Source: a virus. Taken from it: 64,000 nt of DNA. Under the pieces are notes generated by a model. It was given only the letters and a program-made list of their open reading frames with translations. It ran no database searches and had not been told where the DNA came from. Each line of letters opens with the position of its first letter. Within the stretch, counting starts at the first letter, position 1. This document shows, one piece after another, positions 1 through 64,000 of the stretch. Where the stretch lies: positions 1-64,000 of IMG/VR virus record IMGVR_UViG_3300010397_000043, one strand, 5' to 3'. The translations under genes were made by a program, and so were the position numbers.

Positions 1-2924
1 GCCGCCATCGCAATCGCCGTGTTCAGCACCGGGGCGGTGAACGTGGTTACGCACTGCAGCGTTGCCTGCAGCGGGATGATCGTGTTTAGCGCCGCAGCCA
101 GAGTCGTCTGGGCGAACGCACTCGCCGCCATCGGGATGGCAGTCGTGAGCGAGCCGCTAACCGTGGTCGTGGACTGCACCAGGGCCTGCAGCGCGGCAGA
201 CAGCGGGGCCTTCGTTTCCAGGCTACCAATCGGGCGGAAGTACCGGCCCAGGCTCCACGGGCCACGACCCGGTCGGTTGCGCGACAGCGACTCCATCGCC
301 ATCAGCGAGGTGGTCGAGTCCACAGTGTCCAGTGGCTGGTCGAGCACGCCCGGCCACGGGATCGGGTTGCTCGACGCGATGAACTCCGTCGCGACCATGA
401 ACGTGTCGGGCACCCCCGGGCTGTTCGGGTCACGGTTCGTGTCATACGCACCAAACCACAACGCGCCGTGCTGCGTGGCCGTCATCGTGACGTTGGTGGC
501 ACTGATGATCTTGACCGGGTTGTCGCCCGGTCGGCCAGCCCAGAACTCAACCGTCGAAGTCGGCGTGTTGGCCGTGCCGCGCACGACGCGCAGCATCAGG
601 CAGGTCCAGCCATCGGGCACGAGGTACGGCACGCCCGAGGCAACGACGTTCGGGTCAGGGTAGCCCTGCGCGTAGATGTCGCCCGGGTTCGGCCATTCAC
701 CCTTGTTCGGCAGCGTGAAGCCCGGGGTGTTGTTCTGGTAGAGCTGACCGTACCGGCGCGCGTACTCACTGTCCGTCGTGGGCGTGGCAGGCGTACCGGC
801 ATCGATGGCCGGCGTGATGCGGAAGTTGCTGCTGCCAGTGTTCGGGGTCGTCGCCGGGGTGTTGAAGTCCTGGAAGCCGCCCGCGTTCTGGTAGTAGGGC
901 ACCGGAATACCAGCGAAGCCCAGGTTGGTCGTGACGATCTCGGCGTCGGTGTTGCTGCTGGAGCCACCGCCCGAAACCCACAGAAGCTTGAGCCCGCCTT
1001 CACCGCCCGCGCTGTGCGTCGGCTTGTAGCGCAGCAGAGGTTCCGGCGTGTAGACCAAGCACTGATAATACGTTTCCGTACCCGGGCCGCGACCCACGGT
1101 TGAGCTACCCGAGGTGCTATCCACACCGTCGAGGCGCAGGCGGATCAGGCCCGAGGCCGCGCCGTCGCTTGCCAGCTTCGTGAAGCGCACCGCACCCGCG
1201 CCAGAGCGCTTGATCGTGTTGTCCCACGACACGCGGCTAGCGGTGGCATCGGGCCACGTGTTGTTCGACACGGACCCAGCGGTGTTGAAGTTCTGGGCGA
1301 AGAACACGCCCGAGCCGGTCGAGCGATTCGTCCAGTCCTGGTCCAGCGTCGGGCCGGACGTGGTGAACGGCGCGGTGACCGTGGTCGCGCACTGCACGCT
1401 CGCAGCCAGGGCGATGCTCGTGGTCAGGTCGCCAGTGACCGTGGACAGGCAGTTGATGCCAGCCGTAAGCCCAGGCGCGGCTGAGTAGTTCAGCGCGCCG
1501 ATCTGGCGGAAGTAGTTGCGCGAGCTATACGGGCCGCGACCCGGGCGATTGCGACGCAGGTCATCCATCACCGTAGCGATGGCCGAGCTAGTCGCGTGGC
1601 TCGCAGTCAGGTCAGCGGTGACCGTCGCGATGGCGGTCAGGTCCGCGAACAGGAACGTGAAGAGCGGAATGTCGCCCGAGCAGGTAACGACGCACGAGAT
1701 GCTTGCGGCCAGCGGAATGGCCGTGTTCAGCGTCGTGACCGTCATCGTGGTCACGCCCTGCAGCGTCGCCTGCAGCGTGATCGAAGTGGACAACGCCCCG
1801 ACCATCGTCGTCGCGCACTGCACGCTCGCGGCAAACTGGTTCGGGAAGATCAGCGTGCCTGACGCAGTGGTCGAGCACTGCACCGCCGCCGCGAGGCGGA
1901 TCGCAGTCGTGAGTGACGGCGTCACCGTCGTCTGCGCCTGCACCGATGCAGCAGGCGTGATCTGCGTGGTCAGCGCACCAACCACAGTCGTCTGGGCCTG
2001 CACCGTAGCCGCAGGGGTAATCTGCGTGGTCAGCCCAGGCGTCAGCGTTGCCTGTGACTGCACCGCCGCAGCCATCGTGATCTGCGTCGTCAGGTCCGCC
2101 GTCGAAGTCGTCTGCACCAGCAGGTTCGCCATCCACGGCGGGGTCGGGCTGGGCACCATCGAGCCGATCTGGCGGAAGTACTTACGCGAGCTATACGGGC
2201 CACGACCAGGGCGATTGCGCGACAGGTCGTTGAGCACCGTGCTCGTGTTGATGCCACCGCTCGCAGCGGCAACTTCCTTGTAGACGACGCCGACGATGGC
2301 GAACGGGTCGGACGTAATGCTGCCAGTGGAAATCGTCTGGCTCGTGCCAGTCGAGACGATCTTGTATTCGACGCATCCAGGCTCGTGCGCGCTGGCGTCC
2401 GTCTCGGTCCAGATACTCGTGAAGCCCGAGCCAACGCCTAGGCCAGTGTTGCCCGAGCCTTCGACAGACGTTACGCCGAAGAAGATAGCGGGGCCCGCAC
2501 TCGTCAGCGACGAAGTAGCTTGCGTGGTCGTCGCGCCCTGCGCATTGGTGTGCTGCTCGACACGCGACGAATCCCACCCGGAGGTGGATGCGAATTCCGA
2601 AATGCCCAGCGCGTAGTAACTGCCCGCCGCGCCGGCAACCGTGATCGTCAGCGAGCCAGCGCCCGTGACGATGGCGCTCCAAACCGCAGCCGTGACGTTG
2701 TTGCCGGTCGTTTCGTGCTTGACCTCGTCCAGCGTGAACGCGCCAATCGTGGCTGTACCCGCACTCTTCGTGCAGTCACCGACAGCAAACGTGTGCGTCG
2801 GGTCGTACTTCGAGCACCCGATAACGATCAGGCTACCCGCAGCGACGTTCGACGCGAACGCCTTTACCGCTGACGCAGCGTTGTCAGTGGTGATGCCAGT
2901 TACTTGAAGTGCGGTGATAGTCAC
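1..2924 (-). CDS. Large modular tail fibre/appendage protein (3' end outside window)
   Basis: GTG start abuts the stop of the upstream gene (MTITALQVTGITTDNAASAVKAF...). The frame is inferred open to the window edge because the ORF track lists no stop-terminated ORF in it. Thr/Ala/Gly-rich, with three RNRPGRGP(Y/W)SxxxYFRxIG motifs and ~19-20 aa LTTQIT.AA.VQ repeats. Confidence 0.7.
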   Translation of the reverse strand, partial: MTITALQVTGITTDNAASAVKAFASNVAAGSLIVIGCSKYDPTHTFAVGDCTKSAGTATIGAFTLDEVKHETTGNNVTAAVWSAIVTGAGSLTITVAGAAGSYYALGISEFASTSGWDSSRVEQHTNAQGATTTQATSSLTSAGPAIFFGVTSVEGSGNTGLGVGSGFTSIWTETDASAHEPGCVEYKIVSTGTSQTISTGSITSDPFAIVGVVYKEVAAASGGINTSTVLNDLSRNRPGRGPYSSRKYFRQIGSMVPSPTPPWMANLLVQTTSTADLTTQITMAAAVQSQATLTPGLTTQITPAATVQAQTTVVGALTTQITPAASVQAQTTVTPSLTTAIRLAAAVQCSTTASGTLIFPNQFAASVQCATTMVGALSTSITLQATLQGVTTMTVTTLNTAIPLAASISCVVTCSGDIPLFTFLFADLTAIATVTADLTASHATSSAIATVMDDLRRNRPGRGPYSSRNYFRQIGALNYSAAPGLTAGINCLSTVTGDLTTSIALAASVQCATTVTAPFTTSGPTLDQDWTNRSTGSGVFFAQNFNTAGSVSNNTWPDATASRVSWDNTIKRSGAGAVRFTKLASDGAASGLIRLRLDGVDSTSGSSTVGRGPGTETYYQCLVYTPEPLLRYKPTHSAGGEGGLKLLWVSGGGSSSNTDAEIVTTNLGFAGIPVPYYQNAGGFQDFNTPATTPNTGSSNFRITPAIDAGTPATPTTDSEYARRYGQLYQNNTPGFTLPNKGEWPNPGDIYAQGYPDPNVVASGVPYLVPDGWTCLMLRVVRGTANTPTSTVEFWAGRPGDNPVKIISATNVTMTATQHGALWFGAYDTNRDPNSPGVPDTFMVATEFIASSNPIPWPGVLDQPLDTVDSTTSLMAMESLSRNRPGRGPWSLGRYFRPIGSLETKAPLSAALQALVQSTTTVSGSLTTAIPMAASAFAQTTLAAALNTIIPLQATLQCVTTFTAPVLNTAIAMA

Positions 2925-3632
2925 TTAGGCGCTCCCAGCCGAGAAGGCGCTGATCGTGTGCTTCGTGAACGTATCGGACGAGCTACGCGAGAAGAACCCG
3001 ATGCCAGGGCTACCGCTCGTGATCTTGCCGGTCTGCGTGTCCGTGACCTGCCAGACCTGTGTGCTGTTCTTGAACACAGTCATCACAGGGCTACCGCTCG
3101 TGGCGTCGTAGACTACCTTGAGCACGTCGTTGTGCGCAAGGGTCGGGATTGACCCCGACAGCGTGGTGAACCCACTGGTCGTGAAGTCGCCCTGCGCGCC
3201 ATTCCAACGGGCGAGCAGAATCGTGCCATCGTAGATGACGTCGAATTCGTACCCCTTGGCGTTGCCCGACGCAATCGTGAAGCCGACAAGGCACTCGATC
3301 TCCAGCGAAGTGCTGGGTGGCGTGTACGCACCGTCAGGCCGGTTGCACTTGATCTGCGCGAAGTGCTTGTTAGCAGTGAACCGACCTTGGATCGTGGCGA
3401 TGTTGTCACTGTAGTCCGAAGGCGAAGCCGCCGTGGCATACGCTCCGTTGGTCGGGTCACAGCGCACGTTGTTCCAGCTACCACCAGTCGCCAGACCGTT
3501 GGTCCAGATACTGCCTTCGCTGATCGGGTTTTCCGTCACGGCGAACGTGGTCGAGTACGGGTCAAAGTTGCCCCCGCCCCCAGAGGCCGCGACGACCGTA
3601 TTCCGGTACATCAAAGAAGGAACGATGGACAT
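2925..3632 (-). CDS. Putative virion appendage/receptor-binding protein (lectin-like beta-sandwich)
   Basis: 235 aa, Ser/Thr/Gly-rich, beta-strand pattern ending GSPGIGFF; lies in the fibre operon. Confidence 0.55.
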   Translation of the reverse strand: MSIVPSLMYRNTVVAASGGGGNFDPYSTTFAVTENPISEGSIWTNGLATGGSWNNVRCDPTNGAYATAASPSDYSDNIATIQGRFTANKHFAQIKCNRPDGAYTPPSTSLEIECLVGFTIASGNAKGYEFDVIYDGTILLARWNGAQGDFTTSGFTTLSGSIPTLAHNDVLKVVYDATSGSPVMTVFKNSTQVWQVTDTQTGKITSGSPGIGFFSRSSSDTFTKHTISAFSAGSA

Positions 3633-3645
3633 GCCGGTCCTCCGG

Positions 3646-4818
3646 TTAGGGTTTGTAGAAGTAGATCGACCCGCTGGACGAGTTCAGCAGCGAGTACCCG
3701 CGCACAGTCGAGTTCGGGCTGTACGCGAAGCGCCCATAAGTACCGTTCGTCTGCGCCGCGCTCGGAGTCGCGCCCGTCGAGGGGTTCACACTGCTCCACG
3801 TCCAGGCGTTGCCGCCTTGGTACGGGCTGGTCGTTGGCGGCGTCAGGAACCAAAGCTCCTTGCCGTTGTTGCGCCACATGACGAACCGGTCGGCCACCGG
3901 GTCGTAACACATGCCAGAACTTCCATTGGTCGGGCCCGTGCCAGTCGTGGTCGGCGTGTAGTAGTCATTGGCGCTGGGATTGCGGCAATCGAAAAACTGC
4001 ATGCCATCCTGCGACGAGTAGAAGGCGATGATGTGACGGTTGTAGTCCATCGCACACGACGAACCGCTCGTGTGATTGTTCGGGCTCTTGAAGATGTAGC
4101 TATTCGCGGTGTTCGACGAAACTCCGTAGCTGGCGATCAGGCTGTTACCGGCCACGTAGTTACCGAAGATCGTGTCGAGCCCGGGGTCATACCCCGCCAT
4201 CCACATGGTCGTGGGCGGCGAGGCCGAGGCCTTCGACCAGGGCTGGGACGAGTTCGGGTTCGGCTGGTTGAAGTCGAGAATGTGAATCAGGTTCGAGTCG
4301 TTGGCGTCCGAGTACCGGCCACCACCGCCGACCGTGATCATTCGGTTCGAGCCAGGAATGTAGACGAGACTGCCGTAGGTATGCCGGCTCACCGGGTTGC
4401 CCGAGCCATCTTCGCTGACGTTGTTCGGTGCAGGCACCGTGCGGTCACGCGGGCGATACCACTGGGGCGTGTCGCTCTCGAATGGACCGAAGGCGTAGTA
4501 CTCGTTGCCCGAGTAATCGCCGTGGCCCCCGCCCCAGATTACGAGGAACGTGCCACTCAGGAACGTGCTACCGACATAGAGGCCGGTGCTGTTGATGATG
4601 CCGCCACCCCAGGCGGTAAGGATCGAGTCCGCGCCCGACTGCATCACGCCGCTGGCCGCGAGCGTGCCACCGGGTAGCGTGCCCCATGTGCCGGATGCCT
4701 GATTCGCGTACCAGTTAGGCGTCCCCGGCGGAGGCGGGGGCGGCGAGGGAGCAGGCGGGGGCGGGGGCGGTACAGCAATGTCGCGACATTTGTATTGCAG
4801 AGATCGCGCGATGGGCAT
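3646..4818 (-). CDS. Putative beta-propeller receptor-binding protein with polyproline N-terminal linker
   Basis: 390 aa; PPPPPPAPSPPPPPP linker, WGGGHGDYSGNE and PVSRHTYG motifs, repeated (Y/L)DP blade-like turns. Confidence 0.55.
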   Translation of the reverse strand: MPIARSLQYKCRDIAVPPPPPPAPSPPPPPPGTPNWYANQASGTWGTLPGGTLAASGVMQSGADSILTAWGGGIINSTGLYVGSTFLSGTFLVIWGGGHGDYSGNEYYAFGPFESDTPQWYRPRDRTVPAPNNVSEDGSGNPVSRHTYGSLVYIPGSNRMITVGGGGRYSDANDSNLIHILDFNQPNPNSSQPWSKASASPPTTMWMAGYDPGLDTIFGNYVAGNSLIASYGVSSNTANSYIFKSPNNHTSGSSCAMDYNRHIIAFYSSQDGMQFFDCRNPSANDYYTPTTTGTGPTNGSSGMCYDPVADRFVMWRNNGKELWFLTPPTTSPYQGGNAWTWSSVNPSTGATPSAAQTNGTYGRFAYSPNSTVRGYSLLNSSSGSIYFYKP

Positions 4819-4848
4819 GACACGCCCTCCCCGGCAGTTGGGTTTGTT

Positions 4849-5424
4849 TTAGTTGAACAGGCCGATGACGCCAGCTTCCAGACGAATCGAGTTGGAGGCG
4901 TTCGCGGTGCTCCACTTCGCTTGGATGTCGATCAGTTGCGCAGCGGTCGTGTCGAACCCGTTGCCCGCCGTGCCCGGCGCGGTGTTGTACGGGGTCATTT
5001 GGCTGGTGGCACCGCCAGAGCCGACCGCCGCCGCACCGATCACCGCACCCGACAGGAAGTGCCCGACACCCGCGACGTTGCCGTTGGTGCCGCTGCCCAG
5101 CGCGCGAGCGAAGAGCATCACGTCCAGCATCCACTGCACGTTGGTTTGCGCCGTGGTGTTGAGCGTCATTGCGCCGCTGTCGAAAACGTCAATCGAACCG
5201 AAGCGGCAGGTCAGGTTCAGCGTGCCGGGCGAAGTCACCACAGTGCTGATGCGACCATACAGGCGAAGCCAGAGCGGCTTGCCGGTGCGCTCGAAATAGC
5301 CAGCCGGCAGCGTGGGCTGTGAACCCGTGACACCGGTGAACAGGCTGGCCTGCGTGGTGCTGTTCGTGACAGCCGAGCCAGCGGTCGGAATTTCCAGCCA
5401 GCTTTCCAGAAAACCCTTGGACAT
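4849..5424 (-). CDS. Virion structural protein (beta-rich)
   Basis: 191 aa with AGGAG RBS; Thr/Gly/Ser-rich; structural operon context. Confidence 0.55.
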   Translation of the reverse strand: MSKGFLESWLEIPTAGSAVTNSTTQASLFTGVTGSQPTLPAGYFERTGKPLWLRLYGRISTVVTSPGTLNLTCRFGSIDVFDSGAMTLNTTAQTNVQWMLDVMLFARALGSGTNGNVAGVGHFLSGAVIGAAAVGSGGATSQMTPYNTAPGTAGNGFDTTAAQLIDIQAKWSTANASNSIRLEAGVIGLFN

Positions 5425-5456
5425 GGTTTAGCTCCTTTAAAGCAGTTGCGCGAAGA

Positions 5457-5897
5457 TCAGTTGTCGATCTGGATGGTCAGCGCGGCAGCCGCGAAGCTCG
5501 GGGCCGGGTCGCCGTTGTTGACCGTCTTGCTGGTGGTCAGCGGTGCCCAGAAGAGTTCGTTGCCGCTGGTGCTGGCGTCGTAGATCGCCATGCCAGTGAT
5601 CGAGCCCCAGTTGGCCGAGGGAGACGGGAAAGTGATCGCACCGTTGTTGGACGTGGTGCCGTTGTTGCCGCTGGAGGCGGACGTGCTGCCGGCGGATTGG
5701 GTGCCGGCCCAGTTGGACAGAGACGAGCTGACCGCGACCCGGGCGTAGGAACCGCCTGAGACTTCGGTGCCGCCACCAGTGTCACTCGGGTTCGCCGTGT
5801 AGAGGGCGATGTAGACGGTGGTGGGTGCGGTGAAGGTCTGGCCCCGCAGGAGCCAGTCAATCAGCTTGTTTTCGAGATAGTCGCTCATGTGCGCCAT
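5457..5897 (-). CDS. Small tail-fibre-associated structural protein, paralog 1 (MSDYLENKLIDWLLRGQ family)
   Basis: Strong similarity to 8219..8674; YIALYTANP, EVSGGSYARV and GNELFW motifs; AAGGTG RBS before the ATG at 5897. Confidence 0.7.
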   Translation of the reverse strand: MAHMSDYLENKLIDWLLRGQTFTAPTTVYIALYTANPSDTGGGTEVSGGSYARVAVSSSLSNWAGTQSAGSTSASSGNNGTTSNNGAITFPSPSANWGSITGMAIYDASTSGNELFWAPLTTSKTVNNGDPAPSFAAAALTIQIDN

Positions 5898-6020
5898 GGT
5901 GAACACCTTTCAAGGGAAATTGATGGGGTGATCGCTCTGGCGTAGAGAATCCAGAACGTGGCGCGAAATGTAGCGCAAGATGACGGTTCTGTACAGGCTA
6001 CAATGACCGGCCTTTGGCTA

Positions 6021-6053
6021 TTAGGGTTTACCCTAACGATTACCGGGGGTAAT
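6021..6053. promoter_or_regulatory. Composite operator-like site upstream of the fibre operon
   Basis: TTAGGGT-TT-ACCCTAA (6021-6036) plus ATTACC-GGG-GGTAAT (6039-6053); both motifs recur at 28616 and 55595. Confidence 0.6.
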
Positions 6054-6178
6054 GCGGGCCCGCTACGGGGCGCGCGACCCTGGGGGCGCGGGGTGGGGTG
6101 CATGCCGAGGGCGCGAGCGCGCTGGCGGGCCGGCTAGGGCCCTGCGCGGGCCATCGGCGGGTTAGGGGTGCCCCTAAC

Positions 6179-6217
6179 AAAAAGGGCCCCGCCAACGCTG
6201 CTCAGGTTGGCGGGGCC
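6179..6217 (-). terminator. Intrinsic terminator after the lysis cassette
   Basis: GGCCCCGCCAAC/GTTGGCGGGGCC stem followed by CTTTTT on the minus strand. Confidence 0.75.
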
Positions 6218-6268
6218 ATCGAAACCGGCTGGAACTCGCTCTGCCTATCCCCCCAGCCGGCAAACCAT

Positions 6269-6760
6269 CTAGGGCGTTACTTGCGGCTTGCCGCCGCAGG
6301 CTTCGTAGATTTGTCGTCGGCTTTCTTGGCAGGCTCCAAGCTCGATGCGGAGTCGCTCGGCTCGGGCAGCTTCCCCTGCAAGAAATTGTCCATCCTGTCG
6401 GTAAAGCTGGGCCCCAGTTGCGCCGGAGCAGGCAGCGGAGGCAGAGGCGGGCACTGCGGGGCGAGGGGCGCGCTCTGACAAGCGCACAAGAGCAGCGCTG
6501 AGAGCACCATTGAGAGCATCGATTTGCGCATCTTTCTTCTCACTTACGGTGTGCATGTCGCGTGCCAGTTGATCACCCTTCGCGCGGGCTTCGTCGGCGG
6601 CACGCTTGTCCGACGCCTGCCATTCGGCGCGCACGGCATTTGCGCCCCGGTCATAGGCCCAGTCATAGGCCATGTAGACCGCAACCGCGAGCACTGCAGC
6701 CACGATGGCGTAGAGGGCAATGCGTAGGGTCGGTGGGGCTAGGTCAAACAGGTCGGGCAT
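6269..6760 (-). CDS. Rz: Rz-like inner-membrane spanin
   Basis: GGAGG RBS; N-terminal TM segment (IALYAIVAAVLAVAVY), coiled-coil body, C-terminal Cys residues; downstream of endolysin. Confidence 0.8.
   Translation of the reverse strand: MPDLFDLAPPTLRIALYAIVAAVLAVAVYMAYDWAYDRGANAVRAEWQASDKRAADEARAKGDQLARDMHTVSEKKDAQIDALNGALSAALVRLSERAPRPAVPASASAACSGATGAQLYRQDGQFLAGEAARAERLRIELGACQESRRQIYEACGGKPQVTP
6277..6543 (-). CDS. Rz1: Rz1-like outer-membrane lipoprotein spanin embedded in Rz
   Basis: Lipobox LLLCAC followed by Pro-rich CPPLPPLPAPA, nested in another frame of Rz; exact start uncertain. Confidence 0.75.
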   Translation of the reverse strand: MRRKMRKSMLSMVLSALLLCACQSAPLAPQCPPLPPLPAPAQLGPSFTDRMDNFLQGKLPEPSDSASSLEPAKKADDKSTKPAAASRK

Positions 6761-6947
6761 CGAAGCCTCCTTCTTTGTTCCATTGGGCCGCGTAGTGCGT
6801 GGCGACTTCGGGCGAGTCAAAAACGCGGGCAGGGTTGGCAGGGTCAGCCCATGCCAGCCGCCCAGCCGCGTCAAGAACACACCACGCATCGCCGCACCCG
6901 ATTGCTCGCCAAGGACCTTGTTTCGTTTGCTGCCAATCGACGATCAC
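6744..6947 (-). CDS. Hypothetical protein in lysis cassette (67 aa)
   Basis: GTG overlaps the endolysin stop (GTGA coupling); fills the gap to Rz. Confidence 0.5.
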   Translation of the reverse strand: MIVDWQQTKQGPWRAIGCGDAWCVLDAAGRLAWADPANPARVFDSPEVATHYAAQWNKEGGFDARPV

Positions 6948-7516
6948 TGCAGCACCCCCAATGCGGCGCGGGCGCGAGCCCACAGCATGCGACGATCAGC
7001 CAGACCATTGGGTTCGCCGGTAAGCCGGTTGACGCCGTTGATGCGCTTGCTGATCTTGAGGAACGAGTTGTCGTCGTTGATGTCGGCCAGTTCGTTCAGG
7101 CCATGCCAGTACCAGAACGCGCCCGCCGAGGCGACGCACCAGCGGGGCTCGCAAAGCTCCTCGGGGTCGTCCTGAAAGTCGGGTACATCGGTCCAGCCCA
7201 GCTTCTCGATCTGCACGCCGATGGCGGCATGGTTGGCACGCCCGGTCACCTGGATGAAGCCGTGCCCCTTGTAGCGCACGCCGTCGCCCTGCTTCACGTT
7301 GCCGAGGTCCATGCGGCCCTCGTACTGCGAACCCGAGGCAAGCTCCTTGGTGTAGGCAAGGCACCCCGACTCGTGCGCCACCTGGGCTAGGAACGCGGCT
7401 TGTCGAATCGCCGTGTTGATCTGGCACATGGTGAACGTCTCGTCGAAGTAGTTGGCGTACCGCACTGCGTTGAGAATCGAGCAGGGCATCACGAGCCGAA
7501 GAAGTTCAGGCGTCAT
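6944..7516 (-). CDS. Endolysin, glycoside hydrolase family 19
   Basis: AAFLAQVAHES, DGVRYKGHGFIQVTGRANH and INGxxxxxxxxNGLADR motifs. Confidence 0.92.
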   Translation of the reverse strand: MTPELLRLVMPCSILNAVRYANYFDETFTMCQINTAIRQAAFLAQVAHESGCLAYTKELASGSQYEGRMDLGNVKQGDGVRYKGHGFIQVTGRANHAAIGVQIEKLGWTDVPDFQDDPEELCEPRWCVASAGAFWYWHGLNELADINDDNSFLKISKRINGVNRLTGEPNGLADRRMLWARARAALGVLQ

Positions 7517-7805
7517 GTGAGTACTCCTGCCACCGTTTCTGCAGCAGGCTGATGCACTCGATGCCGGAAGCAGCCGCCATCATCATCAGGCCGAACTCGA
7601 CGGCAATCGGCACTGGGATGTCGTGCTTGTCGAACAGCATCCACCAGAAGTGCAGCGACATCAACGCATACGCACACACCATCAATCGCCGGCCTGCGGT
7701 GTACGTGTGTGGCTCCTGGATGCACGTGTCTCGCAGCACCGCGAAGTTGAGCAGGCCTACCATGGTCACAACAACCACGAGAAGGGTGTCGATCAGCGCG
7801 TTCAT
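7506..7805 (-). CDS. Membrane protein (holin/antiholin candidate)
   Basis: 99 aa with three hydrophobic segments, directly upstream of endolysin. Confidence 0.6.
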   Translation of the reverse strand: MNALIDTLLVVVVTMVGLLNFAVLRDTCIQEPHTYTAGRRLMVCAYALMSLHFWWMLFDKHDIPVPIAVEFGLMMMAAASGIECISLLQKRWQEYSHDA

Positions 7806-8200
7806 TGCTTACCTCCATCGTTATCACTCGGCGGCGGAGGCGGAGCTTGCACCCTGCCGCCACGAATCGAAGTCCACACATCCATGAGGAACTTCATCGG
7901 GTTAGTTGCAAAGGCTTGGAACAGCACGATTACGCCGGTCAGCAAGTCGTCGGCCACGTAAGCGCACAGGCCGACAATGGCGTATTGCTTGGTGGGGCTC
8001 AGCCCACTGTCGGCAATAGCGAGGCCGACCAGCACTGAGGTGATGACTGAGGCAACTGCACCGCGCAGAAAACCTGCCAAGCCACCATGCCGGTTAGAGA
8101 TCAGGCCCCGCGCAATGCCGACAGCGAGCCCAGCCACTCCGCTGGCAGCTACCGCCGCGAGAACTTTGTCCAGGTCACTATCGGGTTTATCCACGGTCAC
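7802..8200 (-). CDS. Holin candidate
   Basis: 132 aa, about three TM segments, charged/Pro-rich C-terminus; first gene of the lysis cassette. Confidence 0.65.
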   Translation of the reverse strand: MTVDKPDSDLDKVLAAVAASGVAGLAVGIARGLISNRHGGLAGFLRGAVASVITSVLVGLAIADSGLSPTKQYAIVGLCAYVADDLLTGVIVLFQAFATNPMKFLMDVWTSIRGGRVQAPPPPPSDNDGGKQ

Positions 8201-8218
8201 ACTCCTTAGTTGAGCTTG

Positions 8219-8674
8219 TTAATCAAGAGCGAAACGCAAGGTCGCAGCCGAGATCGTCACGGGGTTGCCCCCGAGCAAGCTCCGCGACACGGGGGTCACA
8301 CCATCCGAACCTACCAGCGGGCCCCAGAAGAGCAGGTTGCCGCTGGTCGAAGCGTCCATGATGATGATGCCGACCACAGGACTCGCCACATCGGACGGCG
8401 GGGTCGGAAAGGTAATCGTGTTGTTATTGCTGATCACGCCAGAAGTGCCACTCGACGCACTGGTCGTCGCATCGCCCTGCGTGCCGCTGATGTTCGACAG
8501 ACTGGGCGTGACCGACTGCCGGGCGTAGCCCGAGTATGCAACCTCAGTGCCAGCAGACGAGTCACTGCCAATGGTCGTGACGAGACCAACATAGATCGGC
8601 GTCGGGGGCGTAAACGACTGGCCGCGCAGCAACCAATCCAGAATCTTATTCTCGAGGTAGTTCGACATGCTCAT
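8219..8674 (-). CDS. Small tail-fibre-associated structural protein, paralog 2
   Basis: MSNYLENKILDWLLRGQ...DASTSGNLLFW; paralog of 5457..5897. Confidence 0.7.
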   Translation of the reverse strand: MSMSNYLENKILDWLLRGQSFTPPTPIYVGLVTTIGSDSSAGTEVAYSGYARQSVTPSLSNISGTQGDATTSASSGTSGVISNNNTITFPTPPSDVASPVVGIIIMDASTSGNLLFWGPLVGSDGVTPVSRSLLGGNPVTISAATLRFALD

Positions 8675-8686
8675 AGCGAATCTCCA

Positions 8687-11600
8687 TTAACCAAAGAAGA
8701 ACGACGGCACCCAGCCACCGCCGACCACAACGTAGCCAACGTCCTGCACGACGCCGCCTGCGACGAGGCGGATCGAAACCTTAAAGCCGTAGTTGAACAA
8801 CTGGCCCGAAGCGACGGTCGGTGCCACGGTCCAACGCAAGATGCCAAGCGTACCGAGGTTGAACCACGTGTTCAACGACGGGCCGGTCAGCGCGCCAGTG
8901 AACGTGCCAACGTCGCCGGTATACCCAGGCACCAGCGCGGCCTCAACCTTCACCTCGAAGCGTGCGGCAATGTCGGAGGTGATCGGCTTCTGGAGCAACC
9001 ACGCGGCCGGCACTTCCTCGATCACGTTGTTCGGGATTGGTGCTTCACCAGAGAACGGTTGTGGCAAGCCGCGCAGCCCATACATGGCCCCGTTTGGCCG
9101 AAGCTCAAAGCCCGCATACCGAGTCGCAAGCTCGGCGTCCGTAGGCCCGGCAATAGGATCGCTGCCCAGCGGATTGGTCGTTTGGTTGTAGCTGACCGTA
9201 GCGTCAAGGTTTACCGGCGCGTCGGGCAGGTTGACCTCGTAGAACGCATCGAAGTTGGGGTCGTCCGGGTCCGGCGTAAAGCCACCCCCGCCCCCACCAA
9301 GCACAGGCGTGGTGGGACCAGTGGGGTCAATGTTGCCGACGAACAGGTCTGCAGTATGCACGCGGTTGTCCTCGACCACAGCGACGATACCGATCTCTTC
9401 CATGCTCCGCGGCGTAATGCCCAGGATGCGGATGTTACGTGCGATGTTCGTGGACGGGCCGAAGCTGAACGCGGTGCGGTCGTAGTCACTACCCGTGTTG
9501 GGAAAGAAGCCATCGGTGAACGTCATCGAGGCGTGCACGTAGATGGTCATCGGCTCTGGGTGCGGGTAGGCCGGGTAAGGCCCCTGGTACTTGCCATCCT
9601 TCGTCTGGAACACGATGTAGTTCTGCCCAGCCTGGAAAGCCACAGGCTCGGACAACCGCATGGCGAACACCAGCGCGCCGCTGACCGTCACGGGCGGCTG
9701 GTTGATATCGAAGTACTCAACCTCGCCACGGTACGCCCCGAAGGCCGGCACGTCATGCGACAGCGCGCACAGGTCACCCAGAGCCGGGATGAAGCCATCC
9801 ATCTCGGTCGAGAATGAAACGACCTTGCGCCGGTACAGGTTCGCCGCCAGGGTGTAGTACGCCTCACGGGCCGCGTGCGAGCGCGTGGTGATGCCCGGCA
9901 TCTGCACCCGCTGAGGGTTTTGTGGCGGGGTATCGCTATTGAGCAGTAGCTTGGCGTTGCCCAGCGTGTAGTAATCCTCGGCCCACGTGTACCGGTTGAA
10001 GAACTGCACCTCGATACCATCGGGTGAGTCTTCGGTCGGGATGATGTATTCGAGGCTCAGCGAACCACGGTTGATATTCCGCGAGCTGAACAGCGTCACG
10101 GGCGTGGTCTGCTGTTCGTCGCGCACGAACGTAAACACGCCGCCTCGCATGAATCGAGTCGTGCGGGCGGTGCGGGCGATCAGGGCGAGCGCGTCCCAGG
10201 TGGTCGTGCGCTGGTCGAACACGTAGTCAAATTTGTCGCCGCGGATGTCGGCGTTCTGGGCTTCGCGCAGCAGGGCCAGCGTATCCACGCGGAAGCCCGG
10301 CACGTTGCCGCCATAGTCAACGTTGATGAGGCAGTCCAGCGCAGCCCAAGCCCAGTTGCGAGTCAGTACCGGCGCGCTCAGGCCAGTCACCGGGTTCCAG
10401 ATCGGCAGCTTGCGCTCGGCCAGCACGGCGATTCGCCGCTGAGACAAGCCATTCAACTGCTCGGAAGCCTTGATCGCTACAGCGATGTACGTGGCCCGGG
10501 GGTCCAGCGGCGCGGGCTGATCCAGGTAACAACGCAGCGCAGCCCAATTGACTTTATGCGCGGCCTTGATGTCGTTGATCATCTCGGTATCCATGCGCTT
10601 CACGCGCACTTCGTACCGGCCACTCGGCACACCGTACACCCAGGTCTGGCGAATAGGCGTGAAGCTCGCCGCCGCCTGCGTCTCGGTCGAGATGATGAAC
10701 CAGCCAGCGGTCGGGTTGCCGAACGTGTCCACTGGGCGGGCGTACACGCGCCACGAGATGCTTAGCGGCCCGATGCTGCCATCGTCAAACTGATAGCCGA
10801 TGCCAACCGGGAAGATGATGTCGAGGCTCAACACACTCGTGGTCAGCCCGCCGCCACAGGCGGTAAACGGGCCGATCATCGTGTCCGTGTGCAATTCCTG
10901 CCCGCTGACTTCGACTGCGGTCACCACATTCGGGTTCACCAGTGCGGTCACATCGGTCGGGCTACCGATAACGACCTGCACACCCTCAAAGTGGTCGATA
11001 CGCGTATCGTCGATGAACACGTTCGACATGAGGATTTGGTACTCGCCCATGCCGACGCACATGAGTGCGAAGTAGTATTGGTCGCCCGCGCTGTCGTAGA
11101 TAGAATACGGCTGTGCCGCGAAGTCGGGATAGGTGATGTGGCTCCCGTAGATCACAGGGATCGGGTTGTTCAGCTTTGCCGAGTTGCCTTGGAGCGCAAT
11201 GTCGTAGACGCTGCTGCCCGCCGTGCCAGTGGCCGAAGGCGTCGCGGGGTTGCGGATCGGCAGCGCAAGGTTGATGAGCGCGTTGCCAACGATGATGATG
11301 CCGATCTGCAGCAGTGCGGTCACCTGCGAGCCGGTCAGGCCAGCGGTAAAGCCGTTGAGGATCAGCTCGGGCGCGAACTCGGGTGCGAAGATCATGGCCG
11401 CTGCGATCACGACCAGTTGCAGGATCGTCCGCAGCGGGTTCGATCCGCCGGCCCCGCCGCCACCCTCGATCAGCTCGACAAAGCACACACGGTCGCCAGC
11501 AACCGGCGCGTAGTCCCAGTCTTCTTGCAGCACAGGCTCGCCGTCGAGCAGGCAAACCCGGCGCGGCGTGCGCGACTCCGCCGCCATCTGGCGGAGGGTC

Positions 11601-11746
11601 ATGCCAAGCTCGAAACCCTCCATGCGCTTGTGGCGCGAAGTGATCTGGTCGCTGAGGAAAAGCACGGACAACTTGCCGTCCGCGTCCAAGTCTGCGAGTT
11701 GACCCCGCAGGTCGAGCAGTTCTTGAACTTCATCGTGCGGTTGCAT
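8687..11746 (-). CDS. Central tail tip/host-specificity protein (lambda gpI+gpJ-like)
   Basis: ~1020 aa; GGGG...NPLRTIL gpI-like segment, PIPVIYG..YPD motif, GRYEVRVKR, FTFVRDE; follows NlpC/P60; GAGG RBS before the ATG at 11746. Confidence 0.88.
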   Translation of the reverse strand: MQPHDEVQELLDLRGQLADLDADGKLSVLFLSDQITSRHKRMEGFELGMTLRQMAAESRTPRRVCLLDGEPVLQEDWDYAPVAGDRVCFVELIEGGGGAGGSNPLRTILQLVVIAAAMIFAPEFAPELILNGFTAGLTGSQVTALLQIGIIIVGNALINLALPIRNPATPSATGTAGSSVYDIALQGNSAKLNNPIPVIYGSHITYPDFAAQPYSIYDSAGDQYYFALMCVGMGEYQILMSNVFIDDTRIDHFEGVQVVIGSPTDVTALVNPNVVTAVEVSGQELHTDTMIGPFTACGGGLTTSVLSLDIIFPVGIGYQFDDGSIGPLSISWRVYARPVDTFGNPTAGWFIISTETQAAASFTPIRQTWVYGVPSGRYEVRVKRMDTEMINDIKAAHKVNWAALRCYLDQPAPLDPRATYIAVAIKASEQLNGLSQRRIAVLAERKLPIWNPVTGLSAPVLTRNWAWAALDCLINVDYGGNVPGFRVDTLALLREAQNADIRGDKFDYVFDQRTTTWDALALIARTARTTRFMRGGVFTFVRDEQQTTPVTLFSSRNINRGSLSLEYIIPTEDSPDGIEVQFFNRYTWAEDYYTLGNAKLLLNSDTPPQNPQRVQMPGITTRSHAAREAYYTLAANLYRRKVVSFSTEMDGFIPALGDLCALSHDVPAFGAYRGEVEYFDINQPPVTVSGALVFAMRLSEPVAFQAGQNYIVFQTKDGKYQGPYPAYPHPEPMTIYVHASMTFTDGFFPNTGSDYDRTAFSFGPSTNIARNIRILGITPRSMEEIGIVAVVEDNRVHTADLFVGNIDPTGPTTPVLGGGGGGFTPDPDDPNFDAFYEVNLPDAPVNLDATVSYNQTTNPLGSDPIAGPTDAELATRYAGFELRPNGAMYGLRGLPQPFSGEAPIPNNVIEEVPAAWLLQKPITSDIAARFEVKVEAALVPGYTGDVGTFTGALTGPSLNTWFNLGTLGILRWTVAPTVASGQLFNYGFKVSIRLVAGGVVQDVGYVVVGGGWVPSFFFG

Positions 11747-12185
11747 TCTCAACCTCGGCGAGTTTCTTGTTTCGCAGGAAGCGCGTATAGCCCCATCCGT
11801 GAGCACCGAACGATTTTACTGGCTGCAAGACCACACCGCCACCCGAGCCCGCGACGGTGAACGGCTGCAGGCTGTGCAGCACCCGATCAGGGGTCACCCA
11901 CAGGCCGCAATGCACCGGGAATGAGCTACGCCCGAGTAGGATGACGTCGAGTGGCCGCAGGGTCTTTACCTCGATCCAGTTATCGCGGCTTTCCTGCTCT
12001 TCGGAGAACACTTTGGCGAAGTCGCGCAGGTTCTGCCAATCGGCGGGCGCGAAGTCGGGCAGGTCAATGCCGAACCGTTCCAGATAGACAGCCTGCACAA
12101 GTCCCCAGCAACTAAAGGCGTCCGGCCCCTTGGCGCCGGGCATCCATGGCTTGCCGAGATAGCGATAGACCCAATCGTTGTCCAT
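11730..12185 (-). CDS. Tail tip assembly protein, NlpC/P60 (gpK-like)
   Basis: YLGKPW..GAKGPDAFSCWGLV, HCGLW and VLHS motifs. Confidence 0.9.
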   Translation of the reverse strand: MDNDWVYRYLGKPWMPGAKGPDAFSCWGLVQAVYLERFGIDLPDFAPADWQNLRDFAKVFSEEQESRDNWIEVKTLRPLDVILLGRSSFPVHCGLWVTPDRVLHSLQPFTVAGSGGGVVLQPVKSFGAHGWGYTRFLRNKKLAEVENATAR

Positions 12186-12188
12186 GGC

Positions 12189-12758
12189 TTACCTCGCCGT
12201 CAGGCCAGGGAATCGGGCCACCGTGTAGTTGAGGTACGGGAACCGCCTGTTCGTCAAGCTACCGAACCCGCACCGAGCCGTGACCCGAAAGTCGTCGGTC
12301 TTGATGTTATTGATTGTCATGATCAACGGCGGGCTAATGTGCGGTGCGCTCAGGTCCGTTGACAGGTAGGGCCGGTAGTACACCTGAATTGGTGCTTCCG
12401 ACACGGCTGCAGCTTCCAGGTACCCGTGCAGAAACTGCACGCAGTTGTCGATGCTCAGCACAAGCTCGCCCGGCGAGCCGCCGTCGTCCTCGGTCGGCAA
12501 GGTCAACTCGAATGGGATGGCGTAGAACGTAACCGAGCCACCCGGATTTACCGGGGCGTTGAATTCGAGCGTGGCCGTCAGGTTGTTGTAGTCGTTGACG
12601 ATGCGAGCGGCGGTCCGAGCCCCCGCACCATCGTAGAACGAGGGGTGGTGCAACTCCAACGTGTGGAAGATAACAACGTCCGAAGGGGCCGAAGCGTAAG
12701 CCTCGGCCAGCGCCTGCGAGTAGCTGACGCCCTTCTTGATAGGCTTGTAGACAGGCAT
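12189..12758 (-). CDS. Minor tail protein (DUF1833/gpL-like)
   Basis: EAYASAP, TLELHHPSF, LSIDN, YRPYLSTDL and FPGL motifs; position before NlpC/P60. Confidence 0.82.
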   Translation of the reverse strand: MPVYKPIKKGVSYSQALAEAYASAPSDVVIFHTLELHHPSFYDGAGARTAARIVNDYNNLTATLEFNAPVNPGGSVTFYAIPFELTLPTEDDGGSPGELVLSIDNCVQFLHGYLEAAAVSEAPIQVYYRPYLSTDLSAPHISPPLIMTINNIKTDDFRVTARCGFGSLTNRRFPYLNYTVARFPGLTAR

Positions 12759-12767
12759 GCGAGTTCC

Positions 12768-14963
12768 TTAGGGGATGTAGGTCGTGTGCCACGTTCCGCC
12801 ATCGTAGTAGCGCGGTGCGCCGCCGGGAACGGCAGACGTTGAGCTGCTGTTTACGTTTGAACCCCAGTTCGTGATGATCGAGGTATTCGGCACGTAGGAC
12901 GCGCCCATATTGATCGCGTTGTACTGGATCGTGACGCCGGTAAAAGTACCAGAGTAGTTGTACGCCTGGATGCCCGAGGTGTAGGCGTTGTACTCGATCA
13001 GCACGTTACCGGAAGCACCGAACACACCAGCGGGCACACCGTTCGTCTGCTTAAACACGTTGCCCGCGATATAGTTGTCATGGCCCGGGTCGCCACCGCC
13101 AGCATCACCCATAGTCATCGCCGCGGAGTTGTCCGAGTGCGAGTCACCAGTCGCCATCGTGACTTCGATGTAGTTGCCCATGAACTTACACCCACTCGAT
13201 TGGTAGAAGCTCACCGAGTCACTGTGGTAGCTCGTGCCGTAGACGAGGTTGTCGCGGACGACGTTGTTGGTCGTGTTGTCGAATTCCAGGGCGGTCGATT
13301 GCGGGAACACGCCGTTGCTGAAATCGTCGAGCACGTTCTTCTGCACGAGGTTGTCGTGGCAACCCGATCCGCTACCGAGCACGCCCCGGTTGCCATGCTT
13401 GATGTTGTTGTACTCGATGGTGCAGTGATCGCCGTAAAGTTCAATGCAGGCGTTACCCCGAGACTGCTGGAAGTCGCAGTCGCGAATCTGCACACCAGTC
13501 ACGCCACTGTTGATCAGGATGCACGAGCTGGTGGTGAAGCTGCCGGTCGGGAACCGCTTGCCGCTGATGACTTGGTTGTTAGTCGCAACGATCTGCGTGG
13601 TCTGGTTGGTGAAGCTCGTGACCCGGGGGCCAGGAAGCGTGCTCGTACCGACTTGCAGATTCGCGCTGATCGTGGTGCGACACTGCACCGTTGCGTTGAC
13701 TGCAGGCGGGGCAGGCGGAGGCGGGGGCGGCGGAGGCGGCGGCGCACCCACCAGCGGCGGGGGCACAACACCAGCGTCCCAGGTCGTGAACCGGGTATGC
13801 GCGATCTTGAACAGATCATACGGCGGCGGGGGCACCGTCGGATCGTTCGCATAGCAGGCTCGAATCACCGACAGCAACTTACCGTCGCTGTTGATATTGG
13901 GCACCGTATGCGTGGCGATCACGCTCGTCAGGTTCTCGATTGTTAGCAGGCCATTACCAACGGTAATCGCAAGCGAATGTGTCGCGGCCGGATTCGGGAT
14001 CGTGTGATCGTAGTTGACCACGTCCCAGAGGCCAGGGTTGCTGCCGTTGCGCGACCAATACGAGGTGCGGAAATCAGCAGACCCATCGGGTCGAAGCATA
14101 CGAATCACCCACACCGCGATGATGTTGTTTCCGATGCTGTCGTAGACCTCGAAGCTAAACTCAACACCGACGCGAGAACCGAATGCCAGACTGATCGGGT
14201 AGGTCGAAGCTGAGTACGCCTTGTTTAGGGTCGCCGTCTGCTCCATACGCACGTACTGCTTCACAGGAATCTGCACGCGATGCGAGCCGTCCTGGAAGTC
14301 TTTAATCATTGCCGCCGGCTGCGCCGAGGGGTTGTCCGTGTAATTCGGCACGAGGAAACCCGCGCCGTCGATCTTCATGTTCGAGACGTTGTGCCCGTAC
14401 GGATGGAAGCCGTAGATCGTATTCGGCGTGTGGTTCCAAATGTCCGTCGAGGTGCCGTCGAAGTAGTCCTCGTACAGCACGACCGAGGCATGCGAAGGCA
14501 GGGGCGGCGGAGGCGGGGGCGGCGCAGGCGGCGGCGCACCAGGGAAGCCACCCGCACCACCCAGACCCGTCGAGCTACCCGTAGCGCGGCGACGAATCTC
14601 CATCTTCATGGTCAGCGTCCAGCCTGACCCGCCGAGCGGGCTGGCTTGGTACGGCTCGCTGATGCGGCAGTACATCCACTGCAGACCGAGCCCAGTCGGG
14701 ATCAGCGCGATAAACCAGCGACGGCCATAGCGCAGCGTCGTTTGGAACGCGCTGTAGAAAGTGATGTACTCGTCGTCGTGCAGTGTGTACGTCACCTGCA
14801 CCGTGCCGCTCTTGGTGCTGGACTTTAGGCGCGCGTTGCCCCAGATGCCTTCATCTTTGGGCTCGATCTTGGCCGTGGGGTACAGGTCAAAATCGAACGA
14901 GCTTGGAACGAACCAGTCCGGCGCGACCGGCGGCGAGGAAGTCGTCCAGGTGGGCGAAGACAT
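12768..14963 (-). CDS. Distal-tail-like protein fused to carbohydrate-binding and beta-helix (depolymerase-like) domains
   Basis: N-terminal ~125 aa resemble gpM/Dit (FYSAFQTTLRYGRRWF, GWTLTMKMEI); polyproline linkers; C-terminal parallel beta-helix repeats (TIEYNNI, LVQKNVL, VVRDNLV, FMGNYI, IAGNVF). Confidence 0.7.
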   Translation of the reverse strand: MSSPTWTTSSPPVAPDWFVPSSFDFDLYPTAKIEPKDEGIWGNARLKSSTKSGTVQVTYTLHDDEYITFYSAFQTTLRYGRRWFIALIPTGLGLQWMYCRISEPYQASPLGGSGWTLTMKMEIRRRATGSSTGLGGAGGFPGAPPPAPPPPPPPLPSHASVVLYEDYFDGTSTDIWNHTPNTIYGFHPYGHNVSNMKIDGAGFLVPNYTDNPSAQPAAMIKDFQDGSHRVQIPVKQYVRMEQTATLNKAYSASTYPISLAFGSRVGVEFSFEVYDSIGNNIIAVWVIRMLRPDGSADFRTSYWSRNGSNPGLWDVVNYDHTIPNPAATHSLAITVGNGLLTIENLTSVIATHTVPNINSDGKLLSVIRACYANDPTVPPPPYDLFKIAHTRFTTWDAGVVPPPLVGAPPPPPPPPPPAPPAVNATVQCRTTISANLQVGTSTLPGPRVTSFTNQTTQIVATNNQVISGKRFPTGSFTTSSCILINSGVTGVQIRDCDFQQSRGNACIELYGDHCTIEYNNIKHGNRGVLGSGSGCHDNLVQKNVLDDFSNGVFPQSTALEFDNTTNNVVRDNLVYGTSYHSDSVSFYQSSGCKFMGNYIEVTMATGDSHSDNSAAMTMGDAGGGDPGHDNYIAGNVFKQTNGVPAGVFGASGNVLIEYNAYTSGIQAYNYSGTFTGVTIQYNAINMGASYVPNTSIITNWGSNVNSSSTSAVPGGAPRYYDGGTWHTTYIP

Positions 14964-14972
14964 GCGAACCTC

Positions 14973-15503
14973 TTACACCGAGAACCAGGGAACATAGCCG
15001 ACTGTGCCGCTGTCGTCGCACACCTTGATCCACTTGCGAACAACCAGGGTGGCCGGCGCATTGCTGGCGCTGAACGTGGCGCCGCTCGACCCGGTGAACA
15101 TCATGCCCTCAAGCATGAACGTGCCCGTTTCGGTCTTCAGCTTCACCTTGTCGCCCGAGGCGCGGAGGATGCCCTTCGCGGTCATCGCACCAGCCGTGTC
15201 GCGGGCCTCGACCGTGAACGACGAGTAGCCGTTGGACGCGTACATATAGCACGTGCCGCGGACGGTACTGTTCACGGCCGTCAAGCTAAAGATGACGCCA
15301 GCGTCGGTCGTATCCGGGCTCGCGCTGATCATGTCGATGGAGTGCGGCAGGCTCGAATCGAAGCTGAACCAGCCGGGGATGATGAACGCCTTGATCTGGT
15401 TGGGCGTGACTTTCACGTTGCCGCCCGACTGCACGCCGGCCAGCAATTCCGTACCGCCCAAAGTTGCTGCAGCAGAGAAAGCGCTGATTTTGGTATCTGC
15501 CAT
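14973..15503 (-). CDS. Short tail fibre-like protein
   Basis: N-terminus MADTKISAFSAAATLGGTELLAGVQSGGNVKVT, typical of phage fibre starts. Confidence 0.6.
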   Translation of the reverse strand: MADTKISAFSAAATLGGTELLAGVQSGGNVKVTPNQIKAFIIPGWFSFDSSLPHSIDMISASPDTTDAGVIFSLTAVNSTVRGTCYMYASNGYSSFTVEARDTAGAMTAKGILRASGDKVKLKTETGTFMLEGMMFTGSSGATFSASNAPATLVVRKWIKVCDDSGTVGYVPWFSV

Positions 15504-15506
15504 GGT

Positions 15507-16118
15507 TTACTCCGTAAGAACCCTGCCGCTGCTTTCCAGCAGAATATTGTCACCACCTTCGGTCAACATAGAACCGCTGCCACCGCTGCCGCCGACTGGT
15601 GTACCCGATGGGAACACGTGGACGACGCTACCCGTCGAAGCGAGCAGGCCCGCCAGCCTCACACCGACGTTAAGGCTAGCACTCACGCCCATGGAGGCAC
15701 CCATGCTCGCCGCCAGCACGGTATCGAACACCGGCGACGTGATCGCCCCACCAATGGAGAGCAGCCTAGCTGACACGCTCCACGTGTTTACCTCTGGCCC
15801 GGTTTTGTTGGCCTTGTACAGCCCGAAGAACTGGCAGTTGTGCCAAGCCAGTCCAGCTTGCTTGTCGGATACCCGCATGACGAAGCCGAGCACACCGTTG
15901 AACAGGCTGTCGTGGAAAAAGGTCTCGAAGGCGTCGTACTGCTCGTCCGTCAGCGACCAGGAAACCTCGAACAGATCGGGCGGTGCCGAGTAGCACGGAC
16001 GTGACCGATCCTCACCCTGGTCGCGCGGCGTGCGCTTCTGCATCGGGGCGTGCGACTCCGCATACCCCGACTTGGTAGGCGGGGGCAGGTTGGTCGGGAA
16101 GATGATCGTGTCGGCCAC
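15507..16118 (-). CDS. Distal tail protein-like (gpM-like) with C-terminal LTE motif
   Basis: FPTNLPPP, VSWSLTDEQYDAFETFFHDSLFNG, WSVSARL; directly after tape measure. Confidence 0.75.
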   Translation of the reverse strand: MADTIIFPTNLPPPTKSGYAESHAPMQKRTPRDQGEDRSRPCYSAPPDLFEVSWSLTDEQYDAFETFFHDSLFNGVLGFVMRVSDKQAGLAWHNCQFFGLYKANKTGPEVNTWSVSARLLSIGGAITSPVFDTVLAASMGASMGVSASLNVGVRLAGLLASTGSVVHVFPSGTPVGGSGGSGSMLTEGGDNILLESSGRVLTE

Positions 16119-16120
16119 GA

Positions 16121-18592
16121 TTAACGCGCTCCATAAGCCCGGTTGAGACCGTAGCGTTGCTCGATGGTGCGGGCCACCCCGCGACCGCTGTTCACGTCGC
16201 TATTGATGATGTCGCGCACCTTCTTGTCCAGGTACACGTCCACTTGCTGTTGACCATCGGGGCCGGAGCGCGTCTGCGTCGAAACCTCGCTCGCGTCGCC
16301 GGACGAGTAGATGTTGATAATCGGCGCAGCCGACTTGCCCATGCTGACCGGGATCGAGCGCCCATCGGGCAGGGGCACAAAGGCTTCCGGCCGCGAGCCC
16401 TCGCCATACATGGCAAGCTGAGGCGTGTGCGCGATCCCACCACGGGAGTAACGCTTCAAGTCCATCGGGCCAAACCCGGTCATGATGCCGCCGTTCGCCT
16501 GCGCCCACGCACCCATGTTCGTGAAGATCTCCTGGAAGCCACTGAAGATGGCCGACGCCCCACCAGCATCTTGCGCGGAGGTGTAGAACTGGCGAAGCTG
16601 CGCGGTCAGGAAGTCGCTGATAGTCAAGCGCACCAAGCTATTCATGATATTGGTGATCATCTTACTAAAGCTCGACTGCGTGCCCGTGATGAAGTCTGTG
16701 AACTCGCCGGCGATGTTGTCAATAGCCTTCTGGAAGTTCTTCTCGAAAATCTTGCTAAGGGATGCCGACTGGTCAACGAAGTTTTCGAGCTTACCGATCT
16801 CTGCTTCCAGGAACTTGCGCTCGGGCTTGGTGAGCGTCGGGTCGGCCATCAGTTTGTAGAGTTCAGCAAGCTGGTCCGCAGCGTCTGCCGCTTTTTTCTT
16901 GAACTCATCCAGCGACTGGTCTGCCAGGAACAGTGGGTTTTGCCCAGCCTGCGCGGACACTTGCTCGGCAAGCCGCTCCATCCGCTTATTGGACTCTTCA
17001 CTTACGTGGTACGTGTCCACCCTGGCCGCGGCATCGAGGGCCGCGAGAAGTGTTTGAGTTTCGTTTTCGCCGACCTTGAGCTTGCCGGAAATGACGGCGT
17101 TAACCAACTTTTCGTAATCGGTCTCAGCCTTGCCCGAAAGTGAGTCCAGCTTATCTGCAAGGTCAAGCCCCTTAGCAATTTCGGCCTGCAGGTAGTTTTC
17201 CAGTGGCGTGTCACCGGGCTCTTTCTTCACACGATCTGGCTTAGGGGGCGGCTTGGGCGGGAAATGGTTCTGGCTGAACCTGCGAGCGGTTTCGTTCGCA
17301 TTAATCTCATCCAGGCCACCGGGCATCGTGCGGTTGTTCAGTTCGCTGAGCCGGTTCAGCGCAGCCTGCCGGTCCCTGATCTGGTTCTGAATACGAGATA
17401 GGCGCTCGGTAGCCGCTTGCTCCTCACGCTGGCCCAGGCTACCAGACGCGATCTGGTCGTTCAGTTTCGCCTCGACCTGCTTCAACCGGTCAAGCTCGGC
17501 GTTGATCTTCCCAATATCACCGACAATACGATCCGTCTGGCTCTCGGGTTCTTGGTCACCATAGATAAGCCGACGAATCAAGCCGGACGGCGTCATCTTG
17601 CCAAGCTCGTTGAGCATCCACTTAAAGCCATTGACGATGCGGCCGACGTTGCTGTCCCCGCGCGCTTCTGACTCGTCAGCCAGTTGGCGAAGTTCTTTAC
17701 GCAGGCTACCGATGCTATCCGTGAGTGCCTTGAACGGGTCGCCACCGATGCCGCCCGTGAGCAAACGTGCGAGTTCGCCGATAGCACCGGTCGCCTCACT
17801 CTTGAGCCCTTCAAACGACTGCGCGAAGGTCTTTGGAATTTTTGCCGCTGCTTCGTTTAGCCTGTCCAGCATCGAAACGCCGTCCTTGCCACCATCTAGC
17901 ATGGCCTTGATTAGCGTCTCAACATCCAACTTACCTTCGGTACCCAGCTTGCGAAGCTCGCCAAGCGTCACGCCCAGGGCCTTCGCCAGAGCGTTCATGA
18001 AGGCCGCGTTGTTCTCGGAGATGGAACGGAATTCGTCTCCAGCGAATCGGTTCGATACCAACGCCTGACCGAACTGGATAAGCGCCGCGTTCGCTTCCTG
18101 GGTACTCGACCCAGACAAACGCAACGAAGCCGCGAAGCCTTCGGTGACTTTGGTCGCTTGCGCTTGAGTCAAGCCGTAGTTCTGCCCCGCGCGAGTGACC
18201 TTTTCGTACAGCTTCGCGGTACTGTCCAACTCGCGGCCGGACTCGCGCGAGATGCGGATAATTTCGTCGGTGGCCTTCGCCACAGCAGACTCGCCGCCAA
18301 GCACCAGCTTCAGCCGGCCTTCTAGAATCGCGTAAGACTGCGCAGCCTCGATGATGGCCTTGCTGTACGACAAAATCTGGTCCGTGGCGAAGAAGCCCGC
18401 CGCGAACGCCCCCAGCTTGGTTGCGAACCCAGAGAGGCTACTGAATCCAGACTCGACGTTCTTCTGCAGCGCAGCGGTGTTTTTATCCACCTGCGACATA
18501 TTCGTCGCGAGAGCCTTGATGTTGGCAGAGGCTTCCTGCGACGCGATGACGTCGATCCGAATGATCTTCTCGACAACTTGTTGTTCAGCCAC
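16121..18592 (-). CDS. Tape measure protein
   Basis: 823 aa, helical; ALIQFGQAL...GDEFRSISEN motif; C-terminal ANGG...GEGSRPEAFVPL. Confidence 0.95.
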   Translation of the reverse strand: MAEQQVVEKIIRIDVIASQEASANIKALATNMSQVDKNTAALQKNVESGFSSLSGFATKLGAFAAGFFATDQILSYSKAIIEAAQSYAILEGRLKLVLGGESAVAKATDEIIRISRESGRELDSTAKLYEKVTRAGQNYGLTQAQATKVTEGFAASLRLSGSSTQEANAALIQFGQALVSNRFAGDEFRSISENNAAFMNALAKALGVTLGELRKLGTEGKLDVETLIKAMLDGGKDGVSMLDRLNEAAAKIPKTFAQSFEGLKSEATGAIGELARLLTGGIGGDPFKALTDSIGSLRKELRQLADESEARGDSNVGRIVNGFKWMLNELGKMTPSGLIRRLIYGDQEPESQTDRIVGDIGKINAELDRLKQVEAKLNDQIASGSLGQREEQAATERLSRIQNQIRDRQAALNRLSELNNRTMPGGLDEINANETARRFSQNHFPPKPPPKPDRVKKEPGDTPLENYLQAEIAKGLDLADKLDSLSGKAETDYEKLVNAVISGKLKVGENETQTLLAALDAAARVDTYHVSEESNKRMERLAEQVSAQAGQNPLFLADQSLDEFKKKAADAADQLAELYKLMADPTLTKPERKFLEAEIGKLENFVDQSASLSKIFEKNFQKAIDNIAGEFTDFITGTQSSFSKMITNIMNSLVRLTISDFLTAQLRQFYTSAQDAGGASAIFSGFQEIFTNMGAWAQANGGIMTGFGPMDLKRYSRGGIAHTPQLAMYGEGSRPEAFVPLPDGRSIPVSMGKSAAPIINIYSSGDASEVSTQTRSGPDGQQQVDVYLDKKVRDIINSDVNSGRGVARTIEQRYGLNRAYGAR

Positions 18593-18601
18593 GTGGCCCC
18601 C

Positions 18602-19504
18602 TTACGCGAGGATGTTCACCAGACGCGTCGCGCCTTTGCGACCCATCTGCACTGACACGGACGGCACCCGATCATCCTTGCTGTGTTTGCCCCACGACCG
18701 CGCAGGCGGAAAGCTCACCCAGTTATCGCTGATGAACAGGCCAGCAAAGGCCCGGTTGCCTCGCATGATGCGACGAACGATCTGCCCTGCGCCCTCGACC
18801 GTGCCGGGCCGCTGGGCACGCAAATGGCTCAGGCGGGCCGCTGCATCGGGCCCCGCACGATTCGCGAGCCTGCGCAGCGTGCGGTCCGAAAACGGGCGGA
18901 AGCGCGGCGCGTACTTGCTGCCGTACACGAAGCGCGACCGACCAGACGCAAGGTTGGTCACCTGCTTCAGTTGCAGAACCGCATTGCGGCCAATCGGGCT
19001 CCAGTACAGCTTGCGGCCATAGTTGACCAGCGGGCCGACCACACGCAGCACAGTCTTTTGGTCCAGCTTGTTCGGATCGAGCCGGCGCAGCGCACCCGGG
19101 AGTTGCCCCGCCAGCTTGCCGTTGACCCATAGGAAGAAGTTCTGCCGGGCGACGATTGCGTTTTGCGGCGGCGACTGGATTCGCGTGATGCGCTGGAGCA
19201 GGTTGTAGACCTCCTCGATAGCTGCGATGAGCAGCTTCGCATCGGTGAACCGCATGCTAACAGCACGCATGGCTTGGTCAATGCCCCGATTGCCCACGGC
19301 ACGACCGTCTACGAGGATTTGCGTCGGCGGGTTGTTGATCGCAACCTGCCCGGCAAGCTCTTGCTGAGCGGTGCCACGCAAGACCTTCAACAGGTCCTGC
19401 GGCAGCACCTCCAACACGTACTTCTCTAGGGTTGTCTCGATCTGCCCGTTTTCGAGACCGTAGGCGCGGGCGCTGAGGCTTCCTTTAGCTTGGTACGTTG
19501 CCAT
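18602..19504 (-). CDS. Hypothetical basic protein, possible tail completion/neck protein
   Basis: 300 aa Arg-rich ORF coupled between the chaperone genes and tape measure. Confidence 0.55.
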   Translation of the reverse strand: MATYQAKGSLSARAYGLENGQIETTLEKYVLEVLPQDLLKVLRGTAQQELAGQVAINNPPTQILVDGRAVGNRGIDQAMRAVSMRFTDAKLLIAAIEEVYNLLQRITRIQSPPQNAIVARQNFFLWVNGKLAGQLPGALRRLDPNKLDQKTVLRVVGPLVNYGRKLYWSPIGRNAVLQLKQVTNLASGRSRFVYGSKYAPRFRPFSDRTLRRLANRAGPDAAARLSHLRAQRPGTVEGAGQIVRRIMRGNRAFAGLFISDNWVSFPPARSWGKHSKDDRVPSVSVQMGRKGATRLVNILA

Positions 19505-19770
19505 TTGGATACCTTCGATTGTGCGTTGCTAACCACGTCCCACAGGTACTCAGGGTCATCGAATCCGAATGTTTGAGCCCAAGCCCAACAGTCAGCCAGC
19601 CTTACTATTCCACCTTCTACAATGTCCATGTAACAACGAGATGGGGCGATCAAGTGTTCTGGCAGCGTAGGCTTGTCGTCAAGGGCGGCTACCCGCTGGC
19701 CTGTGGCCTGGACCGCCTGCAGAAACTCAAGCTGATCGCCCCACTGCAGCCACCAGATCAGGCTTTTCCC
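19426..19770 (-). CDS. Tail assembly chaperone GT extension (reached by -1 frameshift)
   Basis: Open frame GKSLIWWLQWGDQ... begins at the GGGAAAA slippery site. Confidence 0.75.
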   Translation of the reverse strand, partial: GKSLIWWLQWGDQLEFLQAVQATGQRVAALDDKPTLPEHLIAPSRCYMDIVEGGIVRLADCWAWAQTFGFDDPEYLWDVVSNAQSKVSKWQRTKLKEASAPAPTVSKTGRSRQP

Positions 19771-20174
19771 AGGGCTTCGCCGTCCTCCTCGACCTGCGCG
19801 TCCTGGAAGTTCCTCATGTCCTCGCAAGCCGTGCGAAACGCTTCCCAGAAGTCGGGCAGGTCAGACATCAGCTTGATGAAGTTGTCCTTGCAGAACTGCA
19901 TCACGTTGCCGTCGCGGTCACGCACGTTGTCCCACTCGATGAGCACCGCCTCGAAGTACACCTCCATCAGCAGGTGCTTCGACTTGTCGGGGTCCATCGT
20001 GCCGGCCTGGATGGCGCGGGCGTAGGGCTTTGTGAGCCGCGAGAAGACCGAGGCGAAGCGGCGATTGCTGCCACCCGCCCGGCGGACCTTGAACTTGGAA
20101 ACGCCAAAGTCGAGGACCACACCCTCGGTCTCGTAGTTGACGTTGGTCCCGAATTGTTGATAAAGCGAGTTCAT
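19758..20174 (-). CDS. Tail assembly chaperone (gpG-like)
   Basis: FKVRRAGGSN, VLIEWDNV and LPDFW motifs; downstream of tail tube. Confidence 0.85.
   Translation of the reverse strand: MNSLYQQFGTNVNYETEGVVLDFGVSKFKVRRAGGSNRRFASVFSRLTKPYARAIQAGTMDPDKSKHLLMEVYFEAVLIEWDNVRDRDGNVMQFCKDNFIKLMSDLPDFWEAFRTACEDMRNFQDAQVEEDGEALGKA
19764..19770 (-). other. Programmed -1 ribosomal frameshift site
   Basis: G GGA AAA at the end of the chaperone gene, like lambda G/T GGGAAAG. Confidence 0.8.
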
Positions 20175-20263
20175 TGGGATTCCTTTCTAATGTAGGTTAC
20201 GCCGGTTACGTTATCCGGCGCTGGTCAAGCCAGCCGTCACTACCCTGGCAGGGCCCTCTCGAA

Positions 20264-21259
20264 TTAGGTTCCGATGACGCGCGTGCAACGCACGGTGAAG
20301 CCCCAGGTCGGCGCGTACAGGGCCTGGAAGCTGACGTTCTGGACCACGTCCTGGCCGGTGCCAGCCGCGTTCGCCCCACCCGTCTTCAGCTTGCAACGGG
20401 GGAAGAAGAACGTGTACTGGTTCGGAGTGGTGCTCGTGTCCGCAAGCGTTACGGTCACAGGCATTTCCAGTTGGTCGATCAGGTCTTGCAGCATCTCGTT
20501 CGACGCGAGGTAGCACGAGCCTTCGATGGATGCTTCAAAGCGACCGATCACCTGCTCCTTGAACCCGAGCGTGCCGATACACTCGACGCCGCGCACGTTG
20601 CTGTTGAAGTTCATCGTGAGGCTGTTGAAGCACAGCGTCATGGGAACCGCACCAACGTTGACCGAGGTCACGTGCGGGGCAGTGAATACCGGCTTTGTGC
20701 CAGGGTCCGTGTACGTCGCGCCCGAACGCGCCGACGTTGCCAGCGTCATCACGCCGCCGGACAGCGCCACGGAACTCGTGATCGGGGCATTCGGCGCGAT
20801 GCGAATGGACATCGAGTCCACCGCCGTTTGGTCGAAGCGGTGGTAGAGCACGCTGCCAGTCGGAGGCGTGAACTTCTTCTCGATCTCGAACAAGCTGAGC
20901 GTCTTGCCCTGGATGAGCTCGTTCGCACCCACGGCGGTGAACGCTGAGCCGGTGCCATCGCCCTCGGTGCCAGTAGCCCACAGGTTGCGGAACACAGCCT
21001 GCAGCATGCGCTCCCAGAACGGGTGCTTCGTCAGCTCCATTTCGATGGAGCCGGTCGATTGCGCCCCGGTCAAGATCGAATCGCGAAGCTGGCCCGAGGG
21101 GTCCAGTTCGTTCGAGATCGTGGTCTGCGGCTGGAAGTTCAGCGATTCACCCGTCAGGCGGGCCAGCATGTACGCAGGCGAAGACGGGGTGGTCGGCGGG
21201 GGTCCGCCAGTTTGCTCGACTGCGCCGAGCTGAAACACGTCTGACGAGATGACGGTCAT
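20264..21259 (-). CDS. Major tail tube protein
   Basis: RLTGESL, SNELDPSGQ, FEIEKKF, YTFFFPRCK; GGAG RBS before ATG 21259. Confidence 0.88.
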   Translation of the reverse strand: MTVISSDVFQLGAVEQTGGPPPTTPSSPAYMLARLTGESLNFQPQTTISNELDPSGQLRDSILTGAQSTGSIEMELTKHPFWERMLQAVFRNLWATGTEGDGTGSAFTAVGANELIQGKTLSLFEIEKKFTPPTGSVLYHRFDQTAVDSMSIRIAPNAPITSSVALSGGVMTLATSARSGATYTDPGTKPVFTAPHVTSVNVGAVPMTLCFNSLTMNFNSNVRGVECIGTLGFKEQVIGRFEASIEGSCYLASNEMLQDLIDQLEMPVTVTLADTSTTPNQYTFFFPRCKLKTGGANAAGTGQDVVQNVSFQALYAPTWGFTVRCTRVIGT

Positions 21260-21271
21260 GATGTACTCCAA

Positions 21272-21715
21272 TTAAGCGGTGCCACGCACCGTATCGAACG
21301 TGTAAGAACACGACACACTGCCAAGAAACCAGTTGCCGTTTTCCGTAGACTCGGTGTTAGGCGGGTCTGCCGCATCGAGCATCAAGAAGCCGACATCTGA
21401 ACCAGTACCGTAGGGCACGCTGACGTGGATTCCGAAGAATGCGTTGCGTACCCTTTCGGCCAGATCGACCACGGGGCCATCACCGACGCCAGACTTGCCG
21501 ACAGCGATGATAACCACGTTGCCGAATTCACGAAAGCACGCCCGGGTGCCCAGGCTCGTGCGGTTTTCAGTCGCATCATGGAACTCGATGGTGAGCCACA
21601 ACTCGGGCAAGCCCTTTTGCTTCTCAATCGTGTTCACCGTGTCGTAGTAAGGCACGTCATCGACGCGCGCCTGCAATTCAGCGCGGAACCAATCGCGGAC
21701 GGCTTTGCTGCTCAT
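21272..21715 (-). CDS. Tail terminator-like protein
   Basis: 147 aa immediately upstream of tail tube; FREFG..GKSGVGD pattern. Confidence 0.65.
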   Translation of the reverse strand: MSSKAVRDWFRAELQARVDDVPYYDTVNTIEKQKGLPELWLTIEFHDATENRTSLGTRACFREFGNVVIIAVGKSGVGDGPVVDLAERVRNAFFGIHVSVPYGTGSDVGFLMLDAADPPNTESTENGNWFLGSVSCSYTFDTVRGTA

Positions 21716-21720
21716 GGCGT

Positions 21721-22077
21721 TCAGCCCTTCACCAGGATGCGGTATCCGAACACCGTGCCCAGCAAATCAACCTGTGTGACGCTGAGCACGGCATGTTCTT
21801 CGTCGTCCCAGACAATGCGGTCGAACTTCGACGGGGCAAAGCCGGCAAGGTCCTGCGCCTTGACCAGCACTAGGAAGCGCGTCTGGTCGTAGCTTTGCTC
21901 GCCCCGGTCGAACAAGCCCATGATCTTCGGGCGCTTGCAGAACGCGCGGATATTCAGCATACGCGAGCCGTCCAGCGACTCGAAGGTCACTAGACGGCCA
22001 AACTTTTCAATCGACTCGTCCCACGCCGATTTGGCGATGGTGAGTGCGCTGGCCGGGATAACAGGGATGCGGTTCAT
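21721..22077 (-). CDS. Head-closure/head-tail joining protein
   Basis: ATGA overlap with the adaptor gene; 118 aa beta-rich; neck position. Confidence 0.6.
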   Translation of the reverse strand: MNRIPVIPASALTIAKSAWDESIEKFGRLVTFESLDGSRMLNIRAFCKRPKIMGLFDRGEQSYDQTRFLVLVKAQDLAGFAPSKFDRIVWDDEEHAVLSVTQVDLLGTVFGYRILVKG

Positions 22078-22706
22078 GCGAGCACCGGACCTTCCATCTT
22101 GTACTGGTCGAGCACAAACGACCACTGCGCGAGCAGACCCGCCGGGTCGCCCTGGGTCACCGCTCCAGTCGGCACCTCGAAGGACATACTCATCGCGTCG
22201 AACATGGTCATCGACTTGAGCGCGCCGGTCGGAGCCACGCCCGAGCCCGACAGGTTGCCGCCCTGCGTGTAGATCGCGATGGAAATGTTGAGCAGTGCTT
22301 CGTGCAGGTCGTCGGGGCAGGTCTCCCAGCCGGACGTGTACTCGACATGCAACGACGAGGCCCACGGCAGGCACGCGCCCCCGTAGCCGCGAGGCCAGTT
22401 TGCGACTCCGAACACCAACGCGCCGGCCTTTTTGTCCAGGCGGTAGTCGGTGAACGGCGCACCGTCCTTCTCGAAAACCTCGACTGACACGACAGGGTGG
22501 TGTGGCAGGTAGTACCGGTGAACGTAGTCCACGTCCAACTGGTCGTACTCCTGAGGCGTCTCTTCGATGGGCCCCTTGATGTACGACTCCACAAGCCGCT
22601 GAGCCATGGTGATCGACATATCCAACTTGGCCGACGTCTCTTCGTCCAGCGTGTCGCTGTCGAGACCGAGCCCGGTGCAGACTTCGTCGATGGTGATGAC
22701 CGCCAT
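22074..22706 (-). CDS. Head-tail connector (gp6-like adaptor)
   Basis: LVESYI, PVVSV, VEYTSGWETCPDDLHEA and LDQYK motifs. Confidence 0.8.
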   Translation of the reverse strand: MAVITIDEVCTGLGLDSDTLDEETSAKLDMSITMAQRLVESYIKGPIEETPQEYDQLDVDYVHRYYLPHHPVVSVEVFEKDGAPFTDYRLDKKAGALVFGVANWPRGYGGACLPWASSLHVEYTSGWETCPDDLHEALLNISIAIYTQGGNLSGSGVAPTGALKSMTMFDAMSMSFEVPTGAVTQGDPAGLLAQWSFVLDQYKMEGPVLA

Positions 22707-22717
22707 GACACTACCCC

Positions 22718-24628
22718 TTATTGAATGTAGCCGAGCATTGCCCACGAGTCGGACGACGTACCCTGCGCGCGCTCGGGCGGGGCCACCGTACCCAGACGGC
22801 ATTGCCACGCACGATTGTGGAGGTGCAGAAAGTCACCCTTGCGGTAGTGCCGGCCTTCCTGGTGACCCACGAACAGTTCAACGCTGCGACCGTTCTCGCC
22901 GTCCTTACCATCCCTGCCGTTGCGACCGCACTTGACAGCCAGTTTCCAGCCGACGAGATCGGTCTTGGGCTCGCCGGGGTTGGCCTTTTGCGCGACCCAG
23001 ATCGAGCCATCGTGCGTGACCATGTTGCCGGGGGCGTAGGCAGTCTTCTTGTCGTAGACGCCACGGTAGGCCGCGACCGGCAGCGGAATTTCCACGCTCG
23101 CTAGTTCAGTGCGATCCTCGGCGAGCGCCTTGACAGTCACCGCAGTGCCGTCCGCGTTCACGTCCATGGCGAGATCGACTGCCAGCGAAACCTGCGGGGC
23201 CATCGGGTCGGGCATCACCGGCATCTGGATATTGGAGATGGCCTTGGCAATGTCGGCAGGCGTAGCGAAGTCGTCCAGCCGGGCGCGCACCTCCGACACA
23301 GCCAGTTCGAGCGGCGCGAGGTCCACCGGCTCGACTACGACAGGCGCAGGCGGCTCAGGCAGCGAGGCGATGGCCTTGGCAATGTCCTGAGGCGTCGCAA
23401 ACTGCTCAGCCGCTGCCGCCAGTTGGGCGCGCACCTCGGCAATGGCCGAATGCACGGGGGCGAGGTCTACCGGCTCCGGCAGCACGACAGGCGCAGGCGG
23501 CTCAGGCAGCGAGGCGATGGCCTTGGCAATGTCCTGAGGCGTCGCAAACTTCTCGGTCGCTGCGGCCAGCTCACCGCGCAGTTCGACAAGCTGGTTCTGC
23601 AGTGGCACGAGGTCCACCGGCTCCGGCAGCACGACCGGCGCAGGCGGCTCAGGCAGCGCAGCGATGGCCTTGGCAATGTCCTGGGGCGTCGCGAAGGTCT
23701 CGGTCACTGCGGCCAGTTGGTCGCGCACCTCGGCAATGGCCGCATGCACCGGCGCAAGGTCCACCGGCTCCGGCAGCACGACAGGCTCCGGCAATTCGGG
23801 AATAGACGCACCGACCGCCAGAATGCGCGTGTTCAGTTCAGCTTCTACTGCGAGCACATGCTCTGCCAACTGAGCGTGTTCTTTCGCCAGTGCCGCTTGG
23901 CCCTCCGACAGCGAGGTCAGGTCCACAGGCTCCGGCAACTCGGGGATCAGCGCCCGCACCTCGGCAATGGCCGCATGCACCGGGGCAAGGTCCACCGGCT
24001 CCGGCAGCACGACAGGCTCCGGGATACTGGCGACAACATCGATCAGCTTGGTACGAAACTCCTCGGTGAGGCTTTGGTACTGCGCTTCGGTCAGCTCACT
24101 CAGCGACTTGAACAGGTCGTGCAGCTTGGCAAGCTCAGCCTCCAGCGGTGCCAGATTGGCCGGCGCAGGCACCATCTGCCGCAGCGCCGTCACGCTTTCG
24201 GTCACAACGCCGATGCGGCTCGCCAGGGTTGTGAAGTTATCAGAGTGGACTACGCTGTCCGCTTCGAGTTGCCCCTTCAGCTCCGCGATCTCGATATGGG
24301 CCGCGCGCGTCGCCTCGGCCACACCTTCCGTAGCCGCGTTCGCCTCTTCGATGCGCGTGTTGAGCGTGGTCTCCAGCCCTTCGATGCTGGCCCGCGTGTG
24401 ATCTAGTTGCTGCTGCAGGTACGTGCGGTCTTGCGTGGCGAGCTTAATCCACTCGTCATGCACAGCCTCGTGTTGCTCTTTGAGCTGAGCGATCTCGGCC
24501 GCAGTCGCCTCGCGCGACTTGTTGACCATGCCCTGCACAAAGGCGGGGATCGCTTTCAGCTCAGCGGCGTGCTCAGCGATTGCTTCTTGAATCGCAGTGA
24601 GCGCAACCTTTAGCAGTTGCCAATTCAT
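22718..24628 (-). CDS. Coiled-coil/Pro-rich repeat protein with C-terminal collagen-like and carbohydrate-binding-like motifs (head-associated)
   Basis: 636 aa; repeats PEPVVLPEPVDLAPVHAAIAEVR and FATPQDIAKAIA; YRGVY..YAPGNMVTHDGSIW and GRNGRDGKDG. Confidence 0.65.
   Translation of the reverse strand: MNWQLLKVALTAIQEAIAEHAAELKAIPAFVQGMVNKSREATAAEIAQLKEQHEAVHDEWIKLATQDRTYLQQQLDHTRASIEGLETTLNTRIEEANAATEGVAEATRAAHIEIAELKGQLEADSVVHSDNFTTLASRIGVVTESVTALRQMVPAPANLAPLEAELAKLHDLFKSLSELTEAQYQSLTEEFRTKLIDVVASIPEPVVLPEPVDLAPVHAAIAEVRALIPELPEPVDLTSLSEGQAALAKEHAQLAEHVLAVEAELNTRILAVGASIPELPEPVVLPEPVDLAPVHAAIAEVRDQLAAVTETFATPQDIAKAIAALPEPPAPVVLPEPVDLVPLQNQLVELRGELAAATEKFATPQDIAKAIASLPEPPAPVVLPEPVDLAPVHSAIAEVRAQLAAAAEQFATPQDIAKAIASLPEPPAPVVVEPVDLAPLELAVSEVRARLDDFATPADIAKAISNIQMPVMPDPMAPQVSLAVDLAMDVNADGTAVTVKALAEDRTELASVEIPLPVAAYRGVYDKKTAYAPGNMVTHDGSIWVAQKANPGEPKTDLVGWKLAVKCGRNGRDGKDGENGRSVELFVGHQEGRHYRKGDFLHLHNRAWQCRLGTVAPPERAQGTSSDSWAMLGYIQ
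23236..24022. repeat. Intragenic tandem repeat units
   Basis: Recurring AGGTCCACCGGCTCCGGCAGCACGAC, CGCACCTCGGCAATGGCCG and GATGGCCTTGGCAATGTC blocks. Confidence 0.85.
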
Positions 24629-26118
24629 TGGGGAACCCCTTCTCGAATTGCGGAAACGCCCGCGTTGGAGGAAGTATTACGAATCAGGTTCGCCAGGAAG
24701 TCGTCTGCCTCGGCGTCGATCAGGTCGTCGCCATCTTTCTTGCTGCCAGCGGGCGCGGGCGCGGCGTTGGGCTCGGGGGCCGGCGCAGCGGGCGGCTTGG
24801 CAGCGACAGGCGCGAGCGGGTTCGGAACCGGCGTGTCCACTGGCACGTACTGCATCTGCACGCGCGGGATTTCGCCACCCTTCACCGGGGGCAGACCTTC
24901 CTTGGCACGCGCTTCGTTGATCGACAGCACGCCGGCTTGAATACCCTTCTGGTACGTGTCGTAGCGAACATCCGACTCCATACGGAACAGGGCTTCCAGG
25001 TCAAAGGCGCAGTAGACGCCACGACTCAGGCCCAGGTCCTTGTCAAAACGGCGCTCGGTCGATTCCAGGTGGTACTGCAGGCAACCCTGGAAGTACGCAC
25101 GCGCCATCTGTTCGCTGTTGCGGAACGTGGTCTTGCCCAGTTCGGCCAGCATGTAGAGCGGCACGCGAAACACGCGGGCAACGTCTTCGATGGTCCAGCG
25201 GAGTTGCTCGATCAGTTGTGCATCGACAGCGTTGATCGCGAGCGGCTCCCAGGTCAGGCCATCGCCCAGCACCGCAGTCTCGCCCAGCTTGCCACGCTGG
25301 CTAAACCGGTTCTGCCATTCCTCTTTCAGCCGAGTGGCAGTCTCTTTCGCGATGGTGCCCGGCGCGGTCAGGATGCCGCCCGGTCGGCAGTAGTTCGCGA
25401 AGAACTCCTCCGACTGCATCATGATGCGACCACCAGTCATCGCGCTGTAGGCAGCGGCGGTGATCGGGCTCACGCCCAGCAGGGGGTGCCACAGGCAGTT
25501 GATGCGGTCGTTGATGATGAAGCGCGCCGGGATGACGTTGTTGGGCCCCATCTGGTCTTCGGGGAACAGGTACGAGCCACCCGTCCCGTAGTTGACTTGG
25601 TAGAAAATGGCCTTGGTTTCGTTGTCGATCAGGGGCAGCACCCGGCCCACCGGCAGCAAGTGCATCTCGCGGCACACGCCGCGCTGGTCCAGCACCATGT
25701 AGATGTACGAGTTGCCCGTCATCAACTTCGCTGCCATGTGCTGTTGCATGAACTCCAGCATCGTCTGGTACGAGTTGGGGTTCTCGAACAGCAGTTGAAT
25801 CGGGTGCTGCATGGAGACTTCGGGCACGCCCTTGTCCCCGGTCTTCATCACGTTTAGTGGCAGCTTCGCCACGTCCTCCGAGATGATGGTGACGCAGGCG
25901 TACACGGCGCTAAACGCCATGATCACCGGGTCGTCCTTGCCGCTGCCCGACAGGCCGCGCTGCCACGCTTGCAGGAACGGCTCGCGCACCCCGGGGATGT
26001 ACGTGCTCACGCTCGACGCGACGGCGAGGCTCTTCTCCTCCTCGGCACGGAGCGATTGCTCGACCCGCCCGCGAAACGGCGCGCGGACAAAGCCCTTGAG
26101 TGCATTAATCAGGTCCAT
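24625..26118 (-). CDS. Portal protein, HK97 family
   Basis: AVYACVTIISEDVAKLP, PNSYQT, GNSY, GVSPI, VARVFRVP, SINEARAKEGLPP. Confidence 0.95.
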   Translation of the reverse strand: MDLINALKGFVRAPFRGRVEQSLRAEEEKSLAVASSVSTYIPGVREPFLQAWQRGLSGSGKDDPVIMAFSAVYACVTIISEDVAKLPLNVMKTGDKGVPEVSMQHPIQLLFENPNSYQTMLEFMQQHMAAKLMTGNSYIYMVLDQRGVCREMHLLPVGRVLPLIDNETKAIFYQVNYGTGGSYLFPEDQMGPNNVIPARFIINDRINCLWHPLLGVSPITAAAYSAMTGGRIMMQSEEFFANYCRPGGILTAPGTIAKETATRLKEEWQNRFSQRGKLGETAVLGDGLTWEPLAINAVDAQLIEQLRWTIEDVARVFRVPLYMLAELGKTTFRNSEQMARAYFQGCLQYHLESTERRFDKDLGLSRGVYCAFDLEALFRMESDVRYDTYQKGIQAGVLSINEARAKEGLPPVKGGEIPRVQMQYVPVDTPVPNPLAPVAAKPPAAPAPEPNAAPAPAGSKKDGDDLIDAEADDFLANLIRNTSSNAGVSAIREGVPQ

Positions 26119-26125
26119 TTGCACC

Positions 26126-26350
26126 TCAACGGCGGCTGTGCTTACCTTGATGGTGTTGCTGCTTCGTGACGACCGCACCGACTGCCACCGCTTGCTTTTC
26201 CTGCTTCGTGGGCTCGCTACGCGGGGCTAGCGTACCCATCTGCAGAGCGATGTAGTCTTCGGCGTCTCGGTCGGTCATTTCCACGACTTCGCCACGGGCG
26301 TACCAGCGACCACCGTAGTTGAGTCGCTCGCCAAGTTGGACTGGAGTCAT
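26126..26350 (-). CDS. Small head-associated protein
   Basis: 74 aa with AGGAG RBS, between capsid and portal. Confidence 0.6.
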   Translation of the reverse strand: MTPVQLGERLNYGGRWYARGEVVEMTDRDAEDYIALQMGTLAPRSEPTKQEKQAVAVGAVVTKQQHHQGKHSRR

Positions 26351-26369
26351 TGCTATTCTCCTTTATGCG

Positions 26370-26400
26370 AAAAAGGCGGCGAGCCTTGCAGCCCGCCGCC
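26370..26400 (-). terminator. Intrinsic terminator after major capsid gene
   Basis: GGCGGCGGGC/GCTCGCCGCC stem followed by TTTTT. Confidence 0.8.
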
Positions 26401-26423
26401 TGCCCTTGTGGTCGGTTGCCCGA

Positions 26424-27791
26424 TCAGTAGGTCACAGCCGTGATGACAGCGAAGGCCGCATCGCGACGGCGCAGCCAGTGCATGAACCGCTCGGCACGAA
26501 TACCGATCAGGTTGTTCTGCCAGAGGCTGGTCAGCGTGCCGGAACCGGTCGAGTCCATCGCCACAGCCGCTTCTTGCGAAGCGTCGAGCATCACCTGACC
26601 GTCATCGGCCAGCAGGGTCTCCGGCGCACACACGAGGCCAATGTAGGACTCGTTGGTGCCGACGCCCAGGTTGGTCACGATGCCGGTGGAGACGATGACC
26701 GGGATGCCACGGAACGTCGGATTCGCGTTGTCCTGCAGACCCGGGAACGCCCACACGTCTTGCGCCGTGCGAAGCGAGCTGAGGTACAGGAAGGTACGCG
26801 GCGACATCACCCAGTACAGGCCGGCGAGGTCCACGTTGGCGTTGGCAATGTGCGTCATCGCCGCCGTGGTGTCGGTCAGGATCGCCGCAACGGTGGTGCC
26901 GGATTGCGGGATGCTGCCACCAGAGGTGACGCTGTTCAGCACGGAGGCCGGCGACACGTTCGCAGATGCAGCCACCGACGGATCGATGAACTGGGCATCC
27001 GTGAATTGCGCGATGGTCGCGATCAGGTCCGATTGCACCAGGGCTTCCGCCGACGGATCGCTCAGTCGGGCAAGTTCCTGGGTGATGACCACGATACCCG
27101 CGACCTTGGTCAGCGGGATGGTCACCGAGTCGAACTGCAGCTTCGAGACCGGCTTGCCGCCAGCCTGTCCGACCCAGCCGACCGTCGCACCGGACGTCTG
27201 GCGCGGGATGCGCACGTTGAACGGCACGCGGCGGAAGCCGGCCATCTTGCCGATGATGGTGGCGGGACGCAGCAGGTCGATGAACTCGTTCGCGGCGATC
27301 TTGTAGTCCGCAATCGGCTTCGCCCAGTTGGTGTCCGTCGTGGTACCGGCAGCGACCGCAGACTTGAGGATGTTGTAGACCTCAGGCGTGCTGTCACCCC
27401 AGTTGTTCTTCGCCATCTCGGCGGCGGCGGTCAGGTTGCCCTTGGAGGCAGCGAGCGCCATCGCATAGCGGGTGAAGACGGTGCCCTTCGGCAGATTGCG
27501 CTCCACGCTGATGCGGGGATTCGCGCGCTGGCCCACGACCACGGAAGTGCCGGTGGGTTCCACGACAGGCTTGAGCGTGTCGCTGTTCGCCATCAGCTTC
27601 TCGACGCTTTCGGTCGAGGCGATCTGCTTGTCCAGCGCCTTGATCTCAGCTTCGCAGGTGTCGAACGCGGACTGCTCCGCTTCGGTGAAGACGCGGGCCT
27701 CGGCGGCAGCGCCTTCGTGGAGTGCCGCCATCTTGGCGACGGTTGCCTCGCGTGCCTTACGCAGCTTGGCGAGATGTTCAGCAAAGTTCAT
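26424..27791 (-). CDS. Major capsid protein, HK97 family
   Basis: Coiled-coil delta domain, EFIDLLRP, WVGQ..KP, SLWQNNLIGIRAER. Confidence 0.95.
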   Translation of the reverse strand: MNFAEHLAKLRKAREATVAKMAALHEGAAAEARVFTEAEQSAFDTCEAEIKALDKQIASTESVEKLMANSDTLKPVVEPTGTSVVVGQRANPRISVERNLPKGTVFTRYAMALAASKGNLTAAAEMAKNNWGDSTPEVYNILKSAVAAGTTTDTNWAKPIADYKIAANEFIDLLRPATIIGKMAGFRRVPFNVRIPRQTSGATVGWVGQAGGKPVSKLQFDSVTIPLTKVAGIVVITQELARLSDPSAEALVQSDLIATIAQFTDAQFIDPSVAASANVSPASVLNSVTSGGSIPQSGTTVAAILTDTTAAMTHIANANVDLAGLYWVMSPRTFLYLSSLRTAQDVWAFPGLQDNANPTFRGIPVIVSTGIVTNLGVGTNESYIGLVCAPETLLADDGQVMLDASQEAAVAMDSTGSGTLTSLWQNNLIGIRAERFMHWLRRRDAAFAVITAVTY

Positions 27792-27819
27792 GAAAAGCTC
27801 CTAAGAGGTGAAAGGAAAG

Positions 27820-28404
27820 TCACTTGCTGCTCGTACCGCCGAGCTGAAGAATCTTCAGACGCCGTTCCCTTGCAGCCGCTTGGACAATCGCGTCCTGGCT
27901 GAAGAGTCGGTGCATCGTCCGATCTGAGGTGCCCCACGATTTCGCGAGGCTGAGTGCGTTCGGGTTCGAGGGGATCGAAACGATGCTGATTTCCAGCAGT
28001 TCCTGCCCGATGAACTCGAAACCCGAGAATTGATCTTGCTTGTCCCGGAGGATTTGCGGCTCCTGGGTGACCGCGAAGCCCACGCTGACAGCGCGGACAA
28101 TCTTTTGGTCGATCAGCTTGCGGAGCGTGTCGATGAACTCGCTCGTACCGAAGTCGGCCAGCTTGATATCGCTCACAAGCTGCGTGCCCTCGACCATGGT
28201 CTTGGGGCTGTACCCGACCGGCAGCTTGCCGTCGTGGCCGAATAGAACGATGGGGTTCTTCTTGTACCGACGGAGGTCCCAGCCCGAGGCGCGAACAATG
28301 TCGCCGTGACCATCGACTGACTCATCGCTGGCGACAAAGCTCAGCATGCCGTCAGGCGACGCCTTCGTGATCTGGACTTCCTTGAAAACGGTCTGCACTT
28401 CCAC
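27820..28404 (-). CDS. Prohead protease, HK97 family
   Basis: DGHGDIV, NPIVLFGHD, AVSVGF, ELLEISIVSIPSNPNA. Confidence 0.93.
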   Translation of the reverse strand: MEVQTVFKEVQITKASPDGMLSFVASDESVDGHGDIVRASGWDLRRYKKNPIVLFGHDGKLPVGYSPKTMVEGTQLVSDIKLADFGTSEFIDTLRKLIDQKIVRAVSVGFAVTQEPQILRDKQDQFSGFEFIGQELLEISIVSIPSNPNALSLAKSWGTSDRTMHRLFSQDAIVQAAARERRLKILQLGGTSSK

Positions 28405-28575
28405 GGTGTACGGCTCCAGCTATCTGGCCGGTTCGCCGGTGGCATTGCGCCGCCCGACTTCCACCGTTGCCGTGGGTGTAACTCTTACTCAGTCGGAAAT
28501 TCCCGTTCTTCGCGGTCGCGTTCGCGCTCACGTTTTCCGGGTCGGTTACGGCTGTAGAGTTCCATAGATGGCGGC

Positions 28576-28604
28576 AATGTACCACAGCCCCCGCGCGCGA
28601 GCAA
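28576..28604 (-). promoter_or_regulatory. Sigma70-like promoter for head genes
   Basis: TTGCTC-17 bp-TACATT with extended TG; palindromic sites immediately upstream. Confidence 0.55.
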
Positions 28605-28615
28605 GAGGGCCAGCC

Positions 28616-28652
28616 ATTACCACTGGTAATTTGTAACTAGGGTTTACCCTAA
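28616..28652. promoter_or_regulatory. Composite operator-like site
   Basis: ATTACC-ACT-GGTAAT, TTGTAAC, TAGGGT-TT-ACCCTA. Confidence 0.65.
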
Positions 28653-29008
28653 TCTCGCCCAGGCATGTCGGGCAAGGGCACGGTCTGCCCTGCGAGGCCA
28701 TGGGTGCAGTCGCCAAGGAACACGATGTTCCCGTCGATGATGTACGAGTGGCAGATACGCCGCACCTTCTGCTGAGGCCACGGGTTCTGTTCAAACTCTT
28801 TGTAGTTCTCGTAGGTAACTGGCGGCTCGTAGTTGTAGCTGTCCAGCAACAGGCTGGGCGTGAACGTTGGCTTTTCTTCGTTGCCGTTGAACGCCCAGGC
28901 TAGACGACCCTTTGTCCACACTGCATGGATTTCGCGGCACCCCGGGCACCAGAACGTATACCCGTCGTTGGAGTCGTCCGGGCTGGCGAAGCGTTTCATG
29001 ATCGGCAT
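28649..29008 (-). CDS. Zn-binding DUF6527-like protein
   Basis: FWCPGC..H, WxFNG..EKPTFTPS, CHSYIIDG, DCTH motifs. Confidence 0.7.
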   Translation of the reverse strand: MPIMKRFASPDDSNDGYTFWCPGCREIHAVWTKGRLAWAFNGNEEKPTFTPSLLLDSYNYEPPVTYENYKEFEQNPWPQQKVRRICHSYIIDGNIVFLGDCTHGLAGQTVPLPDMPGRD

Positions 29009-29016
29009 AGGTCCTC

Positions 29017-30621
29017 CTACAAAAAGAACAGGCTCGATTCGGTGACCGGGGGCTTGCCCTCCTCCGGCTTCTCGTAGAAACCGCCCGTAGCCATCACAGC
29101 AGCGACCATGGGGTCGATACGGGCGCTCGACTTCGCCTTCTCGAGCTTGCGGTTCTTGGCTGGGTCGAGCGCGACGACCGCGTTAGCCGCCGCCATGTTG
29201 AGCAGAGGGTTGTCGCCGTGGGCGAGCTTTTCCTCCAGTAGCAGTGTCTCGAAAAACTCGACGCGCGGCGACATGTCACGAAAGCCCTGGCCCACCGAGT
29301 ACCACTGGTCTTCGGGCAGGTCCTGCAGAAAGCCCTCGGCCGCAGCATCCATCTTGAATTGGCTGATGCGCCACCGGTCGAAGTGCAGGCCGGCAATGCG
29401 CATGCCAGTCAACTGCATCTTGAGGTACTGGCAGACCATGGCGTAGCTGATGATGCGCCCAGGCAGCGCGATCAGGTGGCCTTGCTTCACCCAGGTCTCG
29501 TACGGAACCCGGTCTTGCTTGGCCCGCTCACGCAGGCCCACGATGGGCGTGAATGCAAAGCACTTGAGGTGCATGACGCCAGTGTCGGGGTGCCGGGCCG
29601 CAAGCACCGCCGCAGTCAAGTCCCGGTTCTGCGACAGGTCGAGTCCGATATGCACGTCCACGCCGCTTGTGAACAGGTCCTCGTCCACCTCGCCGGCTGC
29701 GGTCTTCCAGACGCTGGGGGCCACGAACAGGGTCAACAGCGAAATGCGCTGGTTCAGGTACAGGTTGCGGAACGTCGGCTCGAAGGAGCTGATGCGCCTA
29801 GCCCGCTCGGCGGCTTCCTTGAACTCCTTCTCACTGCGGAACTTGCCCAGTGCGAAGTTCACGGTCTGCCACACCACCGGGTCGAAGATGTCGGAATCTT
29901 TCGCCGCTGCGTACAGCCGAAGAACCGTTTCCGGCGTCGGGTTCATCATCGCGTCGTCGATCAGCACACTCAGCAGGTCTGTATCACTTGCGGCCTGCGT
30001 GCTGATGATCAGCGATAGGGGTTCGTGCTGCGCGCCACCGGCGGTTTCCAGGGCGTCGTACAGTCCATCCACCGGGCCAATCACCTGCCCCAGTTCGTCG
30101 TGGATGGTCAAGGCCGGGGACAAGCCGTGAGCCGTGGTCGCATCCGCGCTCAGCGCCCGGTAGACCGTTCCCATCGCAAGGCCCTTGATGGTCTTGTACG
30201 AATCGGTGATCTGTACCAGATTGCCCAGGTCGTTGCGCAGCCGAAGTGACTTGGCGAGGTAGTTGAAAATCAGCGCCGCTTGGTCCCGACTGCGAGCCGC
30301 AGAGTACAACTGAGCGTTGGCCCTGGCTTCGGGTCCGATCAGGTGCCCCGCCAGAAGGGCCGCAATCAGGCCCGTTTTCCCATTCTTACGGGCAATCGAC
30401 AGGATGCCCCGCCGAGTAATCAGGGCCCCGAGCGGGTCCACGTTGTCATATACAGCCTCAACGAAGTCGGTCTGCTCCGGTAGCAGCACCATCGGTTGCC
30501 CGACCAGCATGCCGTCTGGCACGAGGATGTACTTCTCGATGAACCGCTGCATGCGCGAGGCACGCAGGGAACTGACCAGCGGCTTCTGCGCCGGTAGAGC
30601 AGCTTTGCGGCGAGGCATCAC
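29017..30621 (-). CDS. terL: Terminase large subunit
   Basis: Walker A ARKNGKT, Walker B IHDELG, IISTQ, GLDLS...DLTA, RIDPMVA. Confidence 0.96.
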   Translation of the reverse strand: MMPRRKAALPAQKPLVSSLRASRMQRFIEKYILVPDGMLVGQPMVLLPEQTDFVEAVYDNVDPLGALITRRGILSIARKNGKTGLIAALLAGHLIGPEARANAQLYSAARSRDQAALIFNYLAKSLRLRNDLGNLVQITDSYKTIKGLAMGTVYRALSADATTAHGLSPALTIHDELGQVIGPVDGLYDALETAGGAQHEPLSLIISTQAASDTDLLSVLIDDAMMNPTPETVLRLYAAAKDSDIFDPVVWQTVNFALGKFRSEKEFKEAAERARRISSFEPTFRNLYLNQRISLLTLFVAPSVWKTAAGEVDEDLFTSGVDVHIGLDLSQNRDLTAAVLAARHPDTGVMHLKCFAFTPIVGLRERAKQDRVPYETWVKQGHLIALPGRIISYAMVCQYLKMQLTGMRIAGLHFDRWRISQFKMDAAAEGFLQDLPEDQWYSVGQGFRDMSPRVEFFETLLLEEKLAHGDNPLLNMAAANAVVALDPAKNRKLEKAKSSARIDPMVAAVMATGGFYEKPEEGKPPVTESSLFFL

Positions 30622-31160
30622 TGCACCATGCGGGGCGGCAAGCCAGACGCACCGGCCAGCAGGCTATCGTCACCGTCGTCGCCGTCTTCGTTGATCTGTT
30701 TGGCGGCGCTCGTGGCGTTTTTCTTCTTTTGCTGCTGAGCCTTGTCGTTGTCAATGTCAAACCGGGAGGTCGGCTGCGCACGCAGCTTCGTGGACAGCGA
30801 CATCAGCCGGGTCTCGGCGATGCTGCGCACCACGATCTTGGGGTTCACGACCATGTCCCCCTTGGCGTTCTCGATGAGGTCGCCTTCTTCCTGAATCTGC
30901 TTGTCCAGCCGGTCGATATCTGCCGCCGCTCGGCAGTACAACTTCAAAAGCGGGTGGTCGCCCTTGTTGAAGTAGTCGTGCGGCTTGGAATTTACAAGCT
31001 CACACCAGTACTTCTTATGTGCTTCGGGCAGGCCCGGCGGGAACGGGTAGACAGGCACGTCGGGATTGGCCTCGATCTCAAGCGCGGCCTTCAATTCTGT
31101 GCCTTTACGATCCCCATAGGTCCCAGCCTTCTTGGCGGGCGTTTTCTTGGCGGCGGGCAT
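30618..31160 (-). CDS. terS: Terminase small subunit (P27-like)
   Basis: LKLYC, VVNP, L..KL...PTSR; overlaps the terL start. Confidence 0.85.
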   Translation of the reverse strand: MPAAKKTPAKKAGTYGDRKGTELKAALEIEANPDVPVYPFPPGLPEAHKKYWCELVNSKPHDYFNKGDHPLLKLYCRAAADIDRLDKQIQEEGDLIENAKGDMVVNPKIVVRSIAETRLMSLSTKLRAQPTSRFDIDNDKAQQQKKKNATSAAKQINEDGDDGDDSLLAGASGLPPRMVQ

Positions 31161-31161
31161 G

Positions 31162-31467
31162 TTAAGAGCCTTTCTCGATATGGATGGGATAGCCGTCTTC
31201 GCCAGTAATGACCCAGCGTTCGACAGGAGCAGCTTGGCGCGAGTCTAGCTTGCCAGTCTTCTGCGAGTGGTGCCTCTTGCACAGGCCGCGAAAGTTGCGC
31301 GGGTCGAGCGGGGCACCACCCTTGTTGATGGCGATTATGTGGTCCACCTCTGCCGCACGTGTCTGCAGTCGCAGCAGTGTGCAGACCTGGCACCAGGGGT
31401 TTAGGCGCAGGTACTTCCCCCGGGCGTCGCGCCACTGTCGGGAGGTGTAGAACGAATCGTGCGGCAT
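31162..31467 (-). CDS. HNH endonuclease (terminase-associated)
   Basis: FYTSRQWR, CQVC, VDHI, NFRGLCKRHHSQKT. Confidence 0.92.
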   Translation of the reverse strand: MPHDSFYTSRQWRDARGKYLRLNPWCQVCTLLRLQTRAAEVDHIIAINKGGAPLDPRNFRGLCKRHHSQKTGKLDSRQAAPVERWVITGEDGYPIHIEKGS

Positions 31468-31689
31468 AGGTGGGCCCGGTGTATAGCACAGGTCAGTCTC
31501 AGGTCACAAGAATTGCTGGTATGTTCACGCGCTGATCGCGATCAGGCGCGCGAGGATCAGCTATACGTCGAAAAACAGGATTGCACATTCAACTAGGGGT
31601 ATGGAATTAGAGTAGAAGTGGAATAAGAGACTCTTACGTAGAAAAACAGCATTCGTTTAAAAACGTGGCCGGCGGCGGCAATTTCGGTT

Positions 31690-31763
31690 TTGTTAAATTT
31701 TCTTTTTTACCCGCCCCCCCGCTCTTTTCTGCAAAATATTCCGCACTCTTTTCTGCACTCTTT
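31690..31763 (-). repeat. Left AT-rich short-repeat array (TGCAGAAAAGAG on minus strand)
   Basis: CTCTTTTCTGCA occurs twice plus partial copies; borders the DGA-free island. Confidence 0.7.
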
Positions 31764-32396
31764 ACAGCGAATCGAGTGCGAGTGCATCGCGTGCGATAGG
31801 TCGGGTGCGTGCCCCTCGTGTGCGAGTGTGTCGTGTGCGATAGGTGCGGCACTGCACCACACACCAGGGCGGGGGCACCAGGGCGAAGGGCGGGCCCGAG
31901 TGCTCGGCTCGTAAGCACGAAACAGCGCAGCATTACAAGCCCTGTAACCTAGGGGTACAGTGTGGCACGGTATATGCAAAGGCAAGTACCGGTCCACGTT
32001 AGTACACACTTCGTAAACGGGGCAGTGCCGGCGGGCACCCTTGCGAAACGGGCGCAGGCAACGCGAACGGGCATGCGCCAAGGGTGTATGCACACATGCG
32101 CCGATGCGCGCCAGGGCGGGCCCGCTAGGGGCCTTTGCGGGCATGGCCGAAAATGGCTAATCGTTGTGCGGCACAGCATGTGTAACCGATCCCCCTTAAA
32201 TGCGGGGGGTGGTGCAACACAGGGTTTGTAATGCCCTGCCCTGTCGCCTAGGGTATGCGTGGGGGCGCCCATTGGGCCCCCTGGGCAGGGGCCCTAAGCC
32301 CCACCCCCTCGCAGCTTTAACAACCTAGTGCCACGCAACCATAGGGGGTTCGCATGGGCCCGCCATTCGCGCACCTAGCACGAAGGCAGGCACACC

Positions 32397-32849
32397 ATGG
32401 CAACCACCAAGCAAACCACGAAGCAAACGAACCAAGCGCGCGCCGCACTGGCGCAGCGCGCATCGAAGGCGAAGGCGAAGGCTGCGAAGCCTGCGCCCGT
32501 CGAAGTCGAGGCCGACGAAAGCGAAGTCGAGGCCGACGAAGGCAACGAAGGCGGGTCGCAATGGGCCCGCGAACGCGAGCGCATCGCCGATGGCAAGGGC
32601 AGTGGGCAGCGGTTTACCGCACTCGCCGCCGCGATGCTCGAAGCGCAGCAAGCCGGCAAGTCGCATGCGACCTTTGCCGACATTGCGCAACGCACGGCAG
32701 CGCACACGCGCAACGGCAAGGCCCTTACCCGCACCAGCGTTGCAAGCTGGCGCACATTGCTGCAGCGCGCGAAGCAAACGCCCCTTGGGCCCGACCTTGC
32801 GAATGTGCGTATCGACGAAACCGGCTTTTCGTTCGCGAAGGCCGAGTAA
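32397..32849 (+). CDS. Hypothetical early protein (basic N-terminus, acidic linker)
   Basis: 150 aa; AAGG..CACACCATG start context; duplicated EVEADE. Confidence 0.75.
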   Translation: MATTKQTTKQTNQARAALAQRASKAKAKAAKPAPVEVEADESEVEADEGNEGGSQWARERERIADGKGSGQRFTALAAAMLEAQQAGKSHATFADIAQRTAAHTRNGKALTRTSVASWRTLLQRAKQTPLGPDLANVRIDETGFSFAKAE

Positions 32850-33016
32850 GCAAACCCCGCTGCGAAGGCCCCTAACGGGCCCGTAGCGGGCCCCGTAGTA
32901 CCCGAGCAGTACCCCAGGGCCCCACAGGGCCCGCAACGCCCCAAAACCCGCGCGAATCGATGCGGGCCCATGCGAACCCCTAGTGCGTGGCACACACCCC
33001 ATACGAAAGGCAAACC

Positions 33017-33157
33017 ATGCGCAACCTACGAACCCTCGCAACCGCGCTCGCACTTGTGCTCGCCGCACTCGCGCCCGCGCTACTCGGCGCAATGCTCGCA
33101 CCCGACACAACGGGCGCACACGCATTCGCGCTACTGCTACTGCAACCCCCGCACTAG
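33017..33157 (+). CDS. Small hydrophobic protein (46 aa)
   Basis: MRNLRTLATALALVLAALAPALLG...; CGAAAGGCAAACCATG start context shared with neighbours. Confidence 0.55.
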   Translation: MRNLRTLATALALVLAALAPALLGAMLAPDTTGAHAFALLLLQPPH

Positions 33158-33168
33158 CGAGGCACACC

Positions 33169-33297
33169 ATGGGCACCCACCTTGCAAACTTCGTTGCGTG
33201 GCAGTGCTATCGGGCCTTTACCTTCGCCCGAATCGAGCACGCTGCGTACTGCCCCATTAACCCGCTGCAGCGGCTCGCGCGCTGGCAGCGCCACTAA
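33169..33297 (+). CDS. Small hypothetical protein (42 aa)
   Basis: CGAGGCACACCATG start context. Confidence 0.5.
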   Translation: MGTHLANFVAWQCYRAFTFARIEHAAYCPINPLQRLARWQRH

Positions 33298-33359
33298 GCC
33301 CCCAAGGCCCGCGCAACGCGGGCCGCTACGGGCCCACCAGGGCCCACGAAAGGCACACC

Positions 33360-33683
33360 ATGCGCACCCCGTACACACCCTGTGCAGCCGACCCCATGCC
33401 CTGCCGACTCGGCGCGCTGCGCACCCCGCCAGCGCGGCCCACTGCCAAGCAAGTCGAAGCGCACGCGAATTTGCAATTCGAGTTAGCCGACTGGCAATAC
33501 ACCCCGTATACGCTGGCACGCTTCGACAGCTTCGACTGGCGCGGCGAACTCGAAAGCGAAATCGGCGCCGACGACTGGCCCGCACCCGAAGCGCCACACC
33601 AGGGCCGCACACCCCCGCGCTTCGACAACGCCGACGAAAGCTTCGCGACATGGGCTGGCATCGATGCCAGCCACGACGAGTAA
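33360..33683 (+). CDS. Hypothetical early protein with acidic C-terminal half
   Basis: 107 aa; CGAAAGGCACACCATG start; followed by a terminator. Confidence 0.65.
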   Translation: MRTPYTPCAADPMPCRLGALRTPPARPTAKQVEAHANLQFELADWQYTPYTLARFDSFDWRGELESEIGADDWPAPEAPHQGRTPPRFDNADESFATWAGIDASHDE

Positions 33684-33702
33684 AGCCCCCACGCACCCCC
33701 TT

Positions 33703-33741
33703 ACGCCCCGACAGGCATACCCTGTCGGGGCGTTTTGCTTT
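33703..33741 (+). terminator. Intrinsic terminator ending the island operon
   Basis: 13-bp stem ACGCCCCGACAGG/CCTGTCGGGGCGT followed by TTTGCTTT. Confidence 0.8.
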
Positions 33742-33761
33742 GTGCTGCAAGTTTTGCCGGT

Positions 33762-33965
33762 AGAGTTTCGTGCAGAAATCGGTGCAGTAAAGAATTCTTT
33801 GCAGAAAATCTTGCAGAAATTGTAGATTTTGCAGAAAATCTTGCAGAAATTTTTTCTGCAAAGAATTCTTGAAAAAATCTCTGTAAAAATTTCTTGCATG
33901 AGTTCTGCTGGGTACCGGGAATTCTGCAATCCTCTTAAGAGATTTTCAGAAACTTTTCGTCAGAG
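33762..33965 (+). repeat. Right AT-rich short-repeat array (TGCAGAAA[A]T), A-tracts about one helical turn apart
   Basis: TTTGCAGAAAATCTTGCAGAAATT twice, plus further TGCAGAAA/TTCTGCA copies. Confidence 0.85.
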
Positions 33966-34266
33966 ATCCCGGCAGACCCTATAGGGCCGACTTTGCGAAA
34001 CTCTATTTCGCTAAAGGCCAAACCCTGCAGAAATGGCGCTCGCCCTGGGCGCTTCGCAGGGCCCGATTTGTAACAATCGACCGATTTAAACGCCCTAGGC
34101 GCGATTTAAACGGGGTGGGGTGCCACTACCCCCTTAGCCATGCCCGAAAAACGCCCATGGGGCCCGATTTAGGGCCTTGGCGCGGCATCGGCCTATGTGC
34201 CCGACCCCCTACCCCGCAAATAGGGCCCAAAACGGCCCTAGGCATGAGGGTTCGCCCGCAGGCATG

Positions 34267-34300
34267 AAAAAACCCCTGGTGGCCGAGGCCAGCCAGGGGC
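34267..34300 (-). terminator. Terminator of the leftward early operon
   Basis: CCCCTGG...CCAGGGG stem followed by TTTTTT on the minus strand. Confidence 0.75.
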
Positions 34301-34356
34301 AAACTCACACGAAAGGTGCCGACACTCCTGCAGCGGTCGGCGGGCTGCAAACTTCC

Positions 34357-34935
34357 CTATCGGCTGTGTAGAGCCCTATCGCCATTCTGGGGCCCTATCG
34401 GCTTCCCATTCTCTTTTCGAGGGCCCCATTCCTCGACAAGGTCCCCGCCAAGCACGTAGGGCTTGAGGCCAGACTGCCAAGGCCATGCGACGTAGCTGAA
34501 ACTGCGTTTGGTGTTGAGCACCCAACCATGCACCCGCCAGATGGGACAGGTGACGCAGCGCACGGCACCGCGTGCCACATGAAAGCCACCGAGTGTGAAG
34601 TAGCTGAAATTTCGCAGCACCTTAAACTCCGCCTCGCCGAACTTCAGCGGCTTGCGATTCACCCACAGCCACGCGACACCTTCGTACTCCCATTCGCGGT
34701 CGATGAGTATGCGGCCCTGTTCGCACAGAACGTTGAACTTGTCGAGCGCCTCGCCATGCTCTTGCTCAAGGCGGTGGTGGTACTCGACGTCCTTGTTCAG
34801 GCGGGCCACCACACGCTGCATCGCCCGCAACTCAGGCTTGGTGATGTAGACGAAGTAGTGGGCCGAGCCTTTGTCTGTATTCAAGCAGCGGTCGAACATT
34901 TCACGCAGCGGCTTCCCGATCTCGAGCTTGCTCAT
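34357..34935 (-). CDS. Hypothetical protein
   Basis: 192 aa, AAGGAG RBS. Confidence 0.7.
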   Translation of the reverse strand: MSKLEIGKPLREMFDRCLNTDKGSAHYFVYITKPELRAMQRVVARLNKDVEYHHRLEQEHGEALDKFNVLCEQGRILIDREWEYEGVAWLWVNRKPLKFGEAEFKVLRNFSYFTLGGFHVARGAVRCVTCPIWRVHGWVLNTKRSFSYVAWPWQSGLKPYVLGGDLVEEWGPRKENGKPIGPQNGDRALHSR

Positions 34936-34947
34936 GGTGGTTGCTCC

Positions 34948-35148
34948 TTACTTGCCGTAGGACACACGAAGCCACACATCCCCGTGGATTTCGGGGTCGG
35001 CCTTAAAGACGACGGTGCTGAAACCTGCGCGCTTGAGGTCACCCGGCATATTGCGGTCACCCCAACGCCGGGCCTGCGCTACCGTCATGCGCACAGGCAG
35101 GCAACCCGCCACGCCGACACGCACCTCATATTGCGGTTCTTGTTTCAT
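34948..35148 (-). CDS. Hypothetical protein (66 aa)
   Basis: AGGAG RBS; MKQEPQYEVRVG... Confidence 0.65.
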   Translation of the reverse strand: MKQEPQYEVRVGVAGCLPVRMTVAQARRWGDRNMPGDLKRAGFSTVVFKADPEIHGDVWLRVSYGK

Positions 35149-35159
35149 GGCGGTTGCTC

Positions 35160-35573
35160 CTACTTGCGAAGTTGGCGCACATTCAGCGCCAGTTGCACAC
35201 GCACGTCCTGCGCAGCGCGCAGACAACTCGGGCAGGTTCGCTCCTCGGGGAAAAGCAGGCCGAGCACCTTGCGATTCCACGTAATGCGCTTGCAGCTTGG
35301 GCAGGCCAAGACAACATCGGGCAGGTTGAGCATGGCGAGCACGGGCCGGTCGAGGTCTGCCTCACTGCACTGCGGCAATTCCTTGCCCAGGTTGCACACC
35401 ATGCCGCCCGCAGGCATGTTGAGGTCCGTATCGAGCAGCACCTTCACGAAATCGTGCCGGTAGAACTTCGGGTGCCACTGAATGTGGACTTTGGCCCCGG
35501 CGACTTCATATGCCGCACGCAGCCAGAAGTCCCCGCCCGGCTGGTCGCGCTCGAACAGTTCGAGTGCATTCAT
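35160..35573 (-). CDS. Hypothetical protein with C-terminal CxxC-CxxC zinc ribbon
   Basis: GAGGAG RBS; CPSC...CPSC. Confidence 0.65.
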   Translation of the reverse strand: MNALELFERDQPGGDFWLRAAYEVAGAKVHIQWHPKFYRHDFVKVLLDTDLNMPAGGMVCNLGKELPQCSEADLDRPVLAMLNLPDVVLACPSCKRITWNRKVLGLLFPEERTCPSCLRAAQDVRVQLALNVRQLRK

Positions 35574-35577
35574 GGCG

Positions 35578-36444
35578 TTACTCCTCGCCGGTAACGATAA
35601 CGCGCATCTCGTAGCTGACTTGCGAAAGCGCAGCCGCGAGTTCACGGGTTTGGTAGCTCTCCATGCCGTTCGACATGAACCCGCCGTCAATGAACACTTC
35701 GTACTCCTCGTACATCGTCTCGATGCGCTGCCCCGTAATGCTCTTTCGCACGTCGAGCACTGAATGCTTGGCGACGCAAACCACGCACTCCTGCAAGTCT
35801 GGGTTCATGACAACCGCACGAACGATGACTTCCCGCTTTGGCAGCGCAGCGCCGAACTTCACATCGCAGCGGGCCTTCACCTCGTCGGCGATGCCCTGCG
35901 CTATGCCGTCGTCGAAAGCGGCCCAACACTCATCGGCGTCGTCGCGGCTGTTGAACTCGTGTGCCGTGAACTCGAATGGCGTGAAGCTGCGGTCGCACTC
36001 TTCGCTGGCATTCGCGCTGTCAATTACGAATTCTTCGACGGCTTCCCTGTCACGCAGATCGTAGGCACTCCCATCGGCGTAGCTGGTGACACATTCGCCG
36101 ATGACGGGGATGTCCTGCCCCGACGCCATGTTGCGACCGCGCGTGTACCCGCGCAGCCGGCACTCTTCGTAGTAGGCCTGCTGTTCAGCAGTGGGCCCAC
36201 ACGGCACCGTCCCCCACCCCCCGCTCTCGTCGCTGTTCTCGTACGTCCCGTCGTCTGCCAACTCGTCTTCGAAGCGCACGGTCACCTTGTCGTCGAAAAT
36301 CAGGCCGAACGTCTCAGCGAGTTGCTTGCGAATGCTTTCAAGGTGGTCGCGGTCTTGGTACTCGAATTCCTCGAAATCAACCGTCGCGCTCAGGGCGTTA
36401 ATGCCAGTCGTGGGGTCGCCCCGGCCATTGATGTAAACCTTCAT
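35578..36444 (-). CDS. Acidic hypothetical protein
   Basis: 288 aa; AACCACACGAAGGAG start motif. Confidence 0.7.
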   Translation of the reverse strand: MKVYINGRGDPTTGINALSATVDFEEFEYQDRDHLESIRKQLAETFGLIFDDKVTVRFEDELADDGTYENSDESGGWGTVPCGPTAEQQAYYEECRLRGYTRGRNMASGQDIPVIGECVTSYADGSAYDLRDREAVEEFVIDSANASEECDRSFTPFEFTAHEFNSRDDADECWAAFDDGIAQGIADEVKARCDVKFGAALPKREVIVRAVVMNPDLQECVVCVAKHSVLDVRKSITGQRIETMYEEYEVFIDGGFMSNGMESYQTRELAAALSQVSYEMRVIVTGEE

Positions 36445-36477
36445 GGTGTAACTCCTTCGTGTGGTTGTGGGTTGAGC

Positions 36478-37176
36478 TCAGCAGCTACCATCGTCGTACT
36501 GAGTCGGGTCGATCTGGCACCGCGCGAACTGCGTGGCAAAACTGTCGTGCTCTTCGGGCTTTAAGCTCTCGTGCCACTTCACGAGGTCCTCGCCGTACAC
36601 CACGACGTACAGCACGTCGCCGTACCCGGTGAGGTTGCCGTTCTCGGCGAACTTCGCAATCTCGCAGTCACCCGCGAGCGTCGGCGCATCGGTGGGTGCA
36701 TGCGCGCTTTCGCTACTCAGCAGCCCGTGCCAGTCGGCGGCGAGCTTCTGGGCCGCAGCCATCGCAGCTTCTGCCGTGTCGAAGTCTTGTTCGTAGGTAA
36801 CGCCAGTGTCGCCACTCTGCACGTGCCACTTGTCGAGCCGCAGCACTTTCGCGCTGGCCGGGTCGTAGAACCAGCCGTTCTGGCGCACCCGCCAGAATTC
36901 GTGCGCAACTTGCTCCTTCGTGAGTTCAAGCTCGGGGCTGTGCTCGAAACCCTTCTGGTCGATAAGCGCCGCGACCGCGTTGCGCAAGTCTTCGAGCGAG
37001 TCGGGTGACTTGCAGAACGGCAACAGGTCCTCGACATACCGTGGGGCCATTTCTTCGAGGTAGTACCGCAACCCCCGCATGTCATACATGAGGTTGGGCT
37101 TCACCTTGCCCGAATCGATATCCGCTTGCAGCTTCGTGCGGGCAGCGCGAATGCTCTCGATTTCGTTTGCGTTCAT
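36478..37176 (-). CDS. Hypothetical protein
   Basis: MNANEIES start after AACCACACGAAGGAG. Confidence 0.7.
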   Translation of the reverse strand: MNANEIESIRAARTKLQADIDSGKVKPNLMYDMRGLRYYLEEMAPRYVEDLLPFCKSPDSLEDLRNAVAALIDQKGFEHSPELELTKEQVAHEFWRVRQNGWFYDPASAKVLRLDKWHVQSGDTGVTYEQDFDTAEAAMAAAQKLAADWHGLLSSESAHAPTDAPTLAGDCEIAKFAENGNLTGYGDVLYVVVYGEDLVKWHESLKPEEHDSFATQFARCQIDPTQYDDGSC

Positions 37177-37226
37177 GGCAATACTCCTTCGTGTGGTTGG
37201 GGGGGCCGAAGCCCCCGAGGTTGTTC

Positions 37227-37739
37227 TTACGGCTTGGCAATCGTGCAATCGACGCGCGAACCCGGCTCGCCGGCGTAGTAGAGCACGGGCAGGTAATCGC
37301 CAATGACGAAGATCGCCGTGTGGTCGATGTAGCTGCCGGTCGTGTGCAGAAAGTAGACCGCCCGCCCAGTCTCGTCGCGGCACTGCTCGGCGATGCCACT
37401 TACCGGGTTGTCGAAGAAGCCAGACTCGCACTTGTCGCGGACAACCGTAAACTCCCACTCATTGTCGAATTCCCCTTCGTATGGGGTCTTGTACATACAT
37501 GCCTGCGGGTCGTCGTGCCGCACGTAGTACGCCACTGGGGCTTCATCGAGTTGCATGGCGAGCGCCTCGATGGTTTCGGTTCTGTAGTAGTCGAGTTCTG
37601 GCAGCAACTTCTCGGGCTCGTCGATGGCGCGTTGCTTGTCGCGCTCGAATGCCTCGACAGACTCATAGTCGGCAGCATCGAGCCCGACCATGAGGTCCTG
37701 CGCCAACTGGCTGAGCGCGAACTTCGTATGTGACTTCAT
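37227..37739 (-). CDS. Acidic hypothetical protein
   Basis: 170 aa; AACCACACGAAAGG start motif. Confidence 0.7.
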   Translation of the reverse strand: MKSHTKFALSQLAQDLMVGLDAADYESVEAFERDKQRAIDEPEKLLPELDYYRTETIEALAMQLDEAPVAYYVRHDDPQACMYKTPYEGEFDNEWEFTVVRDKCESGFFDNPVSGIAEQCRDETGRAVYFLHTTGSYIDHTAIFVIGDYLPVLYYAGEPGSRVDCTIAKP

Positions 37740-37764
37740 GTTCTACCTTTCGTGTGGTTAAGGG

Positions 37765-38040
37765 TTAGCGCGGTATGAAGCTGAACGCTTGGCAGATTGC
37801 GTAGTTAGAATTCGGGTCGTGAATTCGGGTACACGGGACAACCGTGCCGTCGTTGAGCGTGACCTCGATGGCGTCGTACTTGACTGGCATACCAGCCATG
37901 TCGTAACCATCGAACACGCCGATGACTTCCATTTTGCCGAGTGGTGTGTCGGGCGCATCGAAACACGCGACAGTGCCACCCTCGCACTCGAAAGTGAGCG
38001 TTGGCAACAGACGTGCCTTCGGGAACGGTGTTTTGAACAT
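37765..38040 (-). CDS. Hypothetical protein (91 aa)
   Basis: MFKTPFPK start after AACCACACGAAAGG. Confidence 0.65.
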   Translation of the reverse strand: MFKTPFPKARLLPTLTFECEGGTVACFDAPDTPLGKMEVIGVFDGYDMAGMPVKYDAIEVTLNDGTVVPCTRIHDPNSNYAICQAFSFIPR

Positions 38041-38105
38041 GACTTCTACCTTTCGTGTGGTTTGCGCCCCCACGCGACCATGCGCAGGGGCACCCGTAAT
38101 GTGAA

Positions 38106-38468
38106 TTACAAGGCTTCGTTCCCCAGGGCTTGCCGACGAACGGCGAAGTCCCGCAGCGCCTGGGCGTTGCGCAGCAGCCACTCGATGAAGTCTGGGCTCT
38201 CGACCAGCAGCAACGCGAAGTCGATGTCTACGATTGGCACGACGTCACCTTCGCCGCCCGGGTGGGCCATCGATAGCCAAATGTTCTCGCTTTGGTCTTG
38301 CCAGCACTGCACCGGGACGTCATCGATTTCGGTTTCGAGGTTCAGGTTTGGTGTGCGCTCCCCCGTAGCCGCGTTCACGCGCTCGCCAGTGTCGTCGTCG
38401 ATCCAGAAGTTGTCGGGGTCGAACGGGTCAGGCGAGCCAGACCAAGTTTGCTCTGCGTTCACGTTCAC
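38106..38468 (-). CDS. Acidic hypothetical protein
   Basis: GTG start after AACCACACGAAGGAG; DPFDPDNFWIDDDTGE. Confidence 0.6.
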   Translation of the reverse strand: MNVNAEQTWSGSPDPFDPDNFWIDDDTGERVNAATGERTPNLNLETEIDDVPVQCWQDQSENIWLSMAHPGGEGDVVPIVDIDFALLLVESPDFIEWLLRNAQALRDFAVRRQALGNEAL

Positions 38469-38578
38469 TCTCCTTCGTGTGGTTGGGTCTGCTCGTACAG
38501 CTTGGCGAAGTAGTCTGCGACGGGGTCTGGCACGAGCAGGCCGATTACGAACCCGAGCAGCACGACGATGGCTTTCAT
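38465..38578 (-). CDS. Small membrane peptide (37 aa)
   Basis: MKAIVVLLGFVIGLLVPDP...; GAGGAG RBS; coupled to both neighbours. Confidence 0.5.
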   Translation of the reverse strand: MKAIVVLLGFVIGLLVPDPVADYFAKLYEQTQPHEGE

Positions 38579-39219
38579 GCACGACTCCTCTTGTGGGCGG
38601 TTTTCTTGGCCGGCGTCGGCGTGTGCAGTTGGGCACGCACAACCTCAGGCGAGCACACGAAACCCTTGCCGTCGTACCGCCGCCGAATCTTTACCGAATT
38701 CTTCGACCGGCCAGGGGCCACACCGACGACCTCATACACCTTGTCGTGCAGCACGATTTCTGCGCCGTACCACTCTGGTTCGAGCCCGATGGCCGGCGCC
38801 CACCTCTCGAAGTCGTCGCGGGCCTGCGTCGCCAGCGCGCCAGGGTCGGCCACCTTGACCTGCAACTTGAACGTGGCCTGGAGGTCATCGAACGTCGCAC
38901 CCCCGCACGAAATGGTCACCTTGTGCTTGGCCCCAACTGCGGCCAGGGCAGCGTCGATATCTGTACGAAGCTGGCGAAGAACATCGCGGTCGATTCGGTT
39001 GGTGGTCATGGTGGTAACTCCGGTTGTCAGGTCGAGTCGGTAGGTGGTGGTCGGGCGCTGCGCGTTGTTGGCCTTGCTCTTGCAGCAGGGGCCAATGTCT
39101 CGCCCGTAGGGGTGCGCGTCGCTAGGCTCTTCGTACAGCAAGTCCTGTATGCGCACCCAGCCTCTGCAAATGTGGCAGTGCTGCCACTGCACGCCGTTCT
39201 CGTCGATTACGCCGCTCAT
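38575..39219 (-). CDS. Hypothetical protein with a second in-frame start at 39009
   Basis: RBS before both ATG 39219 and ATG 39009. Confidence 0.65.
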   Translation of the reverse strand: MSGVIDENGVQWQHCHICRGWVRIQDLLYEEPSDAHPYGRDIGPCCKSKANNAQRPTTTYRLDLTTGVTTMTTNRIDRDVLRQLRTDIDAALAAVGAKHKVTISCGGATFDDLQATFKLQVKVADPGALATQARDDFERWAPAIGLEPEWYGAEIVLHDKVYEVVGVAPGRSKNSVKIRRRYDGKGFVCSPEVVRAQLHTPTPAKKTAHKRSRA

Positions 39220-39290
39220 GGTGGTTGCTCCTTAGTCGTCGTTGTCTACCCATCGGGCGACCGGGCCAAGCTCTTGGCAAAGCTTCATAT

Positions 39291-39593
39291 TCACTCTCCT
39301 TCGACAGGGCCAAGGTCGATGCCGAGCAACGACTTGTGCAGCGGGTCGCTCTTAAACTCCTCGACCGAAGCAAACGGGCCGATGTAGTCGTTCTGCACGT
39401 CCCATTCGCCACCGCCCATGTAGCAAAAGTCCACGGCGACGAACTCCCCTGGTTTCTCTTCGTCGGCGAACAAGATGCCAAACCAGTCTTTGGCCTTGCG
39501 CACTGCGAGCGCCTTATCGAGCGTAAAGTCCTCGCGAAAGCCGTAACCCTCGAACGCATCGCGCACGCCAGCCGGTATGTTCAGCTTTGCCAT
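39291..39593 (-). CDS. Hypothetical protein
   Basis: AAGGAG RBS; MAKLNIPAG... Confidence 0.65.
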   Translation of the reverse strand: MAKLNIPAGVRDAFEGYGFREDFTLDKALAVRKAKDWFGILFADEEKPGEFVAVDFCYMGGGEWDVQNDYIGPFASVEEFKSDPLHKSLLGIDLGPVEGE

Positions 39594-39808
39594 GTTCACT
39601 CTCCTTTGCAGCACTCAACCTGCGCCAAACTCAACGGGTACACCTCTGTTTCTGTACACACCCAATTTGGCGAACAGGTTTCATGCACAAGCCGGCGAGC
39701 ATAGCCCTGCCGGCGCCAGTGGTTCAGGCTCTCGACAGCCTGCGCTTTGTCTGCCCAAGTGCTAAGTCGAATCATCTTTTGCCACGACGGCATACACGTA
39801 AACGGTTT

Positions 39809-40243
39809 TCATGCTTGGCCTCGCTTCGCCTTGAGTTGGGGGGCATCGGGCATCGCGCCCGGGGTGGGGCTATGCCGCTCGAAACGCCACGCGGGGCCCG
39901 CTTGCGGGGCGTAGGTGGGGGGCAGGGGTGCCCCGCGCGCTTTGCGGGCCTTGGCAGGGCGCGCAGGGGCCTTGGCAGGGGCAGGGCGGGGGGTGTACCC
40001 CTCGCCCCCTGCGCCACGCAATACGCGCGACGCACGCGAGCGCGGCGCGCACCCTTCGAGGGCCGCAAGGTTCAGCGGGCCGGTGGGGGGTTGCACCTCG
40101 CGCTTCTGCACTTCGACCAATTCGCCTTCGACTTCTTCGACGGCCAAAGTCACGATGGTCGTGCTGGTGTGGTTGTACACAACGCAGGGCCCGCTCTGCT
40201 GTTGGGCCTTGCGCCACGACGGGGCAATTTTTCTGTTGCTCAT
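39809..40243 (-). CDS. Hypothetical protein with Pro/Ala/Lys-rich C-terminus
   Basis: AAGGAG RBS; 144 aa. Confidence 0.55.
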   Translation of the reverse strand: MSNRKIAPSWRKAQQQSGPCVVYNHTSTTIVTLAVEEVEGELVEVQKREVQPPTGPLNLAALEGCAPRSRASRVLRGAGGEGYTPRPAPAKAPARPAKARKARGAPLPPTYAPQAGPAWRFERHSPTPGAMPDAPQLKAKRGQA

Positions 40244-40256
40244 TGGTCGGTACTCC

Positions 40257-40514
40257 TTACAGGCACTGCAGCAGGTTGCGGTAAAACTCAGCGAACAAAA
40301 CCGAGGTCTTCGGCTTCGGGCCTTCGCATGCGAACACTTGCGCGTAGTCGTCGGCAGGCATCGCGACGAGTTCTGCTTCGATGGCGTCGAGTTCTCGCCC
40401 GGTAAAGCCGACCGTTACGCGCTCGAATGCGCCTTGCGCTTCGTTGCGGTCGTAATCGCACTCCACCAGCGTGTCGCCGCACAGTTGCAAAATCTTGGCG
40501 TACTTCATGTTCAT
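40257..40514 (-). CDS. Hypothetical protein
   Basis: AAGGAG RBS; 85 aa. Confidence 0.65.
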   Translation of the reverse strand: MNMKYAKILQLCGDTLVECDYDRNEAQGAFERVTVGFTGRELDAIEAELVAMPADDYAQVFACEGPKPKTSVLFAEFYRNLLQCL

Positions 40515-40525
40515 GGCGATGCTCC

Positions 40526-40855
40526 TTAGCGGCTAAAGTTCACGACGGCGACCATTTGTGCGCGCCCCTCGGGCGTGCGCCACATGGCAACGATGGCGGC
40601 GTAGTCCTCTTGGCTCAGGCCCTGGTAGCACGCGCCCGACCACGCGGGGTCCATGCGGTCAGCATCGATGCAAAGCTCTGCGATGCCTTCTTGGTCGGGC
40701 TCGGCGAGGCCGAGTGCTTCGAGGCCTTCGTACAGGTCTGGCGCAATGGCGCAGTACACGTGGTATGCCGCCTCGTACCACTTCTCGAGCAAGGTCTGTG
40801 GCCTTTCGAGCCGAACCGGCTTCTTGGCAGGCAGCTTTCGCTTGGCGATGCTCAT
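40526..40855 (-). CDS. Hypothetical protein
   Basis: AAGGAG RBS; MSIAKRKL... Confidence 0.65.
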   Translation of the reverse strand: MSIAKRKLPAKKPVRLERPQTLLEKWYEAAYHVYCAIAPDLYEGLEALGLAEPDQEGIAELCIDADRMDPAWSGACYQGLSQEDYAAIVAMWRTPEGRAQMVAVVNFSR

Positions 40856-40857
40856 GG

Positions 40858-41058
40858 TCAGGCTCCTTGCTCTTCGACGATGCGTGCGGCACCCGGGCCG
40901 TACACGTCTACGTTGCGGTCGTCCTCTGCCAGTCTGGCGTCGAGGTATGCCTGGGCTTGCGCACGGGTGTCGAAACGCCGAGCGCCGAAGCGGGGGGTCC
41001 GCCACACGCGCCGCGTGCCCGCAGCGTTGGCGTTGCGAAACTGAATTACGAACTTCAT
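40858..41058 (-). CDS. Hypothetical protein (66 aa)
   Basis: Tightly packed within the operon. Confidence 0.6.
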   Translation of the reverse strand: MKFVIQFRNANAAGTRRVWRTPRFGARRFDTRAQAQAYLDARLAEDDRNVDVYGPGAARIVEEQGA

Positions 41059-41060
41059 GG

Positions 41061-41450
41061 TCAGGCCCCTTCGCGCTTGGTGTAGGTGCCGACTGCACTC
41101 GTGGGTTCTTCGGCGGTGGCGGCAGCGGGTGCCTCAGCCGGCAAGTCGATACGCACGAACCCCGCGCGCAGCATGTCGTGCCACATGCGGCGCGCATCGG
41201 CGACAGCGAACACGCCGTTGGGTTCATCCTCACACCGCCAGTTGGTCGCGCGAATGCGCACCCATTCGGGGTGGCCCTTCACGTGCTCGAAGGTGGCCGA
41301 CACTGCCCACCACTCGCTCTGGTATTCGAGCCGCCAAGCGGGCCCGTCGTCGAGTTGCACTTCTGGCGAGTACAAGTTCACCGCCTCGCGCATCGTGTGC
41401 GCGTACTGCCGCACTAGCGCGCTGGCCTTTTGGTGGCCTTCTGTTCTCAT
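41061..41450 (-). CDS. Hypothetical protein, first gene of the leftward early operon
   Basis: CACACGAAAGGCAGG start context; MRTEGHQK... Confidence 0.65.
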   Translation of the reverse strand: MRTEGHQKASALVRQYAHTMREAVNLYSPEVQLDDGPAWRLEYQSEWWAVSATFEHVKGHPEWVRIRATNWRCEDEPNGVFAVADARRMWHDMLRAGFVRIDLPAEAPAAATAEEPTSAVGTYTKREGA

Positions 41451-41829
41451 GTTTGCCTGCCTTTCGTGTGTGCCGTGCGCACCGTGCGCGCGACACTCGA
41501 AGGGTACAACGGTTGTAATGTGACTAGCAACGCCCATGGGCGCGTGTCGATTACCAGTGGTAATTCCCGAACGCGGGTGGTAGCGTGGCCCGTGGCCCAG
41601 TGGGCTGTGCTCCGCCGTGGGCAAATTCAATTGCTCATGCGGCAGCAGCCCGGTGGGGCAGAGTAGGTGTAGGAAGTCAGGCTGCGAGAAGTCCGCCGGG
41701 AGGCTGGAGTTCTTGGCAGAGGGGCCGGCTCGCGCGTATGCGAGCGGGCAGGAGGATGCGTAAAATCCGGCCTCGGCGAAAAGCCTAGGAATGTCTTAAG
41801 AGATTTTCTGCGGCTTTGGGGCTTGGGAG

Positions 41830-42157
41830 CCACCGGCCTCAGTAGGCCTTTGGCGGGTTGGACGTAGAACGAGCACTCTCAACACACGTTCGACGCCAAC
41901 CCCGCTACTCAGCTCGTCAGGTACTGCGCTTCACAACGCAGGGTCCGCCAGTCGTTGCTTGGACGCTTCGTGGACCAACGACTCGGGACGAACCTTGTGG
42001 AGCTACCTATCACCGCTGCTGTGGACTGCCGGGGGCAACCACGCAAACCCCAAATCCACTTGCGGTGACCGGCATGCAGGCTCCACTTACCTGACGCACC
42101 CCGCCGTTGAACCCACCGGGGCTTGTCACCACAACGACCGGTCAGTCGATGCGATGG
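41830..42157 (-). ncRNA. Putative structured ncRNA / long leader RNA
   Basis: No convincing ORF; at least six nested helices; downstream of a sigma70-like promoter. Confidence 0.55.
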
Positions 42158-42162
42158 GCCGA

Positions 42163-42191
42163 ACTGTGCCACAACCCGCCGGGCTTTGCAA
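42163..42191 (-). promoter_or_regulatory. Sigma70-like promoter
   Basis: TTGCAA-17 bp-CACAGT with extended TG. Confidence 0.5.
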
Positions 42192-42334
42192 GACGTACCC
42201 GGCCCGCCCCGCAAACGGCCCGCCGGGGCCCTATCGCCATCCTATGCCCTATCGCCATCTTGAGAACCATTTCGATCCGCCCCGCCATTCCCCCGACCAG
42301 ATGTATTGAATTGGTTAGTGTGGGCAAAACCGGG

Positions 42335-42423
42335 GTGTTGAGTGGGTAGGGGTAGTGGGTATGGGGATGGGGGGCCCTTTAGGGGCCCTCCCATACCCAC
42401 ATACCCCTACCCACCTACAACAC
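42335..42423. other. Long imperfect inverted repeat, candidate replication origin
   Basis: GTGTTG..GTGGGTAGGGGTA.GTGGGTATGGG..GGGCCC arm pairs with the C-rich arm; 30 bp after the primase-helicase stop. Confidence 0.5.
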
Positions 42424-42451
42424 TACATCCCGGCGCGGAGAAATATGGAGC

Positions 42452-44554
42452 TTATGATTCGAGGGGTGGCGCATACCGGAACCGATTCGCCTTACCCCCT
42501 TCGTGCTTGAATCGTTCAATACGCAATTTGCCTTCGTCCACTGCCTGTTGCAAATGGACGCGCAAACCCATGGCGTTCGTGAGCCCAGCGTTCAAGATAT
42601 CGGGGTGGTTTTGGATCGAACCCAGCACTCCACTTGCACTCGCAATGGTCCAGTGCCCCTGTGCGTATTTTTCCAGCACCGTGCGGACCACCAGCGACTG
42701 CTGAAATTCCTGTTGCCCGGTGCCAGTCGGTGCCGCGCCGATCTCGTCACCCATCGCCAAAATGCCTGCATTAACATTCCACAACCAGCGCCCGCCATGC
42801 GACGTTGCACCGTAGTTATTCTTCTCCACAATAAGTTCCGTATTGCCGCGTTCGTCGCGCTTTAGACTCCATCGAGCCCGAGCCGAATTGTGCCATTGAG
42901 TAGAACCGCTATACCCATCCCCCGCCTTGCTATCGTGACCCAGCAAAAGCACGGCAAGGTCGTGCTCAATCGCAAGTGCCGCCAGTCCCGAAACGAACTC
43001 GTCCACCATCGCCCGGGCGTTCTCGTTCGCCATGTAAAACTTGGACAGGTTGTCGAGGCATACGTAGGAGTAATTGCCCTCCTCGATGATCTCCTTCAAG
43101 CGGTCGAACTGCACGGTAAATTCGCCGTCTCGAAAGTCCTCGCCGATGTAGAGCGCCTTTCTCGTAATGTGGGCCAGTCCCTTCACGTCGAGCCACTTGC
43201 GCAGCCGCTTGATCGAGATTCCATAGTGCTGGCATATTCCCCAAAGTCGATGCGAAACTTCGTTCAGCTCGTCTTCGGCACCGATGTAGAGCACACGCCC
43301 CCTAGTAACCGGCGCTCCAAACCAGTCGAGCCCCATCGCCACCCGGGCGCAAAACGTCAGCGTGGAGTACGTTTTACCCGCACCGCCATTGGACGAAAAC
43401 AGCACCACGGTCTTGCGGTACATCCAGTTCTTGACCAACGGTTCGGCCCCGGGCGGGCGCTCGGTCGCCTGCTCCATCATGTTCCAGTCAATGTCCTGCC
43501 ACGGCAACGCTTCAACTTCGGCGTCCTCGTCGTCAACACCCGTCGAGCGCACTTTCGACCGCTTCAAGCCCCAAGCCTTCATGGTCTTGTCGGACACCTT
43601 GCAACCGTTGTCAAGGGCCTTGTAGACCAGCGACTTCATGGTTGTCAGGTCGTCCCGGCCATGATCGTGCGAAAAGCCGGCCTCCCAACGCTTCCGGTTA
43701 TTCTCGTAGTCATACCCTTCCCGGGTCGCTGACCACTCATCGAGCACCTCCCACGCAGCCTCCGCCCCATCGAACTGCATGTGCAGCGCAGCCGCCGCGC
43801 GATACCATGTGCCCTCCCCCGGTGCGCCCCACTCGGCGGGCAGTCGCTTCAACACCGCACGGGCCTGTGCGAGCGTAAAGTTGGGCAGTCCCACCGCGTT
43901 CAACGACACGAGCCCTTCCACGGGCTTGCCCCCTGCCGTCGATGCCTTTCCACTACCGACCGAGCCCATGGCCTCGGTCAACTCGCGCTTGATGCCAAAC
44001 GGCATGCGGCGCACCTTGCCCACGTTGTCGAGCAGGTCCTTGATCGCGTTGCCCGTGAACGTGGTGTACGCCGCGCCGCAGTACACCTCTACCCGCTCGC
44101 CATTCGAGATATGGAAGTTGCGCTTTTGTCCCGGGATCAGCGCCTCGCGGTACACCGCGCGCAGGCCACGCCCCGACGGTGACCGCTCGGCGTACACGCC
44201 CGAGTCCACAATGTCGTTGGCGAATTCGCTCAGCTCGCCGTTCTCGTCGATGCAGTTGTCCAGGTCGATGATTGTAAGGTTTTGCTCGGGCAGCACGGCC
44301 AGCCCGACGCCATCAAACTTGCGCTTGCGGGCGTAGGCCAGCGCGGCGTCAAAGGGGGCAAGCTGTTCAACATCCTTTTCCGACCCCAGCACGCCGTACC
44401 GCTTTCGCCCGTTGACGTAGTACGGCACCTTGAGTTGCTTTTTGGCGGGGTCGGGATTGTCCTCGTAGCGCCACACGACCCAGTGATCGAGTTCGCGCAG
44501 CAGTGCAGGGATGTTCTCTTCGTTAACCTGGGTAGTGGCGGTTTGCTTCGACAT
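42452..44554 (-). CDS. Primase-helicase fusion (AEP primase, PriCT-like domain, AAA_25/RepA-type helicase)
   Basis: WVVWR..KVPY, IDLDNC, AERSPSGRGL, EVY; Walker A SNGGAGKT, LLLGHDSK, YSGSTQW...AR, VEKNNYG. Confidence 0.88.
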   Translation of the reverse strand: MSKQTATTQVNEENIPALLRELDHWVVWRYEDNPDPAKKQLKVPYYVNGRKRYGVLGSEKDVEQLAPFDAALAYARKRKFDGVGLAVLPEQNLTIIDLDNCIDENGELSEFANDIVDSGVYAERSPSGRGLRAVYREALIPGQKRNFHISNGERVEVYCGAAYTTFTGNAIKDLLDNVGKVRRMPFGIKRELTEAMGSVGSGKASTAGGKPVEGLVSLNAVGLPNFTLAQARAVLKRLPAEWGAPGEGTWYRAAAALHMQFDGAEAAWEVLDEWSATREGYDYENNRKRWEAGFSHDHGRDDLTTMKSLVYKALDNGCKVSDKTMKAWGLKRSKVRSTGVDDEDAEVEALPWQDIDWNMMEQATERPPGAEPLVKNWMYRKTVVLFSSNGGAGKTYSTLTFCARVAMGLDWFGAPVTRGRVLYIGAEDELNEVSHRLWGICQHYGISIKRLRKWLDVKGLAHITRKALYIGEDFRDGEFTVQFDRLKEIIEEGNYSYVCLDNLSKFYMANENARAMVDEFVSGLAALAIEHDLAVLLLGHDSKAGDGYSGSTQWHNSARARWSLKRDERGNTELIVEKNNYGATSHGGRWLWNVNAGILAMGDEIGAAPTGTGQQEFQQSLVVRTVLEKYAQGHWTIASASGVLGSIQNHPDILNAGLTNAMGLRVHLQQAVDEGKLRIERFKHEGGKANRFRYAPPLES

Positions 44555-44664
44555 AGTAGAACCTGATGAATTACCGGTGGTAATGGGGGCGGGTTTGTTA
44601 CTTGCTAGTCCGGGCCCGGCGGCGTACCATGGGCGCATCGCTTCGTTGCCTGCCTAGCGACTTC

Positions 44665-44700
44665 GCCCCCAGTGCCTAACCGCACCGGGGGCTTTTCTTT
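44665..44700 (+). terminator. Terminator-like hairpin upstream of the primase gene
   Basis: GCCCCCAGTGC/GCACCGGGGGC stem followed by TTTTCTTT. Confidence 0.5.
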
Positions 44701-44735
44701 GCCCGCAGTGGAACACTCCACCGAGGGGGACGCAA

Positions 44736-44890
44736 ATGCTAAGGGCGTGCAAGCCCTGGGCGCAAGTCGTTTCCGCGGGCCCCCGTAGGGGGCCCGAAAT
44801 CCCCCCGCACGCACCCATGCGTACACGCGCGCCTGCCTGGATTAGCAGGGTCGGCTCGACTTGCAGTCCGGTTACAGCCTTTGTTAAAGT
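44736..44890. promoter_or_regulatory. Divergent sigma70-like promoters (primase leftward, paralog array rightward)
   Basis: Minus: TTGCGC-18-TAGCAT (44765-44736). Plus: TTGCAG-18-TAAAGT with extended TG (44861-44890). Confidence 0.45.
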
Positions 44891-44931
44891 AGGGGCACCC
44901 ACCACCCCCGACTTGTAACTGGAGGCACCCC

Positions 44932-45327
44932 ATGGATATCGAGCGGCTTCAAGAACTGCGGCGCGTCATCGTCGAAACGCCCGACGAGCGTGTTGACCTC
45001 AATGGCTGGGCGCGGTCGTGCGGCACCATCGCCTGCGTGCTCGGCTGGGCCTGCAAACACCCGCCGTTCGTGGCCGAGGGACTGCACCTGTTCGAGGACG
45101 AGGGCGCGTACACGCCTTGCTTCGGCAATTTCATCAACTACGAAGCGGGCGGGGAGTTCTTCCGCCTGTCGTACCCCGACGCCGAATTCCTGTTTGGGCC
45201 GCGTTCGTGGGGCGACGCCACGGGCCGCGCCGACATCACCGACAAGCAATTGGCCCTGCAGCGCATCGATGAACTGCTGGGCACGCGCCGCAGCCCGTAC
45301 ACCGATTGCTTTCCCTGCGACGACTGA
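44932..45327 (+). CDS. CGTIAC-motif paralog 1
   Basis: MDIERL..., CGTIACVLGWAC, AGGEFF, KQLALQRIDELL; most divergent copy. Confidence 0.85.
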   Translation: MDIERLQELRRVIVETPDERVDLNGWARSCGTIACVLGWACKHPPFVAEGLHLFEDEGAYTPCFGNFINYEAGGEFFRLSYPDAEFLFGPRSWGDATGRADITDKQLALQRIDELLGTRRSPYTDCFPCDD

Positions 45328-45367
45328 ACCCCATTACCACTGGTAATTCACAATCTGGAGCACAACC

Positions 45368-45802
45368 ATGCACCTCGACCGACTCAAGACCCTGCGCGAC
45401 CTGATGGCGGCGACGCCCGACGACAAGATCGACATGAACTACTGGCGGCGCGAACCCGGCGCCATCTTCGACCCCAACACTCTCAATGCACCCACGTGCG
45501 GCACCGTGGCCTGCATGCTGGGCTGGGCGTGCATGAACCCTGAGTTCCAGACCTTGGGCCTGCACTTTGAGCACGACAGCGTTTCGTTGTACCCGGAGTA
45601 CAACGGCAGGTCTTCTGCCGGGGCCGGTGCTGAGTTCTTCGATCTAGAACCCAAGATCAGTCGTCTGCTGTTCGACGCGGCTTCTCGTCAGGAACTGGCG
45701 GAGCGCGGCTCGCACAAGGCTGTCGCACTGGCCCGGCTCGACGAACTGCTCGAAACGGGCACGCTCCACGACCCCGACTACTACGATCCCAGTGGCGACT
45801 GA
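45368..45802 (+). CDS. CGTIAC-motif paralog 2
   Basis: CGTVACMLGWAC; same conserved blocks. Confidence 0.85.
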   Translation: MHLDRLKTLRDLMAATPDDKIDMNYWRREPGAIFDPNTLNAPTCGTVACMLGWACMNPEFQTLGLHFEHDSVSLYPEYNGRSSAGAGAEFFDLEPKISRLLFDAASRQELAERGSHKAVALARLDELLETGTLHDPDYYDPSGD

Positions 45803-45847
45803 ACCCCATTACCACTGGTAATCGCACTCCTAAACCACGAGGCACCC

Positions 45848-46285
45848 ATGAACATCGAACGACTCAAGACCCTGCGCGACGTGCTGGCCGCGACGCCCGA
45901 CAAGATGGTCAACCTGGACGGCTGGCGATACGACGAAGGGGAAATCTTTTGCGCAACTGGCGACCCCTCCAAGCCCGCGTGCGGCACCATCGCCTGCGTG
46001 CTCGGCTGGGCCTGCATGGTGCCTGAATTTCAGGCAGCAGGACTCAAGCTGATCATCCACGACGGCGAGTTCATCCCGACGTACCAGAAGTACTACCTTC
46101 GCTTTCGTGCCGGCGAGGAGTTCTTTGAACTGGAGACTGACACCGCACGCAAGCTGTTCCGCGCCTCGGCGACGTGCGTCGAGCCAAAGCTCCACAAGCA
46201 GATCGCTCTGGCCCGGCTCGACTGGCTGATCGAGCACGGCGATTTCGACGGGTACAACGAACTCAACCTGGAGCTGCAATCATGA
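45848..46285 (+). CDS. CGTIAC-motif paralog 3
   Basis: MNIERLKTLRDV, CGTIACVLGWAC. Confidence 0.85.
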   Translation: MNIERLKTLRDVLAATPDKMVNLDGWRYDEGEIFCATGDPSKPACGTIACVLGWACMVPEFQAAGLKLIIHDGEFIPTYQKYYLRFRAGEEFFELETDTARKLFRASATCVEPKLHKQIALARLDWLIEHGDFDGYNELNLELQS

Positions 46286-46719
46286 ACATCGAACGACTGC
46301 AAACCCTGCGCGACGTGATCGCAGCCACACCCGACGAAGCCGTGGAGCTCGACCGCTGGCAGCGAGAAAGCCCTATGTGCGGCACCATCGCCTGCGTTCT
46401 CGGCTGGGCCTGCGCGGTGCCCGAGTTCAAGGCCGAGGGCCTGCACTTGGCCCCCACCAGCACCTTTGACAAAGCGCCGTGGTACGACGGGGCGTGCGAG
46501 TACCTCGCGGGCGCCAAGTTCTTCGACATGGAGTACTACGACGCGAGGAAGCTGTTCTCGTACCGTGGCGTGCTGTGGGACGATGACGGCGAGGGGTACG
46601 GGCATGCCGACGACCGAACGGACAAGCAAGTCGCGCTTGACCGGCTTGACCACATGCTCAAGCACGGCACCATGGCCGGGTGGGATCAAGATTCTGAATG
46701 CTACGTGCCCCAGGAGTAA
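46282..46719 (+). CDS. CGTIAC-motif paralog 4
   Basis: ATGA overlap; MNIERLQTLRDV. Confidence 0.85.
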   Translation: MNIERLQTLRDVIAATPDEAVELDRWQRESPMCGTIACVLGWACAVPEFKAEGLHLAPTSTFDKAPWYDGACEYLAGAKFFDMEYYDARKLFSYRGVLWDDDGEGYGHADDRTDKQVALDRLDHMLKHGTMAGWDQDSECYVPQE

Positions 46720-46722
46720 ACC

Positions 46723-47196
46723 ATGCACATCGAACGACTCAAGACTCTGCGCGACGTGATTGCAGCGACGCCCGACGAAGCCGTCAACATGGGCACGTGG
46801 CGGTGCGACCCTGGCGGCTGGGCTAAGGACCCTGCCAAGCCCGAGTGCGGGACCATCGCCTGCATGCTCGGCTGGGCCTGCATGGTGCCTGAGTTTCAGG
46901 CAGCGGGGCTTAAGTTCCTGGCGTTCGCGAACGTGCCAGAAGGCTTTCGGCACCTGGACTTTATTCCGTCGTATGAAGATGATATTTCCTACAGTGCGGG
47001 CGAAGCGTTCTTCGAGCTTGACCCTGGCGTCGGGTACGCACTGTTCAAGACCGCTGAAGCCGGGCTCAACCAAAAGGCCGTCGCCTTGGGCCGGCTCGAC
47101 TACCTGTTGAAGGAAGGACACCTCGGCGGGTACTTCGACCCGCAGCCGCCGGCTGACCCCGACGATGACCAGACCTGGATCGACGACTGGAGCTGA
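46723..47196 (+). CDS. CGTIAC-motif paralog 5
   Basis: MHIERLKTLRDV, CGTIACMLGWAC. Confidence 0.85.
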   Translation: MHIERLKTLRDVIAATPDEAVNMGTWRCDPGGWAKDPAKPECGTIACMLGWACMVPEFQAAGLKFLAFANVPEGFRHLDFIPSYEDDISYSAGEAFFELDPGVGYALFKTAEAGLNQKAVALGRLDYLLKEGHLGGYFDPQPPADPDDDQTWIDDWS

Positions 47197-47230
47197 ACTC
47201 GCCAACCCAACGGACGACTTGGAGCCGACC

Positions 47231-47632
47231 ATGAACATCGAACGACTCAAGACCCTGCGCGACGTGATCGCCACTACGCCAAACGAGAACATCGACCTAT
47301 CGTATTTCATCAAACCGCACGTCTGTGGCACGATCTGCTGCACGCTCGGCTGGGCCTGCGAAGTGCCTGAATTTCAGGCAGAAGGTTTGCGCATGGGCGT
47401 GGACCCTGAGTATACAGTCCTATCCCCTGTGTACGAGGGCCACGTCGGCTTTGAAGCTGCTGTTGCCTTTTTCGAGTTGAGCGGCCTGCACGACGCGTAT
47501 CGCCTGTTCGACGCTGCCGCGCCGCACACCGGCAATAACCACAAGGCGCTCGCCCTGGCGCGGCTCGATTACGCCATCGCGCACGGCTCGATGAACGGGT
47601 ACACGAACTCCGAAGACTGGGCTGTGGAGTAA
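47231..47632 (+). CDS. CGTIAC-motif paralog 6
   Basis: GGAG RBS; CGTICCTLGWAC. Confidence 0.85.
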   Translation: MNIERLKTLRDVIATTPNENIDLSYFIKPHVCGTICCTLGWACEVPEFQAEGLRMGVDPEYTVLSPVYEGHVGFEAAVAFFELSGLHDAYRLFDAAAPHTGNNHKALALARLDYAIAHGSMNGYTNSEDWAVE

Positions 47633-47636
47633 TACC

Positions 47637-48071
47637 ATGAATACCGAACGACTCAAGACCCTGCGCGACGTGATTGCCGCAACACCAGATGACTACGTGG
47701 ACCTCTCGTGGTGGCAGCAGTCCGGCGACTGCGGCACCATCGCCTGCATGCTCGGCTGGGCCTGCGAAGTGCCTGAATTTCAGGCAGCGGGTTTGCGCAT
47801 GGAGCACTACCCGGGCTACGGCGACGCATTCCCTACGCTCGACCAGAAATTCGGCTACGAGGCCGGCGCGGCGTTCTTTGGGCTGGACTACGCAGACTCG
47901 GCGATGCTGTTTTGCGGGCGGGGCTGCAGGTTCAGCACCGAGAATGACGACCGCACGGACAAACAAGTCGCGCTCGACCGGCTCGACCATTTGCTCACGT
48001 ATGGCAACTTCACTGCCATGCGGTTCGCCAGTCGTCCCACCACCAAGCCCCGTTACTGGAGCCAGCCATGA
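47637..48071 (+). CDS. CGTIAC-motif paralog 7
   Basis: MNTERLKTLRDV, CGTIACMLGWAC. Confidence 0.85.
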   Translation: MNTERLKTLRDVIAATPDDYVDLSWWQQSGDCGTIACMLGWACEVPEFQAAGLRMEHYPGYGDAFPTLDQKFGYEAGAAFFGLDYADSAMLFCGRGCRFSTENDDRTDKQVALDRLDHLLTYGNFTAMRFASRPTTKPRYWSQP

Positions 48072-48493
48072 ACATCGAACGACTCAAGACCCTGCGCGAC
48101 GTCATCGCAGCGACACCCGACGAGGTGGTGGACCTGGACCGCTGGCAGTTGACCAAAGACTGCGGCACCATCGCCTGCATTCTTGGCTGGGCCTGCGAAG
48201 TGCCTGAGTTTCAGGCAGCAGGGCTCAAGCTGGTCCCCCACCAAGGCAACCCAGCGCGTTGGGTGCCCGAGTATGACCTGATGTACCGTGAGTTCCGGGC
48301 GGGTGCCAAGTTTTTCGGCCTGTCGTCGGACACTGCACGTCTGCTATTCGGCCAGCGGGCGGCGGACCTCGATACCGAAAACAAAAGGACTGGCGACGTG
48401 CGCACAGATCGGGAAGTTGCATTGGACCGGCTCGACCATTTGATCAAGCACGGCAACTTCAACGCGCTGTTGCCGGAGTGGCTGCACGAGTAA
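48068..48493 (+). CDS. CGTIAC-motif paralog 8
   Basis: ATGA overlap; CGTIACILGWAC. Confidence 0.85.
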   Translation: MNIERLKTLRDVIAATPDEVVDLDRWQLTKDCGTIACILGWACEVPEFQAAGLKLVPHQGNPARWVPEYDLMYREFRAGAKFFGLSSDTARLLFGQRAADLDTENKRTGDVRTDREVALDRLDHLIKHGNFNALLPEWLHE

Positions 48494-48509
48494 CCCAGGA
48501 GACACAACC

Positions 48510-48752
48510 ATGTCTACCGCCATCGTGTATCGCAAGCGCACCCTCGTGAACACAGACCCACAGCGGCGCTGCTACAACGGGTGCTACTTCAGTGCTGAGC
48601 TACGTTGGACTCCCTGGGAGGTGCTGGAAAGCATGTGCTTTCTGAAGCCCGGTACAGACCCCGAGGGGCGGCTGAAGTTCTGGCGCGAGCTGAACGACTA
48701 CGCAGTAAGCCAGCGTGGCGAGAGTGCCCGCTGTGAGTTCAAGCTGTCTTGA
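48510..48752 (+). CDS. Hypothetical protein (NTDPQRRCYNGC motif)
   Basis: AGGAG RBS; 80 aa. Confidence 0.7.
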   Translation: MSTAIVYRKRTLVNTDPQRRCYNGCYFSAELRWTPWEVLESMCFLKPGTDPEGRLKFWRELNDYAVSQRGESARCEFKLS

Positions 48753-48773
48753 CCCCCACCAGGAGACACGACC

Positions 48774-48959
48774 ATGCACCCGCTTGCGTTCACGTTCCTT
48801 TGCATCTTCCTGATCTTGATCATGCTCGGCAGCGTCGTGGCCGGCGCGTGGCTAATCGGCCACGAGCAGGACACGTGCGTGCAGCGCGGCGGGGTGCCCG
48901 TCGTAATCAAGGGCAGGTTGCTGTGCCTCGACCCCACCTCGCTCAAGAAGCTCGCCTAA
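48774..48959 (+). CDS. Small membrane protein
   Basis: N-terminal TM segment; CxxxGG..C motif. Confidence 0.65.
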   Translation: MHPLAFTFLCIFLILIMLGSVVAGAWLIGHEQDTCVQRGGVPVVIKGRLLCLDPTSLKKLA

Positions 48960-48973
48960 CCGGAGACAACACC

Positions 48974-49354
48974 GTGAGCAACTACACCGTTCTTTTCATC
49001 GGCACGTTCGTCATCGTGCTGCCAGTGCTCTATGTCGTGCATTCGATCTTCGGCGAAAAGACGCTCGTCAAGATGCTGAGCGCCGAAGTCGAAACGCTCG
49101 CCAAGCGCAACGGCGAGCTGATCAAGGACAACATTCGCCTGCGCCGCGAGCACGCCGAAATGAAGGCCCGCCTGCCTTCGCACGAGCGGCCCGTGAGCCC
49201 CGGCCCCAAGTCGGTAATCACCGACCTGTGGGATAAGCGGCGCGAAAAGGAGACCAAAGCAGACAGTTGCTACGTGGAGCCGCCCGCCCCCTGGCCCCGC
49301 ACGCCCGCACCAGACTACGTGCCGGGCAAGCCCAGCACCGACCCGTGGGAGTAA
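48974..49354 (+). CDS. Membrane-anchored coiled-coil protein
   Basis: GTG start with GGAG; TM segment followed by coiled coil. Confidence 0.6.
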   Translation: MSNYTVLFIGTFVIVLPVLYVVHSIFGEKTLVKMLSAEVETLAKRNGELIKDNIRLRREHAEMKARLPSHERPVSPGPKSVITDLWDKRREKETKADSCYVEPPAPWPRTPAPDYVPGKPSTDPWE

Positions 49355-49357
49355 GCC

Positions 49358-49822
49358 ATGGCTGAGGATGTATTCCTGGACCGGCTTGTCGAATACGCCA
49401 ACGAGCGGTCCTTCTGGTGGGGGCGTGCGCAGGCGATGGGCTTCAAGCTCGGGCCCGTATCGATGGACTACTGGGAGGGCTACGGTGACTACGCTATGCG
49501 TGGTGTGTTCACGTGCGTATGCGGCAGGCAGGAGCAATATCTCTTCGTACTCGAGAACGCGCTGCGTGTGACCGAACTGCCACAGGAGTTTTTGATCGAC
49601 CTGTGCGACCCGGCGCTACGGCTCCACAACTCCGGCTCGTTCAGCCGTGCGCACTTGCTCGAAGACGGCTACACCGAAGCACAGGTCCAGGAGATCATCG
49701 CGAAGGGCACCGTTTACGACCTGGAGCACGACCGACTGCCCTTCGAGCCCGAAGAGCGTAGGGCTTACCTTCAACAAACGTATGGAGATCCCTATGGGTG
49801 CGCGACACAACTACGCCGCTAA
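49358..49822 (+). CDS. Hypothetical protein
   Basis: 154 aa, GGAG RBS. Confidence 0.65.
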   Translation: MAEDVFLDRLVEYANERSFWWGRAQAMGFKLGPVSMDYWEGYGDYAMRGVFTCVCGRQEQYLFVLENALRVTELPQEFLIDLCDPALRLHNSGSFSRAHLLEDGYTEAQVQEIIAKGTVYDLEHDRLPFEPEERRAYLQQTYGDPYGCATQLRR

Positions 49823-50099
49823 GGTCAACCGCAGTGCGCAGCCCTGCCATGTGGCATGCCAGGGCGACGCCGAAGCCGCTGCCAAGTGGCGCAGCGTGCG
49901 CGAGCCCGACACGCTCGTAACGTGTTACGAGGGCGACGCCCTTTACTGGGTGCGCGCCGAGCCCGACCCGCCACCCGAGCAGGAGCATGTGATATTGAGC
50001 CAGTGGCGCAACGGTGTGCAATTGCTCGAAGCGCCGACCGCACCACGCAAGACCACCGAAGCTGACCGCCACGAAACCGACACCGACGAGTGGTGGTAG
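49794..50099 (+). CDS. Hypothetical protein
   Basis: GGAG RBS before MGARHNY. Confidence 0.55.
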   Translation: MGARHNYAAKVNRSAQPCHVACQGDAEAAAKWRSVREPDTLVTCYEGDALYWVRAEPDPPPEQEHVILSQWRNGVQLLEAPTAPRKTTEADRHETDTDEWW

Positions 50100-50141
50100 A
50101 ACCCCATTACCACCGGTAATTCAAAAAACGAGGTATCAATT

Positions 50142-50426
50142 ATGAAACACAAACTCCCTAACCTTAGTTTCGACGCGCCAATTGATTGGCCTTTCGTGGG
50201 CATGTTCTTGGCTGTAGTAGTGGGCTTGGTAGTCGTTGTCTGGGTAGGCGCTGCCTCTAGCAAAGCCAGCTTTGCGGAGCACGAGCGCGCCTATCAAGCC
50301 CAGGTCGCCGCGTTCAAGGGTGCCATGTGGGACCAAGACTGCAAGGTAACTTCCTTCGTGGCGACACGGAGCCAACCCCGCGCCGTGTGGACTTGTCCCG
50401 ACGGCCACGTTGAACTGGAGCCCTAA
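50142..50426 (+). CDS. Membrane-anchored small protein
   Basis: GAGGT RBS; TM segment; C..WTCPDG. Confidence 0.65.
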   Translation: MKHKLPNLSFDAPIDWPFVGMFLAVVVGLVVVVWVGAASSKASFAEHERAYQAQVAAFKGAMWDQDCKVTSFVATRSQPRAVWTCPDGHVELEP

Positions 50427-50428
50427 TC

Positions 50429-50617
50429 ATGATGCGCAACTTGGCCGAGGCCATGTACCAACGTCAGCAGGCAATCGAAGACGCGTTCTGGCTGTGCGCG
50501 ATAAACGTCGTGGCCTGGGTCGCCGGCACGACCTTGCTCAGCATCGAGTTCGGTTGGAAGATCGGGTGTGGCGTGGCACTGCTCGTGCTATTCCACAAGC
50601 AACCGGATCGCGTTTAA
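50429..50617 (+). CDS. Small two-TM membrane protein
   Basis: 62 aa, hydrophobic. Confidence 0.55.
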   Translation: MMRNLAEAMYQRQQAIEDAFWLCAINVVAWVAGTTLLSIEFGWKIGCGVALLVLFHKQPDRV

Positions 50618-50632
50618 ACAGGAGCAGCAACC

Positions 50633-51175
50633 ATGCAAACCATTCTTCTCTACGCGGATATCGTACTGTCCGCCATCCTCGCCTTCGTGGCGTATCGCGA
50701 ACACGTGAAGGGCCGGCGCTACCTGGACGCCCTGAACCACGAAGCACTAGAGAACGAAGAACTGCGCGACACCATCGCCCGGCTCAGGCGGCGGCTGAGC
50801 GAAAAGCCAGATATCAACGTTTCGACTTCCGGCTACAAGCGTGCCGAGTCCACCTCGAATCGACTCGTTCAGCGCGACGATGCACCGCCGTCCACGTTCG
50901 TGGCGAGCGCCCCGCTCGCACCGATTGCTGATTCAAGCTGGGTGTTCCCACCGCCAGCACCAGTGCAGGCCTCGTTCACCTCGGGTGGTGGAGGTGACTT
51001 TGGCGGCGGGGGTGCGAGCGCAACCTGGGATGCACCGGCCCCATCACCAGCGCCCGAGCCGCCTGCACCAGCCCCGAGCTACAGCAGCAGTGATTCGTGC
51101 TCGTCGTCTTCGTCGAGCTACGATTCATCGTCGTCCAGCAGCGATTCGTCCTGCTCGTCTTCGTCGTTCGACTGA
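50633..51175 (+). CDS. Membrane-anchored protein with GGGGDFGGGGAS motif and Ser-rich tail
   Basis: AGGAG RBS; TM, coiled coil, low-complexity C-terminus. Confidence 0.75.
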   Translation: MQTILLYADIVLSAILAFVAYREHVKGRRYLDALNHEALENEELRDTIARLRRRLSEKPDINVSTSGYKRAESTSNRLVQRDDAPPSTFVASAPLAPIADSSWVFPPPAPVQASFTSGGGGDFGGGGASATWDAPAPSPAPEPPAPAPSYSSSDSCSSSSSSYDSSSSSSDSSCSSSSFD

Positions 51176-51186
51176 GGAGTACCAAC

Positions 51187-51525
51187 ATGCCCTGCAACGA
51201 CTGGATCGAAACGTCCACCCGCACCGTCGCGGTGCAAGTGGAAAGCCCGTTCATGAAAGCCGCCCTGTGCGCCGCGCTGCGCTACTTGGTCCACATCAAC
51301 CACTACACGCACTTCATCGCATGGGTGCGCAAGGACAAGGAAGCCGGCGTCAAGGCCAGCGCAGTGCAAACGTGGTGGAGCGACCACATGAAGGCGGACG
51401 AGGCACGCCGTGAAGCCGAGCGCGAAGCTGAAGCCAACAAGCTCAAGCGCAAAAAGCTGGCCATGCTTCTCAAACAGCACGGCTACTCGACGTCAGCCGC
51501 CAAGCGTCTCTTGAACGAGGAGTAA
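51187..51525 (+). CDS. Hypothetical protein (MPC..., ALCA, WW..H..AD motifs)
   Basis: GAGGAG RBS. Confidence 0.7.
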   Translation: MPCNDWIETSTRTVAVQVESPFMKAALCAALRYLVHINHYTHFIAWVRKDKEAGVKASAVQTWWSDHMKADEARREAEREAEANKLKRKKLAMLLKQHGYSTSAAKRLLNEE

Positions 51526-51676
51526 GCCATGCACCGCTTTCGCATCACGCTTATCGCGCTGGCCCTGCTGTTGCTCGCAACGCACGTAATGGAGGTATCG
51601 AAATGAAATGGGTCGTGGCCGCGATACCCGTCGTGGCTCTCTTGATTTATGCCCTGTGGGGCTGGGGGGTACTGCT

Positions 51677-51970
51677 GTGAGCCCACAAGAGCGAAAGCTG
51701 CGGGAGCTACTGGCGATCCGTATCGCAGGGGCTGCGCTTTACCGGGACGACGGCGAGCTACAGGACAACTCGGTCCGGCCGTTCATCGACTTTCTACGCG
51801 ACACGCCCGAGGTGATCGAGGCCAAGGTGATCGACCGGGCCATGCGGGCGTTGGAAACGCGCGAGCGAAGACTGCAGGACGCCATCGAGGGCGAGTGCTT
51901 CGGCCTTGCAATCACCGAAGCGCAGGCCACGAAGATTCTGAAGTACCTCGACAAAGGGGACAAGTCGTGA
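51677..51970 (+). CDS. Hypothetical protein (YRDDGELQD...IDFLRD motif, phage accessory type)
   Basis: GTG start; motif recalled from phage accessory proteins. Confidence 0.6.
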   Translation: MSPQERKLRELLAIRIAGAALYRDDGELQDNSVRPFIDFLRDTPEVIEAKVIDRAMRALETRERRLQDAIEGECFGLAITEAQATKILKYLDKGDKS

Positions 51971-52173
51971 GCACCCCGCCACCCGTCCAGTGCGCCGTAT
52001 GCAAGAAGGACCCGGCGCGTCGCAACAACACACTCGCTGAGTGTTCGCACGTCGAGTGCCCGCACCGCTCGTCCTCGTGGTTCGACGCGATCCCCGACGC
52101 ACTGGAAGACGATGACGACTTCGACCCGCTTGACGGCATGTTCGATTCGCTAAAAGGAGAGAAGGATGAGTGA
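51967..52173 (+). CDS. Small Cys-rich/acidic protein
   Basis: GTGA overlap; CAVC...CSHVECP. Confidence 0.55.
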   Translation: MSTPPPVQCAVCKKDPARRNNTLAECSHVECPHRSSSWFDAIPDALEDDDDFDPLDGMFDSLKGEKDE

Positions 52174-52540
52174 CCACTACTGCTGCAAGTCCTGCGGTCA
52201 GCGGTACGACAAGTGCCGGTGTGGCGGGAATGCCGAGAAGAAGCTGCCCGTGAACCCAATCCAGAAAGCGCACAAGCTGCCTGCCCGCAAATCGTCTTTG
52301 CGAGAAATGCTCGATGCAGCGAATCTGAAACCGTACAAGCCCGGCCGCGATGTCGTTGAATCCGCTGTGCCCACTGACGAAGAAATTCTAGAGCTGGCAC
52401 GGCTGTTCGATATCAACGTACCCGCCGGTCGCCTGCTGACGTTCGCGCGCTGCCTACTCCCCGCACAGCCCCGGGCCGACATTGCCAGGGCGTACCGAAC
52501 CATGAAGGCCGAAGGGCCTGGGTCTGGGGGCATACTATGA
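52166..52540 (+). CDS. Hypothetical protein with Cys-rich N-terminus
   Basis: CCKSCGQRYDKCRC. Confidence 0.6.
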   Translation: MSDHYCCKSCGQRYDKCRCGGNAEKKLPVNPIQKAHKLPARKSSLREMLDAANLKPYKPGRDVVESAVPTDEEILELARLFDINVPAGRLLTFARCLLPAQPRADIARAYRTMKAEGPGSGGIL

Positions 52541-52971
52541 GAGTCTACCGCAAAGTTCCGCTACCGCAGGCAGCTATGCGTGCAGCGCCTACGGGTAAAG
52601 AGAAGTGGCCTTTCCCGAAGACTGACTACTTCACAGAAGAGCAGTTGCGCGCTTACGCCCGCGATTGTGTCGAAGCCATTGGACCCATCGACATGGTGCT
52701 GCACTGCCCGAAGTGCGGGAAGCAGCACATCGACGCGCCGGAATGGGTGGACGACCCGCACGATATCGAGCAAGGGCAGATGCGCGTATGGGACAACCCG
52801 CCGCACCGCTCGCACCTGTGCCACGGCTGCGGTCACGTGTGGCGACCGGCTGACGTACCGACCAATGGCGTCGCAGCGGTGAAGACCAGGGGCAAGGCCG
52901 ACAGCCCAATCAGCGAGGCGGGTGGCCTACAGGGCGCTTTTGTCAAGTGGCTAGCGGGGGGTTCCAAATGA
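52537..52971 (+). CDS. Zinc-ribbon hypothetical protein
   Basis: LHCPKCGKQHID...HRSHLCHGCGHVWRP. Confidence 0.7.
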   Translation: MRVYRKVPLPQAAMRAAPTGKEKWPFPKTDYFTEEQLRAYARDCVEAIGPIDMVLHCPKCGKQHIDAPEWVDDPHDIEQGQMRVWDNPPHRSHLCHGCGHVWRPADVPTNGVAAVKTRGKADSPISEAGGLQGAFVKWLAGGSK

Positions 52972-53291
52972 GAGTCTACCTCAACGGCACCAACACCGTG
53001 ACCGGCAACCGCGCCGGCATGGCGACACTGGTGGACATCATCGTGTGCGGCGAGCCACTCGACATGGCGCGCGCCCTGAAATACTATGGCGACTTCGATG
53101 GTCCGAAGGTCGCACGAAAGCTTCAGCGGTACACGCGCCTTGTGTTCAAGCGTGACAGTGGGGGCTATGTGGTGGTGCCAGAGATTCCGCGAAACCGGGG
53201 CTATTGGGTAGTCGTTCACGAAGACGACAACGCGCAGGAGTCGCAGTCATGCAATACCCTCACCCAGCCAGCGAAGAACCCAAGAGTATAG
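52968..53291 (+). CDS. Hypothetical protein
   Basis: ATGA overlap with the previous gene. Confidence 0.55.
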   Translation: MRVYLNGTNTVTGNRAGMATLVDIIVCGEPLDMARALKYYGDFDGPKVARKLQRYTRLVFKRDSGGYVVVPEIPRNRGYWVVVHEDDNAQESQSCNTLTQPAKNPRV

Positions 53292-53426
53292 CGCAGCTCA
53301 ACGCCATGCGCTTGGCTATGCTCCGACAGACGGGTTACACCATCTCGCCGCACTGCCTACTTCAACTGATCGTACTGATCGAAGCCGATCTACACGTGGC
53401 CTACATCACAGGCTTGGAGCACAACG

Positions 53427-53663
53427 ATGCAACGCGACCCGAAGACCCTGTACCTCCAGTCGTACCTGGTCCTGGACTATGAACTCGACCGCTGGGGCTA
53501 CGCATATTTCAACGTGCTCGGGTCGGTGTACGCCGCCACCCCCGCACACGCCATTCGAGAGGCCAAGCAACATGGATTCCGCTGTCCGATTGTCCAAGAG
53601 CAGCGAACGTTTCAGCGCCAGCATCGGCCACCCCAACACGTGCAACCTGCCACGCAACCGTAA
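53427..53663 (+). CDS. Hypothetical protein
   Basis: GGAG RBS; 78 aa. Confidence 0.5.
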   Translation: MQRDPKTLYLQSYLVLDYELDRWGYAYFNVLGSVYAATPAHAIREAKQHGFRCPIVQEQRTFQRQHRPPQHVQPATQP

Positions 53664-54003
53664 GAAGCGGGTTTGCATCAATGCGTCATCACTTGCCAAG
53701 CTGGTCTGGGCCCTCGCAACCGGCCAGCACACGGCAAGCGAACTCGTCCACCACACGGGCCTGGGACTAACTACCGTGAAGCGATACGTCCACCGCATGC
53801 ACGAAGAGCAAGCCGTGCGCATCGCCGACTGGGAGACCGATGGCCGGGGTGCTTTCACGGTCCCGGTGTTCGCGATGGTCTACCCGAATGGCCCAACGGA
53901 CGACAAGCGCAGGCCCAAGCCGCTGGCTGCAAACGAACGGTCAAGGCGTTACCGCGCCCGCAAGAAGGCAGCTAAGAACGCAACGCACCTGTACTGGGGG
54001 TAG
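53479..54003 (+). CDS. Winged helix-turn-helix DNA-binding protein (true start probably downstream of 53479)
   Basis: TASELVHHTGLGLTTVKRYVHRM HTH pattern; basic C-terminus ERSRRYRARK. Confidence 0.6.
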   Translation: MNSTAGATHISTCSGRCTPPPPHTPFERPSNMDSAVRLSKSSERFSASIGHPNTCNLPRNRKKRVCINASSLAKLVWALATGQHTASELVHHTGLGLTTVKRYVHRMHEEQAVRIADWETDGRGAFTVPVFAMVYPNGPTDDKRRPKPLAANERSRRYRARKKAAKNATHLYWG

Positions 54004-54007
54004 CGCC

Positions 54008-54235
54008 ATGATCCTGATCGACCCGGCCACCGGCCAAAAGTTCAAGACCTGCGGCACGTGGCACAGCACGCGCGGCGGGCACGGCGACTGCTGGATCGAT
54101 GTTGGCCGCGTCGAGGACCAAGCCACCGGCATGCAATACCCGCTGCACAGGCTGGGCAGCGCCGTTCAGTACCGCGCCATAGATATCGCGGGTCCGTACC
54201 ACGCCTACTACATCAACCTGGAGAAAGTGTCATGA
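54008..54235 (+). CDS. Hypothetical protein
   Basis: MILIDPATG...; packed in operon. Confidence 0.5.
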   Translation: MILIDPATGQKFKTCGTWHSTRGGHGDCWIDVGRVEDQATGMQYPLHRLGSAVQYRAIDIAGPYHAYYINLEKVS

Positions 54236-54415
54236 TCACCTACGTCGTGTGTTTCGTCGCCGGCTACATCGCCCGCGCTGTGGCCCCTGAGCCTGCCGCT
54301 GCCTTGCAGTTTTTGAAACTCATGGGCAAGGAGTACCCGAGGGCCCGCGTACTGCTGGGTCCGCTGCGCGCCCTGTGGGCCGCATTCCAATACGCACGTA
54401 CTGGAGGCAAGTGAA

Positions 54416-54700
54416 ATGGGTGATCGGAGTAAGGACCTGCGCAACGCCAAGTACGGCGTTACCATCGCCAATGACGACGGCGGCGTCAAGCGCAAGATGA
54501 CGCTGGTGCGATTTGCCGAAGATGGCGGTTACGGCGTCATTTTGGAAACTGACTGGTGCGACGGCACGCCGCCTGTACGGACCAAGTTCCTGCTCGGGCA
54601 AGTCGGCTTCACAATGCTGACTGAGCTGATGAGCTTGGCGCACGACCTGCACAGGTACAAGATTACGGACGAGGCCGACGGGCCGAACGACCTGGAATAA
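54416..54700 (+). CDS. Hypothetical protein
   Basis: GGAGG RBS; 94 aa. Confidence 0.6.
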   Translation: MGDRSKDLRNAKYGVTIANDDGGVKRKMTLVRFAEDGGYGVILETDWCDGTPPVRTKFLLGQVGFTMLTELMSLAHDLHRYKITDEADGPNDLE

Positions 54701-54720
54701 CCCGATGTGAACAGGTTTAT

Positions 54721-54792
54721 GGGGCGGCTGAGGGCGTGACCCTCTGCGGACCTGCTGGGCAGCAACAGGCTAATAGCTGCACCGCCCCACCA
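54721..54792 (+). ncRNA. Possible 72-nt tRNA-like structured RNA ending in ACCA
   Basis: GGGGCGG/CCGCCCC 7-bp stem plus ACCA, internal hairpins, no canonical T-loop. Confidence 0.35.
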
Positions 54793-54812
54793 GATAGATG
54801 GAGAGGCACGCC

Positions 54813-55424
54813 ATGATCACGATCCCACTCAACCACGGCAAGCTGGCGCTTATCGACGACGAGGACTACGATTTGGTGTGTCACTACAAATGGCTAACGC
54901 GACCGCTGCTTTACAAGGGCGTTCATGAGTACTGGTACGCCGAGGCGAAAGACCCCCTCAATAGGAAACGAACCGTCTCACTCCACCGTGTGGTCATCGG
55001 TGCCCAGCCCCACCAAGCCGTTAGCTTCTTCGACGGCAACACACTCAACTGCCAAAAAGCCAATCTGACCCTGGGCACGTCCCACAAGCACCTTCGCCGG
55101 ACGCGGGACCTAGACTGCATACAGCTACGCCACCAAGTACGAGGCGACGTCTACTGGACACGGGTCATGTTTCGTGGCAAGTTCTACACGAAAACATTCA
55201 AGACCGCCGAAGATGCAAAGCAATGGCGTGACGCGACGAGGGCCCGCCTGTGGGGGCATGAAAAAGGGGCGACTGAAGCCGCCCCTACATTGGTTGAAGT
55301 GCCTACCGGCTTAGAAGCCGAGCATGGCCGCGATGACGTGGGCGAACCCGAACACTGGGGGACCACGATAGCCGGTGCCGCCGCTGTCCACCCCGCCAGC
55401 GAGGGCGACGATGCACGCGACTGA
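54813..55424 (+). CDS. HNH-AP2-type homing endonuclease-like protein, apparently degenerate
   Basis: IPLNHGKLALIDDEDYDLV, LHRVV, DGNTLNCQKANL, AP2-like FKTAEDAKQWR. Confidence 0.75.
   Translation: MITIPLNHGKLALIDDEDYDLVCHYKWLTRPLLYKGVHEYWYAEAKDPLNRKRTVSLHRVVIGAQPHQAVSFFDGNTLNCQKANLTLGTSHKHLRRTRDLDCIQLRHQVRGDVYWTRVMFRGKFYTKTFKTAEDAKQWRDATRARLWGHEKGATEAAPTLVEVPTGLEAEHGRDDVGEPEHWGTTIAGAAAVHPASEGDDARD
55260..55288 (-). terminator. Terminator for the small minus-strand gene
   Basis: AGGGGCGGC-TTCA-GTCGCCCCT followed by a T run. Confidence 0.65.
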
Positions 55425-55454
55425 CAACGCAGCGGCAACAACAGTTCTCTTCAT
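55311..55454 (-). CDS. Small hydrophobic protein (47 aa), antisense to the HNH C-terminal extension
   Basis: GGAG RBS; MKRTVVAAALSVACIVALAGG...; own terminator. Confidence 0.45.
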   Translation of the reverse strand: MKRTVVAAALSVACIVALAGGVDSGGTGYRGPPVFGFAHVIAAMLGF

Positions 55455-55594
55455 GCTGCATACTCCAGAATAAACCCGAATCGGGCCGGGCCAGTATGCG
55501 AGAGTATTCCACACTCGGCAACCGATCCGCCTGGGTTTTGTGCTATGCAGCAAGCCCGCCCCCTATGTAGCAGCACGCCAGCCCTGAGCGGACC

Positions 55595-55628
55595 ATTACC
55601 ACTGGTAATTGTAACAGTGGGTTTACCC
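55595..55628. promoter_or_regulatory. Composite operator-like site upstream of the ParB-like gene
   Basis: ATTACC-ACT-GGTAAT, TGTAAC, GGGT-TT-ACCC. Confidence 0.65.
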
Positions 55629-55739
55629 TGCCCAATTCACGTTACAAAGGGTGTATACTGGCGGGGCCCAACGGGTTTGGATTGGGTAGTACGGGCCGAC
55701 CCTTGGGTGGACGAACCACACACTTTAGGAGCACTCAAC

Positions 55740-56930
55740 ATGTCAACGAAGCAAACAACCAAGAAGGCTGCCAAGGCCCAAGAGACATCAGGCAGGTTGG
55801 AGCGACACCCCCTTTCGGAGCGCTTCGCCCTGCCGACGACCGACGAAGAACGATTGGCGCTCGCGACCGACATGGCGACGAACGGCCAGCATCAGGAAAT
55901 TCTGCTGTACGAGGGCAAGGTCCTCGACGGGTGGGAACGCTACATGGGGTGCATGCAAAAGGGCATCACCCCCAAGTTCAAGGAATACACCGGCATTGAC
56001 CCCGCTGCCACGGCATTCGGGGTCAATGTCATTCGACGGAAGCTTTCGACCGTCCAGAAGGCGTACTTCGGCGCCGTCTACTACAAGTACGTGCTGGAAA
56101 CGCAGGGCCCGAAGGTGACGCAGGCCCAGATCGCCAAGATGGTGTGCGTGGGTCTCACGAAGCTGAACCTCATGTCGCAACTGCTGCAGTCGCGGCACCC
56201 GGCTGCAGCCGGCCATATCGAGACGCTGGGCACCGACAGCGAGGTCACGAATGCGCAGTGGCTGGCGATGTTGGTCGAGTGCGGCATTCAGGAGGAAAAG
56301 CCCAAGGGCAAGCCCAGCAACTTGCAGATCGGCGGTGTGGACGACATGCTCATCGACGACGCCGATGCCGAAGCCGACGAGCACGACCACGATGCCGCTG
56401 TGGACGACCTGACCGGCGGCACCATCGACGACCTGCTCGACGAAGACGACGACATGCCCCTGCCCAAGCGTGCGGGCGGCGGGGGTGGTGAAGCTGGCGG
56501 CAGCGACAACGTGGTGGAAATTTCGTCGCGTGGCGGTCGCATCGGCCACAACCACCGCAGCACCGAGACCCCGGCCAGTGCCTGTGCCAAGAACTTCAAG
56601 GGGCTGGCCGAACCCGAACGCCTCGACTTCGTGAAGTTCGCGTGGGCCACCCTGCGCCCCGCCATCGAGCGCGCTATGCACGAAGGCCGCATCGACTGGC
56701 CCAACCTGGGCGAACTCGTGACCGAGGCCACCAGTGACCCCGGCAAGGCCGCGCTCGCCGATGCTGCCTTGGCGCTCGCCGGCAAGCCTGCCAAGGGCCC
56801 CGCCAAGCCCACCGCTGCCCCCGCCAAGCCCGCGAAGGCCCCCGCCAAGGGCAAGCCCCCTGCCAAGCCCGCCAAGGCCCCCACCACGAAGGCCCCCGCC
56901 AAGCCCGCCAGGGCCCGCAAAGCCGCCTAG
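55740..56930 (+). CDS. ParB-like protein with HTH, acidic linker and PAK-repeat tail
   Basis: HP...E...LATDMATNGQHQEILLYEGKVLDGWERY..C (ParB N-terminal-like), N..RRKLS..QKA, HTH TQAQIAKMVCVG; AGGAG RBS. Confidence 0.75.
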   Translation: MSTKQTTKKAAKAQETSGRLERHPLSERFALPTTDEERLALATDMATNGQHQEILLYEGKVLDGWERYMGCMQKGITPKFKEYTGIDPAATAFGVNVIRRKLSTVQKAYFGAVYYKYVLETQGPKVTQAQIAKMVCVGLTKLNLMSQLLQSRHPAAAGHIETLGTDSEVTNAQWLAMLVECGIQEEKPKGKPSNLQIGGVDDMLIDDADAEADEHDHDAAVDDLTGGTIDDLLDEDDDMPLPKRAGGGGGEAGGSDNVVEISSRGGRIGHNHRSTETPASACAKNFKGLAEPERLDFVKFAWATLRPAIERAMHEGRIDWPNLGELVTEATSDPGKAALADAALALAGKPAKGPAKPTAAPAKPAKAPAKGKPPAKPAKAPTTKAPAKPARARKAA

Positions 56931-56970
56931 TGCGTACCAGGGCCCACCCGGGCCCGTTTGCGCGCCTGTA

Positions 56971-57002
56971 GGCCCCGCCTAGCCCCTTGGCGGGGCCTTT
57001 TT
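56971..57002 (+). terminator. Intrinsic terminator
   Basis: GGCCCCGCC/GGCGGGGCC stem followed by TTTTT. Confidence 0.8.
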
Positions 57003-57125
57003 GCTGGCCCCTGTACCGCCTACCCCCTGTTACACCCATCCGCGAGCCCGAAAATGCCCCCACCAAAGCCGCCGCGTATGTCTGCCAACCCGCCCCGCCA
57101 ACCGCCCCATAACCAGGGCAACGTC

Positions 57126-57611
57126 ATGTACCGCGACACGTTCGCGCATCGTGAGTATCGCTCGTCCATCGACTTGGTGAACGAAGTGCTGCGAGCGAAC
57201 TCCATGGCGGTGCATGTGCTGCAGTTCCCCATGCCGCCGAGGTTCATGGTTCCGTACCTGCGCGACCAGTACCTTCAGCGCGACTTGGCAGGCGCGACCA
57301 GATTCAAGCGGGTTACGCTCATTAGCGAACTCGACACCGAACGCATCCACCCCGACACGCTCATCCACAAGCACTTCCATGCGAGGCTGCACTTCTCGTG
57401 TACGATTCCGCAGAACGTAACGTACCTGTACGGCGTTTCGCGCCTGCTGCCCCCCGACTCGACCGCATCGCCTTGCTGGGACGTATCCGTCTACGAGAGC
57501 TATCGCGAAGGCGTGTGGGCCAAGGGGACTTACTACTTGCTGCGCATCGAGTCCGACCACGTGTTCGCCCAGGACGTGGACCTGCTTTACTTGTTCAAGG
57601 CCCTGCCCTAA
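57126..57611 (+). CDS. Hypothetical protein
   Basis: 161 aa between two terminators. Confidence 0.55.
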   Translation: MYRDTFAHREYRSSIDLVNEVLRANSMAVHVLQFPMPPRFMVPYLRDQYLQRDLAGATRFKRVTLISELDTERIHPDTLIHKHFHARLHFSCTIPQNVTYLYGVSRLLPPDSTASPCWDVSVYESYREGVWAKGTYYLLRIESDHVFAQDVDLLYLFKALP

Positions 57612-57642
57612 GTTAAAGTAGGCTTCCCTACCCCGAAACGGT

Positions 57643-57669
57643 TGCCGGGTCCGATACCCGGCATTTTTT
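57643..57669 (+). terminator. Intrinsic terminator
   Basis: TGCCGGGT/ACCCGGCA stem followed by TTTTTT. Confidence 0.75.
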
Positions 57670-57688
57670 ATCCCCGGAGAGTAAGAAT

Positions 57689-58453
57689 ATGAAGGCATCG
57701 ACACTCGCCAAACTCGACGCTGTGGTTGAGGCGCTCGAAGAACTGACGGAGGCCCTCAAGAATGAGGGCAACAAAAGCGGAGGTGACCCTGATGATGAGG
57801 GTGCTGGCGAAGTACCCCGATCCTCAGGCAAGGCTGGCGTGGCCCGGAAAGCTCTACCTGCTAAGGGGAAAAAACCGGCTGCAGCCGACCCCGACGACGA
57901 AGACGACGACCCGCCCGCCAAGCCGGCGAAAAAGGCCAGGGCTGTAGACCCCGACGACGAGGACGATGACCCCCCGGCCAAGCCCAAGGCAAAGGCGAAG
58001 GCCAAGCCCGCCGACGAGGATGAGGACGAAGACGACGACCCGCCCGCCAAGCCGGCGAAAAAGGCACGGGCTGTGGACGCCGACGACGATGATGACGACG
58101 TGCCCCCGCCCAAGAAGTCGGCCGCGAAGCCCGCCGCCAAGGCGAAGGCCAAGCCCGCCGCCGACGAGGATGAGGACGAAGACGAGCCCAAGCCGAAGAA
58201 GGGCAAGAAGGACACCGACCCCCGCGACGAAATCCGCGAGATGATGGTGGCCTACATCGACCCGAAGCGCAAGACGTTCAATGCCGATCTCAAGAAGGCC
58301 ATCCAGTCGGCGCTCAAGAAGGCCGGCGTTGCCGCCGTCGCCGAGCTTGAGGACGAGGACGTGCCCGCGTTCAAGAAGAAGGTCGCGCGGCTGATCGAGC
58401 AGTACGTCGATGCCGACGAGACCGAGTCCGAGGACCCTGACGAAGACGAGTGA
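57689..58453 (+). CDS. Low-complexity protein with alternating acidic/basic repeats and a helical C-terminal domain
   Basis: DDEDDDPPAKPAKK repeats; ALKKAGVAAVAEL C-terminal domain typical of the gene before DUF2800. Confidence 0.75.
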   Translation: MKASTLAKLDAVVEALEELTEALKNEGNKSGGDPDDEGAGEVPRSSGKAGVARKALPAKGKKPAAADPDDEDDDPPAKPAKKARAVDPDDEDDDPPAKPKAKAKAKPADEDEDEDDDPPAKPAKKARAVDADDDDDDVPPPKKSAAKPAAKAKAKPAADEDEDEDEPKPKKGKKDTDPRDEIREMMVAYIDPKRKTFNADLKKAIQSALKKAGVAAVAELEDEDVPAFKKKVARLIEQYVDADETESEDPDEDE

Positions 58454-58490
58454 TAATCGCCCTGCCATCAACCTAACTAGGAGTTACGAA

Positions 58491-58775
58491 ATGTCTTTCT
58501 CTTTTCAAGTTCGCGTAAAGACCAAGGACGAGGCCAAGGCCTCTTGCGCGTCGCAAATGGCGACCATCGTCGCCGGCCAGCCGCCCCATGCCATCGATGA
58601 GCAACTCGTCGTCACCCTGTGCGGCGCGTACATCGATCTGCTTGCCGACAACCCCGACAAGGAGATTCAGATGTACGTCTCCGGCTCGCTGGGCGGAACG
58701 TGGCTCGACGGCAACCTGACCGACGTGAGCACTGCGACCGTGAACGTGCAGGCCTCGCTGCAAGACCCGATCTAA
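58491..58775 (+). CDS. Hypothetical protein
   Basis: AGGAG RBS; MSFSFQV... Confidence 0.65.
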   Translation: MSFSFQVRVKTKDEAKASCASQMATIVAGQPPHAIDEQLVVTLCGAYIDLLADNPDKEIQMYVSGSLGGTWLDGNLTDVSTATVNVQASLQDPI

Positions 58776-58858
58776 AACGTTCAATGGGTGTGACCGGGCA
58801 CGCGCTCGGGCCTTATTGGGGGCTGCGTAACCACACTGCCCCCTGCCCGCCAACTTGG

Positions 58859-58882
58859 AACCCGGCCAAGCGCCGGGTTTTC
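58859..58882 (+). terminator. Terminator-like hairpin
   Basis: AACCCGGC/GCCGGGTT stem followed by a short T run. Confidence 0.5.
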
Positions 58883-58886
58883 TAAT

Positions 58887-60107
58887 ATGGCCGAAGAAAA
58901 AACTCACGCCGTACTTTCCCCAAGCGGGAGCGCCCGCTGGTTGCAGTGCCCCGGCAGCGTCGCGGCTGAGGCTGCGGCCAAGTCCCAGGGCGAGGACGAT
59001 AGCAACCCCGCCAGCCGGCTAGGCACCGTGGCGCATGCCCTGCTCGAAGAGGCGTTGATCTGGGGCTACCCGCCGGAACTGTTTATCGGGTGCTACCTGC
59101 TGCCCGAGCCCCACCCGCCAGTGGACGAAGCCATGTGCAACGCGGTGCAGGTTGCCATCGACTATGTTGAGGAATACCGCGAGACCTACGGGCGCAACAA
59201 CATCAAGATTCGCATCGAGTACAAGCTGGAGAAGATTGGCTCGACGTTTCTCGACCCGGACGACGCCGATGCCTGCTCGGGCACGACCGACATACTGCTC
59301 ATGCACAACGACATGTCCATGTGCAACGTGGCGGACTACAAACACGGCTCGGGCGTGATGGTCGAGGCGCGCGAGAACCCACAGCTCATGCTGTACGCGG
59401 CAGGCGCGTTTGCTGAATTCGGCAAGTTCAAGAAGTACCGGGGCACGGTCATCCAGCCGCGCGTCGCCAAGCGTCGGCCCATTGACGAGTGGGAGTTCAC
59501 GCACGCCACGCTGCTCAAGTTCATCAACAACACGGTGCGCCCCGCCGCCGTCGCTGCCCTGCTGCCCAACGCCCCGCGCAATGCGGGGGAGCATTGCCGC
59601 TGGTGCCGTGCCGCGCCTTCGTGCAAGACCTACCGGGCCAAGGCACGGGCCATCGCTGGCAGTGAGTTCGACCCCATCGAAACGGATGCCGACCTGCTGG
59701 ACCCCGACTCGTTCGGCCCCGAGGACTACGCCCGCTTGCTACTGGAACTGCCCATACTCAAAGCCTGGATCAAGACCGTCGAGGCCCGCGCCCTGCGCAT
59801 GGCACAAGCCGGCACGAAGATCGAAGGCTTCAAGCTGGGGTGGGGCAAGCGCACCCGCCAATGGGACAGCGAAGCCGCCGTGGTCGCGTGGTGCAAGCGC
59901 AAGAAGCTAAACCCCGAGGACTACAGCCCGCGTGGCCTGCTGTCGCCATCCGAGCTGACCAAGTTGATCAAGAAAAAGAAGATCGTCGAAACCAAGCGGG
60001 GCGAGGAATTTGTAAACCCCCTGGACGCCTTTATCAAATACAGCATCCCCGCCCCCAAGGTTGTGCCGGTGGGCGGCAGCGAGTTTGACGAGATAGACGA
60101 CGAATAA
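58887..60107 (+). CDS. Cas4-like PD-(D/E)XK exonuclease (DUF2800 family)
   Basis: HAVLSPS..RWLQCPGS, GTVAH, GTTD, DYKHG, NPQLMLYA, IQPR, GEHCRWC...C. Confidence 0.9.
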   Translation: MAEEKTHAVLSPSGSARWLQCPGSVAAEAAAKSQGEDDSNPASRLGTVAHALLEEALIWGYPPELFIGCYLLPEPHPPVDEAMCNAVQVAIDYVEEYRETYGRNNIKIRIEYKLEKIGSTFLDPDDADACSGTTDILLMHNDMSMCNVADYKHGSGVMVEARENPQLMLYAAGAFAEFGKFKKYRGTVIQPRVAKRRPIDEWEFTHATLLKFINNTVRPAAVAALLPNAPRNAGEHCRWCRAAPSCKTYRAKARAIAGSEFDPIETDADLLDPDSFGPEDYARLLLELPILKAWIKTVEARALRMAQAGTKIEGFKLGWGKRTRQWDSEAAVVAWCKRKKLNPEDYSPRGLLSPSELTKLIKKKKIVETKRGEEFVNPLDAFIKYSIPAPKVVPVGGSEFDEIDDE

Positions 60108-60120
60108 CGGGCATGCCTCC

Positions 60121-60149
60121 TTGCGGATTCCGCGAGTGCGTGCTAAATT
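60121..60149 (+). promoter_or_regulatory. Sigma70-like promoter
   Basis: TTGCGG-17 bp-TAAATT with extended TG. Confidence 0.55.
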
Positions 60150-60187
60150 TTCCACGCCTACCCCCAGCCACCAAATAGGAGCCATAA

Positions 60188-60781
60188 ATGGCAACCAAAA
60201 AGGAACGAGTTTCCCTGCAGACCCCGGTCGGCATTGCGACCTTTGTTCACGTGTTTGAACCACACGCCCACGACAACGACGACGGCGAGAAGAAGCAACC
60301 GATGTACTCGGTGATGCTGGTGTTCACGCCCGAGCAGAAGGACGACCTCAAGGAGCTTCGCCAGCAGTGCATCCGCGCCGCGAAGGCCTTCTTCGGCGAG
60401 CGGTACGAGAAGCTGAAGGAAAAGGGCAAGATGCGCTTCCCCTGGCGCGATGCCGGCGAGTACGAGGAGTATGGCGAGCCCTTCGTCGAGGGCAACACAA
60501 TGATCAACTTCAAGTCGAAGGACGAGCCGGGCGTGGTTGATGCGCGCGCCAAGCCGGTCATGGATCGCAAGGTGATCTTCCCGGGTATGGCCGCACGTGT
60601 GTCCTACGGAGTGTGGCCTTACGAGACGAAGGGCAACACCGGCGTGACCTTGTTCCTCAACAACTTGCAGAAGGCAGGAGATGGTATGGGCCGACTCGCG
60701 GGCCGTGCCGCTGCTGAAGACGAATTCGACGCTATCGAAGGTGCGGACGGTAGCGACGATGGAGATGACGACGAGATCTAA
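60188..60781 (+). CDS. ssb: Single-stranded DNA-binding protein (DUF2815/gp2.5-like)
   Basis: HVFEP, YSV, PWRD, GNTGVTLFLNNLQK; acidic tail. Confidence 0.88.
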   Translation: MATKKERVSLQTPVGIATFVHVFEPHAHDNDDGEKKQPMYSVMLVFTPEQKDDLKELRQQCIRAAKAFFGERYEKLKEKGKMRFPWRDAGEYEEYGEPFVEGNTMINFKSKDEPGVVDARAKPVMDRKVIFPGMAARVSYGVWPYETKGNTGVTLFLNNLQKAGDGMGRLAGRAAAEDEFDAIEGADGSDDGDDDEI

Positions 60782-60832
60782 AGTCGCTCAGTGCCGCCCA
60801 CAACTCAACTTATCCCTTACCTGGAGAACATC

Positions 60833-61291
60833 ATGGCAAAGAAGAATGCCCCTGCCGCCGAAAACAACGTGGACGATCTGCTCGCCGGTGGCGATGCCGA
60901 AGCGGCCCCCGCCGCGAAGCCCAAGGCCAAGAAGGCTGTGAAGGTCGAAGGCACCGACGAGGTCAAGCCCAAGGCGAAGGCCAAGCCCGAAGCCGCCGCC
61001 AAGCCGGCGAAGAAGGCCAGCAAGCCCAAGGCCGAGCCGGAAGCGAAGCCCGCCGCCAAGCCCAAGGCAAAGGCCAAGGGTGGCAAGCCCCGTGGCGAGC
61101 GTGCCGAGTCGCGCGTCGAGGACATCACGGCGGCGCTGCTGAAGGTCAAGAAGTCCACGAGCTATGAGGACCTCGCGGCCAAGGGTGGTTTCGACATCCG
61201 CGCTGTGCGTCGCACCGCCCGCAAGCTGCGTGACGACGGGCAGATCGGCCTCGAGAAGGAAGGCACCAAGGTCTACGTGACCGCTGCCTGA
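60833..61291 (+). CDS. Lys/Ala-rich DNA-binding protein with C-terminal winged helix
   Basis: KPKAKAKP repeats; SYEDLAAKGGFDIRAVRRTARKLRDDG. Confidence 0.7.
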   Translation: MAKKNAPAAENNVDDLLAGGDAEAAPAAKPKAKKAVKVEGTDEVKPKAKAKPEAAAKPAKKASKPKAEPEAKPAAKPKAKAKGGKPRGERAESRVEDITAALLKVKKSTSYEDLAAKGGFDIRAVRRTARKLRDDGQIGLEKEGTKVYVTAA

Positions 61292-61313
61292 CCGCAACAC
61301 CAAGGCAAGTATC

Positions 61314-61652
61314 GTGGAACTCAAACTTGGCTTGGTTCTTTCCAAGAGGGACAAGAGGAAACTCGAAGCCCTCGTTCACAGCTTCAATGAAAGGTTCGAT
61401 TCGATGTCCACTCAACTCGAAGCACTCGTCGCCCAGGTCCAAGCCACCAACGGCGTCATGGAATCGGCGGTCACGCTCATCAATGGCCTGCAGGCCCAAC
61501 TGGCACAGGTGCAGGCCGATCTGGCTGCACAGGGCGTGACCAACGCCCAACTGGACGCGCTGACCACTCAGCTCAACCAGGGCGACGACGCGCTGCAGGC
61601 CCTGCTCGCGGCGAACAGCCCGGCCCCCGCGCCGCCGCCGGCCCAGCCGTGA
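61314..61652 (+). CDS. Coiled-coil protein
   Basis: Gln/Ala/Leu heptads; start uncertain. Confidence 0.6.
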   Translation: MELKLGLVLSKRDKRKLEALVHSFNERFDSMSTQLEALVAQVQATNGVMESAVTLINGLQAQLAQVQADLAAQGVTNAQLDALTTQLNQGDDALQALLAANSPAPAPPPAQP

Positions 61653-61661
61653 AAGACCAAC

Positions 61662-61738
61662 GGCCACATAGCTCAATCTGGTAGAGCGTCGGTCTCCAAA
61701 ACCGAAGGTTGGGGGTTCAAGTCCCTCTGTGGTCGCCA
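61662..61738 (+). tRNA. tRNA-Trp(CCA)
   Basis: Canonical cloverleaf; TCGGT-CTCCAAA-ACCGA anticodon arm, GGTTCAAGTCC T arm, encoded CCA. Confidence 0.95.
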
Positions 61739-61742
61739 AGTT

Positions 61743-61958
61743 AGGAGGGTTCTTTGTTGGGCAGTAGCTCAGGGGTCTGTGGAGGTACGGTGGAGGGAAC
61801 GCCATCGGTGACCACAGAGGCAGGCGGAAAGGTGTAGTCGGTGATCGGGCAAGGACCACCCACGATGCCGGCATCGCCGAGTAGCATGCCTAGAGCGGCT
61901 GGTATATAACCAGAGGGTCGTTGGTTCGATTCCAACCTGCCCCACAAAGAATCCTCCT
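61743..61958 (+). ncRNA. tRNA-scaffolded ncRNA with a ~115-nt structured insertion in the D-loop and an extended acceptor stem
   Basis: GGGCAG-TA-GCTC...GAGC, CTGG-TATATAA-CCAG, GTTGG-TTCGATT-CCAAC-CTGCCC; flanks pair for 15 more bp. Confidence 0.75.
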
Positions 61959-61968
61959 TAAAGCCGAA

Positions 61969-62000
61969 GCCGGCTGGCAACCCCAGCCGGTTTTTCTTTT
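61969..62000 (+). terminator. Intrinsic terminator after the RNA genes
   Basis: GCCGGCTGG/CCAGCCGGT stem followed by TTTTCTTTT. Confidence 0.85.
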
Positions 62001-62017
62001 GTACCTGCGAATCCATC

Positions 62018-64000
62018 ATGGCCCTGGACCTCGACTTCGAGACTTTCTGCGAGCTGAACGTCCGCACGGTGGGCGCGTACCGGTACGCCAGCCACCCAAG
62101 CTGTGAAGTGCTGGTGTTGTGCTACTCCATTGACAACGGGCCGGTGCGCCGCTGGGTGCCCTACGCCGATGGCCCGGACGCACCCCCGCGCCCGCTGCCC
62201 AGGGCCCTGCGCCGCTACATCGAGGACACCGATGGTGAGCTGATCGCGCACAACAGCCAGTTTGAAATGTGCATCTGGCATTACGTGATGGAGCGGCTGC
62301 ACGATGCCCCGCCCATCGCGCCGCATCGATGGGTATGCACTGCGGCCATGGCGGCGGCATGCGGCTTGCCCCGTAGCCTGGACGGTGCAGCGATGGCGAT
62401 GCAGTTGCAGCACCAGAAGAACAAGGAAGGCGCACGACTGCTCAACATCTTCGCCAAGCCGCGCAAGCCCACGAAGCTGAACAAGGCGACCCGCACCTAC
62501 CCCTGGGACCGGCCCGACGAATTCGAGAAGCTGTGCGAGTACTGCGAGGACGACGTTCGTGCCGAGGCCGAGCTTTATGAGCGCCTGCCGAAGCTGTCCA
62601 AGTACGAGCGCCGGGTGTTCGCCAAAGATATTGAGATGAACAGCCGTGGCCTGCCGCTGGACGTGCGGGCCGTGAAGACCGGGTTTCGCCTGCTGACCGA
62701 ACTGGAGCGGCGGAACAAGAACCGTGTCGAGCAGTTGACCGGCGGTATACGTGCCACGCAGCGCGACAAGATGCTGGAGCATTTCAAGTCGCTGGGCGTC
62801 GAACTGGAAAACCTGCAGGCCAAGACGATCCGCGACCTGATTACGGCCCAGAAGGAAATACTGCCTGACGCGGCGGTCGAGCTACTGCTGCTGCGGATCG
62901 AGGGCGGCAAGGCTTCGACCAAGAAGCTGAAGAAGATGCTGGAGGTCATGCTCAAAGACGGGCGTGTCCGAGGTGCCTTCCTGTACTGGGGTGCGCACTG
63001 TGTACCCGGGGATACCGAAGTGCTGACCCGTAGCGGCTGGGTGCCTATCAAAGACTGGGATGGCAAGAGTGAGATCGCGCAAGTAAACGAGCAACTCGAA
63101 ACACAGTTCTTGCCCGGCAAGAAATTTGTCGGCCCAGTAGCAGATCGCTGGCTTCAAGTACGAACGGAGATGTTTACGGGGGACTTTACGCTCGGGCACA
63201 CGATGCCATACTTCCATAAACACAACGGTTCCTTCCAGTATGAAAAAGCTGGTGTGTTCGCCACTCGGGCCCGTCGCAGTGTCCCCGTATCTACTGTTAT
63301 GCCTAGCACCGGTGCGTTGAACGCAGTGCAGATGCGTGTGCTAACAATGGTCCAGGCCGATGGGCACTTCGCCAAAGGCAAGAACCAGGGCATGCTCCTC
63401 TTTACGTTCAAAAAAGAACGGAAGATCGAACGCTGTCAGAAACTTCTTGCGGAAGCTGGTATACCGTGTCGGGTGCGTGGCCCATACGCGAGCGGCAACG
63501 TGGCTGTGAAGATAAGCCGAAAAGACGTTCCGCATTGGCTAACCGAAGAACGTAAATCGTTTGGCCCATGGGTACTTGATAGTACCCCTGCGGCTCGACT
63601 TGCATTGATCGAAGAGGCAGCGTTCTGGGATGGATGTACCGACCCGCGCAACGAGTTCTTTTCGTACAGCTATTCAACTACGGACCCTGTAAGTGCCGAG
63701 TGGCTGCAGACGGTAGCGCATTTGACTGGGTACAGGTCTTCAATTACGATGCGTGATCGCGGACGCGAAGGCTGGAAGGATTCCTATCGAGTACATGTCT
63801 GGCAAGGTAATAGTGCTGACGTCCGTGAACATCACATGGCTGTTGTTACCGAAAGGCGTAAGACGTACTGCGCAGAAACGCAGACTGGGTATTGGCTTGC
63901 TAGACACAACGGTCATATATTCGTTACTGGGAATACGGGCCGGTACGCCGGCAAGCTAATCCAGCCGCAGAACTTCACGCGCGGCGAGTACACGCCGTAT
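62018..64000 (+). CDS. polA: Family A DNA polymerase (intein-containing, truncated by window end)
   Basis: LDFET and AHNSQFE exonuclease motifs, LPRSLD, YCEDDV, MNSRG, YWGAH/TGRYAGKLIQPQN. Confidence 0.93.
   Translation, partial: MALDLDFETFCELNVRTVGAYRYASHPSCEVLVLCYSIDNGPVRRWVPYADGPDAPPRPLPRALRRYIEDTDGELIAHNSQFEMCIWHYVMERLHDAPPIAPHRWVCTAAMAAACGLPRSLDGAAMAMQLQHQKNKEGARLLNIFAKPRKPTKLNKATRTYPWDRPDEFEKLCEYCEDDVRAEAELYERLPKLSKYERRVFAKDIEMNSRGLPLDVRAVKTGFRLLTELERRNKNRVEQLTGGIRATQRDKMLEHFKSLGVELENLQAKTIRDLITAQKEILPDAAVELLLLRIEGGKASTKKLKKMLEVMLKDGRVRGAFLYWGAHCVPGDTEVLTRSGWVPIKDWDGKSEIAQVNEQLETQFLPGKKFVGPVADRWLQVRTEMFTGDFTLGHTMPYFHKHNGSFQYEKAGVFATRARRSVPVSTVMPSTGALNAVQMRVLTMVQADGHFAKGKNQGMLLFTFKKERKIERCQKLLAEAGIPCRVRGPYASGNVAVKISRKDVPHWLTEERKSFGPWVLDSTPAARLALIEEAAFWDGCTDPRNEFFSYSYSTTDPVSAEWLQTVAHLTGYRSSITMRDRGREGWKDSYRVHVWQGNSADVREHHMAVVTERRKTYCAETQTGYWLARHNGHIFVTGNTGRYAGKLIQPQNFTRGEYTPY
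62999..63934 (+). mobile_element. Intein with LAGLIDADG homing endonuclease (312 aa)
   Basis: Starts CVPGDTEVLTRSGW, ends FVTGN followed by +1 Thr; MVQADG and AFWDG motifs; lower GC than flanks. Confidence 0.92.

What the first reader, a model, noticed from the sequence alone, without database searches (positions are those of the whole stretch)
31762..33761. A 2-kb island almost purged of AGA/GGA/TGA on both strands
Seen: reading 31762-33761 by hand, nearly every GA is CGA and every TC is TCG; I found only two exceptions (TCC at 31993 and 32190), while these six trinucleotides are common elsewhere. The constraint overrides coding: all four genes end in TAA/TAG and their RBSs avoid GGAG (CGAAAGGCACACCATG, CGAGGCACACCATG), whereas the rest of the phage uses GGAG. 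The boundaries are sharp and marked by AGA-rich arrays. Inference: this is the terminal-repeat or first-injected segment, kept free of a target motif. Options: (a) a context-specific phage DNA modification that this DNA must lack (7-deazaguanine substitution at GA motifs is known in phage CAjan); (b) avoidance of host restriction or DarT-type targets before anti-defence genes are expressed; (c) exclusion of a protein that binds the flanking arrays.
Basis: partly seen in the sequence, partly recalled or inferred. Interest (0 to 1): 0.9.

Follow-up and report, generated by a model that had tools for sequence, protein, structure and literature searches.

The report
Early phage genes purged of TCH/DGA
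An uncultured soil phage has rewritten its first-used genes so that one three-letter DNA word never occurs in them, most likely to keep that stretch free of the chemical mark the phage puts on the rest of its own DNA.

Summary
In 31762-33761 the six words AGA/GGA/TGA/TCA/TCC/TCT occur 2 times against about 127 expected. All three codon phases and the 635-base non-coding leader are affected.

The island is one rightward transcription unit: leader, four small orphan genes, strong terminator.

Three new findings:
- A second block, 38440-41500, lacks the word only on the RNA-like strand of its genes. TCC alone is missing through the whole leftward operon down to 34126.
- The genome encodes a thymidine-hypermodification kit (5-hmdU DNA kinase, amino-acid:DNA transferase, thymidylate-synthase homologue). 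No DpdA or methylase was found.
- 20 of 21 distant relatives of island protein 1 lack every dipeptide that "GA only after C" forbids, so selection keeps the rule across lineages.

Best reading (0.4): the kinase marks T in TCH, and these early units are exempt from the phage's own mark. Main rival (0.3): an enzyme that reads single-stranded RNA or DNA.

A terminal repeat is not supported. First injection is plausible but unproven.

This scan has noted similar motif-purged early cassettes in other phage DNA. I found none in print.

The parts
31641..31761 (.). Left AT-rich array with two TTTCTGCA copies. It is TCT-rich on the + strand and has no DGA there. It lies between the HNH gene and the island and is a candidate promoter or border element.
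   Evidence: inverted arms I1, I14, I15 with the right array
31762..32396 (+). Non-coding leader of the island. It contains three 30-nt direct repeats (31772, 31801, 31816) and GGGCCC clusters. TCH is 2 and DGA is 0, against 18.6 and 22.3 expected.
   Evidence: fold z = -3.0; no Rfam match
32397..32849 (+). Island gene 1 (P0002, 150 aa). The N-terminus is disordered and basic/acidic. Residues 52-150 form a helical domain whose best, non-significant, fold hits are winged-helix domains. It founds a family of 21 distant relatives that obey the same dipeptide rule.
33017..33157 (+). Island gene 2 (46 aa, hydrophobic), with an ACGAAAGG-type ribosome site
33169..33297 (+). Island gene 3 (42 aa)
33360..33683 (+). 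Island gene 4 (P0003, 107 aa, acidic). No relative was found other than its own record.
33703..33743 (+). Intrinsic terminator (13-bp stem, 10 G-C pairs, then a T-rich tail) that ends the island unit. The purge stops about 20-50 bp after it.
33762..33900 (.). Right AT-rich array with five TGCAGAAA copies and one TTTCTGCA copy, and an internal 30-nt imperfect palindrome. It is the mirror image of the left array.
38440..41500 (-). Second purged block. Seven leftward genes whose RNA-like strand lacks TCH (7 against 54.3 expected) while DGA on that strand is near normal. It begins at a putative promoter (TTGCTA, 18 nt, TACCCT) near 41500. The first gene starts at ATG 41450 with the island-type ribosome site.
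34126..38462 (-). Distal part of the same leftward operon. Only TCC (3 against 27 expected) and ATCA (2 against 9) are missing from the RNA-like strand.
30618..31467 (-). Context: HNH endonuclease (31162-31467) and a Terminase_4 small subunit (30618-31160), directly upstream of TerL (29017-30621). This is an HK97-style packaging module next to the island.

Best explanation
The island is a self-contained early transcription unit: a 635-base leader, four small genes and a terminator. Selection has rewritten it so that T-C-[A/C/T] (read on the other strand, [A/G/T]-G-A) is absent from both strands.

The phage carries the enzymes that replace thymidine by 5-hydroxymethyl-dU and then decorate it after replication. 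These are a thymidylate-synthase homologue, a 5-hmdU DNA kinase and an amino-acid:DNA transferase. In characterised phages the decoration goes only to T in certain contexts, mainly TG and less often TC.

I propose that this phage's kinase takes T in TCH but not in TCG. About 16% of T would then be hypermodified genome-wide. The island would be the one stretch of virion DNA with no hypermodified base at all. The promoter-proximal genes of the leftward early operon would be unmarked on their RNA-like strand.

Plain DNA would let unmodified host machinery use these genes at the very start of infection. It could also hide them from defences that recognise the modified base, or let them be shut off together with host DNA.

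Shown: the purge, its strand pattern, its match to transcription units, the modification genes, and conservation of the rule in relatives of gene 1.

Inferred: that the kinase's context is TCH, that the island enters the cell first, and why the non-template strand is the one kept clean.
For: 1. The modification kit is encoded in G000. The 5-HMUDK lies at 69697-70707 (PF18723, E 1.3e-41). The amino-acid:DNA transferase lies at 72175-73098 (PF18724, E 7.3e-20). A P-loop kinase lies at 74416-75030 (PF18748, E 5.1e-7). The thymidylate-synthase homologue lies at 75100-76161 (PF00303, E 4.5e-16). No other DNA-modifying enzyme was found. TGT, N6_N4 MTase, D12 MTase and C5 MTase gave 0 hits each in six-frame searches. 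None appears among 38 further proteins.

2. Published context specificity. 5-hmdU is converted 'in sequence-specific contexts' (PMC8989533, passages). Restriction-resistant sites in M6, ViI and PhiW-14 carry TG or TC (PMC6449724, passages). dapT in phage SH-Ab 15599 sits at TG and 'to a lesser extent' TC (PMC13458397, passages).

3. The purged word has exactly one invariant T:A pair, followed by C.

4. The purge is confined to early-type units that share one ribosome-site motif, while the rest of the genome carries the word at about 1 per 16 bp. This is what a self-inflicted mark predicts. A motif dangerous everywhere would be avoided everywhere.

5. The avoidance is graded: TCC, then ATCA, then the other TCH words. 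It looks like one enzyme with graded affinity.

6. A weak hint from 6-bp palindromes outside the early region. Those containing TCG are the most avoided class (56 observed against 244 expected). Those containing TCH are the least avoided (48 against 71.5). This is as expected if TCH is protected and TCG is not (6 against 6 words, p = 0.047).

7. Selection keeps the rule in other lineages. 20 of 21 relatives of gene 1 have none of the dipeptides that a coding-strand DGA purge forbids.

8. Bulky C5 groups on T can block bacterial RNA polymerase, mainly at promoter recognition (PMC4838386, passages).
Against: - In 38440-41500 the clean strand is the non-template strand. The template strand is enriched for the word (TCT 56 against 24.1). 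A simple 'polymerase cannot read modified T' model predicts the opposite.
- Two characterised T-hypermodifying phages show no purged di- or trinucleotide: M6 (all 59,446 bp) and SH-Ab 15599 (first 100,000 of 143,204 bp). The feature is therefore not a general need of such phages.
- Nothing here measures the kinase's specificity or any modified base.
- TCC and GGA are mildly under-represented genome-wide (TCC 230 against 302 and 215 against 364; GGA 264 against 369 and 434 against 605). That fits a word that is costly everywhere.
- The 13 ATTACC-N3-GGTAAT operators do not sit in unusually long word-free gaps. Protein-binding sites in general do not avoid the word.
- The palindrome contrast is not significant against all other classes (p = 0.30).
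- The record is about 84% complete, so other modification genes could lie in the missing part.
Confidence: 0.4

Rival explanations
1. An enzyme that reads single-stranded nucleic acid attacks UCH/TCH early in infection. The substrate would be the early mRNAs themselves, or the non-template DNA strand exposed in transcription bubbles. The enzyme could belong to a host defence: an endoribonuclease toxin, an ADP-ribosyltransferase of the DarT2 or CmdT kind, or a TC-specific deaminase. It could also be the phage's own host-shutoff nuclease. Genes that must work before the phage neutralises the enzyme have lost the word on the exposed strand. The island lacks it on both strands because it is transcribed from both flanking arrays.
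For: - The purge in 38440-41500 is on the RNA-like strand only (TCH 7 against 54.3 expected; DGA 74 against 88.6).
- It begins at the putative promoter and start site near 41500.
- It is strongest in promoter-proximal genes and weakens at a gene border inside the same operon.
- The island's purge runs from the start of its unit to just past its terminator.
- The two arrays are mirror images facing the island, which would allow convergent transcription.
- Enzymes with such short single-strand motifs exist. DarT2 modifies the T before C in TNTC of ssDNA (PMC11543638, passages). CmdT modifies A in GA of ssRNA (PMC11618068, passages).
- The mild genome-wide shortage of TCC and GGA fits a word that is costly everywhere.
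Against: - No known enzyme has this motif.
- The purge does not depend on the base two places before the C, as TNTC would require.
- CGA is kept and enriched, unlike a plain GA target.
- Antisense transcription of the island is assumed, not shown. No sigma-70-like promoter was found in 31200-34600 (0 found).
- This reading gives no role to the phage's own T-modification kit.
- Middle and late genes carry the word freely.
Confidence: 0.3
2. This is leading-end site avoidance of the T5 first-step-transfer kind. The island is the first DNA to enter, and it avoids the target of a host nuclease that cuts double-stranded DNA, until an island-encoded inhibitor has been made.
For: - The island lies next to the HNH-TerS-TerL module, with its genes pointing inward.
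- T5-like phages resist restriction only if sites are absent from the first-transferred DNA (PMC10644984, passages).
- The phage avoids many 6-bp palindromes genome-wide: CGATCG 0 against 47.7, GTCGAC 0 against 42.7, TTCGAA 0 against 27.1. Restriction pressure on it is therefore real.
- GATC is scarce in 31600-42300: 8 against 37.5.
Against: - A 3-bp degenerate target occurs about once per 16 bp, and no known restriction system has one.
- The one-strand purge of 38440-41500 cannot be explained by a duplex cutter.
- Termini were not mapped.
- Depth shows no terminal repeat.
Confidence: 0.12
3. The pattern is a by-product of composition, or an assembly chimera. The island would come from another organism, or from mutation bias rather than selection.
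For: - The island is T-poor (13.5% T).
- Logan contigs do not bridge its left border. Two pieces meet at 31678-31682 with a 5-nt overlap.
Against: - Synonymous shuffles never approach zero (minima 8 and 18).
- There is no TTH or DAA excess of the kind deamination would leave.
- The island shares its ribosome-site motif, its GGGCCC-type repeats and its mirrored arrays with the flanks.
- Depth is like that of the flanks.
- The same rule holds in 20 of 21 relatives from other assemblies.
Confidence: 0.03

Closest known systems
Context-specific thymidine hypermodification (phages M6, ViI, PhiW-14, PaMx11, SH-Ab 15599)
   Same: The gene kit is the same: a 5-hmdU DNA kinase, an amino-acid:DNA transferase and a thymidylate-synthase homologue. 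In those phages only T in certain contexts is decorated: TG, and less often TC.
   Different: The context here is inferred to be TCH with TCG exempt, and it has not been measured. No motif-free early zone is reported in the passages I read. I found none in M6, or in 100 kb of SH-Ab 15599. The kinase is at most 31% identical to any in the phage collection.
First-step-transfer (pre-early) DNA of T5 and BF23, and the leading early region of T7
   Same: It is a short block of small early genes next to the packaging end. It lacks target sites, so that it can be expressed before counter-defence is in place (PMC10644984, passages; the T7 comparison is recalled, not read here).
   Different: T5 lacks particular 6-bp sites in about 10 kb of terminal repeat. 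Here a degenerate 3-base word is removed completely from 2 kb. There is no sign of doubled depth. A second block is purged on one strand only. Two-step injection has not been shown.
DpdA 7-deazaguanine modification at GA/GGC (phage CAjan and relatives)
   Same: It is a phage-made base modification at a very short context that includes GA. The CAjan motifs are as quoted in earlier scan notes; I did not read that paper.
   Different: There is no TGT/DpdA homologue in the 87.5 kb held. CGA is retained and enriched.
Single-strand modifying defence toxins: DarT2 (TNTC, ssDNA) and CmdT (GA, ssRNA)
   Same: Both have very short motifs and act on single strands. Their core dinucleotides, T-C and G-A, are the same as here.
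   Different: The purge ignores the base two places before the C. It spares TCG and CGA. No such toxin is known with a TCH motif.

Membership tests
Thymidine hypermodification system (5-HMUDK pathway) | 5-hmdU DNA kinase | tested here: met
   G000 69697-70707 matches PF18723 at E 1.3e-41, 143 bits against a cut-off of 25.
Thymidine hypermodification system (5-HMUDK pathway) | aGPT-Pplase / amino-acid:DNA transferase | tested here: met
   G000 72175-73098 matches PF18724 at E 7.3e-20, 72 bits against a cut-off of 26.2.
Thymidine hypermodification system (5-HMUDK pathway) | dUMP hydroxymethylase (a thymidylate-synthase homologue that makes 5-hmdUMP) | tested here: inconclusive
   G000 75100-76161 matches PF00303 at E 4.5e-16. 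The profile does not separate a hydroxymethylase from an ordinary thymidylate synthase.
Thymidine hypermodification system (5-HMUDK pathway) | Hypermodified T present in virion DNA, at a defined context (here proposed to be TCH) | not testable with these tools
   Only one Illumina-derived contig set is available. There is no native-DNA or mass-spectrometry data.
T5-type first-step-transfer region | Lies at the end of virion DNA that enters first | tested here: inconclusive
   The island is adjacent to the HNH-TerS-TerL module. A Logan contig break at 31678-31682 is one of several breaks and is not specific.
T5-type first-step-transfer region | Part of a long terminal direct repeat | tested here: not met
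   Contig depth is 7.43 against 9.84 and 7.05 beside it. No second copy exists in G000. The depth is one figure per contig, so the test is weak.
T5-type first-step-transfer region | Target sites absent from the region | tested here: met
   2 sites against about 127 expected.
DpdA / 7-deazaguanine modification | DpdA (TGT-family transglycosylase) encoded by the phage | tested here: not met
   PF01702 gave 0 hits at E <= 0.1 in a six-frame search of G000, while 14 of 14 control genomes gave hits. The record is about 84% complete.
DpdA / 7-deazaguanine modification | GA as such is the context | tested here: not met
   The island keeps 78 GA, all as CGA. In the island genes CGA is 50 against 30 expected.
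DarT2 target avoidance | Four-base TNTC motif with a specific T two places before the modified T | tested here: not met
   NTCH is purged for all four N in region 2 and in the island.
Restriction-site (duplex) avoidance | The word is avoided equally on both strands | tested here: not met
   Both strands are purged in the island. In 38440-41500 only the + strand lacks DGA, and TCH on that strand is normal or enriched.

The most novel reading that the evidence does not exclude
A lineage of soil phages keeps a 'clean-start' cassette whose DNA is written without a three-base word. This would point to an undescribed, widespread enzyme with three-base specificity (U/T-C-H). It could be a host immune effector or a phage shutoff factor. 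It would act on single-stranded nucleic acid in the first minutes of infection. The phage's TCH-directed thymidine mark could then be the DNA-level counter-measure to that same enzyme.
Probability: 0.25. Interest if true: 0.92.

Novelty: new variant of a known kind. Interest (0 to 1): 0.82.

Why it matters
If the best reading holds, sequence alone reveals the target context of an uncharacterised DNA-hypermodifying kinase. It would also show that a phage can exempt its bootstrap genes from its own modification. That would be a design rule for how heavily modified phages start an infection. It is relevant to engineering such phages and to reading modification motifs from metagenomes.

The strand-specific block is the more puzzling part. 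It says that whatever reads the word distinguishes the two strands of a transcribed gene. No current model of thymidine hypermodification predicts that.

The dipeptide signature (DE and DD common; ED, EE, KE, KD, QE and QD absent) gives a way to detect such purged genes from protein databases alone.

Tried and rejected
DNA and protein relatives
- blastn of 31400-34200 against 50,697 phage records gave no match.
- Terminase relatives in IMG/VR (37 loci) and in JGI metagenomes (44 loci) are at most 56% identical. None has a six-word-free gap over 143 bp. They are too distant to count as homologous regions.
- Kinase relatives in IMG/VR: one 4.8-kb contig at 59% identity.
- Island and leftward-operon proteins gave 0 Pfam and 0 PHROG hits.
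- The protein atlas gave only unnamed viral clusters at 0.86.
- Foldseek against PDB gave a best E of 0.56, with winged-helix domains on top. This is not significant.
- P0003 has no relative other than its own record.
- DNA of the P0002 relatives could not be obtained. Searches with P0004, A4 and A5 in viral contigs, and with A5 in genome contigs, found none.

Reads
- One run was found, a soil metagenome of 2017. It may be the source of this DNA and is kept only as Logan contigs.
- It shows no read starts, no termini and no bridging contig over 31680. Breaks recur every 2-7 kb, so that break is not evidence for cos.

Other tests without result
- Rfam over 31000-43000 gave only chance microRNA-like hits.
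- The sigma-54-like site at 31963 is not supported: 12 matches in the window against 7.6 expected.
- TCGAGTG as a shared start motif is too common to mean anything.
- Operators do not sit in larger word-free gaps.
- TGA recoding by the UCA tRNA was checked. There is no convincing in-frame TGA in well-patterned ORFs.
- The shortage of GATC in the early region is largely a by-product of the purge together with genome-wide avoidance of CGATCG.
- Codon-level explanations (tRNA or anticodon nuclease) are rejected, because all three phases and the non-coding leader are purged.
- A mutational (deamination) origin is rejected, because there is no TTH or DAA excess.

Literature
- For a motif-free or unmodified early zone in modified phages I searched with the terms. 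The listings showed none.
- Supplements were closed and were not seen. They may hold modification maps for M6, ViI or SH-Ab 15599.
Full report
WHAT THE RECORD IS. The window is bases 1-64000 of an 87,528-bp IMG/VR viral contig, classed as linear and about 84% complete. It is a long-tailed phage. Tape-measure, tail, portal, major-head and large-terminase genes lie on the minus strand between about 2.9 and 31.5 kb. A leftward operon runs from a primase/helicase (42452-44638) down to 34126. Rightward genes fill 44.9-87.5 kb. The only run that holds the DNA is a soil metagenome.

AGA, GGA and TGA (DGA), with their complements TCT, TCC and TCA (TCH), occur 5417 times on the plus strand of the record, about once per 16 bp. 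In 31762-33761 there are two, both TCC, against about 127 expected from the rest of the genome. The longest stretch free of all six words is 1572 bp, and the runner-up in the genome is 304 bp. A gap scan over all 64 trinucleotides puts this island, and a second region, at the top of the genome.

The effect is not a matter of amino-acid or GC content. In 300 synonymous-codon shuffles of the four genes the minimum was 8 TCH and 18 DGA, against 0 and 0 observed. All three codon phases are empty. The 635-base non-coding leader is as clean as the genes: TCH 2 and DGA 0, against 18.6 and 22.3 expected.

The codon consequences are exact:
- 38 of 38 Asp/Glu codons follow a codon ending in C (54% elsewhere).
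- 29 of 29 xTC codons are followed by a G (46% elsewhere).
- Ser uses only TCG and AGY.
- There is no GGA, no AGA and no TGA stop.

Eighty-one loci around distant terminase relatives never exceed a 143-bp gap.

ANATOMY. The island reads as one rightward transcription unit.
- It begins directly after an AT-rich array with two TTTCTGCA copies.
- A leader follows, with three 30-nt direct repeats and many GGGCCC (15 of the genome's 68 copies lie inside the island).
- Four genes of 150, 46, 42 and 107 codons come next. Three carry an ACGAAAGG- or ACGAAGG-type ribosome site (gene 3 has a shorter GCGAGG form), followed in all four by GCA(C/A)ACC-ATG.
- The unit ends at a 13-bp-stem terminator at 33703-33733.
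- A second array follows, with five TGCAGAAA copies. It is the mirror image of the first (44-nt arms, 70% complementary).
- No sigma-70-like promoter is found in 31200-34600 (0 found).
- None of the four proteins has a Pfam or PHROG match.
- An AlphaFold model of protein 1 is confident for residues 52-150 (block pLDDT 64-89). Its best Foldseek hits are winged-helix domains, but none is significant (best E 0.56).

A SECOND, ONE-STRANDED PURGE. Between 38440 and about 41500 the plus strand almost lacks DGA (GGA 1, AGA 2 and TGA 4, against 34, 30 and 39 expected). Plus-strand TCH there is normal or enriched (TCT 56 against 24). The genes in this block are on the minus strand by their GC1 > GC2 < GC3 pattern. 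It is therefore their RNA-like (non-template) strand that lacks TCH: 7 against 54.3 expected, with a minimum of 37 in 300 shuffles. DGA on that strand is near normal, 74 against 88.6.

The clean zone begins at a putative promoter (TTGCTA, 18 nt, TACCCT) just below an ATTACC-N3-GGTAAT palindrome. The first gene starts at ATG 41450 behind the same ribosome-site motif as the island genes.

Further down the same operon (38462 to 34126) only TCC (3 against 27) and ATCA (2 against 9) are missing. The change happens at an overlapping gene junction, without an intergenic gap. The avoidance is therefore graded: TCC, then ATCA, then the other TCH words. It follows genes and transcription units, not distance along the DNA.

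WHAT COULD READ THE WORD. The right arm encodes the thymidine-hypermodification kit:
- a 5-hmdU DNA kinase (PF18723, E 1.3e-41);
- an amino-acid:DNA transferase (PF18724, E 7.3e-20);
- a second P-loop kinase of the HMUDK type;
- a thymidylate-synthase homologue;
- a family-A DNA polymerase.

Six-frame searches for TGT/DpdA and for three DNA-methylase families found nothing. Pfam scans of 38 further proteins found no other modifying enzyme.

In characterised phages the decoration of 5-hmdU is context-specific:
- 'sequence-specific contexts' (PMC8989533, passages);
- TG or TC in resistant sites of M6, ViI and PhiW-14 (PMC6449724, passages);
- TG, and to a lesser extent TC, for dapT in SH-Ab 15599 (PMC13458397, passages).

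The purged word has one invariant T, followed by C. My best reading is therefore that this kinase takes T in TCH, and that the island is exempt from the phage's own mark. TCH sites make up about 16% of all T on both strands. I derived this figure from the counts. By recall, not from a call, it lies within the range of partial substitution reported for such phages.

TESTS OF THAT READING, FOR AND AGAINST. Among 6-bp palindromes outside the early region, the TCG-containing class is the most avoided (56 against 244). The TCH-containing class is the least avoided (48 against 71.5). This is what protection at TCH, but not at TCG, would give. The classes have only six words each (p = 0.047), and the TCH class does not differ from all others (p = 0.30).

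Several results speak against the reading:
- The strand that is kept clean in the second block is the non-template one.
- The 13 operator palindromes do not sit in longer word-free gaps than random sites.
- M6 (complete) and the first 100 kb of SH-Ab 15599 show no purged di- or trinucleotide.
- TCC and GGA are mildly scarce everywhere in this genome.

The strand pattern, the start at the promoter and the gene-by-gene grading fit at least as well an enzyme that reads the transcript or the exposed non-template strand. Such enzymes with two- to four-base motifs exist: DarT2, TNTC in ssDNA, and CmdT, GA in ssRNA. Neither motif fits in detail. That rival also has to assume transcription of the island from both arrays.

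CONSERVATION. I therefore used a protein-level consequence of the rule. If GA may follow only C on the coding strand, then Asp or Glu can never follow Lys, Glu, Gln, Met or Trp. Likewise Met or Trp can never precede Ile, Met, Thr, Asn or Lys.

A profile search with island protein 1 found 21 proteins at E <= 0.001 among 1.84 billion representatives. Their median pairwise identity is 41%. Taking these together with P0005 from the earlier word-index search gives 22 family members including P0002. Of the 22, 21 have no forbidden dipeptide. P0022 has two.

Composition-preserving shuffles expect about 84 in total. The sum of log10 P is -43.5 if the proteins were independent, which they are not fully.

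In the 21 relatives (2,893 residues) DE occurs 23 times and DD 11 times. ED, EE, KE, KD, QE, QD, WD and WE occur 0 times. The other proteins of this genome (22,503 residues) have 72, 78, 43, 40, 46 and 36 of the first six.

The relatives come mostly from Logan assemblies on short contigs. One (P0019) is on six contigs of up to 52,916 bp. So the rule 'GA only after C' is kept by selection across a diverged family. One member, P0011, is a 73-residue fragment nearly identical to P0002 and adds nothing independent.

POSITION IN THE VIRION DNA. The gene directly left of the island is an HNH endonuclease, followed by a Terminase_4 small subunit and TerL. From general knowledge of HK97-like phages (recalled), this module sits next to cos, and the DNA on its far side is packaged last and ejected first. 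That would make the island the leading end, with its genes pointing inward. I could not map the termini. The only run is kept as contigs. Their break at 31678-31682 is one of seven in 20 kb. Depth over the island (7.43) is not doubled. A terminal repeat is thus not supported, and first injection remains an inference.

VERDICT. Its specific candidate, 7-deazaguanine, does not. The phenomenon is closest to site avoidance in T5 first-step-transfer DNA (PMC10644984, passages), and it differs from that in four ways:
- the word is a degenerate three-base word;
- the phage encodes a plausible reader of that word;
- there is a one-strand form;
- a conserved protein-level signature exists.

Earlier notes of this scan describe similar purged early cassettes in other phage DNA. 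I did not test those. My three literature searches listed no description of such a zone.

Noticed in passing
G000 79911-79986 (L043:9911-9986); window 61662-61738: The phage encodes a tRNA with anticodon UCA, which ARAGORN calls tRNA-SeC, beside a tRNA-Trp(CCA). Six of the seven genes of the one-strand-purged block end in TGA, while the island has no TGA at all. A quick look found no convincing in-frame TGA recoding.
   Followed up: partly
window 45646-49758 (+): There is no TAG on the plus strand for 4.1 kb over the tandem paralogue array: 0 against 24 by the genome rate, while CTA is 37. A coding-aware null for the seven genes I had called there expects only 7.4 against 2 observed, so the signal is weak.
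   Followed up: partly
whole record outside 31600-42300: Many 6-bp palindromes are strongly avoided: CGATCG 0/47.7, GTCGAC 0/42.7, TTCGAA 0/27.1, TGGCCA 2/37.7, CAGCTG 1/26.2 and GTGCAC 1/21.9. Others are not avoided: CTGCAG, TGCGCA, TGATCA and TCATGA. All 333 GATC sites outside the early region have TCH on at least one strand.
   Followed up: partly
window 32345-32363 and 32962-32980: A perfect 19-nt inverted repeat brackets island gene 1. Each arm lies about 35 nt upstream of a start codon.
   Followed up: no
window about 33933 and about 41797: The same roughly 15-nt word (TCTTAAGAGATTTTC) stands at both outer edges of the leftward early operon.
   Followed up: no
window 6004-6202, 34029-34245, 39832-40072, 56735-57039: These are smaller stretches of 198-304 bp free of all six words, most with GGGCCC clusters. 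The first contains an ATTACC-N3-GGTAAT palindrome. The last covers a Pro/Ala/Lys-rich protein tail and a terminator.
   Followed up: partly
window 62018-64000 and on to G000 64942: The family-A DNA polymerase ORF (974 aa) carries a weak LAGLIDADG match in its middle (residues 440-489). This is possibly an intein or an inserted homing endonuclease.
   Followed up: no
window 31528-31551: A GC-rich palindrome with two GATC sites (core CTGATCGCGATCAG), and a 19-nt direct repeat 71 nt apart (31564 and 31635), lie in the 300-bp gap between the HNH gene and the island. This is a candidate cos or regulatory region.
   Followed up: no

What the first reader, a model, noticed from the sequence alone, without database searches (positions are those of the whole stretch)
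41830..42157. ~330-nt highly structured RNA at the head of the leftward early operon
Seen: about 1 kb without a convincing ORF; a promoter at 42163-42191 points into nested helices: 41915-41923/42088-42096 (9 bp), 41997-42003/42080-42086, 42010-42016/42062-42068, 42021-42025/42055-42059, 41950-41957/41976-41983, 41924-41928/41937-41941, plus a long hairpin at ~41853-41905. Inference: a multi-junction ncRNA or cis-acting leader (antiterminator like HK022 put, protein sponge, or ribozyme). I do not recognise the family.
Basis: partly seen in the sequence, partly recalled or inferred. Interest (0 to 1): 0.7.

Follow-up and report, generated by a model that had tools for sequence, protein, structure and literature searches.

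The report
Orphan structured RNA candidate in phage
An uncultured soil phage has, just after its primase gene, a gene-free stretch whose leftward strand would fold into an unusually stable 330-base RNA with a four-armed core, but no relative carrying it could be found, so its reality as a working RNA and its job remain unproven.

Summary
All six nested helices and the long hairpin appear in the minimum-energy fold of the minus strand. That fold beats every shuffle: 328 nt, z -5.2; 182-nt four-way-junction core (42096-41915), z -6.7. The plus strand scores z -3.3 and -4.8. The stretch shows no coding signature and matches no Rfam 15 family.

The promoter is weak by consensus, but it is conserved, together with two upstream CGATAGGG repeats, in one relative (L014).

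Comparative support is missing. The only two syntenic relatives reachable (primase about 50% identical) keep the gene-free unit and its flanking motifs. They do not keep this sequence or fold. No second copy exists in the phage. No RNA run holds the stretch.

A C-rich, G-poor tract follows the fold and precedes the next gene.

My best reading (0.35) is a cis-acting structured leader that controls transcription into the small early genes. It resembles HK022 put in logic but is not a put member. Rivals are a free-standing ncRNA, an origin-linked DNA or transcript feature, or no function.

This scan has reported structured leader RNAs in other phages before. None looks like this one. Interest is moderate.

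The parts
42452..44638 (-). Primase-helicase gene. It is the first leftward gene, directly upstream of the gap.
   Evidence: 728-aa ORF. Pfam PriCT_2 and AAA_25. Coding GC pattern 0.61/0.44/0.74.
42340..42416 (.). Near-perfect G-rich/C-rich palindrome after the primase stop. It could be a terminator or an origin element; it is not part of the RNA fold.
   Evidence: Inverted repeats I1/I4/I8. All 34 weak Rfam matches of the gap fall within 42260-42433, on and around the palindrome. A similar palindrome sits after the primase gene in L014 and L015.
42228..42259 (-). Two direct repeats, GATGGCGATAGGGC on the minus strand, 18 nt apart. This is a putative regulator-binding site upstream of the promoter.
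   Evidence: D2. Conserved in L014 and L015. A second cluster of three copies lies at 34355-34400.
42163..42191 (-). Putative sigma-70-type promoter TTGCAA-N17-CACAGT, with TG upstream of the second hexamer.
   Evidence: One search finds one match, but the pattern was derived from this site and L014. Conserved in L014. Not found by the generic scan.
42127..42156 (-). 5' hairpin H1, starting at the inferred transcription start.
   Evidence: -15.5 kcal/mol, z -3.1.
42098..42122 (-). Hairpin H2.
   Evidence: -14.1 kcal/mol, z -2.1.
41915..42096 (-). Four-way-junction core. P1 is a 9-bp closing stem. P2 and P3 are two long arms. P4 is a 7-bp hairpin with a GUGA loop.
   Evidence: -94.1 kcal/mol, z -6.69, 0 of 200 shuffles as good; 70 pairs, 8 of them G-U, mean pair probability 0.94. 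The core is kept when the whole 1021-nt gap is folded.
41855..41902 (-). Long 3' hairpin H5, preceded by a small hairpin at 41904-41913.
   Evidence: z -3.5.
41830..41853 (-). Terminal hairpin GGCCU-ACUG-AGGCC.
   Evidence: z -2.1.
41600..41860 (-). C-rich, G-poor untranslated tract, with C/G of 1.3-2.5 per 78 nt. It is rut-like in composition.
   Evidence: The median for the minus strand over 34-45 kb is 0.89, the 95th percentile 1.56 and the 99th 2.2.
41794..41808 (-). 15-mer GAAAATCTCTTAAGA, part of a near-palindrome. It is repeated exactly at 33933-33947.
   Evidence: 5 matches at up to 3 mismatches against 0.36 expected; the two exact copies are these. I10.
41061..41450 (-). First small early gene downstream (129 aa), preceded by CACACGAAAGG at 41460-41470.
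   Evidence: (identical protein on record).

Best explanation
The minus strand of about 42157-41830 is the first part of an untranslated early transcript.

It starts at a weak sigma-70-type promoter (42191-42163). That promoter lies downstream of two CGATAGGG repeats, which probably bind a regulator.

As the RNA is made, the G-rich sequence folds into six back-to-back helical modules. The largest is a 182-nt four-way junction.

A roughly 250-nt C-rich, G-poor tract follows, and then the cluster of small early genes (ATG at 41450).

I read this as a cis-acting structured leader that sets how much transcription passes the untranslated tract into those genes. Without help, RNA polymerase would be open to Rho-type termination on the C-rich tract. 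The folded domain would modulate this, either by acting on the polymerase that made it (put-like logic) or by controlling access to the tract.

What is shown: the fold's exceptional stability, its strand bias, the lack of coding signal, the composition switch, and conservation of the flanking motifs in relatives.

What is inferred: the promoter, the existence of the transcript, its 3' end, any termination, and any effect of the fold.
For: Fold stability:
- z -5.22 for 328 nt and -6.69 for the core, with 0 shuffles as good.
- The pairs are well defined, with mean pair probability 0.94.

Strand bias:
- 14 G-U pairs on the minus strand against 5 on the plus strand over 328 nt; 8 against 2 in the core.
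- The RNA z-scores favour the minus strand.

Non-coding:
- No coding GC pattern.
- No family hits.

Transcription unit:
- The first hairpin begins about 7 nt after the CACAGT hexamer.
- The promoter and the CGATAGGG repeats are conserved in L014. The repeats are also conserved in L015.
- L014 and L015 keep a 300-450-nt gene-poor unit at the same place. L014's unit ends in a terminator-like hairpin followed by a T-run.

Composition:
- A G-rich segment is followed by a C-rich one in the window. The same holds in L014 and, more weakly, in L015.

Context:
- Downstream genes run in the same direction for 7 kb.
Against: - No homologue of the fold was found anywhere. Searches: phage records, the whole own record, 31 held sources, L014/L015 with filters off, two further virus records, and pattern scans.
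- There is therefore no covariation evidence.
- The positional counterparts in L014 and L015 fold only marginally better than shuffles: z -1.67 with 7 of 100 shuffles as good, and z -1.97 with 4 of 100.
- The generic promoter scan finds nothing.
- No intrinsic terminator follows the fold. The terminator-like hairpin that I read at about 41818-41770 is not better than shuffles (z -0.45).
- The downstream gene has its own palindromic operator-like site at 41550-41564. It may therefore have its own promoter.
- With DNA energy parameters the two strands fold almost equally well, z -5.1 and -4.6.
- The host is unknown, so any reliance on Rho is an assumption.
Confidence: 0.35

Rival explanations
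1. It is a free-standing, stable, trans-acting non-coding RNA gene of about 330-400 nt. It has its own promoter. Its 3' end is made in the C-rich tract or at the weak hairpin near 41775. It would act as a protein-binding decoy or scaffold, for example against a host defence or RNA-binding protein.
For: - In L014 the unit in the same position is bounded by a promoter-like site and a terminator-like hairpin with a T-run. A separate conserved promoter-like box (GGATCTTGGGTATATCA, shared with L015) follows it. That looks like an independent non-coding transcription unit.
- The window's downstream gene has its own operator-like palindrome at 41550-41564.
- The fold is compact, with 118 pairs in 328 nt, and well defined. 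This is as expected for a stable RNA.
Against: - The window has no clear terminator.
- No homologues and no second copy were found.
- There is no transcript evidence.
- No partner protein can be named.
- A trans-acting RNA under selection would be expected to survive in relatives that keep the locus. L014 and L015 do not keep the fold.
Confidence: 0.25
2. The structure belongs to the replication origin next to the primase-helicase gene. It would act either as DNA secondary structure on an unwound strand or as an origin-activating or priming transcript.
For: - The gap lies directly after the primase-helicase gene.
- L014 and L015 carry obvious iteron arrays and an AT-rich patch right after the primase stop.
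- The conserved palindrome and direct repeats lie within 250 nt of the fold.
- With DNA parameters both strands of the core fold far better than shuffles, z -5.1 and -4.6.
Against: - The iterons and palindrome lie upstream of the promoter, and transcription would run away from them.
- Nested four-way junctions closed by a 9-bp stem are not a usual origin feature (my knowledge, not a test).
- There are 8 G-U pairs on one strand against 2 on the other. This argues for one-strand (RNA) use rather than a cruciform.
- Relatives keep the iterons and palindrome but not this fold.
Confidence: 0.12
3. It has no function of its own. It could be a fortuitously self-complementary GC-rich spacer, or the decaying remnant of an inserted element whose inverted repeats still pair.
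For: - It is an orphan: no homologue was found in any collection reachable.
- Relatives have unrelated sequence at the same place, with near-background folding.
- Other gene-free stretches of this phage also fold well. Site B, 33950-34330, has z -4.1, and the rest of this gap has z -3.3.
- The 9-bp closing stem could be read as terminal inverted repeats. A 7-mer, GCGGGGU, flanks the core on both sides (read).
Against: - z -6.7 with 0 of 200 shuffles as good.
- It is the top non-palindrome 182-nt window of the 64 kb.
- The strand-biased G-U pairs are not expected from decay of a DNA repeat.
- The fold starts exactly at the inferred transcription start.
- There is a single copy only, so nothing suggests a mobile repeat.
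Confidence: 0.23

Closest known systems
HK022 putL/putR antiterminator RNAs
   Same: - A promoter-proximal, protein-independent folded RNA at the start of phage early transcription, upstream of termination signals.
- Two hairpins lie directly after the start.
- put features are taken from passages of PMC9378689: about 70 nt, two stem-loops, downstream of PL and PR, acting on the polymerase through the beta' zinc-binding domain.
   Different: - This element is 328 nt, with a 182-nt four-way junction and three further hairpins.
- No second copy was found behind another promoter.
- No sequence relation was shown.
- No activity data exist.
Leaders that control Rho-dependent termination (Salmonella mgtA/corA type)
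   Same: A structured 5' domain is followed by a C-rich, G-poor untranslated tract before the first gene. For this class I saw only the listing and the start of the abstract of PMC5314796. The named examples are recalled.
   Different: - No ligand, leader peptide or alternative pairing has been identified.
- The host is unknown, so its use of Rho is unknown.
- The rut assignment rests on composition only.
Lambda PR'-tR' unit (the short '6S' leader transcript), recalled and not checked in a paper here
   Same: A promoter, then a few hundred non-coding nucleotides, then a terminator, then genes. This matches L014. Read-through would need a modified polymerase.
   Different: - The window has no clear intrinsic terminator.
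- No Q-like gene was looked for.
- The lambda leader is not noted for a large stable fold.
Large orphan structured RNAs carried by phages or prophages (GOLLD, ROOL)
   Same: A large, ornate, non-coding RNA of unknown role in a phage. For these I saw only the listing and the start of the abstract of PMC12286853.
   Different: - No Rfam 15 family, these included if present there, matches at E<=10.
- This RNA is smaller.
- There is no covariation support.
Structured leader RNAs reported earlier by this scan in other phages (e1-3274438, e1-5774174, e1-227468, e1-247536, e1-192865)
   Same: The same kind of place: a gene-free gap beside replication or early genes, with its own promoter and absent from Rfam.
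   Different: - Those are said to be conserved, with compensatory changes, across many phages.
- This one has no look-alike in the scan's index and no relatives.
- I did not test those notes.

Membership tests
HK022 put RNA | About 70 nt, made of two stem-loops (PMC9378689 passages). | tested here: not met
   The fold is 328 nt with a four-way junction plus five hairpins. Only its first 60 nt are two hairpins.
HK022 put RNA | Paralogous copies downstream of both early promoters (putL, putR). | tested here: not met
   The covariance model of the core finds only itself in the 87.5-kb record and in the window. Caveat: it is a single-sequence model and covers the core only.
HK022 put RNA | Lies downstream of an early promoter and upstream of terminators. 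| tested here: inconclusive
   The promoter is inferred from conservation with L014 but is not found by the generic scan. Downstream there is only a C-rich tract.
HK022 put RNA | Suppresses pausing and termination through the RNA polymerase beta' zinc-binding domain. | not testable with these tools
   This needs in vitro transcription or genetics.
Any Rfam 15 family (riboswitches, ribozymes, GOLLD/ROOL/OLE/HEARO-type large RNAs, tRNA-like, c4/CI-type antisense RNAs) | A match to the family's covariance model. | tested here: not met
   - At gathering thresholds, the window's only match is a tRNA at 61662-61735.
- At E<=10 over 41400-42500, all 34 matches lie within 42260-42433, on and around the palindrome. 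None lies in 41830-42157.
- ARAGORN finds only the tRNA-Trp.
Intrinsic-terminator attenuator or riboswitch expression platform | A terminator hairpin with a U-tract after the sensing domain, with a competing antiterminator. | tested here: not met
   - No terminator-like site in 41000-42800.
- The hairpin near 41775 has z -0.45.
- The P2-apex/downstream complementarity (I5) is not used in the 1021-nt fold.
Rho-dependent attenuator leader | An untranslated C-rich, G-poor tract (rut-like) downstream of the structure. | tested here: met
   C/G is 1.3-2.5 over about 41860-41600, at or above the 95th to 99th percentile of the early region. This is composition only; Rho binding is not testable here.
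Origin-priming RNA (ColE1 RNA II type; recalled) | The transcript runs into the origin and forms a hybrid there. | tested here: not met
   The inferred promoter points away from the palindrome and repeats, which lie upstream. The position of the origin itself is inferred.
Miniature inverted-repeat element | Multiple copies, with terminal inverted repeats and target duplications. | tested here: not met
   There is a single copy in the record. The pattern scans found no true copy in viral contigs or genome contigs. There are no adjacent target duplications (read).

The most novel reading that the evidence does not exclude
The 330-nt fold is a lineage-specific, self-sufficient regulatory RNA. It would be one arm of an RNA-based early-gene circuit run by one CGATAGGG-binding regulator.

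- Site A (this finding) would make a large four-way-junction RNA. It would ride on or shield the polymerase, or soak up a host or phage RNA-binding factor.
- Site B (34400-33933) has the same repeats upstream and the same 15-mer downstream. It would make a short terminated RNA whose 11-nt CCUUUCGUGUG is the exact antisense of the start-associated CACACGAAAGG. That motif sits in front of at least three early genes, including the gene right after site A.
Probability: 0.12. Interest if true: 0.75.

Novelty: new variant of a known kind. Interest (0 to 1): 0.42.

Why it matters
If the RNA is real, it would add a large four-way-junction RNA with no catalogued family to the small set of phage leader RNAs that act on transcription themselves. 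HK022 put is the only well-understood case.

It would also show that such leaders can be replaced wholesale between phages that keep the same promoter, repeats and gene order.

Together with the antisense element at site B, it would suggest that this soil phage times its orphan early genes largely through RNA.

If it is not real, it is a useful warning. Folding z-scores near -6 can occur in GC-rich phage spacers without any conserved structure.

Tried and rejected
Homologue searches that found nothing useful:
- blastn of the gap against 50,697 phage records gave no match.
- The window's primase against viral contigs gave 6 loci at 26-38% identity. The primase alignment A1 gave 5 loci at 28-34%.
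- A1 against genome contigs gave 0 relatives among 23 pattern matches.
- A1 against metagenome contigs gave 4 loci. Only L014 and L015 (50-51%) are syntenic.
- blastn and nhmmer of the gap against 15 loci matched only the palindrome and the repeat motif in L014.
- The covariance model R1 was built from the core alone. I entered the same window sequence twice to obtain an alignment. It found only itself among 31 sources and in the own record. It found nothing in G001 or G002; L014 and L015 were not held for that call. With filters off on L014 and L015, the best hits were on the palindrome.
- Pattern scans: the junction pattern gave 0 hits in viral contigs. The P3/P4/P1 pattern gave 0 hits in viral contigs and 5 in genome contigs. 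Of those 5, the 2 I read (L047, L048) lie in a small membrane-protein ORF; none reached E below 0.4 with R1.
- GGATCTTGGGTATATCA gave 7 stretches. None has a primase or the repeats nearby.
- The downstream 129-aa protein has only 3 homologues. Of its 2 viral loci, one is cut at the contig end and the other has a gene directly upstream.

Runs and reads:
- No RNA holder is listed. The only holder is the probable source sample.
- Its contig shows no variants.

Ideas rejected:
- Sigma-54 promoter. TGGCAC-N5-WTGCW gave 6 matches against 5.2 expected, and the site here does not fit the spacing.
- TGTGGCAC is not enriched: 6 matches against 3.3 expected.
- 'All three CGATAGG-flanked leaders are highly structured' fails. 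Module I (31975-32400, plus strand) has z -0.8.
- The L014/L015 consensus fold rests on two sequences only, so it is not evidence.
- The CGATAGGG double repeat upstream of TTGAC boxes in unrelated contigs was not pursued. In L020 it follows a T7-type terminase gene.
- PHROGs and Pfam gave no family for the neighbouring small genes: 0 of 8, 0 of 8, and 0 of 5 small proteins.
- TerL is 48% identical to HK97-like coliphage terminases. This does not name a host.

Supplements of papers were not opened.

Full report
Setting. The window is the first 64 kb of an 87.5-kb IMG/VR virus record. Its only sequencing-run holder is a soil metagenome. GC content is about 62%. A map of ORFs with a coding-like GC pattern shows leftward genes: the primase-helicase gene (44638-42452) and then genes from 41450 down to 34357. 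Rightward genes start at 44932. The primase-helicase carries PriCT_2 and AAA_25. Its best named relatives are Caulobacter phages, at 30% identity over 60% of its length. Between its stop (42452) and the next leftward start (ATG 41450; the 129-aa protein is on record unchanged) lies 1 kb without a coding signature. The seven ORFs of 67-116 aa in the gap have GC2 of 0.53-0.76 and GC3 of 0.48-0.69. Six real genes have GC2 of 0.36-0.52 and GC3 of 0.73-0.81. None of the five gap ORFs tested hits a PHROG family.

The observation. On the minus strand, 42157-41830 folds at -162.8 kcal/mol, against a shuffle mean of -131.9 (z -5.22, 0 of 100 shuffles as good). The plus strand gives z -3.26. The fold is a chain of modules with 1-4-nt linkers:
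- H1 (42156-42127)
- H2 (42122-42098)
- a four-way junction (42096-41915)
- a small hairpin
- H5 (41902-41855)
- a terminal hairpin (41853-41830).
The core alone gives z -6.69 (0 of 200 shuffles as good), and the MFE structure is 2.6% of the ensemble. The plus strand of the core gives z -4.84. The core survives unchanged when the whole 1021-nt gap is folded. The minus-strand fold uses 14 G-U pairs over 328 nt and 8 in the core. The plus-strand fold uses 5 and 2. Mean pair probability is 0.94 against 0.87.

Background and caveats. The 328-nt window ranks 8th of 778 in the phage's own background. The exact core ranks 5th of 2096, and the four windows above the core all contain the 42340-42416 palindrome. 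The core's exact boundaries were added to the grid by hand. The nearest ordinary grid window scores only -2.4 sd. With DNA energy parameters the two strands are nearly equal, z -5.1 and -4.6. The strand call therefore rests on the G-U pairs.

Known families. At gathering thresholds, Rfam 15 finds only a tRNA at 61662-61735 in the window. At E<=10 over 41400-42500, all 34 weak matches lie within 42260-42433, on and around the palindrome, and none touches 41830-42157. ARAGORN finds only the tRNA-Trp.

Transcription signals. The generic scan finds no sigma-70 promoter and no intrinsic terminator in 41000-42800. It gains support from relative L014, which has TTGCCA-N17-CACATT with the same TGTGGCAC, also downstream of the same repeat motif. 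Upstream lie two copies of GATGGCGATAGGGC, 18 nt apart.

Downstream of the fold the composition flips. The fold is G-rich, with C/G of 0.5-1.0 per 78 nt. The next roughly 250 nt (41860-41600) are C-rich and G-poor, with C/G of 1.3-2.5. That is at or above the 95th to 99th percentile of the early region. This is the composition expected of a Rho-loading tract (my knowledge), and the tract is untranslated. Further down lie a near-palindromic 15-mer (41794-41808) and ATTACCAGTGGTAAT (41550-41564). Then comes CACACGAAAGG, in front of the ATG.

Relatives. The protein database holds 27 primase relatives at 38-59% identity. Scans with the primase alignment reached only two syntenic contigs, L014 and L015, at 50-51% identity. 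IMG/VR and the genome collection gave nothing close. Both relatives keep the same layout:
- the primase stop
- iteron-like repeats (in these two)
- a G/C palindrome with a GGGGCCCC core
- a GGCGATAGGGCGATAGGGC repeat
- a gene-poor unit of 300-450 nt
- a shared promoter-like box, GGATCTTGGGTATATCA.
L014's unit ends in a terminator-like hairpin with a T-run. L014 also shows the G-rich-then-C-rich layout, and L015 shows it weakly.

The sequence and the fold are not kept:
- MAFFT aligns only the motifs.
- The two units fold at z -1.67 and -1.97.
- The single-sequence covariance model of the core finds nothing in them, even with filters off.
- There is no second copy in the whole record.
- There is no look-alike in this scan's index.
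- Three pattern scans yielded nothing real.
No covariation test is therefore possible with what I could reach. No RNA run holds the stretch, and the source run's contig shows no variants.

A second module in the same phage. At 34400-34355 (minus strand) there are three CGATAGGG repeats. The identical 15-mer GAAAATCTCTTAAGA lies at 33947-33933, about 450 nt downstream, as at the finding. The stretch between them shares no other sequence with the finding but also folds well (z -4.1). It opens with CCUUUCGUGUG (34316-34306) followed by a hairpin and a T-run (34299-34267; one search lists part of it). That 11-mer is the exact antisense of CACACGAAAGG, which precedes the minus-strand gene starts at 37746, 38049 and 41460. 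A third repeat pair (GCGATAGGT, plus strand, 31793 and 31838) precedes the leader of the rightward island. That leader does not fold beyond chance (z -0.8).

Reading. The fold is real as a property of the sequence, and it is strand-biased. It sits exactly where a transcript from a conserved promoter would begin, in a conserved non-coding unit, and is followed by an untranslated C-rich tract. This fits a cis-acting leader that governs passage of RNA polymerase into the small early genes. It is put-like in logic: put is about 70 nt, has two stem-loops and lies downstream of the early promoters (PMC9378689 passages). It is not a put member. I give this reading 0.35.

A free-standing ncRNA gets 0.25. 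It is favoured by L014's terminator and by the separate promoter-like elements downstream. An origin-linked role gets 0.12. It is favoured by the neighbourhood and the symmetric DNA folding, but disfavoured by the direction of transcription and by the G-U bias. No function gets 0.23. It is favoured by the orphan status and by the loss of the fold in relatives that keep the locus.

Novelty. The kind of element is known: a structured RNA at the head of a phage early unit, reported repeatedly by this scan in other phages. This sequence and architecture match nothing. I rate it a new variant of a known kind, with moderate interest (0.42). The rating is held down by the lack of any comparative or expression support.

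Noticed in passing
window 34262-34320 (minus strand): CCUUUCGUGUG (34316-34306) is the exact antisense of the start-associated CACACGAAAGG found before the minus-strand gene starts at 37746, 38049 and 41460. A hairpin and a T-run (34299-34267) follow it. It looks like a short antisense RNA or a 3'UTR element aimed at early-gene ribosome sites.
   Followed up: partly
window 42228-42259, 34355-34400 (minus strand); 31793-31847 (plus strand); L014 6283-6302; L015 6441-6460: CGATAGGG(C) direct repeats stand upstream of three gene-free leaders in this phage and at the same place in both relatives. The double repeat also sits 3 nt upstream of TTGAC boxes in unrelated IMG/VR contigs (L019-L021, L024, L029 and L030), and L023/L032 and L025 carry it too. 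It is probably a binding site for a regulator.
   Followed up: partly
window 42340-42416 and 44777-44795; L014 about 5870-5950; L015 about 5800-5850: The primase gene is bracketed by G/C palindromes with a GGGGCCC...GGGGCCC centre. The downstream one is 77 nt long, built of GGGTAGGGG-like units, and conserved in position in both relatives. It could be a terminator or an origin element.
   Followed up: partly
window 41794-41808 and 33933-33947: An identical 15-mer, GAAAATCTCTTAAGA (part of a near-palindrome around CTTAAG), lies about 360-400 nt downstream of both CGATAGGG-flanked sites on the minus strand.
   Followed up: partly
window 33950-34330 (minus strand): A second gene-free stretch folds far better than shuffles (z -4.1) but shares no sequence with the finding.
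   Followed up: partly
L014 5670-5850; L015 5615-5770: Iteron-like arrays (CCACAGTAAC/GTTACTGTGG in L014, CTATCCATAAAC/GTTTATGGATAG in L015) with an AT-rich patch lie directly after the primase stop. These are likely replication origins. The window has no such array.
   Followed up: no
window 31961-31978 (plus strand): TGTGGCACGGTATATGCA lies 115-170 nt downstream of the GCGATAGGT repeats. It fits the sigma-54 -24/-12 spacing with one mismatch. Such matches are not enriched in the window (6 against 5.2 expected).
   Followed up: partly
L015 5942-6394: A 150-aa ORF with CxxC...HxxxC-like motifs is inserted between the palindrome and the repeats. It is absent from the window and from L014.
   Followed up: no
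window 42130-42136 and 42170-42176 (minus strand): The 7-mer GTTGTGG, part of the promoter's TGTGGCAC region, recurs 40 nt downstream inside hairpin H1. This may be chance or a pause-type element.
   Followed up: no

Follow-up and report, generated by a model that had tools for sequence, protein, structure and literature searches.

The eight-gene array and its surroundings

An uncultured, siphovirus-like soil phage with a genome of ~87.5 kb (record of 87,528 bp, 84% complete), from which a stretch of 64 kb (the window) was analysed, carries eight intact paralogous genes of 131–157 aa in tandem on the + strand at 44932–48493. Copy 1 (44932..45327; 131 aa, pI 4.56) is the most divergent and has the sequence TGGAGG upstream of its ATG. 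It is followed by copy 2 (45368..45802; 144 aa, pI 4.73), copy 3 (45848..46285; 145 aa, pI 4.95) and copy 4 (46282..46719; 145 aa from an inner ATG, pI 4.51), whose first 4 nt coincide with the last 4 of copy 3. Copy 5 (46723..47196; 157 aa, pI 4.35) begins 3 nt past copy 4 and is nearly identical to the record P0005 (151/152 residues). Copy 6 (47231..47632; pI 4.86) comprises 133 aa from an inner ATG of a frame open from 47165, and copy 7 (47637..48071; 144 aa, pI 4.79) is overlapped at its stop, again by 4 nt, by the start of copy 8 (48068..48493; 141 aa, pI 5.38). Each start follows a GGAG-type site or overlaps the preceding gene by 4 nt, and all eight proteins are acidic (pI 4.35–5.38, net charge −5 to −14).

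Alignment of the eight copies with MAFFT gave 31 invariant columns, which make up four blocks and include the motif CGT(I/V)(A/C)CxLGWAC; identity to copy 1 is 41–51% at the amino acid level. No copy has lost any of the 31 invariant residues or carries a stop or frameshift. The open reading frames and the alignment thus agree with the preliminary description of eight consecutive genes with four common blocks, as they do with its two C-terminal types in mosaic distribution (TDKQ/TDRE-type in copies 1, 4, 7 and 8; HK/QK-type in copies 2, 3, 5 and 6). A profile derived from the array matched exactly eight places in the entire 87,528-bp record and no further copy. Just one sequencing run, which is probably the source, contained array DNA, and no RNA run containing the region was found. 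The k=31 contigs of that run break at the conserved blocks, so the joins of the array are not independently confirmed by them; between them, the contig pieces cover the array, with 0 mismatches.

The array is separated from a leftward primase/helicase gene by a divergent intergenic region (44555..44931), in which no Rfam family was found and which contains a single ATTACC-N3-GGTAAT palindrome (44570–44584). The operon on its other side contains replication-type genes, among them HNH and exonuclease; an operon of this kind headed by the array would also suit a phage-internal role. The palindrome ATTACCACTGGTAAT, a putative operator, is present as had been described in the spacers between copies 1 and 2 (45333..45347) and between copies 2 and 3 (45808..45822), with 9 sites in the window versus 0.02 matches expected by chance. 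The first of these sites lies within a 36-nt repeat (45312–45347) that is 92% identical to 45787–45822. The placement of the eight genes as the first of a rightward operon holds by position; within 44400–50400 we found neither a sigma-70-like promoter nor a terminator outside coding sequence.

A widespread family and an old expansion

In a profile search at E≤1e-3 the family comprised 6,997 representative clusters (at 50% identity). All eight copies share its defining features, namely matches to profiles A1 and A2, a Cx4Cx2G(W) helix, an N-terminal RL..L helix, an FF...LF block, a C-terminal Arg helix and a length of 110–190 aa. The family is mostly viral (67–100% viruses in ESM Atlas clusters) and scarce among cultured phages, where roughly a dozen of 50,697 records matched; it was found in 6 of 301 bacterial genomes sampled from one class, with one copy each. 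The Cx4Cx2G Cys pair is present in 154/154 stored members. No variation was seen at C32, C37 or W26 among 63 family sequences, and conservation of R5 and R121 reaches 90% or more. Of the constant Cys scaffold proposed earlier, two Cys are thus conserved family-wide and the third (WAC) is not. That Arg, Trp and Cys are retained across the family suggests that its members have a functional site in common, beyond a passive scaffold; such residues would suit an enzyme or a cofactor protein equally well as a binder. The proposed division into a constant core and variable segments is supported, and by eye the variable segments fall at places where the wider family likewise varies in length.

Most loci hold one copy, and tandem copies recur, with two or more family matches at 22 of 92 loci and a maximum elsewhere of 5 per record; copies within other arrays are 29–63% identical. 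Double-domain fusions account for three of the 150 relatives listed, one of which has lost its two Cys together in the second domain. No gene is conserved next to the family, the best cluster occurring at 6 of 91 loci. The family is widespread, usually single-copy and recurrently tandem, and the present array is the largest expansion seen rather than a unique invention.

No relative was found in Pfam, NCBIfam or PDB; no PHROGs match named a function, and none of Pfam, NCBIfam and PHROGs yielded a named match. The sponge families within Pfam were likewise unmatched by the array copies. Six copies matched phrog_889 at E values from 1.6e-5 to 4.8e-3 (copy 2, 1.3e-4; copy 3, 1.6e-5; copies 1 and 6 unmatched), corresponding to six places in the genome search, and 40 of 63 relatives matched it too. 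No close named structural neighbour was found in the ESM Atlas, where MarR-type proteins came nearest at TM 0.30–0.31. PADLOC assigned one of 63 members to a defence component (PDC-S15, E=0.0053), and the array copies within that set were unmatched; we rejected this stray match, and the lack of any link seen between the family and defence systems counts against host-directed binding. A diversity-generating retroelement target was also rejected, with 0 matches to PF00078 in the 87,528-bp record (84% complete) and matches in three control genomes. None of the eight copies matched the NUDIX model PF00293 at E≤1. For fJoAci04 gene 20, Pfam lends no support to the label 'ADP-ribose pyrophosphatase'.

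The copies are old. Mean pS among them is 0.53 (pairwise 0.41–0.63), and since synonymous sites are saturated, the array must be old, diversified and stably kept; with such values and the identities given above the copies are not near-identical, and a recent amplification (a 'genomic accordion') was rejected. The core is under purifying selection, with pN 0.06 versus pS 0.46 in conserved columns. In variable columns omega ranged from 0.35 to 1.39 with saturated synonymous sites, and positive selection, for which the preliminary description had proposed per-site dN/dS tests, is not shown. In a quick tree of 68 rows copies 2–8 form one clade (SH-aLRT 89) with copy 1 outside it. A tree in which all eight are held together scored 17.25 log-likelihood units above the free quick tree, with p-AU 0.724 in a comparison of 35 rows (the eight copies and 27 of 59 outside rows). 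We conclude that the eight genes arose by tandem duplication within this phage lineage, long ago.

Exchange between copies

Near-identity of the blocks at the DNA level, as claimed from the sequence at the outset, holds for two of the four. Same-codon identity is 0.75 in the N-terminal block versus 0.41 expected and 0.85 in the CGT block versus 0.50 expected. For the 18 columns of these two blocks together it is 0.81, a value reached in 0 of 5,000 simulations from codon bias. The 25 remaining conserved columns, by contrast, show 0.49 versus 0.44 expected, which 327 of 5,000 simulations reach, and the difference between block columns and other conserved columns is significant (Mann-Whitney p=2.4e-5). 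Rare codons are common to the copies within the blocks (CGA for Arg in 7/8, CCT for Pro in 6/8). The longest exact repeats in the array measure 39 and 38 nt: the former lies in the CGT block of copies 1 and 3 (45017..45055, the second starting at 45978), and the latter in the start block (45846..45883), recurring in copy 6 at 47229 and over 37 nt in copy 8 at 48066. Identity caused by an RNA hairpin was considered and rejected (z between −0.73 and +0.52 for 8/8 copies).

The PHI statistic with codon-block permutation gave 0/500 at windows of 6 and 12 codons; for third positions alone it was not significant, 247 to 612 of 1,000 permutations lying at or below the observed value. The nearest neighbour of a copy changes from segment to segment. 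Ten arrays from elsewhere in the family had a CGT block at most 0.17 above the rest, higher in five and lower in five. Codon sharing beyond bias, the 38–39 nt repeats and the PHI result, with no comparable excess in those ten arrays, argue for local gene conversion. The data point to short-tract gene conversion or recombination as what keeps two stretches alike, the CGTxxCxLGWAC helix and the initial ~13 codons. The suggestion of recombination between conserved blocks is therefore borne out by shared rare codons, by long repeats on a saturated background and by PHI, and exchange between the copies also mixes the variable segments.

Possible functions and comparison with known systems

Our best guess for the array as a whole, which we hold tentatively and at somewhat less than an even chance, is that its eight products form a set of binding modules directed at the host and produced early in infection. 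The array is an expansion, in this phage lineage, of a family whose small stand-alone members are widespread and borne mostly by phages. The core, with its invariant Cys pair (Cx4C), conserved Trp and two Arg, would form a conserved site and probably works as a dimer, as hinted at by the double-domain chains among the relatives and by the frequency of diverged tandem pairs. The three length-variable segments and the tail, which differ between copies, may confer partner specificity. Early expression is probable, since the eight acidic proteins are encoded at the head of the rightward transcription unit on the replication side. Most likely they would bind or inhibit different host factors, among which defence components are the most plausible targets.

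Several other readings have to be weighed against this one. It is possible, if unlikely, that the copies share one small-molecule activity and differ in ligand preference, acting as sponges or thiol enzymes rather than as protein binders; the Cys pair, the two Arg and the Trp would then bind or process a nucleotide-derived ligand (such as NAD- or ADP-ribose-derived immune signals) or hold a metal or Fe-S centre. The family-wide conservation of polar residues and the universal Cys pair are what such an activity would call for, and the double-domain protein lacking both Cys together in its second domain and the fusion of an Ac42 family domain upstream of a NUDIX domain (PF00293, E=7e-13) agree with it. 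However, that fusion was found only once, Pfam, NCBIfam and PDB returned no match, two Cys cannot form a usual metal site without a dimer, and catalysis would have to do without a conserved His, Asp or Glu. The position between the primase/helicase gene and the HNH/exonuclease operon would fit a role in the phage's own DNA replication or modification, in which subfunctionalised copies would assist the neighbouring replication genes, for example as accessory subunits or chaperones. We consider this rather unlikely: no gene co-occurs with the family over the loci compared, phages differ in copy number, from 1 to 8, and housekeeping accessory proteins are rarely multiplied and as divergent as the copies in other arrays.

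That the proteins are DNA-binding regulators appears very improbable. The pattern A..FFG(I/L)S...A..LF resembles a helix-turn-helix by eye, the nearest named structural neighbours are of MarR type, and the palindrome flanking copies 1–3 recurs across the window; but a TM of 0.3 is what chance would give, no Pfam HTH family matches, the would-be recognition helix varies and is acidic, and all eight proteins are strongly negatively charged. An assembly artefact, or a run of neutral duplicates in decay and without current function, is hardly credible: confinement to one run and contig breaks at the blocks would be expected of an artefact, yet exact repeats do not exceed 39 nt, which is below the usual read length, the contig pieces tile the array without mismatch, eight frames are open over a core under constraint, and diverged tandem copies recur in independent phages.

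Returning to the host-directed binding modules, the separate observations could be joined into one scheme, which we regard as quite improbable in its entirety: a dimeric module built on the Cys pair, whose paralogs would pair combinatorially, with the homogenised blocks as fixed recombination anchors that reshuffle the three variable segments. Were it true, a single 3.6-kb array would encode and keep renewing a repertoire of binders, a phage counterpart of cassette-based variation systems that uses no reverse transcriptase. On present evidence the array is a fairly ordinary phage gene expansion and gives no sign of a new type of system. Its interest lies in singling out one family, frequent among metagenomic phages (about 7,000 clusters), within a recurring, functionally blank feature of phages, namely small and acidic early proteins encoded in tandem by diverged copies. 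The invariant Cys pair, tandem multiplication in independent lineages and the lack of a Pfam model or named structural neighbour make the family a well-defined target for structure determination and defence-panel screens, and the block-limited gene conversion is a clean, small case of how phage paralogs exchange segments.

The closest likeness among catalogued families is to phrog_889 (162 positions, 'unknown function'), which resembles the copies in length and matched region; the matches are weak, a full-text search found no literature on 'phrog_889', and because it carries no function, membership explains nothing. Ac42p217 of Acinetobacter phage Ac42 ('putative NUDIX hydrolase', HM032710.1) is a family member over its first ~105 residues (profile E=1.5e-27; 38.9% identity to residues 1–54 in tblastn with copy 8) and adds a C-terminal NUDIX domain (PF00293, residues 114–168), which 0/8 array copies have; no second NUDIX fusion was found in the family. 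Diaminopimelate epimerase (3ejx, 2otn) shares a local W.R......aCGTgACA motif at a helix start with the CGT block. Beyond this motif the array proteins show no likeness to it, no DapF-type cluster occurs among the ESM Atlas structural neighbours, and a fold of this type was rejected (E=1.5–1.7 over ~35 residues, nothing beyond the Cys motif); we treat the resemblance as chance or as a convergent helix cap.

Tad1, Tad2 and Acb2 are small, stand-alone, oligomeric early phage proteins that serve as sponges for immune signalling nucleotides. They are what the array proteins would resemble if these were nucleotide sponges; the array copies match no Pfam family. Amplifications of the accordion type, in which the copy number of a host-directed gene is raised by tandem duplication in the virus, include those of T4 tifA and poxvirus K3L. 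For phage T6 (SegB/Septu), segmental amplification of an anti-defence gene is described as a 'genomic accordion' (PMC13096335). Accordions are recent, with near-identical copies, whereas the present array has saturated synonymous sites. Tandem arrays of similar genes in the jumbo phages G and 121Q were read as tandem duplication by Hua et al. (2017, mBio, PMC5646251), and the head-to-tail multiplication of one small gene is common to them and to our array. Those arrays hold more than 30 copies in phages of 350–500 kb and belong to other families, compared with eight copies in ~87.5 kb here. Unlike them, the present family is usually single-copy, and its eight-gene array is homogenised at the DNA level within defined blocks.

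The array and its family

The array (44932-48493, plus strand) consists of eight consecutive genes for acidic proteins of 131-157 aa, here numbered copies 1-8 from 5' to 3', and begins directly after a divergent intergenic region. Successive copies are separated by 40, 45, -4, 3, 34, 4 and -4 nt, a GGAG-type site precedes the start of every copy, and the translation signals are plausible. A profile of the eight copies matched exactly eight places in the whole record. Copies 2-8 are 41-51% identical to copy 1, and the 8-protein alignment contains 31 invariant columns, which form the four shared blocks proposed in the preliminary description; the two C-terminal types distinguished there were also recovered (TDKQ/TDRE in copies 1, 4, 7 and 8; HK/QK in copies 2, 3, 5 and 6). 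A search of 44400-50400 for sigma-70-type promoters gave none; the three terminator-like matches in this region all lie within coding sequence (shuffled sequences average more), and the search of Rfam families gave no match. A 416-aa open frame antisense to copies 3-6 (46093-47343, minus strand) most likely arises from G+C-rich coding sequence on the opposite strand. Two small genes just downstream of the array have their ribosome site and ATG within an 18-nt repeat (48495-48512 and 48759-48776, 94% identity); one of them codes for a hydrophobic 61-aa peptide.

The linear IMG/VR virus record of 87,528 bp (CheckV completeness estimate 84%), of which the window is part, looks like the genome of a tailed phage. 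Its minus strand encodes a large terminase (phrog_9, ~48% identity to HK97-type), a portal and tail protein J, and the leftward block ends with a 728-aa open frame for a primase/helicase (42452-44638), the start of which is probably the ATG at 44554 (MSKQTA..., 700 aa), not 44638. From 44932 on, the plus strand carries HNH and exonuclease genes together with many genes of unknown function. A search for sequencing runs containing the window DNA gave a single one, a soil metagenome that may be its source, and no RNA run. Because the k=31 contigs of this single run break exactly at the start block (the first ~13 codons) and at the CGT block (CGTxxCxLGWAC), the joins between copies depend on the original assembly; the exact repeats do not exceed 39 nt and are spanned by ordinary reads. 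Copy-number variants were sought as joints in the run contigs, and no joints were seen; of three loose ends, one corresponds to the sequence after the palindrome at 50106, which lies beyond the stretch covered by this check, and two are absent from the genome.

When the profile of the eight copies was compared with 1.84 billion representative proteins, 6,997 clusters were matched at E<=1e-3 and 1,634 at E<=1e-10, the best match from outside the window phage having E=1.1e-31. Nearly all of the 150 relatives listed are 109-194 aa long. Residues L9, W26, C32, C37, G40, G52 and F82 are invariant in 63 aligned members, and conservation reaches at least 90% at R5, at R121 and at a number of hydrophobic or small residues. 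The motif Cx4Cx2G occurs in all 154 stored members, and the third Cys, that of WAC in the window copies, is not conserved family-wide. No significant match was found in Pfam (eight copies at E<=1; 63 members at E<=0.01) or, for the family, among NCBIfam, PADLOC and PDB profiles, and PHROGs returned only phrog_889 and phrog_30739, both of "unknown function". A DapF motif match (E=1.5) was discarded as local. Copy 8 is present in the ESM Atlas with a model of its own (pTM 0.76), where its feature and structure neighbours are unnamed, mostly viral clusters and the best named neighbour has a TM of 0.31. A crude and weak propensity calculation suggests helices at both termini, following the Cys segment and across FF...LF. 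Literature searches on phrog_889 and on the NUDIX protein of phage Ac42 found no papers, and those on tandem paralogs and, from paper listings, on cultured phages carrying the family yielded no functional statement.

Copy number, origin and age

A tblastn search of 50,697 cultured-phage records, with four family members as queries, identified about a dozen records: five EAb13/Mystique-type Acinetobacter siphoviruses, Acinetobacter phage Ac42 (as two records), Xylophilus phage Lumi, Pseudomonas phage UAntarctica and two Rhizobium phages. In bacteria, six of 301 sampled genomes of one class contained the family, with one copy each. The family HMM was run over 92 loci of ~+/-5 kb, of which 88 came from IMG/VR, one from a MAG and three from phage stretches in GenBank, with a few contigs represented twice; 70 loci gave one match, 16 two, 3 three and 3 four. 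In three of the loci two partial matches lie ~60-120 nt apart (L074, 4995-5468; L078, 4875-5384; L079, 3711-4244), and each pair may be one gene interrupted by an insertion, frameshift or intron. No recurrent neighbour gene emerged, the best same-strand cluster being found in 6 of 91 loci.

Counts over whole records show several copies in a complete 350-kb phage (five copies, four of them tandem), a 19.5-kb fragment (five copies), a complete 70.8-kb phage (three tandem copies) and a 105-kb record (three genes, seen as four matches with one gene split). The third copy of the 70.8-kb phage's array (G309:C1:20905-21264) contains an in-frame TGA. Amino-acid identity within these other arrays is 29-63%. 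This check of copy number in relatives established that tandem copies recur, with at most five per record seen elsewhere: tandem diverged multiplication is a recurrent habit of the family, eight is the largest number seen, and the difference between the window array and the others is one of degree and not of kind.

Proteins with a pair of family domains on a single chain make up 3 of the 150 listed relatives (P0008, P0009 and P0011), and the second domain of P0011 is without both Cys of the pair. A single NUDIX fusion was found, Ac42p217 (locus L002, 2501-3214), with the family domain ahead of NUDIX. As a query, the Ac42 N-terminal domain matched only Ac42 itself, and a search with family profile A2 among longer proteins, which is weak evidence, found no fusions. 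Stand-alone homologues in fJoAci01 and fJoAci04 are annotated as 'ADP-ribose pyrophosphatase', a label that is without Pfam support and probably spread from the Ac42 fusion.

A quick tree of 68 rows grouped copies 2-8 and the stored protein P0005 in one clade (SH-aLRT 89) and placed copy 1 outside it with weak support. A second tree of 35 rows contained the eight copies and 27 of 59 outside rows, P0005 and six rows on long branches having been removed and every other row of the rest left out. Holding the eight copies together improved this tree by 17.25 log-likelihood units over the free quick search; the best tree found thus gives all eight one local origin, which the test does not reject (p-AU 0.724). 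In the search for close relatives of the phage, megablast against phages gave no match, an exact DNA pattern searched in viral contigs had 0 matches, and a metagenome scan with P0005 returned a distant locus only. P0005 and P0154 proved to be copies 5 and 6 themselves (P0005 is copy 5 in another record, with 151 of 152 residues identical). These searches therefore yielded no orthologous array for comparison.

Nei-Gojobori counts among the eight copies gave a mean pS of 0.53 and dS of 0.6-1.4, indicating that the duplications are old. At conserved columns pN was 0.06 against a pS of 0.46, and these columns are under strong purifying selection in every copy. Variable columns had pN 0.53 and pS 0.58, with omega of 0.35-1.39 at saturated synonymous sites.

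Homogeneous DNA blocks and a repeated palindrome

The shared blocks had been described as nearly identical in DNA, which holds for the start and CGT blocks but not for the other conserved columns. At columns with the same residue in at least seven of the eight copies, and with the phage's own codon usage as the expectation, same-codon identity was 0.75 in the start block (0.41 expected) and 0.85 in the CGT block (0.50 expected), as against 0.49 (0.44 expected) in 25 other conserved columns (Mann-Whitney p=2.4e-5, block versus other columns). The observed value was reached by 0 of 5,000 simulations for the blocks and by 327 of 5,000 for the other columns. Even rare codons are common to most copies (CGA Arg, 6% usage, in seven; CCT Pro, 13% usage, in six), and exact strings of 38-39 nt are common to otherwise saturated copies.

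The recombination between copies suggested earlier was supported by the PHI test, in which no site permutation (0/1,000) reached the observed value. With whole codons permuted and within-codon pairs left out, the counts were 0/500 at windows of 6 and 12 codons; whole-codon permutation gave 10/500 at a 3-codon window and 3/500 at 25, and third positions alone were not significant. Nearest neighbours also shift along the gene. In the CGT block, copy 6 lies nearest to copy 7, and copy 8 to copies 5 and 7; in the C-terminal part, copy 6 is instead nearest to copy 3, and at the C-terminus copy 8 is nearest to copies 7 and 4. An RNA hairpin was rejected as the cause of the conserved DNA block, as the consensus is without covariation, and folding energies were no better than those of shuffled sequences in any of the eight copies. 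In ten other family arrays, codon identity in the CGT block was above that of the rest of the gene in five (by at most 0.17) and below it in five; with no comparable excess there, the homogeneity belongs to the window array, not to the family. We interpret it as exchange between copies, through short-tract gene conversion or recombination, at the two stretches that are most strongly conserved.

The palindrome noted between copies 1 and 2 and between copies 2 and 3 (ATTACCACTGGTAAT) is present in both spacers. In the window, ATTACC-N3-GGTAAT occurs at nine sites (6039, 13953, 28616, 41550, 44570, 45333, 45808, 50106 and 55595), against a chance expectation of 0.02, and at five of them an ATG follows after 15 to ~35 nt. 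The ATG at 44554 of the primase/helicase gene lies 15 nt downstream of a palindrome. At sites 45333, 45808 and 50106 the left flank is the same, GAACCCC, and directly follows a stop codon. A 36-nt repeat (45312-45347 and 45787-45822, 92% identity) comprises the palindrome and the final 16 nt of each of copies 1 and 2, the genes being otherwise saturated; the ends of these copies and their spacers seem to have been homogenised together.

Possible roles and comparison with known arrays

The array is a local tandem expansion, retained over the long term under purifying selection and with acidic products; its copies exchange DNA at two anchors, and their Cys pair is kept family-wide. The reading that we tentatively favour is that it provides a repertoire of host-directed binders or inhibitors. 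In such a repertoire, two Cys, two Arg and the Trp would form a conserved site on a compact core, the variable segments would set specificity, and host factors would be the targets. The double-domain fusions and the frequent pairs of copies suggest that the family proteins may dimerise, and the position of the array suggests early expression.

A small-molecule or thiol activity shared by all copies, sponge-like or enzymatic, is an unlikely but reasonable alternative to a host-directed repertoire. A phage-internal role in replication or modification appears slightly less probable than such an activity. That the products are DNA-binding regulators seems very improbable, and artefact or decay would be harder still to credit.

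Recent 'accordion' amplification is ruled out because the window copies are saturated, and a DGR target because no reverse transcriptase was found in the record. A tandem array of diverged small genes has also been described for phages G and 121Q (PMC5646251), and the window array resembles theirs in this respect. It is of added interest in that its family is large and unnamed and keeps its Cys pair invariant, and in that what we interpret as gene conversion is limited to blocks.
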